In this document: piece by piece, positions 1 through 64,000 of the stretch
How the letters are laid out: each line of letters opens with the position of its first letter
Numbering within the stretch: the stretch's first letter is position 1
Source: an uncultured delta proteobacterium
GTDB lineage: Bacteria; Desulfobacterota; Syntrophia; Syntrophales; UBA2185
Direction of reading: 5' to 3'
DNA: 64,000 bases
NCBI GenBank assembly: GCA_963729715.1
Contig: CAVSPA010000005.1
Coordinates: forward strand, 128,001-192,000
Position numbers and translations under genes: made by a program
The notes under the pieces: generated by a model
What the model was told of the DNA's origin: nothing
What the model saw: the letters and a program-made list of their open reading frames with translations, nothing else
The model's database searches: none

Positions 1-59
1 TCGAGAGAGTCCGCCAATATGTTATGAGCCGCATTTTATCTAAGGGGACTGAATTATGA
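1..59 (+). CDS. 3' end of upstream gene (probably YhaO/SbcD-like metallophosphoesterase partner)
   Basis: Frame from position 3 reads ERVRQYVMSRILSKGTEL-TGA and overlaps the next start as ATGA (56-59). Identity inferred only from the usual yhaO-yhaN gene order. Confidence 0.4.
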   Translation, partial: ERVRQYVMSRILSKGTEL

Positions 60-3000
60 GGATAAGAGAACTTCAACTGCGTGCCTTTGGTCCCTTTACT
101 AACATGACTCTTAACCTTGAAAAGGGCAATGAAGGGCTCCATATCCTTTACGGACCCAATGAGGCCGGAAAGAGTTCGGCCCTCCGTGCACTCAAAGCCC
201 TGCTGTATGGGATTCCACACAACTCCACAGACAATTTCATCCACAACAACAAAGATATCAGAATCGGCGGTAGGCTTTCGAACTCTGATGGATCAGAATT
301 GGCTTTTCTGAGGCGGAAAGGAAACAAGAACACGCTTCTTGACCTGGATGAAAAGGTCATCAATGATAGCATCCTGGATAAGTTTCTCCAGGGCGTTACC
401 GAGGATGCCTTCAGTATACTTTTCGGCATCGACCATAAATCACTGGTAGTTGGTGGCCAGAATATCCTGCAGGGTGAAGGCGAGATAGGCCAGAGTCTCT
501 TTTCGGCAAGTTCTGGTGGAGCAAACCTGCGCCAGATTCTGCAATCTTTCGAAACCGAAGCGGATGCCCTGTACAGGAGCAGGGGTCAGAATCAAATCAT
601 CAATAAGGCGCTGACCCGGTATTACGAGCTTAAGAAGAAAATCTCCGAGCTGTCGTTTTCTAGCCGTGAATGGGCTGAAATGGATAAGGAACTCAAAAAG
701 GCAATGACCGAGAGGACAACTCTGCAGAATGAGATGGACAAGCTTGCGGCAGAGGGAAATCGCCTGAGACGACTGCATGCTGTCATTCCTATGATCGGTA
801 CTCGTAGGGAACTTGTTGCCAGACTTGAGAAGATTGGAGATGTTATCATCCTCCCTGATGATTTCACCAATAAGCGTCACGAAGCCCAGCAACAATTTAA
901 TACAGCGCAGGAAATAAAGCGCCGGGCTGAGTTGGATCTGGAACGATTGAACGCGGATCTCAGTCTGATCGTGTTACCCCTCAAGATTCTTGACCAGGCA
1001 GAAGCCATCGAAAATATGCACCAGCGCTTAGGACAACATCGGAAGGCAACTACGGACCTCGGCACGCTTAAGGGCAGTCTTCAGCAAAACAAAATAGACG
1101 TGAAGAAATTAATGTTCGAATTTAGACCTGATCTTGACGTGGAGTCTGCCAGAAAAAAGAGGCCTAAATCAGCCGTCAAAACAAGAGTTCAAAAGCTTGG
1201 CAGCCAGCGGGAATCCCTTAAGGCGAGCCTCGATCGAGCCATGAAAGATGTCCGGGGAACCACACAGGCATTGAACAAATTGCTGGATGAGATGAATTCA
1301 CTTGAATCCCCGAAAGACGTGTTGAAGCTAAAGAAAGCACTCACCAAAGTTCAGAAGAGCGGGGACCTTACGACAAAATTAAAGGAGACAGTGAATGGCC
1401 TCAAGACCGAAGAAGCACAGATCAAGAATCAATTGAAACAACTTCCACTTTGGACACTTACATTCGAGGAATTGGGTGCTGTACCTGTACCATCATCAGA
1501 GACTATCAGTCGCTTTGAAGATGCATTTTCCGGCCTGGAAGTTCAACTCAAAAACATTGATGACCGTCTCGAAGGCGCTTATAGGGACCAGAAGGAGATT
1601 GAGCAGCAGATTGACGTTCTCAAGATTACTGGGGCTGTACCTACAGAGGAGGAGCTTGAAAGGGTAAGAGGTAAACGTCAGGAAGGATGGTCACTTGTTC
1701 GTCGCGTTTGGTTGAACAGGGAAGATGTCGAGGAAGAGATTCGCATGTTCGACCCCGAGCGGGATCTGGCGGAGGCATATGAGGTATCTGTTACTCAGGC
1801 AGATGATATTGCAGATAGGCTTCGTCGTGAGTCGACGAGGGTAGCTGATTATGCATCACTGCTGACACGTCTAACAAGGGTACAGGAAGATATCGAAAAG
1901 TGGAAAGCAGACCGGCATGAGGTAGAACAATCAGAGCAAAAATACTCGGACGAATGGAATAATACATGGAAGCCAGCAGGCATTAAGCCACTGACGCCTA
2001 GGGAAATGAGATCATGGCTCGATACATACGGTAAACTACTCCAACGGATAGACAAACTCGATGAATATAAAGCCGACATCTTGCTGACCAAGGATCTCAT
2101 AAAGGGACACCGGGTCGAATTAAACCAGTGTCTCGAAACTGTTGGCGAAGAACCATCACCTACGGAAGAGTCATTCAACGCGCTCGTTGAGAGATTCGAG
2201 ATGGTTCTCGAAACACTTGAGAAGATCAACCGGCGTAATGTCGAGCTTGAGAGGAAAATAGCCGACTCGAAGCTTGAACTCCAGCAGCATATGCAAACGA
2301 AAGAAGATACAGAGAAGAAGATCGAAGAATGGCAAGTTGATTGGGATAAATCAATGGAAGCACTCGGTTTAGCGCCCGGTATCTCCCCAGAAGAGGCATT
2401 TGTCATACTCTCAAAACTCGATGAGCTTTTCACAAAAATTGATGAGCAGGATTCTCTGAAGCAGCGAATATTAGGCATCGACTGGGACACCGAGGAGTTC
2501 ACCTCAATGGTCAAATCACTTGTTGAGCATGTGGCACCTGAGTTGTCTAATCTGCCGCCAGAACAGGCCGCAACCCAGTTGAACGCAGAGCTGGCTCGTG
2601 CCAGAACGGAATCGACTAAGCACGTGCAACTGACCAAGGAGGTCAAACAGAAAAAGAGAAGTCTTCACGAAGCGGAGAATGCCATTCTTCTGGCAACAGA
2701 GAAATTGAATAATCTTTGCGTACAAGCAGGATGTGCAAGCCACGACGAGTTGGAAATCCGTGAGAGGGATTCATCGAATTATCAGAATTTGAGAAAAGAG
2801 ATCGATTCTATCGAAAGGCAGATCATAGAGCTGAGCGGTGGGATAGGCCTACAGCAGATTTTGCAAGAGGCGGAGATGATCGACATAGATACGTTACACG
2901 CGCAGATCGATGCCATGGAAAACGAATTGGCGGAACTGAAGAAACAGCACAACGACCTCGGCGAGAAAATAGGAAGCTTAAGAAATGAATTAGGGCGCAT

Positions 3001-3559
3001 TGATGGTTCCTCAGCGGCGACGGCCGCAGCAGAGGAAGCACAGGAGTACCTCGCCAGCATCCGCGAAAGCGTGGATGATTATGTCAAGGTTCGCCTTGCC
3101 TCAATTGTTCTCAGACAAGCCATCGAGAATTACAGGGCAAAAAACCAAGGGCCGCTCTTGTCCAGAGCAAGTGAGCTTTTCTCAAGGCTTACATTGGGGT
3201 CATTCGCAGGCTTGAAAACAGATTACAATGCTTGTGACGAACCCATTCTCCAGGGTGTTCGGTCAAATGGTAATTCCGTTGATGTGTACGGTATGAGTGA
3301 TGGGACTATTGATCAGCTTTATCTTGCCTTGCGACTGGCAACAGTAGAAAAATATTTGGAAAGTAACGAGCCAATCCCCTTTATTGTGGATGATATCCTC
3401 ATCCGGTTTGACGATGACAGGGCCAAGGCAACCCTAATGGTGCTTGCCGATTTATCAAAAAAGACACAAGTCCTTTTCTTCACTCATCATACAAGGCTGG
3501 TTGAGCTCTCACAAGGGATGAAAAACGAATCCGGACTGTATGTCTATCAGATCAATTAA
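56..3559 (+). CDS. yhaN: YhaN-family SMC/Rad50-like coiled-coil ABC ATPase
   Basis: Walker A GPNEAGKS, long coiled coil, signature MSDGT, Walker B FIVDD, H-loop FTHH; 1167 aa. Confidence 0.85.
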   Translation: MRIRELQLRAFGPFTNMTLNLEKGNEGLHILYGPNEAGKSSALRALKALLYGIPHNSTDNFIHNNKDIRIGGRLSNSDGSELAFLRRKGNKNTLLDLDEKVINDSILDKFLQGVTEDAFSILFGIDHKSLVVGGQNILQGEGEIGQSLFSASSGGANLRQILQSFETEADALYRSRGQNQIINKALTRYYELKKKISELSFSSREWAEMDKELKKAMTERTTLQNEMDKLAAEGNRLRRLHAVIPMIGTRRELVARLEKIGDVIILPDDFTNKRHEAQQQFNTAQEIKRRAELDLERLNADLSLIVLPLKILDQAEAIENMHQRLGQHRKATTDLGTLKGSLQQNKIDVKKLMFEFRPDLDVESARKKRPKSAVKTRVQKLGSQRESLKASLDRAMKDVRGTTQALNKLLDEMNSLESPKDVLKLKKALTKVQKSGDLTTKLKETVNGLKTEEAQIKNQLKQLPLWTLTFEELGAVPVPSSETISRFEDAFSGLEVQLKNIDDRLEGAYRDQKEIEQQIDVLKITGAVPTEEELERVRGKRQEGWSLVRRVWLNREDVEEEIRMFDPERDLAEAYEVSVTQADDIADRLRRESTRVADYASLLTRLTRVQEDIEKWKADRHEVEQSEQKYSDEWNNTWKPAGIKPLTPREMRSWLDTYGKLLQRIDKLDEYKADILLTKDLIKGHRVELNQCLETVGEEPSPTEESFNALVERFEMVLETLEKINRRNVELERKIADSKLELQQHMQTKEDTEKKIEEWQVDWDKSMEALGLAPGISPEEAFVILSKLDELFTKIDEQDSLKQRILGIDWDTEEFTSMVKSLVEHVAPELSNLPPEQAATQLNAELARARTESTKHVQLTKEVKQKKRSLHEAENAILLATEKLNNLCVQAGCASHDELEIRERDSSNYQNLRKEIDSIERQIIELSGGIGLQQILQEAEMIDIDTLHAQIDAMENELAELKKQHNDLGEKIGSLRNELGRIDGSSAATAAAEEAQEYLASIRESVDDYVKVRLASIVLRQAIENYRAKNQGPLLSRASELFSRLTLGSFAGLKTDYNACDEPILQGVRSNGNSVDVYGMSDGTIDQLYLALRLATVEKYLESNEPIPFIVDDILIRFDDDRAKATLMVLADLSKKTQVLFFTHHTRLVELSQGMKNESGLYVYQIN

Positions 3560-3633
3560 CGCTCTTATCTTCTGTCCTACGATTACTCTATTTTCGTGGG
3601 TTGAAATACAAAGAAAATGTTCGTGTCCTTCCG

Positions 3634-3808
3634 GTAAGCATGCATGGAAAATAATGGCGAGGGGCAAACCATTGGTTGTGAAATGCGAAAGGAGGTAACC
3701 GATGAATCAGAAATCCATGCCCACTACAAGCTAACCCTTGAAGACGTGCATTATCGATTCGAGCAATGGCGTGAGGAAAAGATCAATGCATACGATAAGG
3801 TTCTTTGA
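3634..3808 (+). pseudogene. Possible IS66-family left-end remnant
   Basis: Begins GTAAGC (IS66-type terminus). A strong RBS (AAAGGAGG) and ATG at 3702 lead into a frameshifted fragment LTLEDVHYRFEQWR resembling IS66 accessory ORFs. Confidence 0.3.
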
Positions 3809-3951
3809 GGGGTATCTTTAAGAGATCGTCAATTATCTTAAAAATAATCTGTCCTGACCTATATTTAATTTTACAGACACTGTCAAAACAGGTGCCTTTC
3901 AGGGCAAAAGATACATCACATTTCAAATTCCCAATCTCCTTTCCGTTATTT

Positions 3952-6540
3952 TTACCAAATAGACGTTATATTTTGCAGATCCAAGAAAGCCCCCAATGGC
4001 ACTGCATGCCAATATGAAGTATCGGAGCCATGTGTCAATAGAATCTGAGTTATTGTATTAGAACTCAACCCTCTGACAGGAATTAAATGATTGACAGGCA
4101 CTCTTACTTTGTGCCGTAACGCCTGTTCGGAATATCCTTCAGAAGATTTTTCACAATTTTTGTCAATCGTATCCGAGATTGTTTTCATATCCACGTATTT
4201 AATAAGGGAGACTAGTTCGTTGGCTTCAGCATATGCTGCCTCGGGGTCCTTAATATTTCTTACAGACATACAAATCCTACGATAAATATTTATGAATTCC
4301 TTAAAAACACGTTCTTCCTTAATTTGATAGCAAGACCTGGGGTCTAAACCCAAATGCATTGTGAGATGAAGGTTGTCGAGAGCCTTGACGACTTGAGCCC
4401 AAGGATTAACTTCGGAGTCACAAGGTCTTTTAAGTGCTGCCGATTGAAACTCTCTCCATCTATATTTTACATCAGTATATACGTATGAGCCAGTCGTTTG
4501 TGCCAAATACAACGCCATCTCCAGATTTCCACCCATTCGTAATATTTGGAGCTGCCCTCCATCTTTTCCAGGGATTTGCGGTTGCAAGGGTGCCAAGGGG
4601 TCAGCAAGTTTTTCTTCTTGGGCGTATTCTACGGCTTTTTCAATTTCTTCTTCGGAAATGTCAGGCATGGCACTTTTCATCTGATGCTTGAGACTTTCGC
4701 GAGGTAAGTTCAGCATGAATCTCCTGAAATCATCGCGCATCAGTTTGATGGCCAGCTCTGAGTCTTCTTTACTCGGTCCGCGGCCTTTCATCCTTGCTTC
4801 CGCCATTGTGTAAATTCGTTTTCGGAAATATGGATCGAAATCACAAGGATCGGGAATCATTTCGACTATATCAGCCTCTATAAGAGGCATTAGAAGCGTC
4901 ATAAGAAAAATGTTTTTTATCGTGTCGTTCCTATATTGAGAAGGAGAGTTAAATGGACTGTATTCTTGAGTCATAACTCTTGGATTCGGGAAAGGTGAAA
5001 TTATGATGATTTTATCAACATACAAAGAATAACCCACAATAGTGATAGGAACTATCCGCGGATCCATAGTTCCACTGTAAAAAGCGCTCAGTTTATCACT
5101 CGGCTTTGGAATCATACTCATTATTTCAGTATCCGGATTCCAGAGCCTCCCGACAACACGGTATAGTTCTTTTATTTTATCATCAGTGAGCTCTCTACGA
5201 AAATCATCCCAATTCTTGCCTTTTGAAAAGCCAAATATTTCCCAAATTGCATTAAATAAAATCTGGTTTCTATGTTTTATTGAATATTTTCGTACAGGAT
5301 CGTCACTGTCTTCTCGACTAGTATGCCTACGTCCAAATTCATCTTGATACCAAGCAAGTCCCCCGTCTTTGCTACCTACATAGATCTCTCCTCCAAAATG
5401 CCACATTTCTTTTTGGGGAGGCAATAGCACCTTGTGCAACGATTTCCATTCAGTTGGTTTAAGGCCTTGCTCTGGATAAAGCCATTCCCGTCGGGCAGCC
5501 GCAATATATTTCCGGGCTCTTTTTTTAACTATATAATTGATTGCACATACTTCTTCTGGTTTTAATCTCCTGTCTCTAACAACTATATCCCACCTTGTCA
5601 GGGTATTTGCAAAATACCTCGGATTAGTCCTGCTGCTTAGGGGATCTACTTCGTTTGGGTTACGAGCATATTCAAGGTTGGTGAGAATAAAGCAATGGTT
5701 AAGGTCCAAAGGAAAGATAGTTTGCGAAGCTTTCCATGCTGTGGGGGGATCATTCGGGTATCTGCATTTTTCTGAATCTGGGGCACACGCGAGATTGTAT
5801 ATTGTGACAGGATGATCTGAAATGATAAATTTTACATCTGAGTCTTCTGCGGATACTATTTCCATTACGCCCTCAACCCACATTGTGCAGTGCATCGTTC
5901 TAAGGAACTGCATTTCCAACATCAATTCTAAGTGGGAGAGTTGAAAATAGTTGGAGCGGATCCAATCAAGCCCTTTTGGCGTTCTAAGTTTCTGCGCATC
6001 CATGTAAACGAATATTTCTTGAAATAATTTAGATAAAATTTTGAAATCTTGGGCCACTAGAGCACGAATTGCCTCACGCCCATCATTATCTATCTTTCCA
6101 AATAGAAACTCTTCAATTTCTTCGTTCCTAATGCCGAAAAATTTAGTTGTATATAAATCTTTCTCGTAGAAACAATTCCCCGGACCCCATATATATAGGT
6201 CCTTAAGCTTAACTTGTCTTTTGTCAGAAAGCTCTTTGAAAGGTTGAAGATTTAGATAGTAGAGCGAAGTTTGCGCCGTTGGTAGGAAACCTTTTTGATA
6301 CCAGATGGGGACATAGTGATGTTTCCGTCTTTTGGGGCGCATATGAAGCATGGTAGGTGACAAGGTGTTCCGTTTTTCAAAAAAAATACCATTGCCGATA
6401 TTTCGCTCTACGAAGTGAGTTGGGGGTAATATATGGTCGGACGAAGTTGGTACTTGCGGTTTAGAAAGACAGCATTTCTTGTATTTTTTGCCGCTACCGC
6501 AAGGACAAGGATCGTTTCGACTAATTTTTCTTTTTTTCAT
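3952..6540 (-). CDS. SEC-C zinc motif + DUF4238 domain protein with long uncharacterised C-terminus
   Basis: N-terminal RNDPCPCGSGKKYKKCC; KHHYVPIWYQKGF and FIISDHPV motifs typical of DUF4238; 862 aa. Confidence 0.8.
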   Translation of the reverse strand: MKKRKISRNDPCPCGSGKKYKKCCLSKPQVPTSSDHILPPTHFVERNIGNGIFFEKRNTLSPTMLHMRPKRRKHHYVPIWYQKGFLPTAQTSLYYLNLQPFKELSDKRQVKLKDLYIWGPGNCFYEKDLYTTKFFGIRNEEIEEFLFGKIDNDGREAIRALVAQDFKILSKLFQEIFVYMDAQKLRTPKGLDWIRSNYFQLSHLELMLEMQFLRTMHCTMWVEGVMEIVSAEDSDVKFIISDHPVTIYNLACAPDSEKCRYPNDPPTAWKASQTIFPLDLNHCFILTNLEYARNPNEVDPLSSRTNPRYFANTLTRWDIVVRDRRLKPEEVCAINYIVKKRARKYIAAARREWLYPEQGLKPTEWKSLHKVLLPPQKEMWHFGGEIYVGSKDGGLAWYQDEFGRRHTSREDSDDPVRKYSIKHRNQILFNAIWEIFGFSKGKNWDDFRRELTDDKIKELYRVVGRLWNPDTEIMSMIPKPSDKLSAFYSGTMDPRIVPITIVGYSLYVDKIIIISPFPNPRVMTQEYSPFNSPSQYRNDTIKNIFLMTLLMPLIEADIVEMIPDPCDFDPYFRKRIYTMAEARMKGRGPSKEDSELAIKLMRDDFRRFMLNLPRESLKHQMKSAMPDISEEEIEKAVEYAQEEKLADPLAPLQPQIPGKDGGQLQILRMGGNLEMALYLAQTTGSYVYTDVKYRWREFQSAALKRPCDSEVNPWAQVVKALDNLHLTMHLGLDPRSCYQIKEERVFKEFINIYRRICMSVRNIKDPEAAYAEANELVSLIKYVDMKTISDTIDKNCEKSSEGYSEQALRHKVRVPVNHLIPVRGLSSNTITQILLTHGSDTSYWHAVPLGAFLDLQNITSIW

Positions 6541-6815
6541 GAGAAAGTCTTTTTAGGACATTCTGAAAACTCCATGTGGACCCATGTAATTAGTGCATTT
6601 CTGCTGCTGGTAACACTTGTGAGTATTCCGACGCAAGCCGCCACCCGAATATGATTGAAAGCGCCACCCTAATATGATTCATTCCGCCACCCGAATATGA
6701 CGGAAAGCGCCACCCGATTCCGATCCAATCCGCCACCCCTGATGAAGGGATAAACGACGCTGGATAAATCCGATGAAAGCCGTTAGGACTCCTGACAAAA
6801 ACCCAGGAGGACACC

Positions 6816-8378
6816 GTGGCGGCAGAAAGGTTATCCATGCGCACCATAAAAGAAGTTCTACGATTGAAGTGGGAGAAAAAGTTCTCCAACCAGCAGATTT
6901 CACAAAGCTGCAATATCGCCCGGAGCACAATCAGGGGATACTTGGCACGCGCTCAAAACGCCGGTCTGAGTTGGCCTCTGAGCCCCGATCTCGATGACGG
7001 CTCCCTTGAAGCGCTGATGTTTCCGCCAGCACCAACAAAAGCCCCTGACAAGGGAGGACTACCCGCAATGGAGTACCTCCGTAAGGAGCTGAACCGCAAG
7101 GGGGTAACCCTATATCTTCTGTGGCTGGAATATAGAGCAGCCAACCCGGATGGGTATCAATACAGTCAGTTCTGTCTCCTTTATCGCCAGTGGACGGGCA
7201 AGCTGGATGTTTGCCTGCGCCAGACCCATCGGGCCGGGGAAAAGGTCTTTGTTGACTATGCCGGTCAGACGATCCCTGTTACGGATCCGGTTTCCGGGCA
7301 AATAAAAGAGGCGCATCTTTTTATCGCCGCCTTGGGCGCCAGCAGCTACACGTTTGCGTGGGCCTCTTTCTCGCAGGATCTTCCTTCCTGGGTCGATGCC
7401 CATATCCGGGCATTTAACTTCTTCGAGGGCGTCCCGGAGATCCTTGTTCCCGACAATCTCAAATCCGGCGTGAACAAACCCTGCACCTACGAACCGGACA
7501 TCAATCCGACCTATCATGATCTGGCGGAACATTATGGAGCGGTAGTCATTCCCACCCGCATCGCCAAACCGAAGGACAAGGCCAAAGCAGAATCGGCGGT
7601 TTTTGTGGCGGAACGGTGGATCTTGGCGGCGCTTCGGAACCACACTTTCTTCGGCATCGTGGAACTGAACCGGGCTATTGCCGAAAAGCTTCAGGACATG
7701 AACAGCCGCAAGTTCCAAAAGATGGACGGCACCCGGAGGAGTCTTTACGAAACCATTGACCGGCCAGCTTTGAAACCGCTGCCTTCTTCTCCTTATGAAT
7801 ATGCCGAATGGAAGAAGGCGAGAGTCAACATCGATTACCACATCGAGATCGACGGTCACTATTACAGTGTTCCCTATCAACTTGTAAAAGAACAGGTGGA
7901 GGTCCGCTTCACGGCGACCACCATCGAGGCGTTGTTCAAAAACCGTCGCGTCGCAACCCATCCGAGAAGTTACCACAGAGGTGCGCACACAACGCTGGCA
8001 GAACATATGCCCAAGGCACACCAAAAATATTTAGAATGGACTCCTTCCCGGATCATGGACTGGGCAGGTAAAAACGGTCCCAACACCCGTAATCTGGCTT
8101 CCTGCATCATGGAGAACCGTAAACATCCGGAGCAGGGTTTCCGCTCCTGTCTGGGCATCATGAGGCTGGTAAAGCGATACTCATCCGAGCGGGTGGAGGC
8201 AGCCTGTGGACGTTCCCTGCTGCTGAGGGCCTACAGTTACAAGAGCGTCGAATCGATCCTGAAAACCAACCTTGACAAACAGGAGTTGCCGGAATCCCTC
8301 TCTTCCGAAAAACCGATCCTCCATTACAACATCCGGGGAAGGGAATATTACCAGCAAGAGGAGGCTGTCGATGCTTGA
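6816..8378 (+). CDS. istA: IS21 transposase
   Basis: N-terminal HTH, FVDYAG, LVPDNLKS and KDKAKAE DDE-region motifs. Confidence 0.95.
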   Translation: MAAERLSMRTIKEVLRLKWEKKFSNQQISQSCNIARSTIRGYLARAQNAGLSWPLSPDLDDGSLEALMFPPAPTKAPDKGGLPAMEYLRKELNRKGVTLYLLWLEYRAANPDGYQYSQFCLLYRQWTGKLDVCLRQTHRAGEKVFVDYAGQTIPVTDPVSGQIKEAHLFIAALGASSYTFAWASFSQDLPSWVDAHIRAFNFFEGVPEILVPDNLKSGVNKPCTYEPDINPTYHDLAEHYGAVVIPTRIAKPKDKAKAESAVFVAERWILAALRNHTFFGIVELNRAIAEKLQDMNSRKFQKMDGTRRSLYETIDRPALKPLPSSPYEYAEWKKARVNIDYHIEIDGHYYSVPYQLVKEQVEVRFTATTIEALFKNRRVATHPRSYHRGAHTTLAEHMPKAHQKYLEWTPSRIMDWAGKNGPNTRNLASCIMENRKHPEQGFRSCLGIMRLVKRYSSERVEAACGRSLLLRAYSYKSVESILKTNLDKQELPESLSSEKPILHYNIRGREYYQQEEAVDA

Positions 8379-9114
8379 TCAACAGACCATAAACAAACTT
8401 TATGAACTGAAACTGACGGGCATGGCGGAGGCCTTCGCCGATCAGCAAAACCAGCCGGATATGGATAAGCTCTCCTTCGCAGAACGTTTCGGTCTTATTG
8501 TAGATCGTCAATGGACCTGGAAAGAAAACAACCGATTGGAACGATATCTGAAAAATGCCCGGATGAAACTCAATGCCTGCATTGAGGATATCGACTATAA
8601 AACCCCGCGGGGACTCGATCGCTCAGTTATGATGAGCCTCAGCTCCTGCGATTGGGTCAAACGACACCACAACATTATTATCACCGGCCCCACCGGTGCG
8701 GGAAAAACCTTCCTCGCCTGCGCTCTGACCAACAAGGCTTGTCGGGAAGGATACCGTGCTCTCTACGTCCGATCCCCCGCGTTCTCATACCAGATGGTCC
8801 TGGCCAGGGGAGACGGAAGCTACGGCAAGACCATCAACAAACTCGCCAAGGCCCATGTCCTGGTGATTGACGATCTCGGCCTTGCTCCCATGACCGATGC
8901 CGAACGAAGAGACCTCCTGGAGGTCGTTGAGGAAAGACATGGCCACGCCTCTACTATCGTCGCCAGTCAACTCCCCGTGGAGCACTGGCATGAACAGATC
9001 GGCGATCCCACCATCGCCGATGCTATCCTTGACCGGTTGATCCATAACGCCCATAAAATAAACCTGTCCATGAAAGGAGGCTCCCTGAGAAAAAAATATG
9101 CCGGCTTGACCTGA
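8371..9114 (+). CDS. istB: IS21 helper AAA+ ATPase
   Basis: GPTGAGKT, LVIDD, DAILDRL; ATG at 8371 after GAGGAGG, overlapping the istA stop. Confidence 0.95.
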   Translation: MLDQQTINKLYELKLTGMAEAFADQQNQPDMDKLSFAERFGLIVDRQWTWKENNRLERYLKNARMKLNACIEDIDYKTPRGLDRSVMMSLSSCDWVKRHHNIIITGPTGAGKTFLACALTNKACREGYRALYVRSPAFSYQMVLARGDGSYGKTINKLAKAHVLVIDDLGLAPMTDAERRDLLEVVEERHGHASTIVASQLPVEHWHEQIGDPTIADAILDRLIHNAHKINLSMKGGSLRKKYAGLT

Positions 9115-9942
9115 AGAAGCTTCTATGAGAAAGAGCTAAAAACCAGCGTCGCTATGCTCCGACAAGGGGTGGCGGAATCAACCGGAACACCCTGGCGCTT
9201 TGAATCGGAACAGGGTGGCCGCTTCCTTCGGAATCGAGTGGCGGAATCATCGGAATAGGCAACTTGTACTTATTGCTTAGTTTTTATATCAGTCTATTAA
9301 GCTTATGGCTCTTTTTATTTATAAATTTTGGAATCCAATATTCATCTTTTGCGTGATATAAGAAGCGTGTAGCGTTTAAAGCTGTCCTTCGATTAATTTC
9401 CCTGATTGCTTGCTTATCTATGGGAGAATACCCTTTTTTTATATCTTTTCTCCAGGTAGCCCAGAGAACAATATGACTTGAAATTGGGAAAGTGACTTCT
9501 GACTCTGGCCTTCCGATTCCCATCCACGGGAAATAATAAACAGGATTGTCGCATGTCAAAAATACAGGAGCATCATCACACGTTAGAAAATGCCAAGTCA
9601 TTCGAAACAGCGCATTTATCGTGTTCGGACTTCTTTCTGGTGGTATCAATGATAACCAGAAATCTTTCGGAGGATTTTTCGAATACTCTTCTAAATTATT
9701 TTTTATTTCAGCCCTTCTTTTTTGGAGCAAATCTGTTTTATCTGGATGCTTATCGATTGAATTAGAAATTATTCTATCCCATTCCTCTTGCTGTTGTTGC
9801 GCGACACCAGGGGCCATTTCTTTCATCATGATCTTGCTTCGGGGAACCCGTTTAAGCATTACGACCATATAGGTCGCTAAGATTTCTTTATCTTGCTCTG
9901 TTATTTCTTTTTTGCCCCGAATTTTTTCGATTACCTTATTTG

Positions 9943-11292
9943 GGTACTGTCAATTTTATTGTGTAAATTTTTCATAGGCCACTTCTTGAAAGAATGGCAG
10001 GTTTTTTTGCACTTTTCCTACGGGGTTTGATCTCCAATGCAGTTCCATTTTTAGAGAGACAAAGGCCAGGAGACGATAGCAGGCAGACTCTCCGGCCAGT
10101 ATCTCCATGGATTTTGTTCTCCGTTTAAATTCCTTGTTCAACCGTTCAATGATATTTGAGGTTCTCAATGAAATCCACTCTTCCTTGGGGAAGTTGAAAA
10201 AAGACAAACAGGCGTCAATGGATCTCTCTAAACAACTTACGGCAGAAGGGATATCCTTCTCCCATTTCCTTTTGAAGATTTCAAAAGATTCCAGCGCCGT
10301 CTCCTTTGAAGAGGCATAGAAGATGGTTCTTACATCATTCGCCACGGCCTGTTTCAGTTTCTTAGGCACCTTGGCCAGAACATTCCGGGCAACATGGACC
10401 TGGCAGCGTTGGATCTTGGCTTTGGGAAACTCTTCTTCAAAGACAGATTCCAATCCCGATAAACCATCCATGATTCCCAGGGTAACTTTCTGGCCATCCA
10501 ATCCACGAACTTTTAAATCCTTGAAAAACTCTCTCCAGGAGGAAGCAGACTCTTTGTCCCCGGCCTGCAAACCTACAACCAGCTTGTGGCCTCTTTCTGT
10601 AACACCGATAGCCACCAGAACAGGTATTAACTCAATACTTCTTCCCACACGCATACGGAAAGTCACACCATCCACAAAGAGATATTTAATGGGTTCCTGA
10701 GATAGATCTCTCATCCTCCACTTCTCAACGGCCTCTGTCAGATCAGTATTTGCGTGGCTGATCTCTGTATGGGAAATACGCCGCCCGATCAATCTACGGG
10801 AGATCATGGAAAGGCTCCGGGTACTGATTCCCGTTAAAAACATCAGGCTTAAATCCCGGCTTATCTCTTCTTCGTACTGCTTGCTCCGGGGAATAACATT
10901 GGTCTTAAAATCACCCTCCCGGTCTCGGGGAATTTTGACCTTTACCTCCCCAATGTCTTTTAATGTGAAGTTACGATCATAGGTGCCATTGCGATGATTT
11001 ACCTCGCCATTACCACGTTCATAAGGTTCTCTCCCCAGAAAATGGGTGAGTTCCGCATTCATCAGCGCTGTCAGATATTGCCCAACGGTCTCTTTAATGT
11101 CCAATCGCACCATCTCAAAAAGTTGCTCCGGCTGCTCCTGAATCTCCTTGAAAATCTCCTTAACTTCGGCTACTGTAATCTCCAGTTTCATGGCGCTTTC
11201 TCCTTTCTCTCAGGTTTTGGGATAAACCCTTGTAAAGGAAAAGCGCCTTTTTTTCTACCATCATGAATTTACACAAAAGATTTTACACTACC
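9943..11292 (-). mobile_element. IS256-family insertion sequence, complete (1350 bp)
   Basis: Imperfect terminal IRs GGTACTGTCAA / TTTACACTACC; 8-bp target duplication CTTATTTG (9935-9942 and 11293-11300). Confidence 0.95.
9956..11191 (-). CDS. IS256-family (mutator-like) transposase
   Basis: PRDREG, LFVDG, MDGLSG, QRCQVH, TSNIIERLNKEFKRR motifs. Confidence 0.95.
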   Translation of the reverse strand: MKLEITVAEVKEIFKEIQEQPEQLFEMVRLDIKETVGQYLTALMNAELTHFLGREPYERGNGEVNHRNGTYDRNFTLKDIGEVKVKIPRDREGDFKTNVIPRSKQYEEEISRDLSLMFLTGISTRSLSMISRRLIGRRISHTEISHANTDLTEAVEKWRMRDLSQEPIKYLFVDGVTFRMRVGRSIELIPVLVAIGVTERGHKLVVGLQAGDKESASSWREFFKDLKVRGLDGQKVTLGIMDGLSGLESVFEEEFPKAKIQRCQVHVARNVLAKVPKKLKQAVANDVRTIFYASSKETALESFEIFKRKWEKDIPSAVSCLERSIDACLSFFNFPKEEWISLRTSNIIERLNKEFKRRTKSMEILAGESACYRLLAFVSLKMELHWRSNPVGKVQKNLPFFQEVAYEKFTQ

Positions 11293-11966
11293 CTTATTTG
11301 CGGGATCTTCAATTTTGTTTGCTAAATATCTTTCAACTTCAGGGGAATAATAGTTAGTCTCGTGACCCGTATTATTGACGTCAGACTGAAACTTATTTGT
11401 TCCACCTTTTTCGTAAGTCCAAATCATGCCATCAATCTTAGATGTAAATCCTCTAAGATAGTATTTAGGGACATAATGGTCACCCATGATTTATCAAATT
11501 TTCCTTCATTATTTTGTTCGGCAATTAATATGCTAACAACGCTTTTTCCAATAATATGAGAATTATCATATCACATGTTTTTTCTTTCCAAAAGGAGAAC
11601 ATTATATAATTACTAATGATTATCGTTCGCAATGTTGAATGGATAGGTAAAAAAAAGATATGCAACACTTAAGGAAGAACTATATAAAATAGTATTTTCA
11701 AGAATACATACAAAAGGACGCTTTTCTCCACAGCCAGTATTTTTAAGAAAATATATTTAAGAGTCTACGCAGTCTCTTAAAAATGCCTTTTTTAGCCTTT
11801 AAATAATGGCTTCTTCTTTGTGAGAGAGTTTTTTATAATCTTGACAGACATCCATACTTTCGAATAGTAATCTGTAACATACAAAAGTTTGAATATGAGT
11901 GTTCATCAATGAATGTCTATAAATCCCCTTAATTGAGACGGAATGATACTATCTCTTTAGTAAATG

Positions 11967-12141
11967 AGTTGGGATGTTATATGGATCCGCATAACATCCC
12001 AACTGAAAAATATAAAAATGGTCGATAATGCTTTATTATTATATTATAAAATATGAAACATAAAGTATATTCGCGGGGTGTTATGCCGCAATTTTTGCGG
12101 TGTTTGGGTTTTTATGCGGATCCATATAAACACTGTTGGAT
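11967..12141 (+). repeat. Long inverted-repeat site ending in GTTRRRY core (attC/attI-like)
   Basis: 18-bp perfect IR TTATATGGATCCGCATAA (11977-11994) / TTATGCGGATCCATATAA (12112-12129), then GTTGGAT (12135-12141) just before the HNH gene. An alternative local 14-bp hairpin spans 11967-12004. Confidence 0.5.
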
Positions 12142-12164
12142 CGCCAAAGGAGGCTATATTGGCC

Positions 12165-13028
12165 ATGACACTAAAAGATGATTTGCTGCCGACAGGGAAG
12201 AATCGCGTTATTGACTTAGTTAGCGCTGCCGGTGTCGATGTGTCAGACTGGAGCCACTACAAGCGAGGCTCAAAATGGGCGGCAGCCAATCCGAAGTACT
12301 GCTATGAATGGTCTTTCGTCGAGCCAGGAATAGTAGTTGTGCTAAACCTCTGGTATGCAAACGTCGATGAGCGGAACGGTGTCGTGTCCGTCGTTACCAA
12401 CATGCGGGAGGCCAGTAAGCAACTTGTGACGAACGGGGCGAAGGATGTATGGATCAAGCGTGCTGAGAAGATGGACGAAGCCATACAGGTTGCAATTCGC
12501 GATGGTCTGAAGGTGCGTGTCATTATCAATGATGGCGAGATGCGTGATTCGAACGATCCCAAGGCAAAGGCCTCGGTCGTCAAGCATCGCCACCTTGATC
12601 CGATCCCTTGGACTATCAAGTCATACGACGCGTCGACTGGTCAGTGCATTCTCGTGCGTGGAGGAGATGCTGTTACGTCGATAGACCAATTCGACGTTGC
12701 TTCGCCATCAACACCGGACCCCGAACAAGTGGATGTACACGGAAAGGCGTTCGTCCGAAGTGCGGCTGTCCGTGCCGCGGTTTTGGCCCGCGCCAAAGGT
12801 CGATGTGAATACTGCGGGAAGCCGGGTTTCGCCACTACGCTTGGCGAAGTGTTTCTTGAGACTCACCATATCGTCCCGTTTTCTAAAGGGGGCAAAGACA
12901 TGATCTCCAACGGGGCAGCGGTTTGCCCAAACCATCACAGAGAAGCACACCACGGCGCCAAGGCCGCGCTGATTCGTGACCACCTGCTTGAGGTCGCAGC
13001 AATCAGCATTGTGGAGAAGGCAGTCTAA
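12165..13028 (+). CDS. HNH endonuclease (McrA-like C-terminus) with uncharacterised N-terminal domain
   Basis: RCEYC...ETHHIVP...NGAAVCPNHHREAHH; ATG 12165 follows AAGGAGG. Confidence 0.85.
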   Translation: MTLKDDLLPTGKNRVIDLVSAAGVDVSDWSHYKRGSKWAAANPKYCYEWSFVEPGIVVVLNLWYANVDERNGVVSVVTNMREASKQLVTNGAKDVWIKRAEKMDEAIQVAIRDGLKVRVIINDGEMRDSNDPKAKASVVKHRHLDPIPWTIKSYDASTGQCILVRGGDAVTSIDQFDVASPSTPDPEQVDVHGKAFVRSAAVRAAVLARAKGRCEYCGKPGFATTLGEVFLETHHIVPFSKGGKDMISNGAAVCPNHHREAHHGAKAALIRDHLLEVAAISIVEKAV

Positions 13029-13076
13029 CAAGTCGCTGCAACCGATGGCGCACTCCGGTTGAGTTTTTCGTTAGGG
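13023..13076 (+). other. Integron attC site
   Basis: GTCTAAC-AAGTC-GCTGCAACCG...CGGTTGAGT-TTTTC-GTTAGGG; the HNH stop codon lies inside the RYYYAAC box, as in typical cassettes. Confidence 0.75.
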
Positions 13077-13091
13077 AAAGGAGGATCAATC

Positions 13092-13403
13092 ATGCAGAAT
13101 GTCGCACAAGCAAATTCCAATTTAGTGGTCACACTGTACTTCGCTATGAAAATACTTCCGATGATAATTTCTGGAATATGTATTTATCTTGGCTATAAAC
13201 TGTTTATTTTAGGCGTTACTGGACAGGCTAGCATCAGTGTTCAATCCAATACCGTTAGCGGCCAATTACTCAATGCAGCGCCTGGGCTATTCTTTGCGGT
13301 TGGCGGTGTTGTCGCTTTGATATTCTCTATAAGTAAAGGTGTGCAAATTGGCTTTAATAACAGTGATGGCTCAGGCATTGATATTCAAACTTTGCGCAGG
13401 TAG
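13092..13403 (+). CDS. Small two-TM membrane protein, gene cassette
   Basis: GGAGG RBS and two hydrophobic segments. Cassette starts G/TTAGGG and ends CCCTAAC, which are exact complements. Confidence 0.75.
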   Translation: MQNVAQANSNLVVTLYFAMKILPMIISGICIYLGYKLFILGVTGQASISVQSNTVSGQLLNAAPGLFFAVGGVVALIFSISKGVQIGFNNSDGSGIDIQTLRR

Positions 13404-13408
13404 CAATT

Positions 13409-13429
13409 CCCTAACCCGGCGCTCAAGCG
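13409..13429 (+). other. Truncated attC (left half only)
   Basis: CCCTAAC-CCGGC-GCTCAAGCG, with no matching right half downstream. Confidence 0.6.
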
Positions 13430-13447
13430 AATATCATATGAAGTATA

Positions 13448-13508
13448 GCATTATGCTACGCTTCAACGGCCAGCCATAGTGAGTCCGAATGAAAGCGCCT
13501 CATTATGC
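13448..13508 (-). other. Decayed attC-like site downstream of the NACHT gene
   Basis: Minus strand GCATAAT-GAGGCGCTTTCATTCGGAC...GGCCGTTGAAGCGTAGC-ATAATGC resembles attC, but both core boxes are mutated. Confidence 0.35.
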
Positions 13509-13544
13509 GGCACGATTTGCTCTCGTACATTCGAAATGCATCAG

Positions 13545-16500
13545 TCATATCGGCTCCGTAAGTGTAATCTGCGGCCAGGGAACTCCCGTTGTAATATTGG
13601 GATGACGTGGTTCGGACTCGACGTGTCCATAATCGTCCCGAATTTCATCTATGACGGTCAGGCACTCGGTCGCAAGCCGAGATTCCGCAGGGCTACCGTT
13701 CACCACCATATCAAAAAGATTTTCCCTAAGTTCAGTTGCAGGCAAACTATATAATTGCTGCATTCCGGATGACTCTATTGGAGTCCGACCAACGAGCAAA
13801 TGGCGCAGCGCCGTATATAGTGTGGTATCTCGGAATCGCTTATCTTGTGCTGCGCCAACGCGAACAAGAAGTAACACCCCGTCTGCATCTGCCGCATTTG
13901 CAATGGCGTTCTCAAGTATTGACTTAGCAGAACTGTCGGTAATTCGTTGGAACCGTTCATATACGTCTTGACGAAACTGCCCATGGGAATTCACTAGGGC
14001 CGTGAGTCTATTGCCGAAATCCATCCTATCGTGGCTTCCACGTTTGCCAGATAACGATGCATTGCAGACTAAGTCCAGCAATATTCTGGCAGCCGTCAGG
14101 GTATTGCGTTTGGTCAGTGCCTCCAGCCATTCATGCTCATTGAGAAATCGCTCATCTCTCTTTGCCAGTTCGCTAAGGATGTTCTCAGCTTCGATGGTCG
14201 GCGCATAGCTTAATGCAGAAAGCAACCCACGAAGCTTCCAAGGCACCAAATAACGGTCTTCCAAACGGGCGAGCACATCCAAAATGGAACTGGGCGTTTC
14301 CGTGAATGGTAAAAGCCTTAACCACGCATCCAGACGCCATCCATCTTGTTCCTGAAGCATCCACGGATTCGTCTTCGCGTTTTCCAAAAGCTCATCAATA
14401 CCCTGAAGAACAATCTCAGAAGAAATCACTTCTCGAGAAAGCACGAGGACATTTAGAAGCACTTGCTTTTCAATGGCAGGGAGTGGCAATTTTAGCAATG
14501 ATCGAATCATATCGGCTTTATCAACATAGGGCATGCTGAATGCAACAGTTGCAAGCTTTAGAGCATGTCTGTAGTCATCTTGTGCATCCGATTTGATGAG
14601 ATCATCGACCACGGCTAGGATGTCATTGACGAATGCCTGCGTCTCAACTCCGGTCCCGGGTTGACGCTTTGTGTATTCACTTGATACTACTGAAAAGTCG
14701 GGCCATGATCTAATGAAACCTCTGTCTTTCTTGACAGGTTGCGATTTCATCCAGACAGCTTTGAGGACGTAGGCAGCATCAACACCGAAGTCATGGTTTG
14801 ACAGATAGGCTTTCATTATTCGTACAGTCTGATCATCACCAATAGCGGCGAAGGCGCGTCCGTACTGGGGGGTCCAAGACATCTGTGCGTCGTTCCGAAT
14901 ATGACGACCGGTCTTTCGCGCATCCAAAAACTCTTTCATGGCTCGTTTTCGCCGTTCCAGGTCTTCCGACAGCAGTTCCTGAAGCACAGGCACGAGCGCA
15001 GGCGATTCAAGTCGTTCTGCAGCTTGTGCTATCTCAGCAAATTGTGCACGCGTAGCCTCAGGGGAAGCGAGGAGGGTTTGTGCCCACTGCAGGACGGCAG
15101 TGGTCGCATGGTCATACGCAGTAGCGTCAAGTCCGAGTGATTGCTGTTCGACGCTCCCTCCATGCCGGAATATGAGGTCAGCGAGTATGGCAATTTCGTC
15201 TGGCCTTTCAGTTGCTGCATGTTCAAGAAGAGCCTGAATGAATGAATTGGGTTTGGTATTCCAAATCCAACGGCACAGCCTGTGATATTCATCGCTCAGT
15301 GCCTTATCGTATCTACCGTTGTTATCTTTTATCTTGCTGTGTATACTGAATACCTGATCGATGAGTTGACCGATGCTTTTCGTCCCGATAATACTGACTG
15401 CTGATTCTGCTCCCTTATCCTCACCCGAACTGCGTAAGACACGTTCTACAAGCGGCCCCTCGTCAATGACTAAATCGGATTTCTTCAGTAATTCGTTGGT
15501 TCCGAACGGCACTGGCCTCCCACTTTCAAGCAGCGACACGAAAGCACCGACTACATCCTCAGGGTATAACTCATACGTCCGATGAACGAGCCATGTATTA
15601 TCCTGTGCCTTATCCGAAAAATCTATTTTCTCAATGAGCTCAACAATCTTCGTACTCGTTTCAGGATTGCGAACATTCGAATTCAAGAGCATATTTAGAA
15701 TTTTCCGAGTATCCGTTTCTGCAGCAAGAAGGTCATTAGCTTCTTTTGCCATCCGTGCCGATACTTGCGGATCAGCGAATTCATGGGGGTACCACTTTGT
15801 GGCTAGGGAACGCCAAACCTCATCAGGAGCGGTCTTGAGAATATCTTTTGCGAAGCGATCCGCGCGTCTGAACAGCAGAGATTCGATAACGGATTTTTTG
15901 ACCTCTGAACTCGCATCGTTCTTGGCTAGGTGTGTGGCAAAGTCAATACCGTCCATGCCGCCATTGCTCGCGATCTCTGCAATCACGTTCACCCTTACTT
16001 TCTCGGGAAGTAGCGCGATTTGTTTCTGCGCATCTGAACCAAGGACACTCACACGAAATTTTCGTCCAGACCGCAGAGCGTGAAGATGTATCTGGTCATT
16101 TGGGTCCGAAATCAAAGGCCAAATATATTGCGAAAACTCGGCCCGGCCTGTTTCAATCATAAACTGTACGGCACGGTCCACGCACCCTTCGGTGTGCCAT
16201 TTCCTGGCAAAGGATATGGTATTATCCCTGATCTGCTTCCACACTTTATCAGATGAACGATAAATCATTTCCGCTGAAAGCAAAGGATCGATTCCTAGTG
16301 TTTCAAGAATAATGCTTGATACAGCCTTAATACTGTCTTGATCCGCACGGGATAAACGGTCACATGCAAAAAGGACCGCTTCTTCCCAAATAGGAATGTC
16401 AAGCACTTCTTCTCTCAACGTCTTCTTGGCTTTGTTATCACCCGACGCAGCAGAGAGCATCAGTTGCTGTACCCAGAACGATGCATACCATTCCTGGAAT

Positions 16501-17933
16501 TGCTGGTGCTGGAACGATACACCACCCGATTCTGCTTCTGACCGAACGAGCATATGCGCATTCACTAGTGTATCAAGCACCATCATAGGTTGAAGAAGCT
16601 GCGAGATTTGCTTGTCGGCCTTAAGATGCTCTTGCACAGTATTGACTACGGTGCGGGCCTGGGCATCGGAAAGCACTATGGTCTCCTGACGTGTGGCTTC
16701 ACCGGCTATGGCTTCCAGAAAATCACTATGGAAACCTTGGAGTGCTTCTCGGAGCGTTATTAATTTATCCTTGTCTCGCTCCAGTTCCTTGACAAAAGAT
16801 CGCAATATTTCTTCTTTGGTTGTCGGAAGCGACCCCCCTGGCGTTTGTTTCAGCAAGGCTGTCAGGTAAAGCGGGATCGCTACCAATTCCCTAAGACCGG
16901 GCGTTCGCCAAGCATGGTCCATCAGGGATACCCCATCCGAACCACGTAGCGCCTTCGCGATATCCAGTTGCTGTTCTTCTGACAGTACGTCCACTTCGAC
17001 AACAGGTCCTTTGATCGGGATATCAAACTCCTTATGCCTTGAACTGACAACCAGACGTATTTCGGGGAAGTCTCGCCGGAGAGATTTAATGTCGTTGCGT
17101 ACACGTCGTTTGGATGCTACATCCAACTCATTCCATCCATCCAGAATAAGCACCAACCTTCCATGCTTGGCGAGCATATCCAATTGACATTCTCTTGCAT
17201 CCCGAAACGACGCTCGTTGCAGGAGCGACTGAAAGAAGGTGTCGGAACGGGTTGACCACTCACTCAGTGGAACAAACGCAGCGACAGACGAGGCTTTGTT
17301 AAGAATTGCCTCCGTCACTTGTAGAAGCGTCGTTGTCTTTCCAGTGCCGGGCGGAGCTATAACAGCGATTTCATCAAATACTTCGATCGCTGAGGCCAAG
17401 CCGGAAGCCGTAAACACATCCGCGCTCTCCCCATCCACCATCTTGAGAGCAAGAGCTATGGCATGCGATGGCCATCCGGGCATGCGCTGGAAGGCCGATA
17501 AGTCTAATCTGGAGTAATCAATAAGTAGATCGGTGGCCGTTTGAACATCTCCATCATCCGTGAGGAGCGTTCCGACTGGACTCGGTTTGGAGGAAGCAAC
17601 CTCTAGGAAAGACCTGTGTTCGGCTATTCTCTTCCAGGAAACCAACTCATTGATCGTAAAATGCGCATCATCGGAATCAACCAGCTTCGCGTGAGTCCCG
17701 CAGAGCCAGATACCGTTGGAATGGTTCTTGCGTTGATCGCTCGTTAAGTTTGGATCGTAACGTGGCCCACCAAGGGACGCGGCGGTTATGTGAGCTGCAA
17801 AACCGACGTTGATTGTTCCTTCGTCATCGGACGCGGCTCCTCTCGTCGGGATTCCGCAATCAGGCTTTGAGCATCTGTACCCCGCGCGCTGTGCTATCAA
17901 TTCCTTAGTTTTCGGCGTAAATTCGTCTCTCAT
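13545..17933 (-). CDS. HNH-NACHT (STAND/NLR-like) protein with long helical-repeat C-terminus
   Basis: N-terminal RCSKPDC...AAHITAASLGGPRYD...NGIWLCGTHAKLVD; Walker A APPGTGKTT; Walker B LILDGWNE; winged-helix FQHQQFQEWY; 1462 aa. Confidence 0.85.
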   Translation of the reverse strand: MRDEFTPKTKELIAQRAGYRCSKPDCGIPTRGAASDDEGTINVGFAAHITAASLGGPRYDPNLTSDQRKNHSNGIWLCGTHAKLVDSDDAHFTINELVSWKRIAEHRSFLEVASSKPSPVGTLLTDDGDVQTATDLLIDYSRLDLSAFQRMPGWPSHAIALALKMVDGESADVFTASGLASAIEVFDEIAVIAPPGTGKTTTLLQVTEAILNKASSVAAFVPLSEWSTRSDTFFQSLLQRASFRDARECQLDMLAKHGRLVLILDGWNELDVASKRRVRNDIKSLRRDFPEIRLVVSSRHKEFDIPIKGPVVEVDVLSEEQQLDIAKALRGSDGVSLMDHAWRTPGLRELVAIPLYLTALLKQTPGGSLPTTKEEILRSFVKELERDKDKLITLREALQGFHSDFLEAIAGEATRQETIVLSDAQARTVVNTVQEHLKADKQISQLLQPMMVLDTLVNAHMLVRSEAESGGVSFQHQQFQEWYASFWVQQLMLSAASGDNKAKKTLREEVLDIPIWEEAVLFACDRLSRADQDSIKAVSSIILETLGIDPLLSAEMIYRSSDKVWKQIRDNTISFARKWHTEGCVDRAVQFMIETGRAEFSQYIWPLISDPNDQIHLHALRSGRKFRVSVLGSDAQKQIALLPEKVRVNVIAEIASNGGMDGIDFATHLAKNDASSEVKKSVIESLLFRRADRFAKDILKTAPDEVWRSLATKWYPHEFADPQVSARMAKEANDLLAAETDTRKILNMLLNSNVRNPETSTKIVELIEKIDFSDKAQDNTWLVHRTYELYPEDVVGAFVSLLESGRPVPFGTNELLKKSDLVIDEGPLVERVLRSSGEDKGAESAVSIIGTKSIGQLIDQVFSIHSKIKDNNGRYDKALSDEYHRLCRWIWNTKPNSFIQALLEHAATERPDEIAILADLIFRHGGSVEQQSLGLDATAYDHATTAVLQWAQTLLASPEATRAQFAEIAQAAERLESPALVPVLQELLSEDLERRKRAMKEFLDARKTGRHIRNDAQMSWTPQYGRAFAAIGDDQTVRIMKAYLSNHDFGVDAAYVLKAVWMKSQPVKKDRGFIRSWPDFSVVSSEYTKRQPGTGVETQAFVNDILAVVDDLIKSDAQDDYRHALKLATVAFSMPYVDKADMIRSLLKLPLPAIEKQVLLNVLVLSREVISSEIVLQGIDELLENAKTNPWMLQEQDGWRLDAWLRLLPFTETPSSILDVLARLEDRYLVPWKLRGLLSALSYAPTIEAENILSELAKRDERFLNEHEWLEALTKRNTLTAARILLDLVCNASLSGKRGSHDRMDFGNRLTALVNSHGQFRQDVYERFQRITDSSAKSILENAIANAADADGVLLLVRVGAAQDKRFRDTTLYTALRHLLVGRTPIESSGMQQLYSLPATELRENLFDMVVNGSPAESRLATECLTVIDEIRDDYGHVESEPRHPNITTGVPWPQITLTEPI

Positions 17934-18087
17934 GCAACCGTTCCGGCTCAGGAATTAAATCGAATCCCTCTTTGGAAATGGTTATGCGGTGAAGTATCAG
18001 GGAATTACTATTCTTGGCTTTACCCATAAGGACTACCTGGCAGGGAGAATGATTGATTTCTCGAGCTGCCGATTAACTGATCGAAAG

Positions 18088-18147
18088 GAAGTAACGAAAA
18101 GATCACTGGCACTAGGAACGGGCGTCCGGTGGAGTAACTGGTTGATA
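18088..18147 (-). other. Degenerate attC site after the REase-TOPRIM pair
   Basis: Minus strand TATCAAC-CAGTT-ACTCCACCGGAC...GCCAGTGAT-CTTTTC-GTTACTT; the L-boxes pair and the AAC/GTT triplets are intact. Confidence 0.55.
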
Positions 18148-18181
18148 CTCGTAAGCATTTATTTATGATTCTTCTCGTTGG

Positions 18182-18661
18182 TCATATCTTAGATTTCCGT
18201 TCTAACAACTTTTTAATTCTAGTGTAAAATCGAGTATTTTTTGGTGTAAATTTTTTTTTCTTCATAACTTGAATAGCGTTCATTCTAATTTTTTCCTTTG
18301 GGAAAATTGGGCTCCATTTTGAAAGCTCAGGCATAAAATTGTTCAAACGACATATTTGGGCAATTTCCGCTTCCATCACGGGTATGGCAAATACAATATC
18401 AATGTTTTCATAATTCGATAGCTGAGATTTAATTCGCTTTACATTCACATTTTCGTCATCCATTTCACCATCAGAATCTAGTATCAGTAGAATTCTTCCA
18501 CCCTTTCTATGACGATAAGCAAGAGATATCGCCAACGAAATTGCTTCTGATTGGCCCCCACCAATTGGCACCACCATCCACTCATTTCTTGATATTTCTG
18601 TTTTGAATAAGTTTGCAATTAGAAGTGAATCTGTTTTGCCTTCAGTGATTATGTATTTCAT
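18182..18661 (-). CDS. Stand-alone TOPRIM-like domain protein
   Basis: IITEGKTD and LILDSD match the TOPRIM E and DxD motifs; ATGA overlap with the upstream gene. Confidence 0.7.
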   Translation of the reverse strand: MKYIITEGKTDSLLIANLFKTEISRNEWMVVPIGGGQSEAISLAISLAYRHRKGGRILLILDSDGEMDDENVNVKRIKSQLSNYENIDIVFAIPVMEAEIAQICRLNNFMPELSKWSPIFPKEKIRMNAIQVMKKKKFTPKNTRFYTRIKKLLERKSKI

Positions 18662-19200
18662 CTTTTTATCTCCTGAAGAAAGGCCTTAAGGTGGTAGTCA
18701 AATACGCCTCTTTCGATAAGTGCGTTTACTTTTTTTTCCAGCAGCGCACGGAACAATTTGTTCTTTTTTGTCGCACTATTTATTGCGGTATCAATCTCAT
18801 CGCCTTGAAAAATTATAACATTCTTAGGTTGAAGGAATTTCATATATTCAAGTGCTGCTGTAGTTACTCCAGATTTTGCAATTATTAGCCCCATTGTGTA
18901 TGAGGGTCTAGCCTGCATTCTTATCATTAACTTAGCTATTGGCTCGATGTCGATTTTATCTTTTTTATAAAACTTTGACTCAACTAAAAATGGGATGTGG
19001 TTTAAATAAATAACACCATCGATTTGTTCTTTTTGTTGTGCAATAGGATAGCAGATATTTAAGCCAGATAATTCAAATAGTCGAATCATTAGATACTCGA
19101 ATTCAACTCCAACATTAGGAAAAATTCTTGTGGTGTAGCCATCTTTTGATATGTGTTTGAACTTTTTCTTCCCGTCACTAAAAGTGGCTACATCTGACAT
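18658..19200 (-). CDS. Mrr-like PD-(D/E)xK restriction endonuclease
   Basis: GVEFEYL, EQIDGVI, LVESK motifs; start at 19200 or 19221. Confidence 0.8.
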   Translation of the reverse strand: MSDVATFSDGKKKFKHISKDGYTTRIFPNVGVEFEYLMIRLFELSGLNICYPIAQQKEQIDGVIYLNHIPFLVESKFYKKDKIDIEPIAKLMIRMQARPSYTMGLIIAKSGVTTAALEYMKFLQPKNVIIFQGDEIDTAINSATKKNKLFRALLEKKVNALIERGVFDYHLKAFLQEIKR

Positions 19201-19499
19201 TATTCTATCGCTTAGCTCCATAGAATAAATCCTTGCTGCAAATATGCATAACAATTAATATACGATGCCAACAGTCTAACGATGTCATGAAGAACTAACG
19301 CTGTCTGAGATCGCCTCCTATCCGGCGCCTGAGGCGAATCAGCATCTGAAAATTCTCGCCAGACTGCTGGCTCCTCAAAGCGGTGGCAACGCCATGATAG
19401 CCAGTGGGGCTCAAATAAATTCATTTATTATCAACATTTATTGCCGGTTTTGCGTAACAGATCAAATATACCTCAATTAGGCCTTTTAAATCGGGATGA

Positions 19500-19881
19500 T
19501 TGGGGAATAAAAAAGTGACGTCAAACTTTGCCTCTTGAAATATCTTATGGACCTTTTCATCCAACCAATGTCTTTGATCGATTAATGTGCAATTTGGGAA
19601 TTTTGCATCATGCCCATCACGTTCCCATTCGAAATTAGTTCATATATGGTCCCAAAATCTCTGAACTACATTTCCTTTTCCTATATAAAGAATTTCTCCA
19701 TCCTCCATTGAAGAAAATATATACACCCCTCCTTCCGACTGCCTACAACGTCCTTATATATATCAGGAAATTTCCCGGCAGGAATTTTCTTACAGACCTC
19801 ACATTCAATCTTCTTTCCCATTAATTTAGCAATGGCATTTATAAAATCATTCAATACTTGCGGAACTTCTTTGATATTCAT
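19500..19881 (-). pseudogene. GIY-YIG nuclease pseudogene
   Basis: After a frameshift near 19730 the minus strand reads GVYIFSSMEDGEILYIGKGNVVQRFWDHI-TGA. The 3' boundary is approximate. Confidence 0.65.
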
Positions 19882-20305
19882 TTTCCCCTTCTTTATCCGG
19901 GTGTATGGCTAACAATTAATATCCACACTTTGGTTAAATAGGAACAGCACCCGTTTCGCCCATCTTAGGCCTGTCACGGCGCAGCGATCTTTTACCAATA
20001 ATAATGCTCTCTTCATATGATAAAATCAAGTCATTACCCTTCGGTCAAATTCGGTCAAATATTGAATGCCGTTTGAAATGTAGCATCCTTGTCACCGTTG
20101 GAGAATTATTGAGTTCAGGAAGCTGTGCTTACAGAAAACATTGAACGAAACACCGTCAAAAGTCATCTTTTTAAGAAAATATTTTTAAGATTATCAGTAT
20201 TATCTTAAAAAAACTATTATAGACCATGCATCTACACTGTCCTGGATATAGAATGCATGATTCTGTATGACTATCTTCTTCTTTACGTCGGGTAGGCTTT
20301 TCTGT

Positions 20306-21340
20306 TTATTCTTTGTTAAACATAGTTTCAAAACCACCGACTACTTGGAGGATCTCATCAAACTCCGGCATCTCACCAAAGAACATTTCTCCCTGCATGG
20401 CATTGTAATCTTGCTTCCATGCTGAGACTTGATCTTTTCGGGGGAGAAGACAAAGGGCTCCTTTTTTGAAGGTATCGTAGTCCACCCACTTTATGTTGAA
20501 ATAAACAGCGCGATGTCCGGCCACTCCATGAAATAGAGCAAGATTCTCCATTGCCCGTGCAGCTACACCTCTTCGTATGAGACACCATAAATCATAGTAA
20601 TGCCGGGCAAGGCGGGTTTTTCTAGGTTTATCAATTGGTCTAAAGGTTTCTTCATGTAGCAGCATAGCTTTTTCCCAAAACGTTCTCTCTGGTGCTACTG
20701 CATGGACCATGATTTCTTTTGTGACCAAGAGCTCCGGAAACGCCTTTGCGAGATAGGGCTGGATTGTGGGAGATTCCGTAGGCCATGTGTCAGAGCGCGC
20801 TCCGAGTTCAATTTTCACTTGTGGGCTGAGGTATGAAAAATGGCTAGTTAGAGTTCCTGGATATTTGAACAATAAAGTCTGTTCATCAGGGTCTTCATCC
20901 CTTGAAGCCATCTCTAATGACCACTCAGCGCCATTAGGAAGAGCTTTCATGAAACTTTGCTCAAGAGAAGTTTTCAGCTCGTCACGGATACAGCTCTGGC
21001 AAGCCTTCTTAAGACTCTGTATGCGTTTTCTAAGTTGTTTTGCGCTTTGTGCCTTGTCGGGACTAAGTTCCCCGCCAAAACCGAGAACGTCTCGGCTGAC
21101 CACCACATCAATGTCTTCTGAAAAGCGTTCGATCAAAGCCCATGCTTTTGAAAGGGATGTTCCACCCTTGAAGGTTAAGTGTTCACCCCATCTAGGAAGT
21201 TTGAAAAGTTTCCATAACGTCCAGCACACCCAGAAATCCTTTTCTATGCTCTCTGGTGGTAACCCAAGTTTAGCTTGGGCCTGTTCAAAGTACAGCCGTT
21301 GCTCACTTGGACTTCCATTGATAAAGTTATCCACGTTCAA
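20306..21340 (-). CDS. abiEii: AbiEii/AbiGii-family nucleotidyltransferase toxin (type IV TA)
   Basis: IEKDFWV, FKGGTSLSK, RFSEDID, ERTFWEK, RHYYD. Confidence 0.92.
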   Translation of the reverse strand: MNVDNFINGSPSEQRLYFEQAQAKLGLPPESIEKDFWVCWTLWKLFKLPRWGEHLTFKGGTSLSKAWALIERFSEDIDVVVSRDVLGFGGELSPDKAQSAKQLRKRIQSLKKACQSCIRDELKTSLEQSFMKALPNGAEWSLEMASRDEDPDEQTLLFKYPGTLTSHFSYLSPQVKIELGARSDTWPTESPTIQPYLAKAFPELLVTKEIMVHAVAPERTFWEKAMLLHEETFRPIDKPRKTRLARHYYDLWCLIRRGVAARAMENLALFHGVAGHRAVYFNIKWVDYDTFKKGALCLLPRKDQVSAWKQDYNAMQGEMFFGEMPEFDEILQVVGGFETMFNKE

Positions 21341-21944
21341 TCACCGTTTTGCTGGCAATGTTCCGTATTATAGATGCGATCCAAGCTGGAGCGTAGCGAA
21401 GATCTTTGCTTAGCTGATTCATGTCGTCATCGCTCAGGCGTCGTTTGAGGGCATGAAGCATAGAATCATCTATATTCTTCCGGCCTATATAACGAAGAGC
21501 CTGTATAACAAGACCGCTAACCCTACCGGCAGTAGCCGTATTTCGTGGTGTGGTACGCCTGAGAATGATTTCCTGCTTTCCCAACTTTACATGTTTAGAC
21601 GGACCGTTTGTTAGGAATACGACTTTCATTGGAACTTGGTTGGAGAGGCCAAGAAGGTTTGCTGCATATGCACCGGAGGGTTGTAAGCGTGTGGCATCTC
21701 GATCTATGAGAGCCTGCGCGACGGCGTCTACTGAAGGAGATAGAAGACCGAGTTGAGGATGCTTGCGTGGATAATCGTAGAGACCACGCTTCAAGCGACG
21801 AATAGTTCCCTTACGGTGAAGCCGTGTAAGTGCCATACCGATGCTGCGGGGATCAGCAAGAGCAGAAAATAGTTTTGGCGTAAACACGATACCCCTCCCA
21901 CGACCGTAAATCATAGAAAGTAGTTTATCATCAATACTTTGCAT
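21327..21944 (-). CDS. abiEi: AbiEi-like antitoxin (DUF6088)
   Basis: wHTH with IRRLKRGLY and GAYAANLLGLSNQVP; directly upstream of and overlapping the toxin gene. Confidence 0.88.
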   Translation of the reverse strand: MQSIDDKLLSMIYGRGRGIVFTPKLFSALADPRSIGMALTRLHRKGTIRRLKRGLYDYPRKHPQLGLLSPSVDAVAQALIDRDATRLQPSGAYAANLLGLSNQVPMKVVFLTNGPSKHVKLGKQEIILRRTTPRNTATAGRVSGLVIQALRYIGRKNIDDSMLHALKRRLSDDDMNQLSKDLRYAPAWIASIIRNIASKTVIERG

Positions 21945-21959
21945 AACGATTCCCAATAA

Positions 21960-21998
21960 TTTTTTGTTGAAAAAACTATACATAATTTTCAACAAAAA
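21960..21998 (-). promoter_or_regulatory. Inverted-repeat operator of abiE
   Basis: TTTTTGTTGAAAA-N12-TTTTCAACAAAAA directly upstream of abiEi; AbiEi proteins autoregulate via promoter IRs. Confidence 0.65.
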
Positions 21999-22155
21999 AC
22001 AATGGATTTTTTTTGTTGTTGAAACGTGGGATAAAGGTACGAACATAGCACCATTTCTTTGGCCTGGCGGAATGCTGATCTACCTCGGCAACAAGATTTT
22101 CAAAATTGCAGAGCCTTCTATTTGGGCTATACCATCAAGGAGATTGTTCGGCAGT

Positions 22156-22218
22156 TAGGTGTCTATATAGGTGTCTATCAGCGGTGAAAAGGTGTCCATA
22201 TAGGTGGCTATCAGCGGT
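22156..22218 (+). repeat. Arm-type integrase-binding direct repeats
   Basis: Four copies of (T/A)AGGTG(T/G)C(T/C)A at 22156, 22168, 22189 and 22201, about 120 bp inside the att core. Confidence 0.6.
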
Positions 22219-22327
22219 ATCACTCAATACTGCCAGATATCACTCGATATAAGATAAGTACTTAATTATACTGAATTTAATATCTTCCGGTAATAAGTGG
22301 CAGCACTCAGTATAATAGTAGTCAGAG

Positions 22328-22375
22328 GGATTCCTAATCCGTGTGCCGCGTGTTCGAGTCACGCCGGGGGCACCA
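22328..22375 (+). tRNA. 3' half of tRNA-Arg(CCT), attR-like duplicate (not a complete tRNA)
   Basis: GGA-TTCCTAA-TCCGT anticodon loop, T-arm GCGTG-TTCGAGT-CACGC, acceptor strand CGGGGGC-A-CCA; no D-arm or 5' acceptor strand upstream. Confidence 0.88.
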
Positions 22376-23818
22376 CTCTTCCCCTCCCTTCGCGCCCGCT
22401 CGATCACGCCTATTGTCTCTTCCGTGCAGCATGTACTGGTGATATTTCGCGAGGTAGCAGGCAGCGAGGGCTGCGTCCTCAGGCGCCTGAAAGACGGGGA
22501 TTCCCGCCTCCTGCAAAATTCTCTCATCCTCAAGCATCTCCTCCCGGGACGCCAGGATGCAAACGATAATCGGTTTCGACGTCCGTCGCTTCAGTTCCGC
22601 CAGGGCTCTTGCAGGAGTCTCAAAGTTCCGGTGGATGGCGTAAATTGGAATGACCATGTCGACGCCGTCATCCTCTACTACTGCCTCCACACACTTTGGA
22701 TAAACATCGACGAAAGTTCCGGAGCCCGTGAGGTCTATGGGATTCGGGGAGAGAACGATGGGAACATGTTCCCCGATGATCTTTTTTATCCTGCCAAGGG
22801 TCTGTTCCGACGCACGCGCCAGGAGACAACCGTTTTCGATCAGTGTATCCAATGCAAGAATACTCGGGCCCGCGGTGTGCGTCAAAACGGCCACCCGTGT
22901 GCCGACAGCATGTGAGGCTATGGCCAGAGCCTTGCAGACCGTTGCCAGCTCTTGCGAGTTCCTCACTTCAAGGATCCTGTATTGCCGACAGGCGCCTTTG
23001 AATATCCCGTATGTTCCCCCTATGGTGCCTGTGTGGCTTGCCGCTGCGGCGCTCACCAATTCAGACCTCGCACCCTTAAGGACGACGAGGGGTTTCTTCT
23101 GCGACAGGATTCTTGCGGCGTCCATGAATCCGCGGCCGTCTTCTATGCCTTCCACGAACGCCGCCACCACCCGCGTGTCATCGTCATCTGCGAAGTAGTG
23201 GAACATGTCGCTGAATTCAAGATTGGTGCGGTTCCCCAGGCAGACCCATTTGTTCACACCCACATGCCGGTCGATTAAATCATTGAACATGGTGCACGCC
23301 GTACCGCCGCTCTGGCTTACGATGGATACGGAGCCCAGCGGATTTCCCTTCTTGAACGACCAGAAGGTCGCGTATAGACGCTGGTTGTTGTTGATCACGC
23401 CGAGAATGTTCGGCCCGAAGATGATGATCTCATTTTTGTTTGCCACCTCTTTCAGTTTCTTTTCATATCGCAAACCCTCAGTGCCGACCTCCTTGAATCC
23501 TCCGGCAAAACAGACGAGCCCTTTGACACCGATCCTGGCGCAGCTCTCGATTACGGATTCTGTTGTCAGCTTCGCATTCAAACCGCTGATGACAAGGTCT
23601 ACGGGATGGCCGATCTCTTCAAGTGTGGAATAAACCTTGAGGCCCAAAAGTTTTCTCAGGCGGGGATGAACAGGGTATATGGGACCGGGAAATCCTTCCA
23701 GCATGAGAATATCCACGACCTGTGTGCCGAGATTGTTTGGCGCGTCAGAGACACCGAGTACTGCGACGCTTTTCGGACAAAGGGCCTCTTTGATTCTCTG
23801 TAACTTCCACTTCTCCAT
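22334..23818 (-). CDS. NDP-forming acyl-CoA synthetase alpha-like (CoA-binding) protein
   Basis: PKSVAVLGVS, GPNILG, SQSGG, AAASHTG (phospho-His), NPIDLTG. Confidence 0.88.
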   Translation of the reverse strand: MEKWKLQRIKEALCPKSVAVLGVSDAPNNLGTQVVDILMLEGFPGPIYPVHPRLRKLLGLKVYSTLEEIGHPVDLVISGLNAKLTTESVIESCARIGVKGLVCFAGGFKEVGTEGLRYEKKLKEVANKNEIIIFGPNILGVINNNQRLYATFWSFKKGNPLGSVSIVSQSGGTACTMFNDLIDRHVGVNKWVCLGNRTNLEFSDMFHYFADDDDTRVVAAFVEGIEDGRGFMDAARILSQKKPLVVLKGARSELVSAAAASHTGTIGGTYGIFKGACRQYRILEVRNSQELATVCKALAIASHAVGTRVAVLTHTAGPSILALDTLIENGCLLARASEQTLGRIKKIIGEHVPIVLSPNPIDLTGSGTFVDVYPKCVEAVVEDDGVDMVIPIYAIHRNFETPARALAELKRRTSKPIIVCILASREEMLEDERILQEAGIPVFQAPEDAALAACYLAKYHQYMLHGRDNRRDRAGAKGGEEWCPRRDSNTRHTD

Positions 23819-23959
23819 GATAGTTGTCCTTGGTATGCGTGTTGACTTTTTTCTTGCGTAAAGATTTTAATTGCATTAACTAAGCAAAGAAATGAAACCA
23901 AGTAAACAAATATTTACGAGAACGCGTGAACGTGAGAAACAATTAACGGAGGACACTCA

Positions 23960-24289
23960 ATGGCGGAAAAGACAGCGGAGCAATTTGACGATGTAACTGT
24001 AATTTGCAAGGCGAACATATTCTTCGAAGGCAAGGTGATAAGCTATACTGTTTTGCTTAAGGATGGCAGGAAAAAGACAATCGGCCTGATTCATCCGGGA
24101 TCTTTCAAGTTCAATACCGATGCCACGGAGAAAATGGAAATTACCGCCGGCAACTGTCTGGTACGGCGAGCCGGCGAAAAGCAATGGAATACCTATTCGG
24201 CAGGTGAATATTTCCAGGTGGCCGGTGGATCCTGGTTTGAGATAGTAGTGGACGGAAGCATACTGGAATACATCTGCTCATTCGAATGA
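23960..24289 (+). CDS. ppnP: Pyrimidine/purine nucleoside phosphorylase
   Basis: ANIFFEGKVIS, KTIG, EKMEITAG, EYICSF; 109 aa cupin. Confidence 0.85.
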   Translation: MAEKTAEQFDDVTVICKANIFFEGKVISYTVLLKDGRKKTIGLIHPGSFKFNTDATEKMEITAGNCLVRRAGEKQWNTYSAGEYFQVAGGSWFEIVVDGSILEYICSFE

Positions 24290-24328
24290 TGCTTGGCAGA
24301 AAATAGATTAAACAAAAGGAGGGTTCAA

Positions 24329-25252
24329 ATGTTCACACGTCAAATTCGACTGGCAGGTATTGTCCTGTTAATTCTTTTTATGGGACAAACGGGAGTGTAT
24401 TCTGCAACACCGGATTTTGCCAATGTACAAATCCAGACGGAAAAAGTTGCGGACAACGTTTTCATGCTCGTCGGAGCCGGTGGGAACATCGGTGTTTCCG
24501 CCGGGAAGGACTGTGTCTTCATGATCGATACCTCATATGCCCCCCTTGCGGACAAGATCAAGGCCGCCATCTCTGCAGTCAGCGGCAAACCCATTCAATA
24601 CGTCGTGAACACGCACTGGCATCAGGATCATGTAGGTGGCAATGAATATTTCGCCAAGGCAGGGGCGACTGTGGTTGCTCATGACAATGTCCGTAAACGG
24701 GTCAGCACCGAGCAGGTCGTCAAGATTCTAAATAAGACAGTGCCCCCTTTGCCTGAATCGGCGCTGCCTGTCATCACCTTCAGTCGGAGCGTAACCTTTC
24801 ATCTGAATGGAAATGAAATATTCATTTTTCATATTGAACGAGCCCATACCGACGGGGACGCCATCGTTCATTTTAAAAAATCCAATGTCATCCACCTGGG
24901 GGACATTTATTTTAATGGTCTGTACCCTTTCATCGATCTCTCCGCGGGCGGTTCGATAAACGGCATGATAGCGGCGGTGAAACGGATACTCTTGCTTTGT
25001 GATCAGAATACGAAGGTGATACCGGGACACGGTCATCTGTCCAATAAGGCTGAATTGCAGGAGTACCTCAAGATGCTGATTGCCGTGAGAGACCGGGTCA
25101 GTAGTGAGATCAAGGCCGGACAGCCTCTCGCTGCCGTTATCGCCTCCCAGCCGACGTGCGATCTTGACCCCGTGTGGGGAAAGGGTTTCATGAAGCCGGA
25201 ACAGTTTGTGACGATTGTGTATGAGAGCTTGGCAAAAGAGAAATCACGTTGA
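24329..25252 (+). CDS. Exported MBL-fold metallo-hydrolase
   Basis: Signal peptide, THWHQDH, AHTDGD, IPGHG. Confidence 0.9.
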   Translation: MFTRQIRLAGIVLLILFMGQTGVYSATPDFANVQIQTEKVADNVFMLVGAGGNIGVSAGKDCVFMIDTSYAPLADKIKAAISAVSGKPIQYVVNTHWHQDHVGGNEYFAKAGATVVAHDNVRKRVSTEQVVKILNKTVPPLPESALPVITFSRSVTFHLNGNEIFIFHIERAHTDGDAIVHFKKSNVIHLGDIYFNGLYPFIDLSAGGSINGMIAAVKRILLLCDQNTKVIPGHGHLSNKAELQEYLKMLIAVRDRVSSEIKAGQPLAAVIASQPTCDLDPVWGKGFMKPEQFVTIVYESLAKEKSR

Positions 25253-25270
25253 AGCGCAACGCCCCCCCCT

Positions 25271-25357
25271 TGTCATTTCGAAGGAACGCAGTGACTGAGA
25301 AATCTTAATGTCCTTCTCTCAGTCAGGAAAAATATTTCTCGCGTTGCTCGAAATGAC
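25271..25357. repeat. REP-like palindrome family GTCATT...AATGAC (also at about 28113, 29224/30978, 31017, 32674, 36706-36814, 40402-40515, 52309)
   Basis: Recurrent intergenic TGTCATTTCG...GAGAAATCT / AGATTTCTC...CGAAATGACA and GGATTCCCG...CGGGAATGAC hairpins. Confidence 0.8.
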
Positions 25358-25395
25358 GAGAAAATAAGATCCTTCCCGGGGCAGCATGACGGCGG

Positions 25396-25884
25396 CTATT
25401 TTGTTGTGTACCCGCGACCGTCAAGACAGGCGCCCATCGCCCGTTGATAGTCTGCACGAATTTGGTTCAACTGGGCCTGTGTCATGCCACCGGTAGGATA
25501 AGTCGGATCGTAATGTGTCTGGCCTACAGCCCAGCTATGGCATTCGTAACGATCCTTCGCCTGCAGCTCTTCGCTCTGGCCCTGCCGGGCATAGACAAAG
25601 ATCCTGTCAGACGATGATGGCTGTACTGATGGCGCAGGTTGCACATAAACCTGAGGCTGTTCCCGGATCACCACCGGCGGAGGCGCGTAATAGGGTGAAT
25701 AATAATAGGGCCCATAATAATAAGGTGCAGGCGCATAATAAGGCGCCAGAACTGCTGCACCTCCTACTACAGCCCAAGGCGCCCACCACCAACCCCAATG
25801 GCCGCCTCTTGCCTCACTGGGCAATGGGTTTACGAGAAAGATGATCATTGTGAATATAAGAACTGCGCAGGCAGCTTTCTTCAT
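25396..25884 (-). CDS. Exported Pro/Tyr-rich hypothetical protein
   Basis: Signal peptide, YYAPPP-rich linker, C-terminal DRYECHSWA...ACLDGRGY. Confidence 0.75.
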   Translation of the reverse strand: MKKAACAVLIFTMIIFLVNPLPSEARGGHWGWWWAPWAVVGGAAVLAPYYAPAPYYYGPYYYSPYYAPPPVVIREQPQVYVQPAPSVQPSSSDRIFVYARQGQSEELQAKDRYECHSWAVGQTHYDPTYPTGGMTQAQLNQIRADYQRAMGACLDGRGYTTK

Positions 25885-25965
25885 GTTTGTCCTCCTTGCT
25901 TGATTCTGTAGATATGTTCTTAATCTTTGTACTCCCCTTTTCAGAGTATCTCCATACGTAAAACA

Positions 25966-25981
25966 AGCAAAAAGCAGGCCT
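25966..25981 (-). promoter_or_regulatory. Putative sigma54 promoter
   Basis: Minus strand AGGCCTGCTTTTTGCT (GG-N10-GC), with repeated TGGAT/ATCCA sites 70-140 bp upstream. Confidence 0.45.
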
Positions 25982-26141
25982 GAAATAGGAAGGCATGTCT
26001 AAGTGTAAGATTCCAAATCACATACAGCAATAATACATTTTTTTGATTGGATTATTCCCATTAGAAATTGGATAGAATGTATACAGTGATTAGTATCCAG
26101 TTGAGTAATAATTATCCAGGAAGGCAGTCGGTTATTTATTC

Positions 26142-26166
26142 GCAGGATTAAAGTCCTGCACTACAT
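26142..26166. repeat. GTAG-type REP (GTAGTGCAGGACTTTAGTCCTGC); also at 45819, 45856, 48857, 48897
   Basis: Near-identical intergenic palindromes with a GTAG/CTAC foot. Confidence 0.8.
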
Positions 26167-26180
26167 TATTATATTGGGGT

Positions 26181-26218
26181 AGTCAACATTTGACTTAACT
26201 CAAAGGAAACTGTAGATT
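26181..26218 (+). promoter_or_regulatory. Sigma70 promoter with overlapping palindromic operator
   Basis: TTGACT-17 bp-TAGATT; AGTCAA-CAT-TTGACT palindrome covers the -35 box. Confidence 0.55.
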
Positions 26219-26251
26219 ACGTTCTAAAAAAAATCATAACAGGGTGCTTCT

Positions 26252-27289
26252 ATGAAAACACGGATTACAGAACTTTTTGGGATAAAATACCCCATACTCC
26301 TCTCCGGCATGAGCTGGATCAGCGTGCCGAAGATGGTGGCAGCAGTATCCAACGCAGGAGGTCTGGGGATCTTGGCCACAGGCCCTCTCAGCGCCGAGGA
26401 GACAAGAAAGGCCGTTCATGAAATCAGGGCATTGACCGATAAACCCTTTGGCGCCAATATTGCGCTCTTGTTTCCCGGGGCCGTGGAAAGTGCGAAGGTC
26501 TTATTGGAGGAGAAGGTGCCCGTTATCAACTTTTCCCTCGGCAAGGGCGACTGGCTTGTCAAGCAGGCCCACGCATACGGAGGCAAAGTCGTTGCCACCG
26601 TCGTCAGTGCCTATCATGCAAAGAGGGCACAGGACTATGGCTGTGATGCCGTCATTGCCACCGGTCATGAAGCGGCAGCTCATGGAGAAGCCCTGACCAC
26701 ATTCATTTTGATCCCCACGCTCGCCGATGCCTTAAAGATTCCTGTGATAGCTGCCGGCGGTATCGGTGACGGCCGGGGTTTAGCGGCGGCACTGGTACTG
26801 GGCGCGGATGGGGTTGCCATGGGGACCCGACTCATGACGACGAAAGAAAGTCCGCTTCATGAATTCTACAAAAAACTCTCTATCGAAAAGGTGGCCACTG
26901 ATACCCTCTTCTCCAATCGTTTTGACGGTCTCCTCTGCCGGGTCCTGAAGACCGATGCGGCCTCTCGCGCCATCACGCGCGGGCTTGATCTTCCGGCGGC
27001 CTTCTTCAATTCCCGCGAGATTGCCCGGCAGATCCATGCCCCATACTGGAAGCTGTGTCTCGGTGTTATGGCTTCGGGATGGAAGAACGCCAAGCAGATG
27101 GCCTTCATGGCTAACGCCTTTAAGGCAATTCGCGTCGCCACAGAGCAGGGCGATACGAAGGAAGGGGTGCTTCCCGCTGGTCAGGTAACGGGACTCATTC
27201 ACGATGAGCCCACGATAGCGGAGCTCTTCGAGCGGTTCGTTGCCGAAGCGAAAACGATTCAGCAGCAACTTGCGGTAAAGATGGACTGA
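26252..27289 (+). CDS. Nitronate monooxygenase / FabK-like flavin oxidoreductase
   Basis: AVSNAGGLG, PVIAAGGIGDGRG, MGTR, AGQVTG. Confidence 0.9.
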   Translation: MKTRITELFGIKYPILLSGMSWISVPKMVAAVSNAGGLGILATGPLSAEETRKAVHEIRALTDKPFGANIALLFPGAVESAKVLLEEKVPVINFSLGKGDWLVKQAHAYGGKVVATVVSAYHAKRAQDYGCDAVIATGHEAAAHGEALTTFILIPTLADALKIPVIAAGGIGDGRGLAAALVLGADGVAMGTRLMTTKESPLHEFYKKLSIEKVATDTLFSNRFDGLLCRVLKTDAASRAITRGLDLPAAFFNSREIARQIHAPYWKLCLGVMASGWKNAKQMAFMANAFKAIRVATEQGDTKEGVLPAGQVTGLIHDEPTIAELFERFVAEAKTIQQQLAVKMD

Positions 27290-27360
27290 GGCAGGATGCT
27301 GTTCCATTGTGAAATGATGACCTGGCATAAAATTTTTAGAGAATCCATGGAGGTGCCGGC

Positions 27361-28083
27361 ATGGCTGTCGTAGAGTGGAAAAGGGATGATACCGTTGCTG
27401 TCGTTAAATTGGTAAACGGAGAAAATAGGTTCAACCCCGTCTTCATCAAGGAATTCCTCCAGGTCTTCGATGAAATCGAGAAAGATAAGGCTGTAAATGC
27501 GGTCGTGATTGTTTCCACTGATGTGAAAAGCTGGTCCCAGGGAATAGACCTCATCTGGATGCAGGGCCGTATGGCCGAACATGACCCTCAGGCGATCCGC
27601 GGTTTCCTCTATGGCCTGAACGATATTTTCAAAAAGATACTCCTCTTTCCTGTGCCCGTCATCTGCGCCATCAATGGACATGCCGTAGCAGGCGGGGCTA
27701 TTCTGTCCCTGGCCTGTGATTTCCGCTTCATGAGGGCCGATAAGGGATTCTTTTTCTTCTCCGAGGTCGACGTGGGCATTCCCTTCATACCGGGCATGAT
27801 GGCATTTTGCCGGAAGGCCATTCCCGAATATAAATTCGAGGAAATGATGTACACGGGAAGGCGCTATGGCGCCCCCGAAATGGAAGCGCACCACGTGGTA
27901 ATGAAAGCCTGCCCCAACGAAGAGGCCGTGATCGCGGAGGCCATGGCTTTTGCCCGCACCTTCAATAAGAAACGCGGGGTCTTTGGCGAAATGAAGCGGC
28001 GTATGCACAAGCATATCATCGACATCTTAGATAAGGAGGACCGCGAATACATCGAGCCACTTAAGGTTGTATACGGAGACTGA
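27361..28083 (+). CDS. Enoyl-CoA hydratase/isomerase
   Basis: SQGIDL, AINGHAVAGG, ACDFR. Confidence 0.9.
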   Translation: MAVVEWKRDDTVAVVKLVNGENRFNPVFIKEFLQVFDEIEKDKAVNAVVIVSTDVKSWSQGIDLIWMQGRMAEHDPQAIRGFLYGLNDIFKKILLFPVPVICAINGHAVAGGAILSLACDFRFMRADKGFFFFSEVDVGIPFIPGMMAFCRKAIPEYKFEEMMYTGRRYGAPEMEAHHVVMKACPNEEAVIAEAMAFARTFNKKRGVFGEMKRRMHKHIIDILDKEDREYIEPLKVVYGD

Positions 28084-28345
28084 AAATAAGAGTGCGTTAT
28101 TCCAGCGCCCTTCTTGTCATTCCAGCGAACGCTGGAATGACAAGGGCATCTTGCATGATAGGCACGAGTTGAAGGGACTGTGGATAAGAGGAAGTTGTCG
28201 AATATCGTACCTGATTGAAGCTCTCCGAAGTGAACTGCGGAGAATCTCCAATCCATAAGGAGAAATAATGTTTCCCATTCGCTCGCTTACCCCGCCGCAA
28301 GCTAAGGGGTTGCGCTCGCTGCCGGATTCAGATAAATGATGCAAC

Positions 28346-29221
28346 ATGGAAAATGCATGGATACTGCTGGCGTTGATTGCCGCCCTCACCGGTGGAACCA
28401 GTGATGCCCTTACAAAGAAGGCTTTACAGCTTCATGATGAATACACAATCGCATGGTTACGCCAACTGGTTGTTATCCTGTTTTTGTCGTCATGCCTCTT
28501 CTTTATTCCAATTCCGGCGCTGAATGGAGATTTTTATAAAGCGTTCTTATCCGCACTGCCTTTTGAAGTAATCGCATATATCCTTTACATGAAGGCGATT
28601 AAAATATCTCCCCTCAGCCTTACGGTGCCGTTTCTGTCTTTAACACCTGTATGTCTGATCATTATTCCTTACATCATGCTGGGAGAATTGGTCTCCTTCC
28701 GGGGCGGCATCGGCATACTGATGATTGCTCTCGGAAGTTATACTCTGAATCTGAAGGAAATCGGCAAAGGATTCCTCGAACCGCTTAAGGCTATCGGGAA
28801 AGAAAAAGGTTCCGTCTTTATGATCGTCGTCGCCATCCTTTATGGATTCACCAACACTTTTGGCAAACATGCCCTTAACCACTCATCTGCACTTTTTTTC
28901 GGGGTTACATACAATCTGGCATTTTTCATTGTGCTAAGCCCGGTCATTTTCAAGGTCGGCAAAATCCATTCACACGGCCGCATCTGCAAAGAGTCTCTGA
29001 AGATCTCTCTTCTACCCGGATTCTTCGCAGCCATAACTGTGATCTTCTATACCATTGCCATGAGTCTGGCAAATGTGGCCTACACGGTGGCTGTCTGTAG
29101 GTTGAGTCTTCTGGTCGGTGTGATCTACGGTCATTTTCTCTTTAAGGAAACCGGTTTCAGAGAAAGACTGCTGGGCACGACTCTAATGCTTATGGGATTT
29201 GTGATCATTTTGCTGGAGTAA
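28346..29221 (+). CDS. EamA/DMT-family transporter
   Basis: About 10 TM segments arranged as two repeats. Confidence 0.85.
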   Translation: MENAWILLALIAALTGGTSDALTKKALQLHDEYTIAWLRQLVVILFLSSCLFFIPIPALNGDFYKAFLSALPFEVIAYILYMKAIKISPLSLTVPFLSLTPVCLIIIPYIMLGELVSFRGGIGILMIALGSYTLNLKEIGKGFLEPLKAIGKEKGSVFMIVVAILYGFTNTFGKHALNHSSALFFGVTYNLAFFIVLSPVIFKVGKIHSHGRICKESLKISLLPGFFAAITVIFYTIAMSLANVAYTVAVCRLSLLVGVIYGHFLFKETGFRERLLGTTLMLMGFVIILLE

Positions 29222-29238
29222 TCTGGATTCCCGATCAA

Positions 29239-30977
29239 GAGACTGTATCATGATAGATTAGGCACTTTGTAACATAAGCGCTCTTTGACAAAAAAATATT
29301 AGGAAATCGTCACGCGCTGTAACATGAAAAGATTTCAGGCGCTGTCAACTCATATCCGTGTCTGCTTTGTGGCATGCACAGTTAGACTTACCCGTCACAT
29401 CACGCGGCAACTGGAACCGTATTCAAGGCTACCAGCTTTTCTCTCAGTACCCCAACTCCAAAGATCGTAATCATGCGTGCAACATTGAAGCAGGTTGCTA
29501 AAAGTGAGGTTTCGGCTTGAACACCATCTCGGCCTCGCAAAAGAAAAGCATCGGTTTTTAAGTTCCGTCGAATATGGCCGAAGGGATGCTCGACTCTGGT
29601 TTTCCTGCGGGCGTAAATCTTCTGAGATGATTCCTCCTCATACTGAGCTTCCAGTTTTATCTTTACGTCCTCATTGCGCAACCGGATAACATTACGGCCA
29701 CTACGGGCTTTGGTACAATGACCATAATGCCGACAGTGATGGCACAACTTCTTATCTTCCATCCGATATTGCCGCTTGCCTTTTCTCTTATTGGTAAAAC
29801 TATAAAGCAATCTGTGTCCTTCCGGGCATATATAGCAATCCATCTCTTTATCATAGGTAAAATGGCTCTTGCTGAATGGACTTTCTGCCTCGTGTAATGC
29901 TTGCCGCTGTGATGGAACAATAACCTTTATCTCCTGTTGATCAATCTTCTCCAATTCAACGGTATCCCTATATCCGGCATCGGCGCACGCCACTTTGCAG
30001 GGCGCCTCCAACAGTTCATTGGCCTGATCGATCTGCCGGGCAAACTGCCGTACATCGTTGGCGTCGCTTACCGCTTCTGCCTGAACGATAAGGCCGTGTT
30101 CATCATCCACTACGCTCTGGACATTATAACCGGCATGACTGCCCTGAACACTGTGCATCATGGCGCAATCAGGATCAGTCTGATTGACTTGCTTCCTATC
30201 GCTTGATGCAAAAGATTTAAGGGCCTCCTTGATCCGCTCTTTCAAATTCTGATTCTTAGCCAACTCTTTGTCCATCGCAACCTCAGAGGATGTGCCTTCC
30301 TCTGACTTGTCGGTAGTCTCACAATCGGCGAGCAACTGCTCAATACGGCTGTCAAGGTTAGCCAGAAGCTTTTCATAATAGGTTCGGTCATAAGTGCGAT
30401 TACGTCCGGCATTTGCCCTAATCTTCGTGCCGTCAACAAACAGAACATTACCCGCGATCAGTTCCAGTTTGATGCATACCTGGGCACAGTGTCGTAAAAC
30501 CTTTTTCAACGCTTTCTTGTTCCGGCGCCGGAACTCCGCTATCGTCTTATGGTCAGGTTTCAAACCGCCCATGAGCCAGATAAAGGCTATGTTATGGTAA
30601 CACTCCCTCTCCAGCTTACGGGAACTCTTCACGCCGTACGAATAGCCATATACAAGCAGCTTGAGCATTGACCGGGGATCGTATTCGGCATTGCCTACCT
30701 TGTACGGATTGATATTGATTCCCGGTTCATGGAAATCAACAGCTTCGACAAAGGCGTCATAGGCCCTGACAGGATCATCCTCAGCCACATATTCTTCAAT
30801 GCTCTGGGGAAGTAAACTCATCTGCTGACGATCGCCACTTCGATATGCCATGCTGTTTCTCCTTTCGGAAAAACTCTATCATATCAATGTGGCTTGTGTT
30901 ACAGCTTTTTCTCCTAAACCTAATATCTTTTTGTCAAAGAGCCTGTTTGTAAATTAACCTGATTATGACACAGTCTC
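29239..30977 (-). mobile_element. IS1182-family insertion sequence
   Basis: Terminal IR GAGACTGTATCATGAT / ATTATGACACAGTCTC plus an inner 24-bp IR (29280-29303 / 30919-30942). Confidence 0.9.
29400..30851 (-). CDS. IS1182-family transposase
   Basis: YDPRSMLK, SSRKLE, PDHKTIAEFRR, VDGTK, DAGY, VEHPFG. Confidence 0.93.
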   Translation of the reverse strand: MAYRSGDRQQMSLLPQSIEEYVAEDDPVRAYDAFVEAVDFHEPGININPYKVGNAEYDPRSMLKLLVYGYSYGVKSSRKLERECYHNIAFIWLMGGLKPDHKTIAEFRRRNKKALKKVLRHCAQVCIKLELIAGNVLFVDGTKIRANAGRNRTYDRTYYEKLLANLDSRIEQLLADCETTDKSEEGTSSEVAMDKELAKNQNLKERIKEALKSFASSDRKQVNQTDPDCAMMHSVQGSHAGYNVQSVVDDEHGLIVQAEAVSDANDVRQFARQIDQANELLEAPCKVACADAGYRDTVELEKIDQQEIKVIVPSQRQALHEAESPFSKSHFTYDKEMDCYICPEGHRLLYSFTNKRKGKRQYRMEDKKLCHHCRHYGHCTKARSGRNVIRLRNEDVKIKLEAQYEEESSQKIYARRKTRVEHPFGHIRRNLKTDAFLLRGRDGVQAETSLLATCFNVARMITIFGVGVLREKLVALNTVPVAA

Positions 30978-31078
30978 CACGTCGGGAATGAAGGACTATT
31001 ATTTAAGGGCAGAAAAAGATTTCTCCCTTCCGTCGAAATGACACCTTAATAATGAAATGATGTACTTAGTATATCCTG

Positions 31079-32614
31079 TCAGCCGCGTTTCCTTCCGTAA
31101 GGAATCCCCAGTTTTTTCATTTTGCTTCTTAGTGTGCTCGGGTTGATGTCGAGGATGGCGGCCGCCCCTCCAGGCCCGTGCACGATGCCGTTTGCCTTTT
31201 GGAGGGCACGCTGTATGTGCAGGGCAGTGGCTTTGTCGAGATTGATTGGTTCAATGGCAAGGCCGGCAAGTTGCTCAGGCGCGCCGACTTCGTCTGCTCC
31301 AGCGAGAAGCCTGAATGTCAGAGGCTCTCCCTTGTTCAGGATCAATTCGCGCTCCACAACGTTTTCCAGCTCCCGGACGTTCCCCGGCCAGTGGTACGTC
31401 ATCAGGCGGTCTATCGCTCCGGGTGAAAGTTCCGGGGCGGCTGGCAGCTTCAGTTGTTTCATTTTCTTATTAATAAAATAATAGACGAGAGACGGAATAT
31501 CCTCTTTTCTTTCCCGCAAGGGCGGCACCCTTATGGGAAATACGTTTATGCGAAACCACAGATCCTCGCGGAACAGCTTTTCCCTGACCATATCCTGAAG
31601 ATTTCTGTGGGTGGCGGCGATGATCCTTATATCTACGGGAATGGCCTTTGTCCCTCCTACACGCTCGATCTCTTTTTCCTGAAGGACGCGGAGCATCCTG
31701 ATCTGGGCATGCGGTGGAAGTTCTCCGATCTCATCAAGAAAAATGGTCCCATGATTCGCGCGCTCGAAGCGTCCGCGCTTCTGTTCGATGGCGCCTGTGA
31801 AGGCTCCCTTCTCATGGCCGAAGAGTTCGCTGTCGATTAAAGTTTCCGGAATAGCGCCGCTGTTGACGGTGATGAAAGGGTCTTTCCTCCGGGGAGAAAG
31901 ATAGTGGATGGCGCTTGCTATGACGCCCTTCCCCGCTCCCGTTTCACCCAGGAGCAGCACAGGACTTTCGAGAGGCGCAACTTTTCTCACCATCTCCATA
32001 ACGTCCTTCAGGCCGAAGTCCGTGCCGACGATTTCATCGCCTGACATGCGCAGCAATTCCTGATTAAGATAACGGTTGTCATCCGTCAGCATGTCCTTTA
32101 GCCTGAGGACCTGCTGATACGCGAGTGCGTTGGAAACGGCAATGCCAAAGGGTTCGTTGAGGAGGGCGAAGAGCCGGGCATGCTCCTCCGTGTATCTGTC
32201 CTTTCCGTCCGTGGTCAGGGTGAGGGAACCCAATCTCGCGCCTTCAATTACGAGACGCATCACTAGGGCGGAGGAATTATGCATGTTTAATGATTCGGTG
32301 ATCTTCTTGATGACGGGATCCTCTTCTGGACGGTTGACGATCCGCACGTTCGGCACGCCGGGCTTTTCAAAGCTGTCCCTGCCTTCGCGGGTGAGGGGCG
32401 TTATCTTTTCCATTGTCCTGGTCTCTTCTGCCTTCACCTCGGTGATCGTGCGGATGGCGCCCATGCTCTTCTCATAGAGGTGCAGGAAGATGCTGTCCAC
32501 GGGCATGTATTTCACGAGATGGTGGAGCGAGCGCTGCAGGGCGGTTTCCAGATCGAGGCTGCTGCAGATGAGCACTGTCATCTGACGAAAGAATTCGTTT
32601 TCATTTATGGGCAT
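31079..32614 (-). CDS. Sigma54-dependent activator, GAF-AAA+-HTH (FhlA-like)
   Basis: GETGAGK, ELFGHEKGAFTGA, WPGNVRELEN, Fis-type HTH. Confidence 0.93.
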   Translation of the reverse strand: MPINENEFFRQMTVLICSSLDLETALQRSLHHLVKYMPVDSIFLHLYEKSMGAIRTITEVKAEETRTMEKITPLTREGRDSFEKPGVPNVRIVNRPEEDPVIKKITESLNMHNSSALVMRLVIEGARLGSLTLTTDGKDRYTEEHARLFALLNEPFGIAVSNALAYQQVLRLKDMLTDDNRYLNQELLRMSGDEIVGTDFGLKDVMEMVRKVAPLESPVLLLGETGAGKGVIASAIHYLSPRRKDPFITVNSGAIPETLIDSELFGHEKGAFTGAIEQKRGRFERANHGTIFLDEIGELPPHAQIRMLRVLQEKEIERVGGTKAIPVDIRIIAATHRNLQDMVREKLFREDLWFRINVFPIRVPPLRERKEDIPSLVYYFINKKMKQLKLPAAPELSPGAIDRLMTYHWPGNVRELENVVERELILNKGEPLTFRLLAGADEVGAPEQLAGLAIEPINLDKATALHIQRALQKANGIVHGPGGAAAILDINPSTLRSKMKKLGIPYGRKRG

Positions 32615-32741
32615 GGATTGATCCTCTCCTTATAAAATCCCCTATGGCTCCGTTTGTTAAAGGGCGAACAGATAGATTTCTCCCTGCGGTCGAAATGACA
32701 ACCATCCGGATTCCCGTCTTCGCGGGAATGACAGAGCGTGG

Positions 32742-32873
32742 TTGTTGTATATCGCAAATTAACATATCGTTGTGAAATGGCGCAAGGATTATTGTGGTAA
32801 TTCGCAAGTTACAATGCCCGCCTTTCGTAAGTTATCAGTATCACGACCAATATTTTTTGGCACGCTGTATGCT
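32742..32873 (+). promoter_or_regulatory. Sigma54 promoter with three upstream activator sites
   Basis: TGGCACGCTGTATGC at 32858-32872; three 16-bp TTGT-N7-CGCAA sites at 32742, 32770 and 32792. Confidence 0.75.
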
Positions 32874-32909
32874 CATATACAGGACAGACTCAAGCAGGAG
32901 GTTAAGTAA

Positions 32910-33188
32910 ATGCAGTGGATGGAGGAAATAAAGCTCCGCATCGCCGAGAAAAATCCGGAATTGGTGGAAGGAGAAATCGAGAAGCTGATAAAGGACCTCG
33001 GCAATAACGGCAGCATGAAGGATATAAAACTCTACCACAACGCGGTAGTGGATAACGACATGAGTGTCCACCTGCATTGGGAAACTGGAAACGCGGAGCC
33101 GCAAGGCAGCGCCACCGGCCTCTGCCTGGTTCATGTCCTCAGAGAGTACGGACTGATTTCCCATTCTGTTTGGGTAGAAGGAAGATAG
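32910..33188 (+). CDS. Hypothetical protein (92 aa)
   Basis: AGGAGG RBS; first gene after the sigma54 promoter. Confidence 0.7.
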   Translation: MQWMEEIKLRIAEKNPELVEGEIEKLIKDLGNNGSMKDIKLYHNAVVDNDMSVHLHWETGNAEPQGSATGLCLVHVLREYGLISHSVWVEGR

Positions 33189-33221
33189 AGACATGAGCGG
33201 AAAGATTTTGGAGGTGTTATC

Positions 33222-33593
33222 ATGGATATTTTAGCTGGTTTAAATGCGGTCACGCTCATTTTCGTAGCGTTATGCGTTTTTGCCATTGGTTACCGATTTT
33301 ATGGAGTCTTCATGGCATTCGTCACCGTATGCGCCGGGTATCTGAATATCACAGAGAACTATCTGCCTAAAGGCAACTATGTTCTGACTGTGCTGTCCAT
33401 CATCATCATGGTCTTGATGATCATCCTTTTCATCGTGACATTCAAGCGGTGGTATGAACTTCTCAACATCAAGAAGGATGTCATTGACAAATGGTGTGAG
33501 AAGGTCCGCACGCTTATCACCGATGAAGATCTCACGGTGGAGGAGGCGAAAGCGGCGAGGGCAGGCTTTGCCCGAGAGATGGTCAAAACGTGA
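33222..33593 (+). pseudogene. cstA: Internally deleted carbon starvation protein A (CstA) remnant
   Basis: CstA-like N-terminus NAVTLIFVALCVFAIGYRFYG fused in frame to a CstA-like C-terminus AGYLNITENYLP...KRWYELL; only 123 aa. Confidence 0.6.
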
Positions 33594-33675
33594 TGCATTA
33601 ACATTAGTGAGTGGGGTATGGGCGCAGATGCCCGTACCCCATACAAAAGACCGCTCCGAAAAAGGAGGGTATGAA

Positions 33676-34011
33676 ATGAACAGATTATCGAAAGACATGA
33701 AGAGAAAAACTGTCAAGGACCTCAAGGTATACTTCGGCAGACCTCCTTACGACGTCGAGTATATCAGGCGTTCTTATGGTTCGTCCGACTTTCTTGACCA
33801 AGAGGCCCTTGCAAAATATGGCAGGACGCTCCCTGAACTGATCAGAGAATTGCAGGCGGTTTACATGACCGAGAAGACAAAGTCGGAAGCCTATCGAGAC
33901 CTCAAGATATATCTCGGTGAACCGCCTGTAACGAGAGAAACGCTTCGACAGAGGTTCGCGTCAGGCCTCTGCGAGAAGCAAGTTCAAGCCAAGTATTTCA
34001 TGACAGTATGA
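33676..34011 (+). CDS. Hypothetical protein with duplicated DLK(V/I)YxGxPP motif
   Basis: AAGGAGG RBS; KDLKVYFGRPP and RDLKIYLGEPP repeats. Confidence 0.65.
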   Translation: MNRLSKDMKRKTVKDLKVYFGRPPYDVEYIRRSYGSSDFLDQEALAKYGRTLPELIRELQAVYMTEKTKSEAYRDLKIYLGEPPVTRETLRQRFASGLCEKQVQAKYFMTV

Positions 34012-34058
34012 TCTAATGAAACGAGTCGGATTCGAAGTAGTTGAATAGCGGGGGAGAG

Positions 34059-34250
34059 ATGGAAAGGTTCCAGTCCGGAAAGATGGATGAGGTAATAAAA
34101 AGCAACAGGACGCATTCCGGCGAACAGCCCGGTGTCACAGACAGAATTGAAGATACCCCATCACCGGGTGGCCTCGGGATGCGCATCCTGTCCAAATATT
34201 CGATAACAGTCGACACCCTGATGACGGCTGTGGAGATTGCATGCATATGA
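34059..34250 (+). CDS. Possible small hypothetical protein
   Basis: GGAG RBS before ATG; no recognisable motif. Confidence 0.3.
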   Translation: MERFQSGKMDEVIKSNRTHSGEQPGVTDRIEDTPSPGGLGMRILSKYSITVDTLMTAVEIACI

Positions 34251-34559
34251 AAAGGATTTCTTCCGGAGTTTACCCTGAGTAAATCGAAGGGGTCAAATGA
34301 CAAAAATAGTTTGTTATTCCTGCCCCGATAAGAAACATTCGAGGGCTGCGGCAGGAATTTAGAGTAATTGTTATTCCTAACGAGTGTACAGAGATGTGGC
34401 GAAAAACATGTCGATCCCTCCTCTTTAGGGAAAGGGGGCCGGGGGGATTTCTTTCACAACACAAGAATCCCCTTCGTCCCCCTGAGGGGAAGGCAAGGCG
34501 CGTAAATTAAACTTATAAACCGGCTGACAATCAGACTGATTGGAGATCAGCCAAAAAGA

Positions 34560-35051
34560 ATGGAGGAACACATCATGTTAGAAAGATCGAAACAAAAAGC
34601 GAAAGAGTGGGTGGCCAAGGCGATAGAGTTTTACAAAGCTTCCGGCAGGGAGATCGCGCTGGCCGAGTTTACAAATCCTCATGGGCCCTTTGTCCAGAAC
34701 GAAATGTACATCTTTGTGCTGGATTCCCAGGGGAACATGGTTGCGCATGGAGTCAATGAGAAATACGCGGACATGAACTTCATAAACCTCAAGGATTCCA
34801 GGGGAAAGAACTTCATCCGGGAAATCGTCGAAGCGGCAAATGCGAACGGCAGCGGCTGGGTGGATTACCAGTGGTACAACCCGGTTACCAAAGAAACGAA
34901 ACCCAAGAGCCTGTATTTCGAGAAGATCGATGACTTGATAATTTGCAGCGGAATCTATATAGTAAGATTGTTGGATATTATTTCCTACAATCTTGAGAAT
35001 ATGCAATATCAAGGAGATGCGTACTTCGGCGAATATCAGCCTCGGGTATGA
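34560..35051 (+). CDS. Stand-alone single-Cache domain protein
   Basis: YIFVLD, AHG, KDSRGK, GSGWVDYQWYNP, ICSGIY. Confidence 0.85.
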   Translation: MEEHIMLERSKQKAKEWVAKAIEFYKASGREIALAEFTNPHGPFVQNEMYIFVLDSQGNMVAHGVNEKYADMNFINLKDSRGKNFIREIVEAANANGSGWVDYQWYNPVTKETKPKSLYFEKIDDLIICSGIYIVRLLDIISYNLENMQYQGDAYFGEYQPRV

Positions 35052-35125
35052 TTTAGCGGCAGCGGCAAGGTTAAGGCACGACTTGCATAATTAAATTCTA
35101 TTAACTACTAAAAGAGGAGGCGCAT

Positions 35126-35536
35126 ATGTACGGAGCATCAGGAAAAGAAGCGAAAGAGTTTGTGAAGAAGGCAATTGGATTTTACAAGAAAGCAGGCAAG
35201 GCAGTTGCTTTGGCGGAGTTCACCAATCCCAAAGGACCTTTCATCGAAGGCGAGCAGTATGTTTTTGTCTTGAACCTCAAAGGGACGATGCTGGCGCACG
35301 GGGTCAATGAAAAGTACATCGGGCAGGACTTCATTGACGTCAAGGATTCCGACGGCAGGAGCTTTATCCGGGAGATCGTCGAAGTCGCCGATAAGAAAGG
35401 CAGCGGCTTCGTGGATTACAAATGGTACAAACCGGAGACCAAAGAAGACCTGGCGAAGCACGTGTACTTCGAAAAAGTAGATGACGTAATCATCTGCAGC
35501 GGTGTCTACAAAGAGATGTGGCGGGATCTGTTGTAG
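35126..35536 (+). CDS. Stand-alone single-Cache domain protein (paralog)
   Basis: YVFVLN, AHG, KDSDG, GSGFVDYKW, ICSGVY. Confidence 0.88.
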   Translation: MYGASGKEAKEFVKKAIGFYKKAGKAVALAEFTNPKGPFIEGEQYVFVLNLKGTMLAHGVNEKYIGQDFIDVKDSDGRSFIREIVEVADKKGSGFVDYKWYKPETKEDLAKHVYFEKVDDVIICSGVYKEMWRDLL

Positions 35537-35595
35537 TTTGCAAACCCCTCCGATAGCGCAGAAGCAGACCTGCATCTGTAGACAACGCTTTCAGG

Positions 35596-35628
35596 GCCGC
35601 CTCACATTCCAGTGGGGCGGCTTTTTTT
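35596..35628 (+). terminator. Rho-independent terminator
   Basis: GCCGCCTCAC-loop-GTGGGGCGGC followed by a T-run. Confidence 0.75.
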
Positions 35629-35683
35629 ACGAAATCAAATTCGGCGGGAAGTGAAATATTTCAGTGAATGGGAAGGGCGGTAA

Positions 35684-36580
35684 TCATAGGATAACTCTTG
35701 CTTCACAGAAGATAGCCATCATGAGGAGAATCCCGAAGACGGTGTCAAACTGGGCCGTCAGGGCATCGGCCATATCGGGGACATTCTTCTTGAAGGTTCT
35801 CAAAAGGCTTACCGCTTTGGGAATAGAGAGGAAGATGAGCAGTCCCCAGAAGCTCATGATTCCTGTAAGGATCATGCCGAGGACGTACGCATAGGCAAGC
35901 GCGATGAGCCCCGCGAACAGGATGTAGCTGTTGCGGCTTCCGAGCATGATGCTCACGGTCTTGACGTTATGGCGTGAATCATAGGCGATGTCCCTCATGT
36001 TGTTGGCAAAGAGGACGAGGGCGACCAGGACTCCGAAGGGAACCGATATGTACAAGGCCTTCATGGAAAGAGCCTGGCGCTGCACCGCGTAAGCCCCTTC
36101 GATCATGAGAGGGCCCCACATCATGAAGACAGCGAACTCGCCGAGGGCGTGGTACTTGAACTTAACCGGACCTGCCGTATAGTAGATGCTCGTGAACAAC
36201 CCGATAAGCCCGATCCACAGGATATGCCAGGAGCGGACTACCGCCGCCGTCATGCCGATAGCTACTGTTAAGAACAGAAAGACAGAGGCTTCAACCAAGG
36301 TCTCGCGGGGCGTAAGCATGCCCGAGATGATCGGCTGCGGCCGATATATCGCCGTAGGCGAATCCTTCTGGTCGATATCGTAGAGGGTGTCGAAATAATC
36401 GTTGATCAAATTGGCGGCGGCGTGGAAAAGGGTGATGCCGATTGCGGTCACGATAAACCATAACCAGGACACGGACCCCTCTTCGGCGGCCAGAAGCGTC
36501 CCCACGGAAACGGAAATGAGGGACATCGTGAATGACCAAGGACGGGTCGCGATGAAATATTTCTTCATATAATCAAACAT
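35684..36580 (-). CDS. menA: UbiA/MenA-family prenyltransferase
   Basis: ATRPWS, NLINDYFD, YTAGP, LGE, NNMRDIAYD. Confidence 0.8.
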   Translation of the reverse strand: MFDYMKKYFIATRPWSFTMSLISVSVGTLLAAEEGSVSWLWFIVTAIGITLFHAAANLINDYFDTLYDIDQKDSPTAIYRPQPIISGMLTPRETLVEASVFLFLTVAIGMTAAVVRSWHILWIGLIGLFTSIYYTAGPVKFKYHALGEFAVFMMWGPLMIEGAYAVQRQALSMKALYISVPFGVLVALVLFANNMRDIAYDSRHNVKTVSIMLGSRNSYILFAGLIALAYAYVLGMILTGIMSFWGLLIFLSIPKAVSLLRTFKKNVPDMADALTAQFDTVFGILLMMAIFCEARVIL

Positions 36581-36946
36581 GAATTGCTTCCCATTTTTTT
36601 GTCTGCGCGATTGGCGCAATTTAATAAGAATGAGCCCTTGTGTCAAGTTCTTTGTGTCAGGCGGGTTGAGAGGAAATCCCCCTGTGTCCCGCTTTTTCAT
36701 CTTACTGTCATTCCGGTGAGCCGAAGCTCTGAACATGGTGAAGGGGCATGTGATGAATCTTGATGTTCTTCTCTCAGATCAGGGAACAAGATTTCTCCCT
36801 GCGGTCGAAATGACAGGAAGGGAACGAAAAGGGGAAATGTACTAATGTTCCATGCGTTTCTTACCGAATAAACAAAAATGCAATTCCTGACCAAAATGTA
36901 GTATACATTTAAGAATTTATTTCAGTCCCTTATCTATGGAGGAGCC

Positions 36947-39900
36947 GTGAGAATTCCAATCTTCAAGTCAATAAGAACCCACCTGCTCTTATTGGTGTTG
37001 CTGTCAGTGCTGCCTGCTCTGGGAATTGTCATCTACATGGGGATGAACTGGCTTCATAGTGATGTAAAGGCGGCACACAATGATGCCCTGAGAGTCTTGC
37101 AAAGTCTGGCAAACGACCACGAGCGCACCATGGAAAATACCCGGCAGCTCCTCACAACGCTCGCCAAATTACCTGACGTGCGGAATCAGGATGCTGCCGC
37201 ATGCAACAGGCTCTTCCGGACTATACTCAAAGAGAACCCCATGTACACGACTATTCTCGCGGTAAATGCTCAAGGGATGGTATTTGCCAACGCCCTGCCT
37301 TTCACCCCTTATAGCGTAAGGCAAAGGAAACATTTTCAGGACAGTTTACGGACAAAGGATTTCTCCGTAGGGGAGTATATGATCGGTATAGCTTCAGGCC
37401 TCCAGTTATTTCCCTTTGCGTATCCGGTGCTGGATTCGAGAGGCCGGGTCCAGGCTGTGGTTATTGCCGGCATCGCCCTCGATCGCTACGGTCAGATGTT
37501 TACAAAGACAAAATTACCTGAAGGCTCAGTGCTCGCAATCTTTGATCACAAGAATGTGCGTCTCTACAGGTCGGGTGAATCGAAACAGTATATGGGGAAG
37601 ACAGACTCTCCTGATATGATCGAGCATATGTCATCTGAGCCAGATGAAGGACTCTATACCAGCTTCGGCGCCGATAGGGTCAGACGCCTTTATGCCTATA
37701 AGAGATTCTACATGGAAGGAAGTACATCGCCATATCTCTTCATGCGTGTCGGAATCCCCGAAGAGAGGGCGCTCGCCCGCGCCAGAAATACCCTGTTTAT
37801 CACAGTGACGCTTCTATGCGCCGCTTTCATTATCGCCATTACAGTAGCGTGGTTCCTCGGTAAAATGATTATCGTACGGAGGCTGAACAGATTGTTGGAG
37901 GCCTCACAACGGGTGGGACACGGCGACCTGACAGCTCGGACCAGCCTCAAGCACAGCGAAGATGAGTTGGGTCAGGTGACAAGAGCATTTGACGACATGG
38001 CAGGAGAATTGGAGCACAAGGAATCGGAACGCAAATCTGCCGGGGAGGCCCTGCGGGAGAGCGAGGAGAAGTACCGCAGCATCTTCGAAAATGCAGTGGA
38101 AGGGATTTATCGAAGCAGTTTGGATGGAACATATATCGATCTCAACCCTGCCTTTGCACGGATATTCGGCTATGATTCACCTGAGGAGGCAATGCATGCC
38201 ATTACTGACATTGGCCGGCAGCTTTACTTGGACCCCGAGAAACGCGACGAGTGCATTCGCATAGCAGGAGAGCGAGGTGAAGCCATTTTCGAGGTTCAAA
38301 TCTACAGGAAAGACGGCAGCACGGCATGGGTATCCAATAGTGTCCGGGCGATTCGCGACTCCGATGGAAACGTCACCCATTTCGAAGGCGTGGTTGAAGA
38401 TATCACTGAGCGCAAGCGGATGGAGGAGGATCTGCGGCAGAGTGAGGAGAAGTACCGCTCGTTGGCGACTACCGCAGATTCCATGTATCTCGTGGACAGA
38501 GACTACAGGTATCTATCCATGAACGATAGACATCTATCGAGGTTTAATCTCCCGTTGGATCTCGTCATAGGCAGAACTTACGGCGAATTCCACTCCCAAG
38601 AATCCACAAAAAAGTTTGTTGAAACAGTGGACCATGTATTCGAAAGCGGCCGACCTGCCCAGCTTGAACATAGAAGCGACAGAGACGGCCGGTATTTTAT
38701 TAGGACATTCAGTCCCGTGAAAAGTCTGGATAGCAAAGCGACAACAGCCGTTACAGTAGTATCAAAAGATATCACCGAGCGTAAGCAGGCGGAAGATGCA
38801 CTGAGGGAAAGCGAAGAAAAATATCGTACCATGGCCGATTCCCTGCCCCAGATTATTTTTGAGACGGATCTGCAAGGCCACTTCACATTCGTAAACCATG
38901 CGGCGACCGCCATGACCGGCTACACGCAGGAGGAATTTTTGACGGAACTGTATGCAGCGCAACTGGTTGCTCCTGAAGACCGGAAGCGGGCCCGATCCAA
39001 CATGGAGAGGATCCTGGCCGGGGAAGAGAGCGCAGGAAATGAGTATACCTGTTTGAGGAAAGATGGAAGCAGGTATCCGGTCAGCATCCATTCAAGCACC
39101 ATTACCCGTGATAATCAGGTACTCGGCTTGCGGGGATTTGTCCTCGATATTACCCAGCGCAAACAAATGGAGGGGCGCTTGCGGCGTGCGGAAAAGATGG
39201 AAGCCTTAGGAACCCTCGCGGGTGGAGTGGCTCATGATCTCAATAATGTCCTCGGTGTTCTCGTGGGATATTCTGAACTGCTTCTGATGGAAATTCCGGA
39301 AGAGCATCCATGGAGGAAACACGTTTCCCAAGTCATGCAGTCCAGCCAGAGAGCAACTGCGATGATTCAAGACCTCTTGACGATGGCAAGGAGGGGCGTG
39401 CTTGTTTCCGAGGTCGTCAATCTGAACGAAGTTATCACCGACTATCTGGAGACCCCCGAGTTTGAGAAACTGAAGTCATATCATCCGTCGGTGATGTTCA
39501 AGACCGAGCTTGGGAAAAGTCTCCTCAACATCAAAGGGTCTCCGGTGCATTTGGGGAAAACCATCATGAATCTGGTGTCCAACGCATCAGAGGCCATATC
39601 GGACCAAGGGGGAGTGACGATCAGGACGGAGGCCCGCTATCTTGACAAACCCGTCAGAGGTTATGATGAAGTGAAGGAAGGGGACTACGTCGTTCTGACT
39701 GTATCAGACAACGGAATGGGCATATCGGCCAAGGACATTGAGAAGATATTCGAACCCTTCTATACGAAGAAGGTTATGGGCAGGAGCGGGACGGGGCTTG
39801 GTTTGGCCGTTGTCTGGGGAACTGTCAAGGATCATAACGGATACATCGATGTGAGAAGCGAGACAGGCAAAGGGAGCACTTTCACAATCTACCTCCCGGC

Positions 39901-40330
39901 GACAAGAGAAGAACTGACCAGGGACGAGGAGAAGACCGCGCCCGCGCAGTACATGGGAAGAGGGGAATCAATTCTGGTGATAGACGACGTGATAGCTCAG
40001 CGTGAAGTGGCAACCAGCGTGCTGACAAAACTTGGCTATAAGGTCGATGCCGTTTCCAGTGGAGAAAACGCGGTAGAATATTTGCGAACGCATAAGGCTG
40101 ATCTCGTCGTCCTCGATATGATCATGGATCCCGGCATCGACGGATTGGATACCTACAAGAGGATTCTGGAAATCAACCCGAAACAGAAAGCGATAATCGT
40201 GAGCGGCTTTTCCGAAACGGATCGCGTCCATCAGGCGCAGGCATTGGGCGCAGGTGCGTACGTAAAGAAACCATATCTGCTGGAGAGGCTTGGCGTTGCC
40301 GTCAGGCGGGAACTTGCAAGGCAAGTATAG
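36947..40330 (+). CDS. Hybrid sensor histidine kinase (Cache-HAMP-3xPAS-HisKA-HATPase-REC)
   Basis: AHDLNN, DNGMG, GTGLGL, three PAS repeats and a C-terminal receiver domain. Confidence 0.93.
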   Translation: MRIPIFKSIRTHLLLLVLLSVLPALGIVIYMGMNWLHSDVKAAHNDALRVLQSLANDHERTMENTRQLLTTLAKLPDVRNQDAAACNRLFRTILKENPMYTTILAVNAQGMVFANALPFTPYSVRQRKHFQDSLRTKDFSVGEYMIGIASGLQLFPFAYPVLDSRGRVQAVVIAGIALDRYGQMFTKTKLPEGSVLAIFDHKNVRLYRSGESKQYMGKTDSPDMIEHMSSEPDEGLYTSFGADRVRRLYAYKRFYMEGSTSPYLFMRVGIPEERALARARNTLFITVTLLCAAFIIAITVAWFLGKMIIVRRLNRLLEASQRVGHGDLTARTSLKHSEDELGQVTRAFDDMAGELEHKESERKSAGEALRESEEKYRSIFENAVEGIYRSSLDGTYIDLNPAFARIFGYDSPEEAMHAITDIGRQLYLDPEKRDECIRIAGERGEAIFEVQIYRKDGSTAWVSNSVRAIRDSDGNVTHFEGVVEDITERKRMEEDLRQSEEKYRSLATTADSMYLVDRDYRYLSMNDRHLSRFNLPLDLVIGRTYGEFHSQESTKKFVETVDHVFESGRPAQLEHRSDRDGRYFIRTFSPVKSLDSKATTAVTVVSKDITERKQAEDALRESEEKYRTMADSLPQIIFETDLQGHFTFVNHAATAMTGYTQEEFLTELYAAQLVAPEDRKRARSNMERILAGEESAGNEYTCLRKDGSRYPVSIHSSTITRDNQVLGLRGFVLDITQRKQMEGRLRRAEKMEALGTLAGGVAHDLNNVLGVLVGYSELLLMEIPEEHPWRKHVSQVMQSSQRATAMIQDLLTMARRGVLVSEVVNLNEVITDYLETPEFEKLKSYHPSVMFKTELGKSLLNIKGSPVHLGKTIMNLVSNASEAISDQGGVTIRTEARYLDKPVRGYDEVKEGDYVVLTVSDNGMGISAKDIEKIFEPFYTKKVMGRSGTGLGLAVVWGTVKDHNGYIDVRSETGKGSTFTIYLPATREELTRDEEKTAPAQYMGRGESILVIDDVIAQREVATSVLTKLGYKVDAVSSGENAVEYLRTHKADLVVLDMIMDPGIDGLDTYKRILEINPKQKAIIVSGFSETDRVHQAQALGAGAYVKKPYLLERLGVAVRRELARQV

Positions 40331-40747
40331 CCTTTGCCATTCCGCATCTGCGGGATCCCCCTTTACAAGGGGGGAGAAAGAAATGGCAGGCTTTTCTTCT
40401 TTGTCATTTCGACATCCTTTTGTCATTTTGACCGAAGGGAGAAATCTTTTCCCCAATCTGAGAGAAAGATATTAAGATCAAGATTTCGCAGTCACTACGC
40501 TCCTTCGAAATGACAACTAATTTATTCTTGCTCACCCCCTTTGTGAAAGGGGGCGTCAAGACCCGCACAACATCAGAAAGCTCTTGAAAAATTAGTGATA
40601 TTTTCATTGCCTAAAGGTAGGAATATTGATATTAGTTAAGATTATTAAGAACTCTTCATGCATCATTTGAAAAATACCTCGCTTTCTAAAGACTTAGGTT
40701 CGCATCCTCAGAAAGAGAGCGAAATGAAAGCGTAACGGGAAGGATCG

Positions 40748-41596
40748 ATGGCACTCAGTGCAAAGGGTCAGCGCGGCGCGGAAAGCAAAACAGCCTGGCG
40801 GGTTGCCAAGCTGCTGTTATCGCCGTTTGCCGCCGTTGGCAGGACGGCGATCAGTTGGGTCAACAATTCAGGGGCCTCCGCAATTTTTTTCGTTCTCGCC
40901 CTAAGGAAGACCTTCTGGCACAAACAGCTATCCAAGATTGTCCAGCAGCTCTACTTCATCGGAGCGAGTTCTACGACTATCATCCTCCTCGTCGGCTTCT
41001 TCACAGGCATGGTCCTAGGCCTCCAGTCTTACCATGCCCTCGTCAAATTGGGTGCACAGGGGGCAATCGGCACACTCGTGGCACTTTCGCTGGTAAGGGA
41101 ATTGGGGCCCGTTCTCACAGCCATCATGATTACAGCGAGAGCCGGTTCCGCCATCACCGCCGAGATCGGCGTCCAGCGCATCTCCGAGCAAATCGACGCC
41201 CTGGACACCATGCGTATTGATCCACTGCGGTACCTCATCAGCCCGAGAATTATCGCAGCGATCATCAGCTTTCCCTTGCTCACGGCGCTTTTTGATCTCA
41301 TCGGCATCATCGGGGGCTACGCCTCCGCAGTGGTGCTTCTGGGTGCTAACGCCGGCACGTACTTACATCGCGTCCAGGCCAGCCTGGAGATGAAAGATCT
41401 CACGGACGGGTTTATCAAGGCAGTAGTTTTCGCTGTGATCGTAGTTACCGTCTGCTGTTATCAGGGCTATTTCACACACATGCGCGATGACAGTCATGGG
41501 GCCAAGGCCGTCGGCGTTTCCACCACCTCGGCCGTCGTGCTTTCCTCCGTGCTCGTTCTTGTTGCGGATTATATAGTGACATCGTTGTTGATATAG
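40748..41596 (+). CDS. mlaE: Mla/Mce ABC permease
   Basis: RELGPVLTA, RAGSAITAEIG, EQIDAL. Confidence 0.93.
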   Translation: MALSAKGQRGAESKTAWRVAKLLLSPFAAVGRTAISWVNNSGASAIFFVLALRKTFWHKQLSKIVQQLYFIGASSTTIILLVGFFTGMVLGLQSYHALVKLGAQGAIGTLVALSLVRELGPVLTAIMITARAGSAITAEIGVQRISEQIDALDTMRIDPLRYLISPRIIAAIISFPLLTALFDLIGIIGGYASAVVLLGANAGTYLHRVQASLEMKDLTDGFIKAVVFAVIVVTVCCYQGYFTHMRDDSHGAKAVGVSTTSAVVLSSVLVLVADYIVTSLLI

Positions 41597-41604
41597 AGAG
41601 GCCC

Positions 41605-42849
41605 ATGGATACTCCCTTGATTGAATTTAAAAATGTCACGAAGCGCTTCGGAAGGCGGACTATCCTCGAAGGCGTTAACCTCAAAATCTATGAGGGAGAG
41701 GTTACGACCATCATTGGACTCTCCGGCGGAGGCAAGACGGTTCTTTTGAAGCATATCATAGGTCTCATAAAGCCTGACGAGGGAACCATCCTCTTTCGGG
41801 GCAAACCACTCAACGGGATGAGCAAGAGCGAGGTGGATGCCTCACTTGCCCAGATGAGCTACATGTTTCAAGACAACGCCCTCTTCGACTCCATGACGGT
41901 CTATGAAAACATAGCCCTTCCCCTCCGAGAAAGGACGACCATGACAAAGGCTGAAATCGCCCGTAAGGTTATGGCAAGAATGGAGCAGACGGAGCTCACC
42001 GACTCAGCCCGCAAGTTTCCTTCCGAACTTTCCGGTGGTATGCAAAAACGGGCGGCTCTGGCCCGTGCACTGGTGATTGATCCCACTATTGTTCTCTTTG
42101 ACGAGCCCACCTCCGGCCAGGACCCTGTCCGGAAAAATGCGATACTGAGCATGATTGCCCAGTACCAGAGGAAATTCGGCTTTACGGCTATCGTAGTCAG
42201 CCATGAGATTCCCGACGTATACTTCATCTCAAACCGCATCCTTGCCCTCTACGGGCGCCATATCGTTTTTCAGGGTACTCCGGAGGAGCTTGAAGACTTC
42301 GACCATCCTTTTAAAGACGAGGTCATCCGCAGCCTGGAAGGCCTGCAAAAGGAATTGACGGGTCTGCACTCCAAGCGGCAGTTCAAGGTCATGTATCATG
42401 GTCAGATGAAGCGAAGATCCATCAGGGATACATACTGCGTCGCGGTCTTTAAACTGGATTCGCTGGATGCCATCGTCGCAAGCTTGGGCCACGAATCGGC
42501 ACAGGAGACTATACAGTCTATGGGGGTGTATATCGATAAGCACTTTGGCGCCATAGGGGGCTTTTCCACCCGCCGCAGCATTAATGAATTCGTTACAGTC
42601 TTTCCCTATTCGGAACTGGACGAGGCTGAGGATTTGCTGGAAGATTTTGTCAAGGATTTTCAAGAGCACGGAATTGGTGAAATTTTGGCGGGGGCTCGCG
42701 AGAGGACGGCACCGGGAACGTGCGTTGACTTCACTATCCTCGCCGGACTTGCCCAGGGACAGCCCATTGCAGAAATAGAAACAATTATAGCGTCTGCCGA
42801 AAGTAAGCAGAAAGAAATTGGACGGCTGCGGTGCGCCGTCGAGGAGTAA
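41605..42849 (+). CDS. mlaF: Mla ABC ATPase with C-terminal degenerate GGDEF-like domain
   Basis: GLSGGGKT, LSGGM, FDEPT; about 165 extra residues beginning LTGLHSKR. Confidence 0.88.
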   Translation: MDTPLIEFKNVTKRFGRRTILEGVNLKIYEGEVTTIIGLSGGGKTVLLKHIIGLIKPDEGTILFRGKPLNGMSKSEVDASLAQMSYMFQDNALFDSMTVYENIALPLRERTTMTKAEIARKVMARMEQTELTDSARKFPSELSGGMQKRAALARALVIDPTIVLFDEPTSGQDPVRKNAILSMIAQYQRKFGFTAIVVSHEIPDVYFISNRILALYGRHIVFQGTPEELEDFDHPFKDEVIRSLEGLQKELTGLHSKRQFKVMYHGQMKRRSIRDTYCVAVFKLDSLDAIVASLGHESAQETIQSMGVYIDKHFGAIGGFSTRRSINEFVTVFPYSELDEAEDLLEDFVKDFQEHGIGEILAGARERTAPGTCVDFTILAGLAQGQPIAEIETIIASAESKQKEIGRLRCAVEE

Positions 42850-42853
42850 GCAA

Positions 42854-43357
42854 ATGAAAAAGTACCTGATGGAGACAACTGTCGGCATATTCGTCGTGTT
42901 CGGACTGCTCTGCATAGCATATATGAGCGTAAAGCTTGGCCACGTATCCTTGATTGGCGACAACTCCTACTCAATATATGCGCGATTCACGTCCGTTTCC
43001 GGACTGAGAGTCGGCAATCCTGTGAATATGCTTGGTCTCGATATAGGACGAGTGGAGAGTCTTTCCATGGATCAGACAGATCAAAGGGCGGTTGTGGAAA
43101 TGCGAATAAAGAAGGATGTTAAGATTTACGATGACGCCATCGCTTCTATCAAAACGGAAGGGCTCATAGGCGACAAGTACGTCAGCATCGATCCCGGCGG
43201 CGCAGATACAGTCCTTGATCCCGGCGGCACCATTACGGAGACGCAGCCGGCCATAGATATTGCAGAGCTTATCGGCAAGTATGCCTTCGGCGACGTGAAG
43301 AAGAACGATGACAAGAAAGATTCTGATGCCAAAAAAAATACTGAGGTTAAGCCATGA
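42854..43357 (+). CDS. mlaD: MCE-domain protein
   Basis: SGLRVG and GLIGDKYVSIDPG. Confidence 0.93.
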   Translation: MKKYLMETTVGIFVVFGLLCIAYMSVKLGHVSLIGDNSYSIYARFTSVSGLRVGNPVNMLGLDIGRVESLSMDQTDQRAVVEMRIKKDVKIYDDAIASIKTEGLIGDKYVSIDPGGADTVLDPGGTITETQPAIDIAELIGKYAFGDVKKNDDKKDSDAKKNTEVKP

Positions 43358-43947
43358 AGCGACTGTTCGTCTTATTAAGCATCCTGATGCTCTTTCTCAT
43401 AACCTCTGTCGTGTATGCCGGCGCACCGATGGACGCGGTTAAGGCAAACGCCGACAAGGTCCTCGACGTATTGCGCGATCCGAAGCTCAAGGCACCGTCG
43501 GCCAAAGAGATAAAGAAGGATAAACTCCGGGCCATCTATACAACCATGTTTGACGAAGTAGAACTTTCCCGGCGGTCCCTCGGGATGAATTGGAACAAGC
43601 TGAATGCGGCTCAGCGTCAGGAGTTCGTCAAGCTGTTCGAGCAGGTTCTGGAGAAGGCATACGCCGACAGGATCCTGGCTTACACGAACGAGAAGATCGA
43701 GTTCACCAAAGAATCGGCGGTCGGAACCAACTTGGCGGAAGTGCGGACGAAGGTCGTCACCGCCTCAAAGGAGATACCTATTTCTTACAGGGTCATCCTG
43801 AAGGACGGCACCTGGAAAGTGTATGACGTTGTCATAGAGAATGTGAGTCTGGTACAGAACTATCGTACCCAGTTTAATGACATACTAGCAAAAAATACGC
43901 CTGAACAGTTGCTTGAGATCCTCAGAAAAAAGGTGACGGCGCAGTAG
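43354..43947 (+). CDS. mlaC: Periplasmic lipid shuttle
   Basis: WKVYDVVIENVSLVQNYRTQF. Confidence 0.93.
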   Translation: MKRLFVLLSILMLFLITSVVYAGAPMDAVKANADKVLDVLRDPKLKAPSAKEIKKDKLRAIYTTMFDEVELSRRSLGMNWNKLNAAQRQEFVKLFEQVLEKAYADRILAYTNEKIEFTKESAVGTNLAEVRTKVVTASKEIPISYRVILKDGTWKVYDVVIENVSLVQNYRTQFNDILAKNTPEQLLEILRKKVTAQ

Positions 43948-43991
43948 GATACAGAGAGCAACGACAAACCACTGAAGAGGGGCTCTTGCTG

Positions 43992-44957
43992 ATGAAATCT
44001 TCCTCGCTCGCGATTGTGCTGTTCGCCTTCATTGCCGTGGGCTGGTCGTACGCCGCACACGCCGCTCCTCCGCCCGCATCGCCGGATGCATCCTCCCAGA
44101 CACAGCCAGCACCGGCTACTCCTGTATCACCGGATACGTCCACCCAGGCACAACCCGCCCCGGCTACTTCCACGCCGGAGGAGACGCCTGCGAAAGCGCC
44201 GGAGGCTCCAGCTACGTCTGCGGAGCTCCAGGGCAAGACAGAAGACATGGGTGGAGAGTACAAAGAAGAGACCCAGGAGGAACAGGCGCCCGCGATTGCG
44301 GACCCCATCGAGCCCTTCAACCGGTCCATGTTCGAATTCAATGACAAGCTGTACTTCTGGCTCCTCAAGCCTGTAGCGCAGGGATACAAGGCAGTAGTCC
44401 CCGAAGATGCGCGGGTGAGCGTGAAAAATTTCTTCTCCAATCTCGGATTCCCGATCCGGTTCGTGAGCTGCCTGCTGCAGGCGGACGTAAACTGTGCGGC
44501 CACGGAAGTGGGGCGCTTCACCGTAAACACCGTCTGGGGCATCGGTGGGCTTATGGACCCCGCCGCGAGCAAGAATATAAATCTCCAGAAGCAGGAGGTG
44601 GACCTGGGGCAGACACTCGGAATATGGGGAGTGGGACAGGGTTTCTACATTGTCTGGCCTTTACTCGGATCATCCAGTGCGCGGGATTCTATAGACATAG
44701 CCGGTGAGTATTTCTTCTATCCCCCGTCCTATATGGGTGAGATCGCTCCCTGGTATGTGTGGCCCATAGTCAGGTCATACGAAGAAGTGAATAGGACGTC
44801 TCTCCGGATCGGCGACTATGAGGCCCTGAAGTCGGCGGCCATCGATCCGTACGTGGCGGTCCGCGATGCCTATGTCCAGTATCGCTGGAAGAAGATAAAA
44901 TTGAAGGGTGCACCGATAGAGGAACTTGCTCCGAGCGGAATGAGGATGGAGAGATGA
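43992..44957 (+). CDS. mlaA: VacJ/MlaA-family protein with Pro/Ala-rich N-terminal linker
   Basis: DPIEPFNR, DLGQTLG, DPYVAVRDAY. Confidence 0.9.
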   Translation: MKSSSLAIVLFAFIAVGWSYAAHAAPPPASPDASSQTQPAPATPVSPDTSTQAQPAPATSTPEETPAKAPEAPATSAELQGKTEDMGGEYKEETQEEQAPAIADPIEPFNRSMFEFNDKLYFWLLKPVAQGYKAVVPEDARVSVKNFFSNLGFPIRFVSCLLQADVNCAATEVGRFTVNTVWGIGGLMDPAASKNINLQKQEVDLGQTLGIWGVGQGFYIVWPLLGSSSARDSIDIAGEYFFYPPSYMGEIAPWYVWPIVRSYEEVNRTSLRIGDYEALKSAAIDPYVAVRDAYVQYRWKKIKLKGAPIEELAPSGMRMER

Positions 44958-45787
44958 CGGGCCCGGGCATGAAGAACATACGAAAATCCAAGGCAGGAAT
45001 TCATACGAAAGCGCTTAGAATAATCGTCATATCAGTATTCATTGCAGTCGTCATGCAGGGAATAGCCGCGGCCGGCGGACCTTTTGGCGCGCCTCAACCC
45101 ATCGCAAGAGAGACCGGAGGATTACATACGGCCATCGGCTACTGGCATCATGAAGATATTTACAAGAACGGCGCAGAATTCGTGACCAGGCAGGATCAGG
45201 TTTACTCGGAAGCGGGCTACGGCGCGCAAAATCGCTGGGACATATATGGGCGGATAGGTGTCGCAAATCTGAAAATCCAGGATGCCTTTAGCTCTTCAAG
45301 CGCTCTGACTACGACATCCAATAATGATTTTGACGAGAACTGGAAATTTTTTGGCACACTCGGAGTCAAAGTGTTCTATCCTTTCAGCAAGACATTCGGA
45401 ATGGGGGCATTTGTCCAAGGAACATATTCCTTCAACAGTCTCAAAGATGATGTTTCAGGAACAAATGGCGGCGCCCCTTATAGGGCGGTGCTCAGCGTGA
45501 ATGATCTGTGGGATGTGAATTTTGGTATTGGGTTCCAGGCCACAATTCCATTTGGTATACGGCTCTATGCCGGTCCATACGTTTACTACTCGGAGGCAAC
45601 GGCGTCTTTGTCCGCGAACGTACCGGATCTTCAATTTTCAACAGCGGATACTACGATTAAGAATAAGGCGAATACGGGAGGGTTTGCAGGAATCGACCTG
45701 CCTCTTGCCAAGGGATTCCGTATGAACGTCGAAGGACAATATTCCGAGAGATTGTCTGCCGGCGGCGCAATCACCTACACCTACTGA
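44954..45787 (+). CDS. Outer-membrane beta-barrel protein
   Basis: Signal peptide, amphipathic beta strands, C-terminal aromatic (ITYTY). Confidence 0.7.
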   Translation: MTGPGMKNIRKSKAGIHTKALRIIVISVFIAVVMQGIAAAGGPFGAPQPIARETGGLHTAIGYWHHEDIYKNGAEFVTRQDQVYSEAGYGAQNRWDIYGRIGVANLKIQDAFSSSSALTTTSNNDFDENWKFFGTLGVKVFYPFSKTFGMGAFVQGTYSFNSLKDDVSGTNGGAPYRAVLSVNDLWDVNFGIGFQATIPFGIRLYAGPYVYYSEATASLSANVPDLQFSTADTTIKNKANTGGFAGIDLPLAKGFRMNVEGQYSERLSAGGAITYTY

Positions 45788-45884
45788 ACGCCGCATCAGC
45801 AGGACCAAGGTCCTGCACTACATTTCATTGATTGCTTTTCACGGAATGACAAAACGCAGACTTTCAGGTCTGCCGTATTTCTGC

Positions 45885-46619
45885 CTACTTCACGAGCGCC
45901 TTCTCCAGGTTCGCTCCCGCTTCCCGAAAATCCGGTTTTATTCGGATTGCCTCACGGAAATGCGCAACCGCTTCGTCCGACCTTCCCAGTTGTGCTAATG
46001 CTATGCCCATGTTGTTGTGGACTGCCGCAACATCAGGTGGTATCTTGAGGATACCGGCATATTGAGAAATGGCCTCTTCCAGTCTTCCCTGCCGAGCCAA
46101 CGCATTGGCAAGGTTGTAGCGCGTTTCAAAATCGTCCGGACTGATTCTCAAGGCTTCTTCATAATGGGGGATGGCCCCGGTGAACCTTCCCCGTTCCGCG
46201 AGCCAGGCAACGGACTCAATATGGAGGGGGTGAATGGCGAATACGGCCGCTACAAAGGCGCTCTTCCAGAGTCCTTTGGTCATCCTGTGAAGAACGAGGA
46301 AGAGCAAGACGGTGTTCGCAATATGAAAGAAAAGGTTTACCAGGTGATGTGGGCCCGGCTTCAATCCGAACAACTGACAATCCAACATGTGGGAGAGCCA
46401 GGTCAGAGGATGCCAGTTGCTTGCATAAAGGGTCGTAAAGGCTCAGTGCACATTCTCAGATGTCATACCGGTTCGCACGTGGGGGTTTCCAGTTACATAT
46501 TGGATGTCATCGAGGTTGATGAAATCGTGTTTGCCGACCTGCCAGAATACGGCAACGGTGATGAGGACGAGAGATAAGGAAATAATGAGGTCACGATGGA
46601 TAGGCTTTAGTTTGTGCAT
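45885..46619 (-). pseudogene. Decayed paralog of the adjacent TMTC-like TPR glycosyltransferase
   Basis: Starts MHKLKPIHRDLII like its neighbour; TGA at 46443-46445 where the paralog has Trp; large in-frame deletion joins ESVAWLAER directly to the TPRs. Confidence 0.85.
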
Positions 46620-46658
46620 GATTAGTAGGTATGTGGCACCGGCTCCAGGTCTGCCTTA

Positions 46659-48815
46659 TTACTTGCCCTGCATCTCAAGCAGGAGCTTTAGGTTTCTTTT
46701 TGCTTCTTCATAATCGGGCTGCAGCTGCAAAGCCTTCCTGAGATGACCGATTGCCTCGTCTGTTTTCCCTTTCTGCGCCAGCGCTACGGCGAGGCTGTTA
46801 TGCGCTTTCGCAAGCTTTGGATTGATCTTCAAGGCCGTCTCAAAGTGTTCCGTAGCCTCATCCAGAGCTCCCTTATATGTTAAAGCCACGCCAAGGCTGT
46901 TATGGACCTCTGCAATATCAGGCTTAATCTTGAGGGCCTTGCGGAAATGTTCGATGGCTTTATCGAGATTACGCTTCTGCGCCATAATCAAACCGAGCGA
47001 GACATGAGCCGCTGCGAGCTTCGGGTTTAACCGCAGCGCCTCTTCGAGCTTGGGGATGGCCTCATCGGCATCGCCCTCCTGAAAAAGAGACAGGCCCATA
47101 CGCAGCTGGCCTTCGGCGCTGTTCGGATCCACCGGTTCTATAGCTACTTTTTCAGGAGGAGGTTTTTTAGTTCTTGCCTGCCCCATGAGCGCCTTTTCCA
47201 GGTTCGATCCTGCATCCAGAAAATCGGGTTTTATGCGGATCGCTTCGCGGAAATGATCAACGGCCTCGTCTGTTCTCCCCAATTGAGACAATGCTATGCC
47301 CATGTTGTTGTGGACTGCCGCAGAATCAGGCCGTGTCTTGAGTATACCTGTATAGCGAGAGACGGCCTCTTCCAGTTTTCCCTGCCTTGCGAGGGCATTG
47401 GCCAGGTTGTAACGGGCTTCAAAATCATCAGGCCTGATTCTCAAAGCCTCTTGATAATGTGCGATGGCTTCCCCGAATTTGTCCTGTTCCGCGAGAGACG
47501 CGCCCATATTGGTTTCTATTACAAAATTATTTCTTGTAACGCTGAGGGCCCTTGCAAAAAGAGTCTCGCTGTTCTGCCAGTAGCGGATCTGAAATAGCGA
47601 GACTGTCATTAGAGCCGCAATTGCACACACCGCGAGAGCGGTAAGAGCAATGCGATGAAAGCGCCAGCGTGCCAGCAAATCCGGCGCCGCCCAGGCGATT
47701 GCCACAACCAGTCCGATCAGAGGCAGATACGTGTACCGGTCCGCCATGGACTGGTATCCGACCTGTACCAGGCCGATGACGGGTACGAGAGTGCCCAGAT
47801 ACCACAACCAGCCTACTATGATATAAGGGTAGCGCTTCCTCAAACGCATGGCAACCGCGGTAATCAGAATCAGCAGCAAAACAGCGCCGCCGATTTGCGA
47901 CGAGGGGATTACATCCGGATAGGGATATAATACCGCCAGGTCGTGAGGCCAGATCATTTTCCCCATGTAGGAAATATAAGAGACCAGGGCATTACTGATC
48001 CGTGCAGCAAACGGCAGCGACACGATCGGGGCAATACCGGACCACTGCGCAAACAGTGTAACACAGATGGATGCGGCTGAAAGGATGAAGAGGGGAATCT
48101 TTTCAATAACCAGCCCCATGACTGATCTCTTCCCGTTCCCATCTCCCACGACTTTAAGGTCGTTTGGATCTTTATTGAAGACCAGCCCGTTCATGTGCAA
48201 ACGGCCGAGGGGCCAGAAATCCAGGAGAAGCAAGACAAAGGGCAGGGTCACGAGCATCGGTTTAGACATGAGCCCGAGGACAAAGAATAGAAGAATCGCA
48301 AGATAGCGGTAAATGCCCGGACGCTCCACATAGCGGACATACGCCCAGATGGTCATCATGAAGAAGAATGTGCTTAACACATCCTTGCGTTCTGCGACCC
48401 AGGCCACGGATTCAATATGGAGAGGATGGATGGCAAACAGCGCCGCCACAAACGCGCTCCGCCAGGGAAGATGCGTCATCCGCTTTAGAACAAAGAACAG
48501 CAGCAGCGTATTTATTATATGGAAAAATAAATTGGTGAGATGGTGGCCGGCCGGATCCGTTGCGAAGAGCTGGCAGTCCAGCATGTGCGAGAGCCACGTC
48601 AGGGGATGCCAGTTGTTGGCATAGACCGATTGAAACGCCCAGGCGATGCCGGCCTTTGTCAGTCCCGCTTGCACATGGCGATTCTCGGTGACATATTTGT
48701 CATCATCATAGCGGACGAAGTCAAAGCTGCTCACCTGCCAGAATACGCCGGCGGTCACCAGGATGAGAATAAAGGAAATAATAAGATCGCGATGGACAGG
48801 CTTCAGTTTATGCAT
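46659..48815 (-). CDS. TMTC-like membrane glycosyltransferase (GT-C) with C-terminal TPRs
   Basis: YDD, WHPLTWLSH, HPLHIESVAWVAERKD, ADRYTYLP, multiple TPRs. Confidence 0.88.
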   Translation of the reverse strand: MHKLKPVHRDLIISFILILVTAGVFWQVSSFDFVRYDDDKYVTENRHVQAGLTKAGIAWAFQSVYANNWHPLTWLSHMLDCQLFATDPAGHHLTNLFFHIINTLLLFFVLKRMTHLPWRSAFVAALFAIHPLHIESVAWVAERKDVLSTFFFMMTIWAYVRYVERPGIYRYLAILLFFVLGLMSKPMLVTLPFVLLLLDFWPLGRLHMNGLVFNKDPNDLKVVGDGNGKRSVMGLVIEKIPLFILSAASICVTLFAQWSGIAPIVSLPFAARISNALVSYISYMGKMIWPHDLAVLYPYPDVIPSSQIGGAVLLLILITAVAMRLRKRYPYIIVGWLWYLGTLVPVIGLVQVGYQSMADRYTYLPLIGLVVAIAWAAPDLLARWRFHRIALTALAVCAIAALMTVSLFQIRYWQNSETLFARALSVTRNNFVIETNMGASLAEQDKFGEAIAHYQEALRIRPDDFEARYNLANALARQGKLEEAVSRYTGILKTRPDSAAVHNNMGIALSQLGRTDEAVDHFREAIRIKPDFLDAGSNLEKALMGQARTKKPPPEKVAIEPVDPNSAEGQLRMGLSLFQEGDADEAIPKLEEALRLNPKLAAAHVSLGLIMAQKRNLDKAIEHFRKALKIKPDIAEVHNSLGVALTYKGALDEATEHFETALKINPKLAKAHNSLAVALAQKGKTDEAIGHLRKALQLQPDYEEAKRNLKLLLEMQGK

Positions 48816-48931
48816 AAATGTTTAGTGGCGTCATACCTTCAGGTGCGCCATTCTTCGCAGGACTAAAGTCCTGCACTACATCTTATTGACGCGACGTAGT
48901 GCAGACCTTCAGGTCTGCTGTATCAGCTCCC

Positions 48932-50101
48932 TCATTTCGGCAGCAGTGTCTCCACGAGAGTTGCCCAGTAGCTTGCGCCCACGGGTAGTATCCTGTCGTT
49001 GAAATCATACTGGGACTGATGCAGCCTGCCGGTCTCTTTTGGATTTCCGCCGCCGATCCCCATGTACGCCCCCGGCTTTTCCTTGAGGAAGAAGGCAAAA
49101 TCCTCCGAGGTCATGACGGGTGTGATGTCAGTGAAGACCCGATCCTTTCCCGCGACCATGATCGCAGCCCGTACGGCCTCATCGGTCTCCCGATCCGTAT
49201 TGACGAGAGGCGGATAGCGTCTCTCGTAGGACATGTCAACGGCAACGCCGAAAGAGGCTGAGACGCCGGCACATATCTCTCGCATCCGCGCTTCCACCAT
49301 GTCCTGCACCGCAGGGAGGAAATGGCGCGTCGTCCCCCGCAGCCTGACCATGTCGGGGATAATGTTGTAGGAGGTGCCGCCGTGAATTTCCGTAACACTG
49401 ATTACCGCAGCCTGCGCCGGATTGACATCGCGGCTCACGATGCTCTGGAGGAGGTTCACCAGATAGGCCGCTGCAAGAATAGGGTCCTTCACATTCTGAG
49501 GGGTGGCGGCATGGCCGCCCTTTCCTCTTATTTCTATATCGAAGACATCATAGGCCGCCATCATGGGGCCCTTGCAGATAGCAAACGCCCCTTCCGGTAA
49601 AACGGGAAAATTGTGCAGGGCGAAGACAGACCGGACGGGAAACCGGTCGAAGAGCCCTTCCCGGACCATCCTTCCCCCTCCCCCCTCGTTTTCTTCGGCA
49701 GGCTGAAAGATGAAGTGGACCGTTCCCTCGAAAGTATTACTCGCGGCGAGATATTTCGCCGCGCCGAGGAGCATGCTCATGTGGCCGTCATGGCCGCAGG
49801 CGTGCATCTTCCCTTCGTAGCGTGAGGCATAAGGAAGACCGGTTGCTTCCGTCATATCAAGAGCATCTATATCGGAACGGAGGCCTATGGCCGGCAAACT
49901 TTCTTTGCCCCTCTGAATGGTTGATACAATGCCTGTACCGGCAATGCCCCGATGAATATCAAGGCCGAAGGAGAGCAATCTTTCGGCCACGTAATCAGAA
50001 GTTTCCTTTTCTTGAAAGGCCGTCTCCGGGCAGGCATGAAGCGTACGACGCCACTTCGTCATCTCCTCTGACATCGCCCCGATCTCGTTGTGGACCGCCA
50101 T
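48932..50101 (-). CDS. M20D amidohydrolase (hippurate hydrolase-like)
   Basis: MHACGHDGH, FQPAEE, GGHAA, SEDF. Confidence 0.92.
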   Translation of the reverse strand: MAVHNEIGAMSEEMTKWRRTLHACPETAFQEKETSDYVAERLLSFGLDIHRGIAGTGIVSTIQRGKESLPAIGLRSDIDALDMTEATGLPYASRYEGKMHACGHDGHMSMLLGAAKYLAASNTFEGTVHFIFQPAEENEGGGGRMVREGLFDRFPVRSVFALHNFPVLPEGAFAICKGPMMAAYDVFDIEIRGKGGHAATPQNVKDPILAAAYLVNLLQSIVSRDVNPAQAAVISVTEIHGGTSYNIIPDMVRLRGTTRHFLPAVQDMVEARMREICAGVSASFGVAVDMSYERRYPPLVNTDRETDEAVRAAIMVAGKDRVFTDITPVMTSEDFAFFLKEKPGAYMGIGGGNPKETGRLHQSQYDFNDRILPVGASYWATLVETLLPK

Positions 50102-50127
50102 CGTTTGTCTCCTGGTTATTCCTTGAC

Positions 50128-51066
50128 CTAATTGCTGCATCGGTCTTTCAGAGCGGCAACGTCATCCGGAGCGAGGCTGAGGGAATCCGATTGCATCAGC
50201 CTGTACATTATGGCTTTGGGATTATCGTTGTGCTTCAATCCCAACGCATGGCCGAATTCGTGGGCCAGCACCCGCACCAGTTTCTTATCATCGTCAAACT
50301 GGTAGATTGTAATCGTATGCTTGCCATCCTTGCTGACATAATCCCCGCCGCAAAACTCACTTCCCAGTTTGCTGCTTGTATCATGGGACTTGACTACGTC
50401 GAGGTTATAGTTGGCGGCAATATCATTTATAACAACGGTCATGCTGTTGAGGATATCCGCAATCCTCCTGATCTCCTCCTGGCGCGCCTGCAGGCTTTCA
50501 CGCATGTTGTTCAATTCGCCCGCCTCCGCCGTTAAGCGCCTGTAGACGGCTTCCGTTACTGCGCCTCGCTGACGCCCCGCTTCAATCTCGGCATTGTACG
50601 CGCCGAGACGTCTGTTGTAGGCGTTAGAGTCATTCGCGAGGGCTGAATTTTTAGTTTCGTATTCCGCTTTGAGGTTTTCAAAACGAATCTTCATGTCATC
50701 ATATGCACCTTTAGTGGTACCAATTGCGTAGTGGAGTTTTTTCAGTTTGTCCGCCGCTCCCTGCCGGTAGTCATAGATGAGATTGACCTCTATCCTGCCG
50801 TTAGGTTCCTCCCGGAAAAGCGGTCGGGCGTAAGGTTTTGCCCAGATGGACGCGGCCTTCCCTGCCGAATCGGCAAACTCCTGGCGGCTCAAACCGAACC
50901 GTGCGTCTACTGTGCCTATGTGGTAGGTCAGCGGTTCCTGGCACGGGCGGGGCATGCGATAGTATATTATGACAAGGACGATCAGGGTGATAAGAAGGAG
51001 ATAGATCCCCAGACTGCTTCTCCCTGATGAGCCCGGTATTCCAGGATGGCTGATTGCAGGTTTCAT
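50128..51066 (-). CDS. Membrane-anchored matrixin (metzincin) protease with coiled-coil insertion
   Basis: HEFGHALGLKH and Met-turn AIMY; N-terminal TM segment. Confidence 0.85.
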   Translation of the reverse strand: MKPAISHPGIPGSSGRSSLGIYLLLITLIVLVIIYYRMPRPCQEPLTYHIGTVDARFGLSRQEFADSAGKAASIWAKPYARPLFREEPNGRIEVNLIYDYRQGAADKLKKLHYAIGTTKGAYDDMKIRFENLKAEYETKNSALANDSNAYNRRLGAYNAEIEAGRQRGAVTEAVYRRLTAEAGELNNMRESLQARQEEIRRIADILNSMTVVINDIAANYNLDVVKSHDTSSKLGSEFCGGDYVSKDGKHTITIYQFDDDKKLVRVLAHEFGHALGLKHNDNPKAIMYRLMQSDSLSLAPDDVAALKDRCSN

Positions 51067-51363
51067 AAAGTATGCATTTGACGCCAGCGAAGAAGGGCAT
51101 CCGGTACTTATTACACGTTTCCCCTCTTGGGCCCGCCTTCGAATGTAATCGAAATTTGTTTTTTCTAGCTCACGGAGTATAAAGGGAAAGATACCCGGTG
51201 TCAATTGCAAATGCCCGCGCCCGGTGGCTGCTCCACAGGCATTTCCGGCAGTGCCCTGAATGATGACACAATGATCGAGTCATTGAGGAAATGAAAAAGA
51301 TGCCGTCCTTGAAATGCTGCATCCGTCAAAAAAGCCCCGTGAGACTGATGCTGAGACTGATGC

Positions 51364-51392
51364 TTGACATAATCGACGGGGCATCATATAGT
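51364..51392 (+). promoter_or_regulatory. Near-consensus sigma70 promoter
   Basis: TTGACA-17 bp-TATAGT. Confidence 0.75.
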
Positions 51393-51525
51393 AGATTTAC
51401 TTTTAGAGCCGGTTTTCGTCCGAGTCCCCTACCCCAGAGCTTAAAAAGGGCGCTGGGTTTTTTTAAGGCTGAAAGTAATTTCCTCAAGAGCGGCATAGAC
51501 CACGCCGTATGAAGGCAGGTGGAAT

Positions 51526-51684
51526 ATGGCAAGGCAAAGTCAAAACAAGTTCATTAAGAGACAAAAGGAACTTGAGCGCATGCGAAAAGCAAAAGAGAAG
51601 ATGCAGAGGCGTCAGAACAAGAAAGACAAGATGATGGAGTCTGATGAGGCGCCCGCGCCAGTCGAGCCAACCGATCAGCCCTGA
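51526..51684 (+). CDS. Small basic protein (52 aa, absent from the ORF track)
   Basis: MARQSQNKFIKRQKELERMRKAKEKMQRRQNKKDKMMESDEAPAPVEPTDQP; RBS-like AGGTGG; downstream of a strong promoter. Confidence 0.7.
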   Translation: MARQSQNKFIKRQKELERMRKAKEKMQRRQNKKDKMMESDEAPAPVEPTDQP

Positions 51685-51954
51685 AAACCCCATGCGATTG
51701 AATGTCAACAGTTTGGCAAATGTCCTTAACCAGTCTCAGATGAGACAGGCATTTGATTCCTGCACCGGTGATAGAGCCTGCTTCAAGTCTTCTCCGCGGA
51801 TCTCGATATCCTTAGAGAAAAGCGCCTATCTTCCCTGATTCCCGTTTTACATAGCGAAAACAAGGCAGTATCCATGAATTATAAGAGTAAAAATTTAAAT
51901 ATACAAAAGAAGAATAAACGAATATAATGCGCTAAATTAAATGAAGGAGATGTT

Positions 51955-52263
51955 ATGAATATTTATGTAGGGAACTTGGCTTACACCGTTACGGAAGAGG
52001 ATTTACGTCAGGCTTTTGGAGAATTCGGACAGGTAGCGTCCGCGTCCATCATCAAGGACCAGTCCAGCGGCCATTCCAAGGGATTCGGATTTGTTGAGAT
52101 GCCGTCGACAGAGGAAGCGCAGGCGGCCATCAGCGGTCTCAATGGCAAAGAAGTGAAGGGACGGAAGCTGAACGTGAATGAGGCGCGTCCCCGCACGGAG
52201 GATCGCCGCGGTGGCGGTGGCGGCGGCGGCGGAAGACGTCCCGGCGGCAGACCGCGCTATTAG
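51955..52263 (+). CDS. RRM RNA-binding protein with Gly/Arg tail
   Basis: RNP2 IYVGNL and RNP1 KGFGFVEM. Confidence 0.95.
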   Translation: MNIYVGNLAYTVTEEDLRQAFGEFGQVASASIIKDQSSGHSKGFGFVEMPSTEEAQAAISGLNGKEVKGRKLNVNEARPRTEDRRGGGGGGGGRRPGGRPRY

Positions 52264-52552
52264 TAGAATTTCCATACCGCTATTAAGAGCTTTGAAAATT
52301 TCCCATCTTGTCATTTTGACCCCTTCGGTTTACTCAGGGTAAACTCCGGGAGAAATCTTATTGACCGTTCATCAATCATAAGATTGACACGTCGCTGCCC
52401 CTTTGCATTGACCGGGGCTGCGACTCGCCATGGCGATGACATCAGGCGCAGATTTTTAAAGTTCTCATATGCAAGAAAAGATATTGGGACAATGCCAATT
52501 GCAGAACTGATTGGCGGAAGCGTCCCCTTTATCCCCTCAATTATCTTACGCC

Positions 52553-52993
52553 ATGAATAAGCACCAAACTTTACTTATCTTTCTTCTACCGGTCATTTTC
52601 GCAACTGGTTTGCTTTTTACTTCCTGCAAGGAAGAGGGAGAAGTCATTTCCAAGCCGGACGAATTCGCGCACGTCTATGAGGCCAGCGAAAATAAATTGC
52701 TTCACGCTATCGCACAGGTATTCAAAGACAAGGGATTCGGAAGCGCCTCGATAAACCAAGAGAAGAACCAGGTTGAATCGGGTTACCTGATTCAGGATGA
52801 CTGGAGGACGAAGGGCACAGCCAACGTTAAAAAGCTGAACTGGAAAGAATGTGAAGTTGTCCTCTCCGTCGTTACCGAGAAGAAGATCTCAACCGGTTGG
52901 GAGATGCGCAGGCTCCTCGGGAAAAAACAGTACGACACCTTTTTTGACGCCATAGAGATTCAGCTTTATCAAGAGATGTATAAGGTCAAATAG
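52553..52993 (+). CDS. Hypothetical lipoprotein
   Basis: Signal peptide with lipobox-like FTSC. Confidence 0.7.
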   Translation: MNKHQTLLIFLLPVIFATGLLFTSCKEEGEVISKPDEFAHVYEASENKLLHAIAQVFKDKGFGSASINQEKNQVESGYLIQDDWRTKGTANVKKLNWKECEVVLSVVTEKKISTGWEMRRLLGKKQYDTFFDAIEIQLYQEMYKVK

Positions 52994-53015
52994 GACGGCG
53001 GCAGGCACTGATGGA

Positions 53016-53816
53016 TCAGGGGCGCCAATGCTTTCTGTTGTGCGTGTAAAATTGTTCGACGATGCGCTCCATTTCATGGGAAGTGATAATACTGCGATCA
53101 ACGAAGAAGCTGCCGATAAGGGGCTGCAGCATTCTCTGTCTCGCGAGCAGAATGGTTCGCTGATAGCTGCTGATGTAACCGCAGCGAAGTGCGCATTCAC
53201 AGAATTTCTCGCCGCTGCGTCGCATGGAGATAATTGACCGGATATCGTTCTGATCCAGCCAGTCCCAGCGCACAGCAATTTTACCGACCATGGGCCGCTT
53301 ACTTTTTTGCCACACGATAGCCTCAATCAGGCTTGTCATCGAGATGACGCCGCTATAGTAAAGAAACCGACCGAGGAGAAGCTGTTTTCTCGGAAGTCCG
53401 CCCTGCCAGAGATGTTCACTCATGCCCTGATACCTGCTTCGATGAGCGCTGCTTCCCGTCCTTCTTTGATCATGCGCCTCATATGTCCGCTGTCTTTTTT
53501 TGACCGACTCATGTTCATGGGACCAGTGGGTGGCATAGCCGCTATGCGAGTATCTCCAGGGATATTCGAGAAATGTGTTCAATTGATTGTAGGCAAGGGT
53601 CACTTCTCTGAAGCGCTCTGTTAGGCTTGAGGGCGATTCGGCAAGCGCTGTGGCACGATCAGGGTGGGTCTCGAAAGCCCTCTTCCGGTATGCTCTCTTC
53701 AGCCCGGCAGCCTTGAGGCATTTCAGAAAATCTCCGGAACAGTTTGCATCGGTTCCAAACAAGACAGTGCAGGCCCTGTGAAGGTCTGATGATGTGGACG
53801 CCGTTTTGTCCTGCAT
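53016..53816 (-). CDS. J-domain (DnaJ-like) protein
   Basis: LKRAYRKRAFETHPD. Confidence 0.85.
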   Translation of the reverse strand: MQDKTASTSSDLHRACTVLFGTDANCSGDFLKCLKAAGLKRAYRKRAFETHPDRATALAESPSSLTERFREVTLAYNQLNTFLEYPWRYSHSGYATHWSHEHESVKKRQRTYEAHDQRRTGSSAHRSRYQGMSEHLWQGGLPRKQLLLGRFLYYSGVISMTSLIEAIVWQKSKRPMVGKIAVRWDWLDQNDIRSIISMRRSGEKFCECALRCGYISSYQRTILLARQRMLQPLIGSFFVDRSIITSHEMERIVEQFYTHNRKHWRP

Positions 53817-54137
53817 TTTTTCTCCCCGTTCGCTTGCTCCCGATTCTTTTTATATCTGAGCAAGAGAGATAACGACGATTTAATAAGGAGGTTCCAATCA
53901 ATCTGATTTCTATTTATCACGAGCACCGCTAATATCTCAAGAAGGAAAAGTGGAAGAGGATACGTTGACCTGTTTTCGGAAGTGTAAGGATTTGACCGCA
54001 ATTCCCTAACACGTTAGCGTAGACGAGAAAACTATAACATCCAAGAAACCTGATGAAGTTGTCGGAAAATATCTGGCTATTATTGACGGCACGAAAGAAC
54101 CATGGGGATTTTCGTGAGGCAGGAGGGAAAAGTAAAG

Positions 54138-54263
54138 AACCCCGTGCTTCCGCACGGGGCATTAAAACTCAAAATCTAACTGCTTGGGAGCTTTTCTTCA
54201 TACTTATGATACTCAATTCCTAAAGAACGGAAACCCTTTCCTCCCCGTGCTTCCGCACGGGGT
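54138..54263. repeat. Paired palindromes CCCCGTGCTTCCGCACGGGG
   Basis: Two identical 20-bp hairpins about 100 bp apart. Confidence 0.7.
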
Positions 54264-54281
54264 ATCCAGGGTTTGATTTTC

Positions 54282-55016
54282 ATGAAGAGAATCGTTGTTT
54301 CAATTATCGGTCTGGTGCTGGTCGCCTCGTTCGCTTACCTTTTATCGACGTCCGCACTTGCTCAAAACCTGAACCCTATGAACTCGCGCAATCCGGCGTT
54401 ATCGCAGCCGAGGTCATACAGCATCGCCGAGTTAACTACTCTCCGGGCGGGGGAATTGAGGGACTCAGATCTCGTTCAGATGACCGTCGCGGAATTCAGG
54501 GCGGTGGCGCTCCGCCAGATCAAGGTGAGCAACATGGACGACCCGCGGGAAATTGCCAAAGCGCTGCGGACTTCACCAGCGCTGCAGGCTTCACGCCAGC
54601 AGAGCCCTCTTCCGGGGGTCAGGCTGCAATCTGGCCAGAGTGGACAGAATAAGCCTACAGGTGCGGTGGTCCATGGGCCGGTGACTGCGCCTCCCGCTGC
54701 TCCGGATTTCCACCAGAGAGCCAACTTATTAGATGCCTCTACCTAAGTACATATCAACAATAGGTACACAGGTCCCGACCGTGCAGAATTTATTAGCATT
54801 GAACGGCAGAATGGCGTGGCCGAACCCTTTGTCTAAATCGCCAGAATACCGGTGACCGGGGAGGACAGCCAAGCGTATGAGGATACAACCTGCACTGGTA
54901 TCACCTTTTACCGCCTGCGCGCCTACAACAAGATCGGACAGTCACAGCGCTCCTGCGAACTAGGCACACTGTGTGGGGCGCGTGATAGCTACTACGATTG
55001 CAGACGGACCCAATAG
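54282..55016 (+). pseudogene. Exported protein with C-terminal FN3-like domain broken by two in-frame TAA
   Basis: The frame continues past TAA 54744-46 and TAA 54834-36 into ...YEDTT...FYRLRAYNKIGQS. Confidence 0.55.
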
Positions 55017-55023
55017 CAAGACA

Positions 55024-55896
55024 TCATGGGAGTAGGGGGTCCCAGCTTGCGGTGTATTCGCAAAGGGTGTTTGGCTTTTCGATCTTTGGCTCCTTGATTT
55101 CCCACTTGCCTTTCCAGCCAAGTTCGCTCGCCGTGAGTTCGAAGTGGCACATGGCGATGCCCATATCCACCCGCTGCAAATCTGCTATGTTTAAAAGCCT
55201 GAAAGTGAGGCTATTGCCATACCCCCTGGTGCGCTGCATGTAGAAGTGCCATGAACCAGCATCTTTGATGATTCTCCAAGGCTGCTTATTTGAAGCGGAA
55301 GGCCCTATGCGCACCATTTCCAGCGGCAGTGCATAGGTACCGGCGTCATCCGACGAGAGCGGAATGCCGAACTTCTCCCGGAATAACAGATTCTCCCAGG
55401 GCTTACGGTTGTATCCTCCCACAATCTGGCGGATCGTGAGGCTGGATTGCTCCTGCTGCAAAATATATCCAACGGAAGCTACAGCAGGCACAAGCTCTGC
55501 GACTGTGGCGGAAATCTTTTTTGCAAAGCTGCTCCTAGTGAAACTGCCTCCCAGCCAGCATGTGCCGAGCCCCATGTCCGTCGCAAATAGAATTGCTCTC
55601 TCCATCATGTAGCCAAAGTCCTCCAGATTCTTTGGAGAAGGTCCTACGGCGCCCACGATAAATCCTATGGCACCCTTGATAAAGCCGTATGTGCCCAATC
55701 CCTTCAGGGCCTTTCGATCCTGATCCGTTGCGGCTATAAGCTTAAAGCGCACCGCCGTGCCGAATGGTCCTTTGCCAGTTGCAGACAGATAATCGGACAG
55801 GCGTTTCCGGTCATCTTCCACGATGGGCGTATCAATATATGTCCGGCAGGAAAATCGTTTCCGGATGATCTCCGTTATGGGTTCACGGTAAAACAT
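55024..55896 (-). CDS. Nitroreductase family protein
   Basis: RFSCRTY, GLGTCWLGG, PSASNKQPW, DMGIAMCH. Confidence 0.9.
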   Translation of the reverse strand: MFYREPITEIIRKRFSCRTYIDTPIVEDDRKRLSDYLSATGKGPFGTAVRFKLIAATDQDRKALKGLGTYGFIKGAIGFIVGAVGPSPKNLEDFGYMMERAILFATDMGLGTCWLGGSFTRSSFAKKISATVAELVPAVASVGYILQQEQSSLTIRQIVGGYNRKPWENLLFREKFGIPLSSDDAGTYALPLEMVRIGPSASNKQPWRIIKDAGSWHFYMQRTRGYGNSLTFRLLNIADLQRVDMGIAMCHFELTASELGWKGKWEIKEPKIEKPNTLCEYTASWDPLLP

Positions 55897-55919
55897 GATT
55901 AACCTCCATGGAAGAGCAG

Positions 55920-57053
55920 CTAAGAGCCGCACGCAGGCGGGCGCGCCGGCACAGTTACGAACATACCGCCAACGCACAAGGCGGCGGCGAAAAGCATAAC
56001 ACCGCGATAACCCCATCCCTGAGCAATGAGGCCGCCAAGGATCGGACCTACAGCATTGCACAAATTAAGGGTAGACTGGAAGATGCCCCCCGCAGTACCT
56101 TTTTCTTTCCCGCCCCGCAGTACAATCAGCAAAGCGCCCACATAGAGACACGACCAGGCCACTCCCAGTACCACCTGCAGTATGATTAGAGAGAACCGGC
56201 TTGTAAAAAAAGCATATGCTGAGAACACGAATATTGAAAGCACTTGACCCCAGAAAAAAGTCTCGAATTCGGAAAACCGCTCGAGCTGGCGCATGACCAA
56301 AAATTGCACGATAAAATTAACGCCCCATAAAAGGCCGATCCAAAAATGATCCAGTCCTATAGAAACCAGATACAACGGGAAAATTACCCAGACGGCGCTC
56401 GCGCCGAGATGACGGAGGAATACGGCAAGATAAACCCTATAGTCCCGGCGCATTACAAGCCACAGATTCGGGGGTCTGGAGAATTTATACGTAGGCACTT
56501 TCTGAAAGGCAAGGGAGATGAAGAAAGCAATCAGGCAGAACAGAAAACTGAGCCAGAAAAGAAGTTCGATGTCTCCAACCATTGACGACGTGGCGGCTCC
56601 GAAAATCCATCCGAGGGACCCATAGGAGCTGTACTTCCCCATATTGGCCCCGCATTCAAAAGCATACGTGATTGTTGCCGCAACGGCAATACCGAGCGCA
56701 AAACCTACGGCTGCCCGAGCTATAATTAATGCCGGGACGCTGTGCGCGAGGAGCTGGGCGGCAAAGGCCACGCTGCTCATCAGAAGCCCCCACCGCACAA
56801 AGAGAAGCCTTCCCAGGTGGTCGGATTTCCATCCCGAAATAAGAGAGGAAAACAGAAACGCGATCCCGTAGGCTGCGCCTACAACACCGACTTCAAAGTC
56901 GGATGCCCCCAATTCTGCGCCTAGGAGTGGAACAAAGATAAATGAGCTCATCGCGGCAAAGCTGAGAAAAAAGTTAACGAGGCCGATGAGCCAGTGGTAA
57001 GATCCGCCTCCTGGCTGATTTACCTTCTCTATAATAATATCTTGTTCAAGCAT
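55920..57053 (-). CDS. MFS transporter
   Basis: About 12 TM segments; motif A GWKSDHLGR. Confidence 0.9.
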   Translation of the reverse strand: MLEQDIIIEKVNQPGGGSYHWLIGLVNFFLSFAAMSSFIFVPLLGAELGASDFEVGVVGAAYGIAFLFSSLISGWKSDHLGRLLFVRWGLLMSSVAFAAQLLAHSVPALIIARAAVGFALGIAVAATITYAFECGANMGKYSSYGSLGWIFGAATSSMVGDIELLFWLSFLFCLIAFFISLAFQKVPTYKFSRPPNLWLVMRRDYRVYLAVFLRHLGASAVWVIFPLYLVSIGLDHFWIGLLWGVNFIVQFLVMRQLERFSEFETFFWGQVLSIFVFSAYAFFTSRFSLIILQVVLGVAWSCLYVGALLIVLRGGKEKGTAGGIFQSTLNLCNAVGPILGGLIAQGWGYRGVMLFAAALCVGGMFVTVPARPPACGS

Positions 57054-57097
57054 GATGATTTATTATTGCATAAACACGGCTGTCATATCAATTCCTG

Positions 57098-57134
57098 CAA
57101 AAAAAAGAAAAACCCCGGAATGGCCTCCGGGGCT
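57098..57134 (-). terminator. Rho-independent terminator of the hdr operon
   Basis: Minus strand CCCCGGA-loop-TCCGGGG followed by a T-rich run. Confidence 0.7.
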
Positions 57135-57235
57135 CGTTCTTCATCGCCGGGAATATATTATCTGATTTATCGCCCTTACATCCTTCTTGTCCTAATACCG
57201 AGATATAATCTTTTCATTTAAGCGCCATTTTGAAA

Positions 57236-59692
57236 TCAGTTAATTTTTGCAGCGGCTGATATCTTGCTTTTCGAGCGGGTCTTTTGCTCTTTCATGACGC
57301 GTATCGTTTCGGCGATTTCCTTGGGAGTGACGCTCTTCCTGATCTTCTCCATCTTCTCCATGACCTCTTGAAAGCGAAGTCCTTCCGCCGCGCTAATCCA
57401 CTCCAGATTTAGCCTTTCGGTGCGGAGGCCCATCTTTTCCATCTTCTTCCAGATGCGCTTGATACGCCGCTCCGTCCACTGATTGGCGTTCATATAGTGG
57501 CAGTCGCCGATGTGACATCCCGAAACCAGCACTACGGCAACCCCTTTGGCGAAGGCTCGCCAGATGAATTTCTCGTGCACCCTTCCGGAGCACATTGTCC
57601 GAATCAGGCGGGTGTTGGCCGGGTAATGGAGCCGCGAGACGCCGGCAAAATCGGCGCCCGCATACGAGCACCAGTTGCATGCAAAGACCGGTATCCTCTC
57701 GGCGGCGTTCCCTTCGAGGATGGCGTCAATTTGAGCCTCAATCTGCGCGTCTGTAAAATGATTCATGGTAATGGCCGTGGTGGGGCATTCGGCCGCGCAT
57801 GTGCCGCAGCCCGAACACGCGGCTCCGGTGACTACTGCTGCCGTCTTCGCCTTTGTGTCCACTCTGATGGCATTGTACGGGCACACCTTTGCACACACGC
57901 CGCACGAGTTGCATATGTCGGGATCAACTGCCGCGGTGATCGCCTCCACGGTCAGCGAACCCGGATTCATGAGGCGCATGGCCCGGGCAGTGGCTGCAGA
58001 GGCCTGGGTGACGGAGTCTTTTATGTCTTTGGGACCTTCGGCGCAGCCGGCAAAAAATATCCCCCGTGTCGCTGAATCCACCGGCTGCAGCTTCGGGTGG
58101 GCCTCCAGGTAGAAGCCGTCCGATGTTGTCTGAAGGGCCAGCATCTCCTGAATAGCCTTCATATCTGCCGGCGGTTCGAGGCCGACGGCGAGGACAACCA
58201 TTTCCGTGCGGTGGCTCTCCAGTTCATTTGTCGCCGTGTTTTCGACTGTCAGCACAAGATCCCGCGTTCGAGGGTCCTGCTTAATATCACCGGGCAGGCC
58301 CCGGATGTAACGGACACCCATACCCTTGCTGCGCCGGAAGAGATCTTCGAATCCCTTGCCGAAGGCCCGGATGTCAATATAGAAAACCTTCACCTCCATG
58401 TCCGGATAGTGTTCCTTGAGCATGATCGTGCTCTTCACGGTGTTCATGCAGCAGATATTCGAGCAGTAGGGCCGGCCCCGGCGCTGGGATCGGGAGCCCA
58501 CGCATTGGATAAACGCGACGGACTTGGGAACCTTACTGTCTGTAAGGCGGATGACCTTGCCGCTCGTAGGCCCGCCGGCATTGATCAGGCGCTCGAGCTC
58601 CATGCTCGTCAGTACATTCTCATAGCGTGTGTAGCCATACTCATCGAGAATAGTCGGATCGTAGGCCTCCATGCCGGTCGCCACGATGATGGTACCGACG
58701 TCGAATTCCATCTCCTCGTCGTTCATGTCGAAGTCGATGCAGCGCTTCTTGCATTTTTCGATGCACTTTCCGCAGATGATGGGATTGTGACCCAGGCATC
58801 GGGTGATATCCACGGCAAAAGCCCCCGGCACCGCCTGCGGAAAAGGCGAATAGATGGCCCGGCGGGAGCTCAGGCCCATGTTGAACTCATCGGGAATGAT
58901 GACCGGGCAAACGTCAACGCAGTCGCCGCATGCCGTGCACTCCTTCTCCTTCACATACCTCGCCCTCTTCAGGATGCGCACATGAAAGCTGCCAACGAAT
59001 CCCGTGATCTCTTTTACTTCGCTCATCGTTAAGAGCGTAATGTTGGGATGCCGACCGGCATCCGTCATCTTGGGCCCGAGTATTCAGATGGAACAGTCCA
59101 TGGTCGGAAAGGTCTTGTCGAGCCTCGCCATGATGCCGCCGATGCTCGGCTGCTTTTCGACGAGTATCACCTTGTAGCCCGAGTCCGCAAGATCAAGCGC
59201 TGCCTGGATCCCAGCCACGCCTCCGCCTATGACCAGAGTAGAAGGTGCAACCGGAACATCCATTTCCATCTGTGCGGCAAGCAGGCGGACCCTTGATACG
59301 GCGGAGCGCACCAGATCCCTCGCCTTGATATTGGCGTTCTTGGCATCATGGCTGTGCACCCATGAGCATTGCTCACGGATGTTCGCCATCTCCATAAGGT
59401 AAGGGTTCAGTCCCGCTTCACTGACACACTGCCGGAAAGTAGCCTCATGAAGCCGCGGTGAGCACGAGGCCACCACCACACGGTTGAGTCCGAATTCCTT
59501 TATGTCATTCTTAATCTGGTTCTGTCCAGGCTCGGAACACGTGTAGCCCTGGTTTCGGCATATCGTGACGTCCGGTAGTTTGCCCGCATATGCAGCAATT
59601 GCATCGCAATCAACAACACCTGCGATATTCGATCCGCACTGGCAGACATAGACGCCTATTCTGACCGCATTATCGTGTTTTGATTCTTCCAT
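57236..59692 (-). CDS. hdrA: Selenocysteine-containing HdrA with fused MvhD domain (818 aa)
   Basis: The two track ORFs are in frame across TGA 59084-86 in [17 protein letters not shown] (conserved Cys position). SECIS-like hairpin follows; C-terminal [18 protein letters not shown]. Confidence 0.92.
59045..59083 (-). promoter_or_regulatory. Bacterial SECIS element
   Basis: GGAUGCC-GGUC-GGCAUCC hairpin with a G-first loop 27 nt after the UGA. Confidence 0.8.
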
Positions 59693-59721
59693 TCATCATC
59701 CTCTTCATCCAAATCTCTATA

Positions 59722-60876
59722 CTACTCTATCCGGTCGGCCAGCACGGAAACCAGATCCCGTATTTCCATTTGTATCTTTTTCCCTTGCATCAGTGGATCC
59801 CGGATGGTACACGTGAGATGGATCATGCATTTGGGACACGCCGTAACGAGCATGTCCGCACCGGTTGCCCGCGCCTCCGAGAGCCTCTGCACCTGAATCT
59901 GTTTTGAGGAGGCATCACAATTGATGAAACCGCAATTCCCGCAGCACAAAGCACTTCTGCCCGATTTTTCCATTTCCCGGAGATCCAGTTCCGGAATGAG
60001 GCCGAGCAATTCCCTCGGGCCAGCATAGCGGTTCAACATGCGCCCCAGCCTGCATGGATCCTGAAAAGTGACTTTACGCTTAAGCGGCCGAAAGACCGTG
60101 CTTCCCGGCTGCATTTCCCGCTGGAGGAGATCGAGGAGCAAAGTTACTCTAATGTCAAACCCCGGGATGATACGAGGCATGTGTTCACTCAAAACCTGGA
60201 AGCACTCGGGGCACGAGACGATAATCTCCTTCACGCCGGCATCCTTGAAGGATGTACAGTTCAGTCGGCAGAGCGCTTCAAAGTTTTCAATATCCCCGGA
60301 CCAGAGCAGGTCGTGTCCACAGCATCTTTCATTCGGCAGAAGAACAGGCTTGATGTCCAGAAAGTTCAACAGCCGCACACTGTCTCTAGCTATAGCGACG
60401 GTATCCACGTCTATGCCGGCGAAGAAGACATTGAAATACGGCGCGCATCCGGTGAAAAATGCAACGTCTCCTGAAGAAGCTACTTTAATGCCTGAATCCA
60501 GCCAGTCGAGACGATTCTGCTTGAGGTGCGGTGCAGTCATCATCCTCATCCAGGAATGGATGGCTCCGTCGTGGGCGCGATAGCCCTTCAAGCCTTTTGT
60601 CTTAGCCAGCAGCGTACGCATTTCCAGGATGAAATGATTGAAATCCACGCCCGAGGGGCAGCGTTCACGGCATACGCCGCAGGTTAGGCACTCCCAGACC
60701 GAATTTTCGATGTAAGCCTCGTCCTCGCGCTCGGAGATAACTTTCTGGGCCAATAATCTGGGAGAGTACTCTTTGCCTGAGAGCCTCCGCGGACACGAAG
60801 CTGTGCACTTGCCGCACTCCAGGCACTGGTACAACGACATATCCACGATCATCTGATCGATCTTCGGGTCATTCAA
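59722..60876 (-). CDS. hdrD: HdrD-like Fe-S protein (2x[4Fe-4S] + 2 CCG domains)
   Basis: CLECGKCTASCP, CLTCGVCRERCP, RCCG, DPC, CCG, TACPKC. Confidence 0.85.
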   Translation of the reverse strand: MNDPKIDQMIVDMSLYQCLECGKCTASCPRRLSGKEYSPRLLAQKVISEREDEAYIENSVWECLTCGVCRERCPSGVDFNHFILEMRTLLAKTKGLKGYRAHDGAIHSWMRMMTAPHLKQNRLDWLDSGIKVASSGDVAFFTGCAPYFNVFFAGIDVDTVAIARDSVRLLNFLDIKPVLLPNERCCGHDLLWSGDIENFEALCRLNCTSFKDAGVKEIIVSCPECFQVLSEHMPRIIPGFDIRVTLLLDLLQREMQPGSTVFRPLKRKVTFQDPCRLGRMLNRYAGPRELLGLIPELDLREMEKSGRSALCCGNCGFINCDASSKQIQVQRLSEARATGADMLVTACPKCMIHLTCTIRDPLMQGKKIQMEIRDLVSVLADRIE

Positions 60877-61304
60877 CTCTTCAACTCCTCCAGTTTGTGA
60901 CCGTCGCTGGACATCAGAGGCCCCAGAGCCTCCACCTCTTCCCTAAAATTCCATAGAGTCCGAACCAGCTCTTCTTTTTCGTGGGCGCCGAAGGTGCGCT
61001 CCACCAGCCGTTCCTGGCGGATTCCAAGAAGGTGAAGCATCCTGCGGACGCGGTGCACATTTTCATGACCCACCTCAGGCCCCGGTCCGTAGCGGCAGTC
61101 TTCGTCCGTGCATTCCAAGAGTATCACGCCGTCTGCACCAAACTCAAAGGCCCTCAGGATCAGTGCCTGGTTGATGCGGCCGATGCACATCACCCGTATC
61201 AGGTGAAAGTTCGCGGGCATGCTCATCCCCGTCATCCCCGCTGCGTTATAGCAGGCGAAAGGACTCCAGTTGCAGCAAATTCCGAGGATGCGGACAGGCT
61301 CCAT
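60873..61304 (-). CDS. mvhD: MvhD/FlpD-like [2Fe-2S] subunit
   Basis: CCNWS, RVMCIGR, GADGV, CTDEDCRY. Confidence 0.8.
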   Translation of the reverse strand: MEPVRILGICCNWSPFACYNAAGMTGMSMPANFHLIRVMCIGRINQALILRAFEFGADGVILLECTDEDCRYGPGPEVGHENVHRVRRMLHLLGIRQERLVERTFGAHEKEELVRTLWNFREEVEALGPLMSSDGHKLEELKS

Positions 61305-61305
61305 A

Positions 61306-64000
61306 TCATAGCTCCCTGACCAGTGTGCCCGCGACGATCTCTTCGAGGAGACGATTGGTAAAGTAAGGCATGTCCATGGCAGTCACCGGACAGCGTCCCA
61401 CACAGCCGCCGCATCCGACACAATTGTAGCGCAACACTTCCGCCGTGTAAAAGCCGCGTTCATTGGCGACAAGCCTGACGGCGTCAAAAGGACATATCTC
61501 CACGCAGCGGCCGCAGCCGCGGCATCGCTTCTTGTCCACCTTGGGGCTAAGCTCATGGTCTTTCAAAAAGGCCTCTGCCGCCGTAGTCGCCACGTGCGCG
61601 GCCAAGGCAGCTCCTGCCTGGAAAGCAGTTACTCTCTTGAGTGTCCTGGGCATTACCCGGTAGACGCCAATCTGGGGGCTATGGAAAAATTTGAAGTTGT
61701 AGCGATAAAATTTCTTGAGGCCGAACATTCCCACGGGAATTGCAAGAGGAAGGACATTCATATCGGCAAGACACACTATATCCGCATGGAAATTTTTGCG
61801 AACGCCATCTTCACGCACGGCCACCGTAAAATCTCCCAAGTGCCCCCTGATTCCTTCGATGAGGGCCTCCTCTACGTGCGTGATAGAATCCCCGGCAATC
61901 AGGCTGACAGGCCTTTTGCGGACCTCCGCGGGCACTTTCCGGTCGTCCTTGAGGCTGCAACGATGTACCAGGCGCACCTTGAATCCCTGCATGTTCAGGT
62001 TGAGAGCCGTACTCAGGCCGACTTCAGAACCGCCCAGAATGAGTATTCTGTTCCCAATTTTCGTTGTGCTCTGGCGGAGCGGCCCCATGACCCGAGCGCG
62101 AATGAAGGCCTCCCGCAGAAAATTACGCATTCTTTCCACAAGCATCTCTTCCGATACATCAGGAGTACCCAAGTGATCCCTGATGTTGATTGTCTCAAAC
62201 CGGCAGCGGTCAAGGCCGTGCCTTTCAAACAAAAGGATGCGTGCGCGGTTTCTCTGATCGTTGCAGGAAATACACTGAAACTCCAAGGGGCAGCATACGC
62301 AGGAGGCGAGAATGACTCTGCCCAGCCTGTGCTCCCGCACAGCGGCGGCAATCCTGTCGGCACCCTGGGGATGGCAGGCAGAAAAAATCAGCTCACTGTG
62401 CATCACGCCGGGCATCCTTGCTGCCATATCACGGATACGTTCAAGGGCAGCAGGCGTTGTCAGGGTTCCGTTGCACGTGCAGGTGAATACCCCGAACACC
62501 ACTTCCTCTTCAGAAGCGATTGCAGAAGGCTGGCATGGAGCCACATTGGTCCGGAGGGATGAACACTCCGCCATGGCCTGCCCCGCTGAGGCGCTGCCCG
62601 CAATCAATACATTCACGAGGTCCGTAGCGCTCCGGAAGTTTCCCACACGGTAGACGTGTTCCTCATCGGCTAAGTCCAGGTGAGCAATTTCCTCATCGCC
62701 CGCCACAATTACGGCAGGACTCGAAACGGTCATGAGCTCTCTGTCCTTGAAATGATTGATGGCCCCTATGTCATTGCAGACGGTTTCGCAGACGCGGCAC
62801 TCGCAGCAGGCGCTGCAGTGAAGACAGCGTGAGGCTTCAGCCACCGCCTGCTCCTGGGTCAGGCCCAGTTCCACTTCCTTAAAATCCCGCCGTCTCTCTT
62901 TCGCTTGCCGGCGTGACATTTCCGGTCGAAACCTTCGGGAAGTGTCCTCGGAGATTCCCACATATTCTCCTGCGCCGCGAGACTCATCAGACAGCACACC
63001 CCACGAGGGGAATGCGCCGGTAAGATATTCGGCAGCCCGTGCGGCGGCCCGGCGGCCCTGAGACATGGAGCCTACCACCGTATCCGGTCCTGTCACCGCA
63101 TCCCCGGCGGCAAAAATACCCGCCTGTGAGGCTGAGAGACGCGCATCCACATTAATCGTCCCAGACCGACCCATAATCAGCTCTCTTCCGAGTCCCACAT
63201 CTGACAGGGACGGCTGCTGTCCGATGCCGATAATTACCGTATCTGCCGACCGGAAAAACTCTGAACCTTTGATCGGTTCCGGTCTTCTGCGTCCGCTTTC
63301 ATCGACGGCGCCTTGCTTCATGCGGATCATGTCAAGGCCGGTCACTCTTCCTCTCTCGGAAACAACCCGGACGGGCGCCACGAGGTATTCAATCTTTACT
63401 CCTTCCTCTTGCGCTCTCCGTATCTCCGATCCGTGCGCTGGCATATCGTTGCGTTTACGTCGATAGCAAATGGTGACGGATTTAGCCCCCAGCCGGACAG
63501 CGGACCGGGCCGCATCAATGGCGGAGTTGCCTCCGCCAATGACAACTACATTGTCCCGGATGTTCGGTTTGCCGCCGGTGTTGAGTTTCTTCAGCATCGC
63601 CAGGGCGCCATACACGCCCTTCGCATCTTCACCGGGAATATTGAGGCGGAGGTCCCGGTGGGCCCCGGTGCACAGAATAACTGCATCGAAGCCCCGATCA
63701 CTCAGATCTCTGATGGAGAGGACCGGCGTCCCTGTGCGTATCTCCACACCGGCATCCTCAATCGCCTGTATTTCGTCATTCAGGACGGCGCGCGGAAGTC
63801 TGAAGGCATTGATTCCCATCCGCAGTATTCCTCCCGCTTCGCGATGGGCCTCAAATATAGTTACGCTGAAACCCTCCCGGTTGAGGAAGTAGGCAGCCGC
63901 AAGACCTGCGGGACCGCTGCCGACTATGGCCACTCTTTCTGGCCTTCCCGGTTTTTGAGCACCCGGCAGCCGTGGTCGGCGCTCGGCCATTTCATGGTCG
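61306..64000 (-). CDS. HdrL-like multidomain flavoprotein (GltD-like NAD(P)H domain + degenerate HdrA parts + ferredoxin), 5' partial
   Basis: GSGPAG, GGGNSAID, AGDAVTGP, EASRCLHC, GVFTCTC, C-terminal 2x CxxCxxCxxxCP; the frame is open to the window edge. Confidence 0.85.
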   Translation of the reverse strand, partial: DHEMAERRPRLPGAQKPGRPERVAIVGSGPAGLAAAYFLNREGFSVTIFEAHREAGGILRMGINAFRLPRAVLNDEIQAIEDAGVEIRTGTPVLSIRDLSDRGFDAVILCTGAHRDLRLNIPGEDAKGVYGALAMLKKLNTGGKPNIRDNVVVIGGGNSAIDAARSAVRLGAKSVTICYRRKRNDMPAHGSEIRRAQEEGVKIEYLVAPVRVVSERGRVTGLDMIRMKQGAVDESGRRRPEPIKGSEFFRSADTVIIGIGQQPSLSDVGLGRELIMGRSGTINVDARLSASQAGIFAAGDAVTGPDTVVGSMSQGRRAAARAAEYLTGAFPSWGVLSDESRGAGEYVGISEDTSRRFRPEMSRRQAKERRRDFKEVELGLTQEQAVAEASRCLHCSACCECRVCETVCNDIGAINHFKDRELMTVSSPAVIVAGDEEIAHLDLADEEHVYRVGNFRSATDLVNVLIAGSASAGQAMAECSSLRTNVAPCQPSAIASEEEVVFGVFTCTCNGTLTTPAALERIRDMAARMPGVMHSELIFSACHPQGADRIAAAVREHRLGRVILASCVCCPLEFQCISCNDQRNRARILLFERHGLDRCRFETINIRDHLGTPDVSEEMLVERMRNFLREAFIRARVMGPLRQSTTKIGNRILILGGSEVGLSTALNLNMQGFKVRLVHRCSLKDDRKVPAEVRKRPVSLIAGDSITHVEEALIEGIRGHLGDFTVAVREDGVRKNFHADIVCLADMNVLPLAIPVGMFGLKKFYRYNFKFFHSPQIGVYRVMPRTLKRVTAFQAGAALAAHVATTAAEAFLKDHELSPKVDKKRCRGCGRCVEICPFDAVRLVANERGFYTAEVLRYNCVGCGGCVGRCPVTAMDMPYFTNRLLEEIVAGTLVREL

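Follow-up and report, generated by a model that had tools for sequence, protein, structure and literature searches.

The window, the whole stretch of 64,000 nucleotides that was analysed here, carries on its minus strand an HNH-NACHT-HEAT-NCAB2 gene at 13545..17933. Its open reading frame is intact, begins with ATG and encodes 1462 amino acids, the length given in the initial annotation. Residues 1–110 (17604..17933; all domains lie on the minus strand) form an HNH domain of the Cap5/SPARHA type, assigned by PADLOC, PDB matches and structural alignment. It is followed by a NACHT module at about residues 128–490 (16464..17552), which consists of a nucleotide-binding domain, a helical domain and a winged helix and was assigned by Pfam NACHT and structural matches. 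The module includes a Walker A motif, APPGTGKT (residues 193–200, 17334..17357), and a Walker B motif, LILDGWNE (residues 262–269, 17127..17150). In the AF2 model, residues 491–1375 (13809..16463) form a HEAT-like alpha-solenoid, the presumed sensor, and Pfam identifies an NCAB2 domain (PF22726, E 5.3e-20) at residues 1376–1454 (13572..13808). The initial annotation had not named this C-terminal domain. In pairwise comparisons of the window gene with five relatives, dN/dS by domain was 0.10–0.42, the sole outlier being one NCAB2 value of 1.95 that is based on very few changes. The HNH domain had values of 0.10–0.23, the lowest of the four regions in 4/5 comparisons, all of which share the same query.

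HNH, NACHT and solenoid domains

Residues 2–110 match the SAVED-HNH and CBASS-effector models of PADLOC (E 2e-24 to 1e-8), and the domain matches PDB 9om4 (E 2.7e-9) and Cap5 7rwk (E 4e-5) by sequence. The HNH model aligns to Cap5 7rwk with Z 13.6 and 2.3 Å across 103 residues. It has the beta-beta-alpha fold with a Cys/His zinc site (C21, C26, C78 and H81), and the zinc-binding HNH-like N-terminus proposed from the sequence is thus borne out. In PsCap5, the catalytic roles belong to the general base His56, Asp95 and the Mg ligand His91 (PMC12141522). A bridging Glu precedes the general base by three residues (SPARHA E50, PsCap5 Glu53), and SPARHA E50A is inactive (PMC12738770). The window protein keeps the general-base H48 (PsCap5 His56), N73 and helix D86 (PsCap5 Asp95), has Ala82 at the site of the Mg-binding helix His (PsCap5 His91) and has Phe45 at the site of the bridging Glu; these equivalences come from sequence alignments to PDB entries, and that of the bridging Glu from spacing. 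Among 79 diverse family representatives, H48, R68, N73, C78 and D86 are each present in 79/79 and D88 in 63/79. The helix-His site holds A, G, S or V in 75/79 and His in 4/79, and the bridging-Glu site holds Glu in 15/79 and another residue in 64/79. Two of the four members with the canonical His also have the Glu, and therefore a canonical Cap5-type HNH can occupy the same slot.

The domain shares with CBASS Cap5 (HNH-SAVED) and SPARHA (HNH-APAZ with a short Argonaute) the HNH clade and fold, the general-base His, the Asn, the zinc ligands and the helix Asp. It differs from them in that the helix His (Cap5 His91) is replaced by Ala, Gly or Ser, the bridging Glu is mostly replaced, and the HNH is controlled by a NACHT-HEAT module, not by SAVED or Argonaute. 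Because the Mg-binding His is gone and the bridging Glu is mostly gone, the term "nuclease" is less secure than the initial annotation put it. Judged from its sequence, the HNH is a nuclease that has been re-wired or else a domain that does not cut. The A/G/S-plus-Asp HNH is also found in 83/83 motif-bearing shorter proteins of other architectures, one of them encoded in a P2 prophage Z-region, and the same HNH type is an N-terminal add-on of Shedu nucleases (PADLOC SduA). An HNH of the same clade fused to NACHT-TPR is argued to work as an oligomer (PMC12738770).

Pfam NACHT matches residues 191–303 with E 1.9e-5, just under the Pfam cut-off. A P-loop NTPase with Walker A is followed by helical and winged-helix domains, which is the layout of the NACHT clade. 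The module aligns structurally to NLRC4 (Z 15.1), NOD2 (14.5), NAIP5 (14.1), NLRP3 (13.9) and Avs4 (11.4), and the first four make up the top five structural-alignment rows and the top Foldseek rows. As modelled, it is closest in fold to NLRC4 and NOD2. In Walker A, G198 and K199 are present in 79/79 representatives. Walker B departs from the NACHT signature D[GAS]hDE, as the penultimate Asp is Asn; the small residue and the final Glu are kept. DGWNE is unchanged across the best 120 aligned homologues, and E269 is found in 76/79 representatives. N268 is found in 79/79, which indicates that DGWNE is a family trait and not a sign of decay. Despite DGWNE, fold and Pfam place the protein among NACHTs. 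The earlier description of a NACHT module with this Walker B therefore holds, with Walker A from residue 193 and DGWNE from residue 265.

The region C-terminal of NACHT is all-helical in the AF2 model (mean pLDDT 87.8), in agreement with the helical C-terminus described before; the only strands are two short ones within NCAB2. Conservation of the NCAB2 tail is strong. Foldseek matches of the solenoid are generic HEAT/importin types only, with a best TM of about 0.3, and its profile matched no PDB sequence below E 0.02. The clusters found in ESM Atlas, unnamed or of HEAT type, reached 0.91 at most and serve as leads only. The sensor had no match in PADLOC 2023, NCBIfam or PDB sequences, collections that may lack Avs7-24, and the NACHT had no validated-system match by sequence in PADLOC, NCBIfam or PDB. 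Thus, the PADLOC check suggested with the initial annotation returned no model for NACHT or sensor, and the HNH alone was matched, by effector models. Avs7 and other newer Avs structures were absent from the structural-neighbour results, and kinship with them may exist.

Integron and dif-like sites around the gene

The initial annotation had pointed to flanking attC-like sites and to an unusually large cassette of about 4.6 kb. Both sites are real attC derivatives, as judged by a covariance model and by recurrence in the order, and both are decayed. The gene's own attC lies at 13448..13508 on the minus strand; its L boxes pair at 6/7 positions, and its core triplets have changed from AAC to AAT in R'' and from GTT to ATA in R'. 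It was found at E 1e-9 by a covariance model built without the window copy. Covariance model R2, built from five training sequences, is family-specific and misses the other attC sites of the window, and its covariation is weak (6 of 500 shuffles). The upstream site at 18089..18147 (minus strand), behind a Toprim-like gene, belongs to another family; it keeps AAC and GTT, its L boxes pair at 4/7, and it recurs in other genomes of the order. Its R' GTTACTT is not complementary to the R'' GCATAAT behind the NACHT gene. The R'-to-R' interval around the gene is about 4.64 kb, which agrees with the proposed size.

On the plus strand, a canonical attC at 13023..13076 follows a type IV REase-like HNH gene (12078–13028) and belongs to a separate array fragment. 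A 114-aa cassette (13059–13403) ends in the left half of an attC, R'' plus L'' (13409..13428, plus strand), whose R'' complements the R' at 13070–13076. This half-site breaks off at the flank of the NACHT gene, and the junction is spanned by a contig of run X2 (13386–14008). The stretch 13423..17936 (minus strand) is 96.7% identical to the closest relative; the homology extends from 3 nt before the ATG to just past the dead attC, and run X4 has a contig with the same limits. The window copy has lost its native leader, and promoter-like sites are no more numerous than expected by chance (10 vs 8.5 ± 3.2).

A relative with 85% identity (locus L085) has the gene alone between two intact attC sites, as a cassette of 4,552 bp with R' GTTATGC at 1461, R'' GCATAAC at 5959 and the next R' at 6013. 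One of its sites is an intact homologue of the attC at 13448–13508. The L boxes of L085 pair at 7/7, R' and R'' are complementary, both flanking cassettes match too, and the array also holds Mrr and PIN genes. Thus, the large cassette holds for the lineage and not for the window copy. In the latter, a relic, no usable attC remains, and no integron integrase was detected: the best TIGR02249 match in this 19-contig genome, rated 100% complete, scored 83.8 bits against a cut-off of 265, although an unassembled copy may exist. Close relatives are carried by integrons as cassettes of a size that ranks among the larger ones. In the window, the downstream attC is without both core triplets and the upstream attC is that of another cassette.

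Other searches around the sites gave little. No joints or excision products were found in the contigs of four runs, and DNA folding energy does not single out attC (z +0.4 to −1.0 for the three nearest regions; −1.8 and −2.4 for 19268–19410). The strict attC heuristic was unspecific genome-wide (3 on contig C5 vs 4–7 in shuffles) and therefore served to list candidates only. BLAST of the upstream site against plasmids yielded nothing beyond chance hits, Rfam had no match in the window or in three loci, and no tRNA lies within the window. A suspected group II intron-like insertion in locus L008 had no Rfam match and was set aside.

The NACHT gene sits in an 8.4-kb segment bounded by two 28-bp palindromic dif-like sites (11+6+11) at 11755..11782 and 20183..20210. 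Within it, a Toprim/OLD-like gene (weak match) and an Mrr-type nuclease gene, both low in GC, lie upstream at 18182..19254 (minus strand). Beyond the right-hand site, an AbiEii/AbiEi pair at 20306..22046 (minus strand) marks the edge of the defence island. Many such 28-bp copies bound accessory DNA, as in dif/Xer modules, and by sequence they partition the genus's defence islands. A limited literature search found no description of them for the genus. The pdif sites of Acinetobacter are likewise 28 bp, 11+6+11, with a variable centre, and many copies bound accessory genes (PMC6449649). Here, in contrast, the arms are near-identical palindromes, the host group is another one and the cargo is largely defence.

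Family, neighbours and known systems

The family is large, patchily distributed and often beside defence genes. It comprises 747 clusters at 50% identity (E<=1e-30) and is found across many phyla with 34–95% identity. The effector is nearly fixed (96/102 members). The gene is present in 2/11 genomes of the genus and, at full length, in 2/151 genomes of the order. Plasmid records hold 9 copies, and none of the 5 matches in phage records is full-length. A PADLOC hit (E<=1e-15) lies in the two nearest ORFs per side in 24/62 loci (29/221 ORFs, as raw counts) and in none of these ORFs in the other 38/62. These neighbours include AbiE, Qat, Dsr2, Gabija, ThsB and type I RM genes, although about 7 of the 24 positive loci depend on generic kinase, helicase or Fic domains. 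In the window, the neighbours are AbiE, Mrr and the type IV REase-like HNH. No conserved partner nuclease adjoins the gene, as 843 neighbour ORFs fall into 721 clusters. A C-terminal TIR domain is added in 4 of the best 120 homologues. In 9/77 GTDB loci, the gene is immediately preceded by a related STAND gene of about 1300 aa in the same orientation, which often overlaps its start, and one of these STAND genes has a weak Cap4 match; a different STAND family adjoins the gene in 4 more.

The protein resembles bNACHT (Kibby et al.) in its effector-NACHT-repeat layout and in a fold closest to animal NACHTs. In bioRxiv 2022.07.19.500537, HNH appears in the list of NACHT effectors and NCAB in that of C-terminal domains. 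The differences are Walker B (DGWNE here, D[GAS]hDE there), the legend of tested proteins, which names neither HNH nor NCAB, and the effector, near-fixed here and highly variable in Kibby et al. With Avs1-24 it shares a single large STAND protein, an N-terminal nuclease-type domain and a helical-repeat sensor of >400 aa, and its NTPase region aligns to Avs4 at the Z given above. However, the Avs models of PADLOC and NCBIfam do not match it. In the text of the 2026 Avs paper (PMC13581612), "HNH" does not occur, and the effector mutants are mostly of the QxK, ExK or Asp type. The accessible parts of the DefensePredictor and Shedu descriptions contain no HNH-NACHT system. In summary, the HNH-NACHT-repeat architecture has already been predicted in print, and the sensor matches no PADLOC, NCBIfam or PDB entry.

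Proposed function and alternatives

We consider it somewhat likely that the gene encodes a bacterial pattern-recognition receptor of the NLR type, which acts alone, belongs to an uncharacterised family and would abort phage infection via DNA cleavage. The basis is the domain order and folds, the intact nucleotide-binding motifs, family-wide conservation and the defence-island context. Thirteen STAND families sense phage proteins via helical-repeat sensors (PMC13581612). By analogy, the gene product is likely to recognise a viral protein and thereupon to activate its unusual DNA-cutting domain. As in Avs, Cap5 and SPARHA, the resting monomer would be auto-inhibited. The HEAT solenoid would bind a conserved phage protein, and nucleotide exchange would let the NACHT modules oligomerise, probably as a tetramer. 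This would join the HNH domains into paired active sites that cut DNA non-specifically. H48 would act as general base and D86 would bind metal, aided by D88 or by a neighbouring protomer, in place of the Cap5 His/Asp pair. In this reading, integron cassettes were the vehicle by which the lineage spread, and the window copy is a relic that became fixed in an island divided up by dif-like sites. Of the single-gene pattern-recognition nuclease proposed initially, the NLR-like antiphage sensor is thus probable from fold, family size, patchiness and neighbours, and the nuclease part is weakened by the missing His and Glu.

A phage-sensing NLR with a non-cutting HNH is possible but less probable. 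Its HNH would be a zinc-stabilised DNA-binding or oligomerisation domain, and the activated oligomer would bind DNA and so block replication or transcription, or would recruit another effector. The loss of the second metal ligand (75/79) and the bridging Glu (64/79) fits this, as do the Shedu add-on of the same type and the TIR in 4 of the best 120 homologues, as if an extra effector were useful. However, H48, N73 and D86 are invariant (79/79), as expected for catalytic residues, and none of the neighbouring genes is conserved as a partner nuclease (721 clusters). It is unlikely that the trigger is something other than a phage protein, the receptor guarding a host protein via NCAB2 or the solenoid, or sensing nucleic acid or plasmid entry. 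The conserved NCAB2 tail would suit such a guard. Small C-terminal domains after repeats may tether NACHTs to a host component (bioRxiv 2022.07.19.500537), and for four sensor clusters that gave defence when tested, no phage activator was identified (PMC13581612). On the other hand, a spread over many phyla at 34–95% identity suits a conserved foreign fold better than a single host protein, and in the Avs families that have been tested, direct binding of phage proteins by large helical sensors is seen in models or in vitro.

Two further explanations are very improbable. The protein could be half of a paired-NLR system with a second STAND protein as sensor or executor, as the upstream (9/77) and other adjoining STAND genes (4 loci) would suggest, but neither the window nor the intact L085 cassette has a STAND partner, and most loci are without one. 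It could also be a STAND protein with a role in signalling or regulation, or else a selfish passenger, since defence and non-defence STAND clades are interspersed (PMC13581612) and no validated-system model in PADLOC or NCBIfam matches the sensor; the effector type, cassette carriage, defence-rich neighbours and patchy presence speak against this.

A more specific version of the DNA-cutting receptor is conceivable, which we regard as speculative and rather doubtful. The sensor would recognise a phage fold other than those known for Avs1-21, and a new HNH site without the second metal His would be completed only on oligomerisation, for example by a neighbour's Asp-x-Asp, as a built-in safety catch. 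The gene would first have been a 4.55-kb cassette and then have been captured into shufflable defence modules bounded by 28-bp recombination sites.

The family is large, compact and easily cloned, and suits published phage-gene screens. It could test a Cap5-type HNH under NACHT control, which is argued but not shown in PMC12738770. If nuclease activity were found, a broad HNH subfamily without the canonical metal ligand would gain a function. L085 resembles integron antiphage cassettes in being an attC-bounded single defence gene in an array (bioRxiv 2024.07.02.601686). According to the same paper, cassette-borne defence systems are smaller than usual, whereas the L085 cassette measures 4,552 bp and the window copy is no longer a functional cassette. 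Thus, integron cassettes can accommodate an NLR of full size even though they tend to be small, and the dif-like sites hint at a second shuffling route for defence genes.

Architecture and spread of the HNH-NACHT protein

The ORF at 13545-17933 on the minus strand encodes a protein of 1462 aa. PDB 9om4 and Cap5 match the sequence of its N-terminal HNH (residues 2-110), as do the PADLOC models of CBASS HNH-SAVED effectors. Pfam placed NACHT at residues 191-303, with an E of 1.9e-5 that falls short of its cut-off, and NCAB2 at residues 1376-1454 (E 5e-20). Walker A starts at residue 193 and DGWNE at residue 265. AlphaFold2 models were confident (pLDDT 87.8 for residues 460-1462 and 87.0 for residues 1-1190), and the 1-1190 model aligned to NLRC4 (Z 15.1, 3.5 A, 404 residues), likewise to NOD2, NAIP5 and NLRP3, and to Cap5 (Z 13.6, 2.3 A, 103 residues) and Avs4 (Z 11.4, 5.5 A, 392 residues). 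In the structure search, the sensor alone, a HEAT-like solenoid, retrieved only generic HEAT solenoids. Since the ORF, domain matches, motifs and model alignments agree, the initial annotation correctly described an HNH, a NACHT and a helical C-terminus.

A word search revealed 840 relatives among 7,999 scored candidates, and the sensor profile matched 747 clusters at E<=1e-30 when compared with 50%-identity representatives. In GTDB, 160 stretches of the family were confirmed. We kept 77 loci (34-95% identity), from Desulfobacterota-type, alpha-, beta- and gammaproteobacterial, acidobacterial, Nitrospira and PVC records; among titled records, a Syntrophales genome is the closest. The family is patchy, as a full-length copy was present in 2 of 11 genus genomes and 2 of 151 order genomes, the window genome included. 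Among the best 150 representatives, 102 are at least 1340 aa long; 96 of these have an HNH match at the N-terminus, four have a seemingly truncated start and two another N-terminus. An extra C-terminal TIR was seen in four of the best 120 homologues. The Walker B sequence DGWNE had been singled out as unusual. It does differ from D[GAS]hDE, the motif defining NACHTs in the available text of a preprint (bioRxiv 2022.07.19.500537), but retains the Asp that binds Mg and the terminal Glu. DGWNE is invariant in all 120 rows of the family alignment and is therefore a signature of the family.

The same preprint, in its available text, lists HNH among NACHT effectors and names the NCAB domains. The accessible sections of the SPARHA paper (PMC12738770) describe the same HNH clade fused to NACHT-TPR proteins and argue for oligomeric action. 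Thus, the architecture was foreseen in print and the surprise is moderate. Lee et al. (PMC13581612) report, in the text available, 90 sensor clusters, with 13 families newly decoded; 'HNH' is absent from the running text, and the novelty claim extends only as far as that text. Our literature search found no paper on NCAB2, PF22726 or HNH-NACHT, and a combined search found none titled on an HNH-NACHT system. We conclude that this is a real, uncharacterised NLR-like protein, probably of defence, whose sensor has no match, whose HNH is atypical and whose lineage has travelled as a cassette.

The HNH active site

According to the available parts of the respective papers, the general base of PsCap5 is His56, its catalytic Mg is bound by His91 and Asp95 (PMC12141522), and SPARHA requires a bridging Glu, E50 (PMC12738770). 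Alignments with 7rwk and 9om4 suggest that H48, A82 and D86 correspond to His56, His91 and Asp95, respectively, and F45 would, by spacing, occupy the position of the bridging Glu. Residues were counted in 79 representatives with a complete HNH. H48, R68, N73, C78 and D86 are each invariant (79/79); D88 occurs in 63 of the 79, His at position 82 in 4 and Glu at position 45 in 15. Outside the family, the HNH motif is present in 83 of 85 shorter hits of other architectures, and all 83 have A, G or S at 82 and Asp at 86, with Asp at 88 in 79. Of the four regions compared, HNH also had the lowest dN/dS in all but one of five pairwise comparisons. We lean towards a re-wired yet probably active site. 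The main rival, that HNH is a non-cutting domain, seems less likely. The texts consulted contain no report of activity for this HNH subtype.

The same His-lacking HNH type occurs in shorter proteins of E. coli elements, namely L160:488-1594 (Z-region of phage P2-EC46) and L159:3992-4780 (a plasmid), which are convenient for testing nuclease activity. The sole other match of the family profile in the window's own genome is a degenerate Cap5-type HNH reading frame (contig C3, 295464-296075).

Cassette lineage and the window copy

The gene had been proposed to be an unusually large cassette of about 4.6 kb if its flanking attC-like sites are real, which holds for its lineage but not for this copy. 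In a metagenome relative of 85% identity (L085), an intact attC stands on either side of the gene, R' of the upstream site (GTTATGC) is complementary to R'' of the downstream site (GCATAAC), and the cassette is 4,552 bp long. The flanking Mrr and PIN cassettes have matching boxes likewise. This locus settles the origin in an integron cassette lineage. According to the available text of an integron preprint (bioRxiv 2024.07.02.601686), defence cassettes are smaller than usual. An attC covariance model was built from five downstream sites, none from the window. Its best match in the window, and the only genome match listed, is at 13448-13508 (E 1e-9). Among 153 loci scanned, significant hits of the model were confined to the stretch following the gene in nine loci with at least 71% identity. 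Because five of these loci supplied training sites, one repeats such a site and the other three copy the 95% relative, cassette carriage is shown for one subclade only. An integron integrase is present in the genomes of two such relatives (G151 and G152); none was found in the window genome or in a same-genus genome (G107).

The window copy is a relic and can no longer count as an excisable cassette of 4.6 kb. Both core triplets of its downstream attC are changed. The upstream site, 18089-18147, belongs to a different attC family, also present in about ten other order genomes; its L boxes pair only 4/7 and its R' does not match the R'' of the gene. The DNA in common with the 95% relative reaches from 13423 to 3 nt upstream of the gene's ATG; a run X4 contig shares these limits and, being a near-copy, was counted together with it. 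To the left, the defunct attC directly adjoins the truncated half of an attC from a cassette in the opposite orientation. Assembly error at this junction was excluded, because a run X2 contig bridges it.

In another homologue (L008:12430-12500), an insertion inside R'' disrupts the attC that follows the gene. We take this insertion to resemble the 3' end of an inverted group II intron, for which Rfam gave no support.

Neighbouring genes and 28-bp dif-like sites

In the window, the gene is surrounded by a type IV REase-like HNH gene, an Mrr gene, AbiE, DUF4238 genes and IS elements. The neighbour scan covered the 62 GTDB loci, out of 77, in which the ORF is full-length, and took the two nearest mechanically chosen ORFs per side. 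PADLOC matched 29 of 221 ORFs at E<=1e-15, in 24 of 62 loci, an uncontrolled count in which about seven of the 24 loci are based on generic domains. No general partner gene was found among the neighbours. A second STAND gene, of about 1300 aa, stands directly upstream in tandem in nine loci (L049, L050, L054, L070, L073, L074, L075, L081 and L082). One member has a weak Cap4 match, PADLOC had no match for this STAND, and AbiE often precedes the tandem. Another unnamed NACHT-like family of about 1510-1560 aa adjoins the gene in four loci (L031:12650-17329, L035, L036 and L043).

A DUF4238 gene (9284-11487) is interrupted by an IS256-family element (9956-11191), whose inverted repeats are at 9942-9969 and 11266-11293. 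There is also an IS21-family element at 6625-9247, and the adjacent module contains a gene (3952-6540, minus strand) for an 862-aa SEC-C and DUF4238 protein. A 26-nt inverted repeat (11977-12002 and 12104-12129, 92% complementary, 101 nt apart) sits where the HNH cassette gene begins. A broken ORF with a frameshift and a stop (19424-19881, minus strand), which presumably resembles a GIY-YIG nuclease, is followed by a hairpin region with attC-like right ends (19268-19410). Dispersed intergenic repeats of about 30-47 nt, REP- or MITE-like and in both orientations, are scattered over 25270-40516.

A 28-bp palindrome (11+6+11) occurs at 3816-3843, 11755-11782 and 20183-20210. Its geometry matches that of dif sites as given in the available text of PMC6449649. 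The window genome has 15 copies at <=1 mismatch, versus 0, 1 and 0 in shuffles; sites of this kind lie on contigs C2-C5 and C18. Nine of 11 genus genomes have 2-17 exact copies, with a small recurring set of central hexamers; the reversed-site control had no copies in genus genomes. One site lies between convergent genes, where a recombination site would be more expected than an operator. Contig C2 has five sites at intervals of 5-8 kb, interspersed with AbiE, CHAT-TPR, DUF4238, PDC-S46 and type I RM genes; the site-bounded region also has some non-defence genes. The sites partition defence islands and may form a module-shuffling system, and they merit their own study. With its altered active site, the proven large cassette and these dif-like modules, the system is worth testing. 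In G107, a gene for a 1334-aa P-loop protein without a PADLOC match (L173:437-4438) is flanked exactly by two sites, one of which has two mismatches; it lies 9 kb upstream of the NACHT orthologue and next to a type III RM system.
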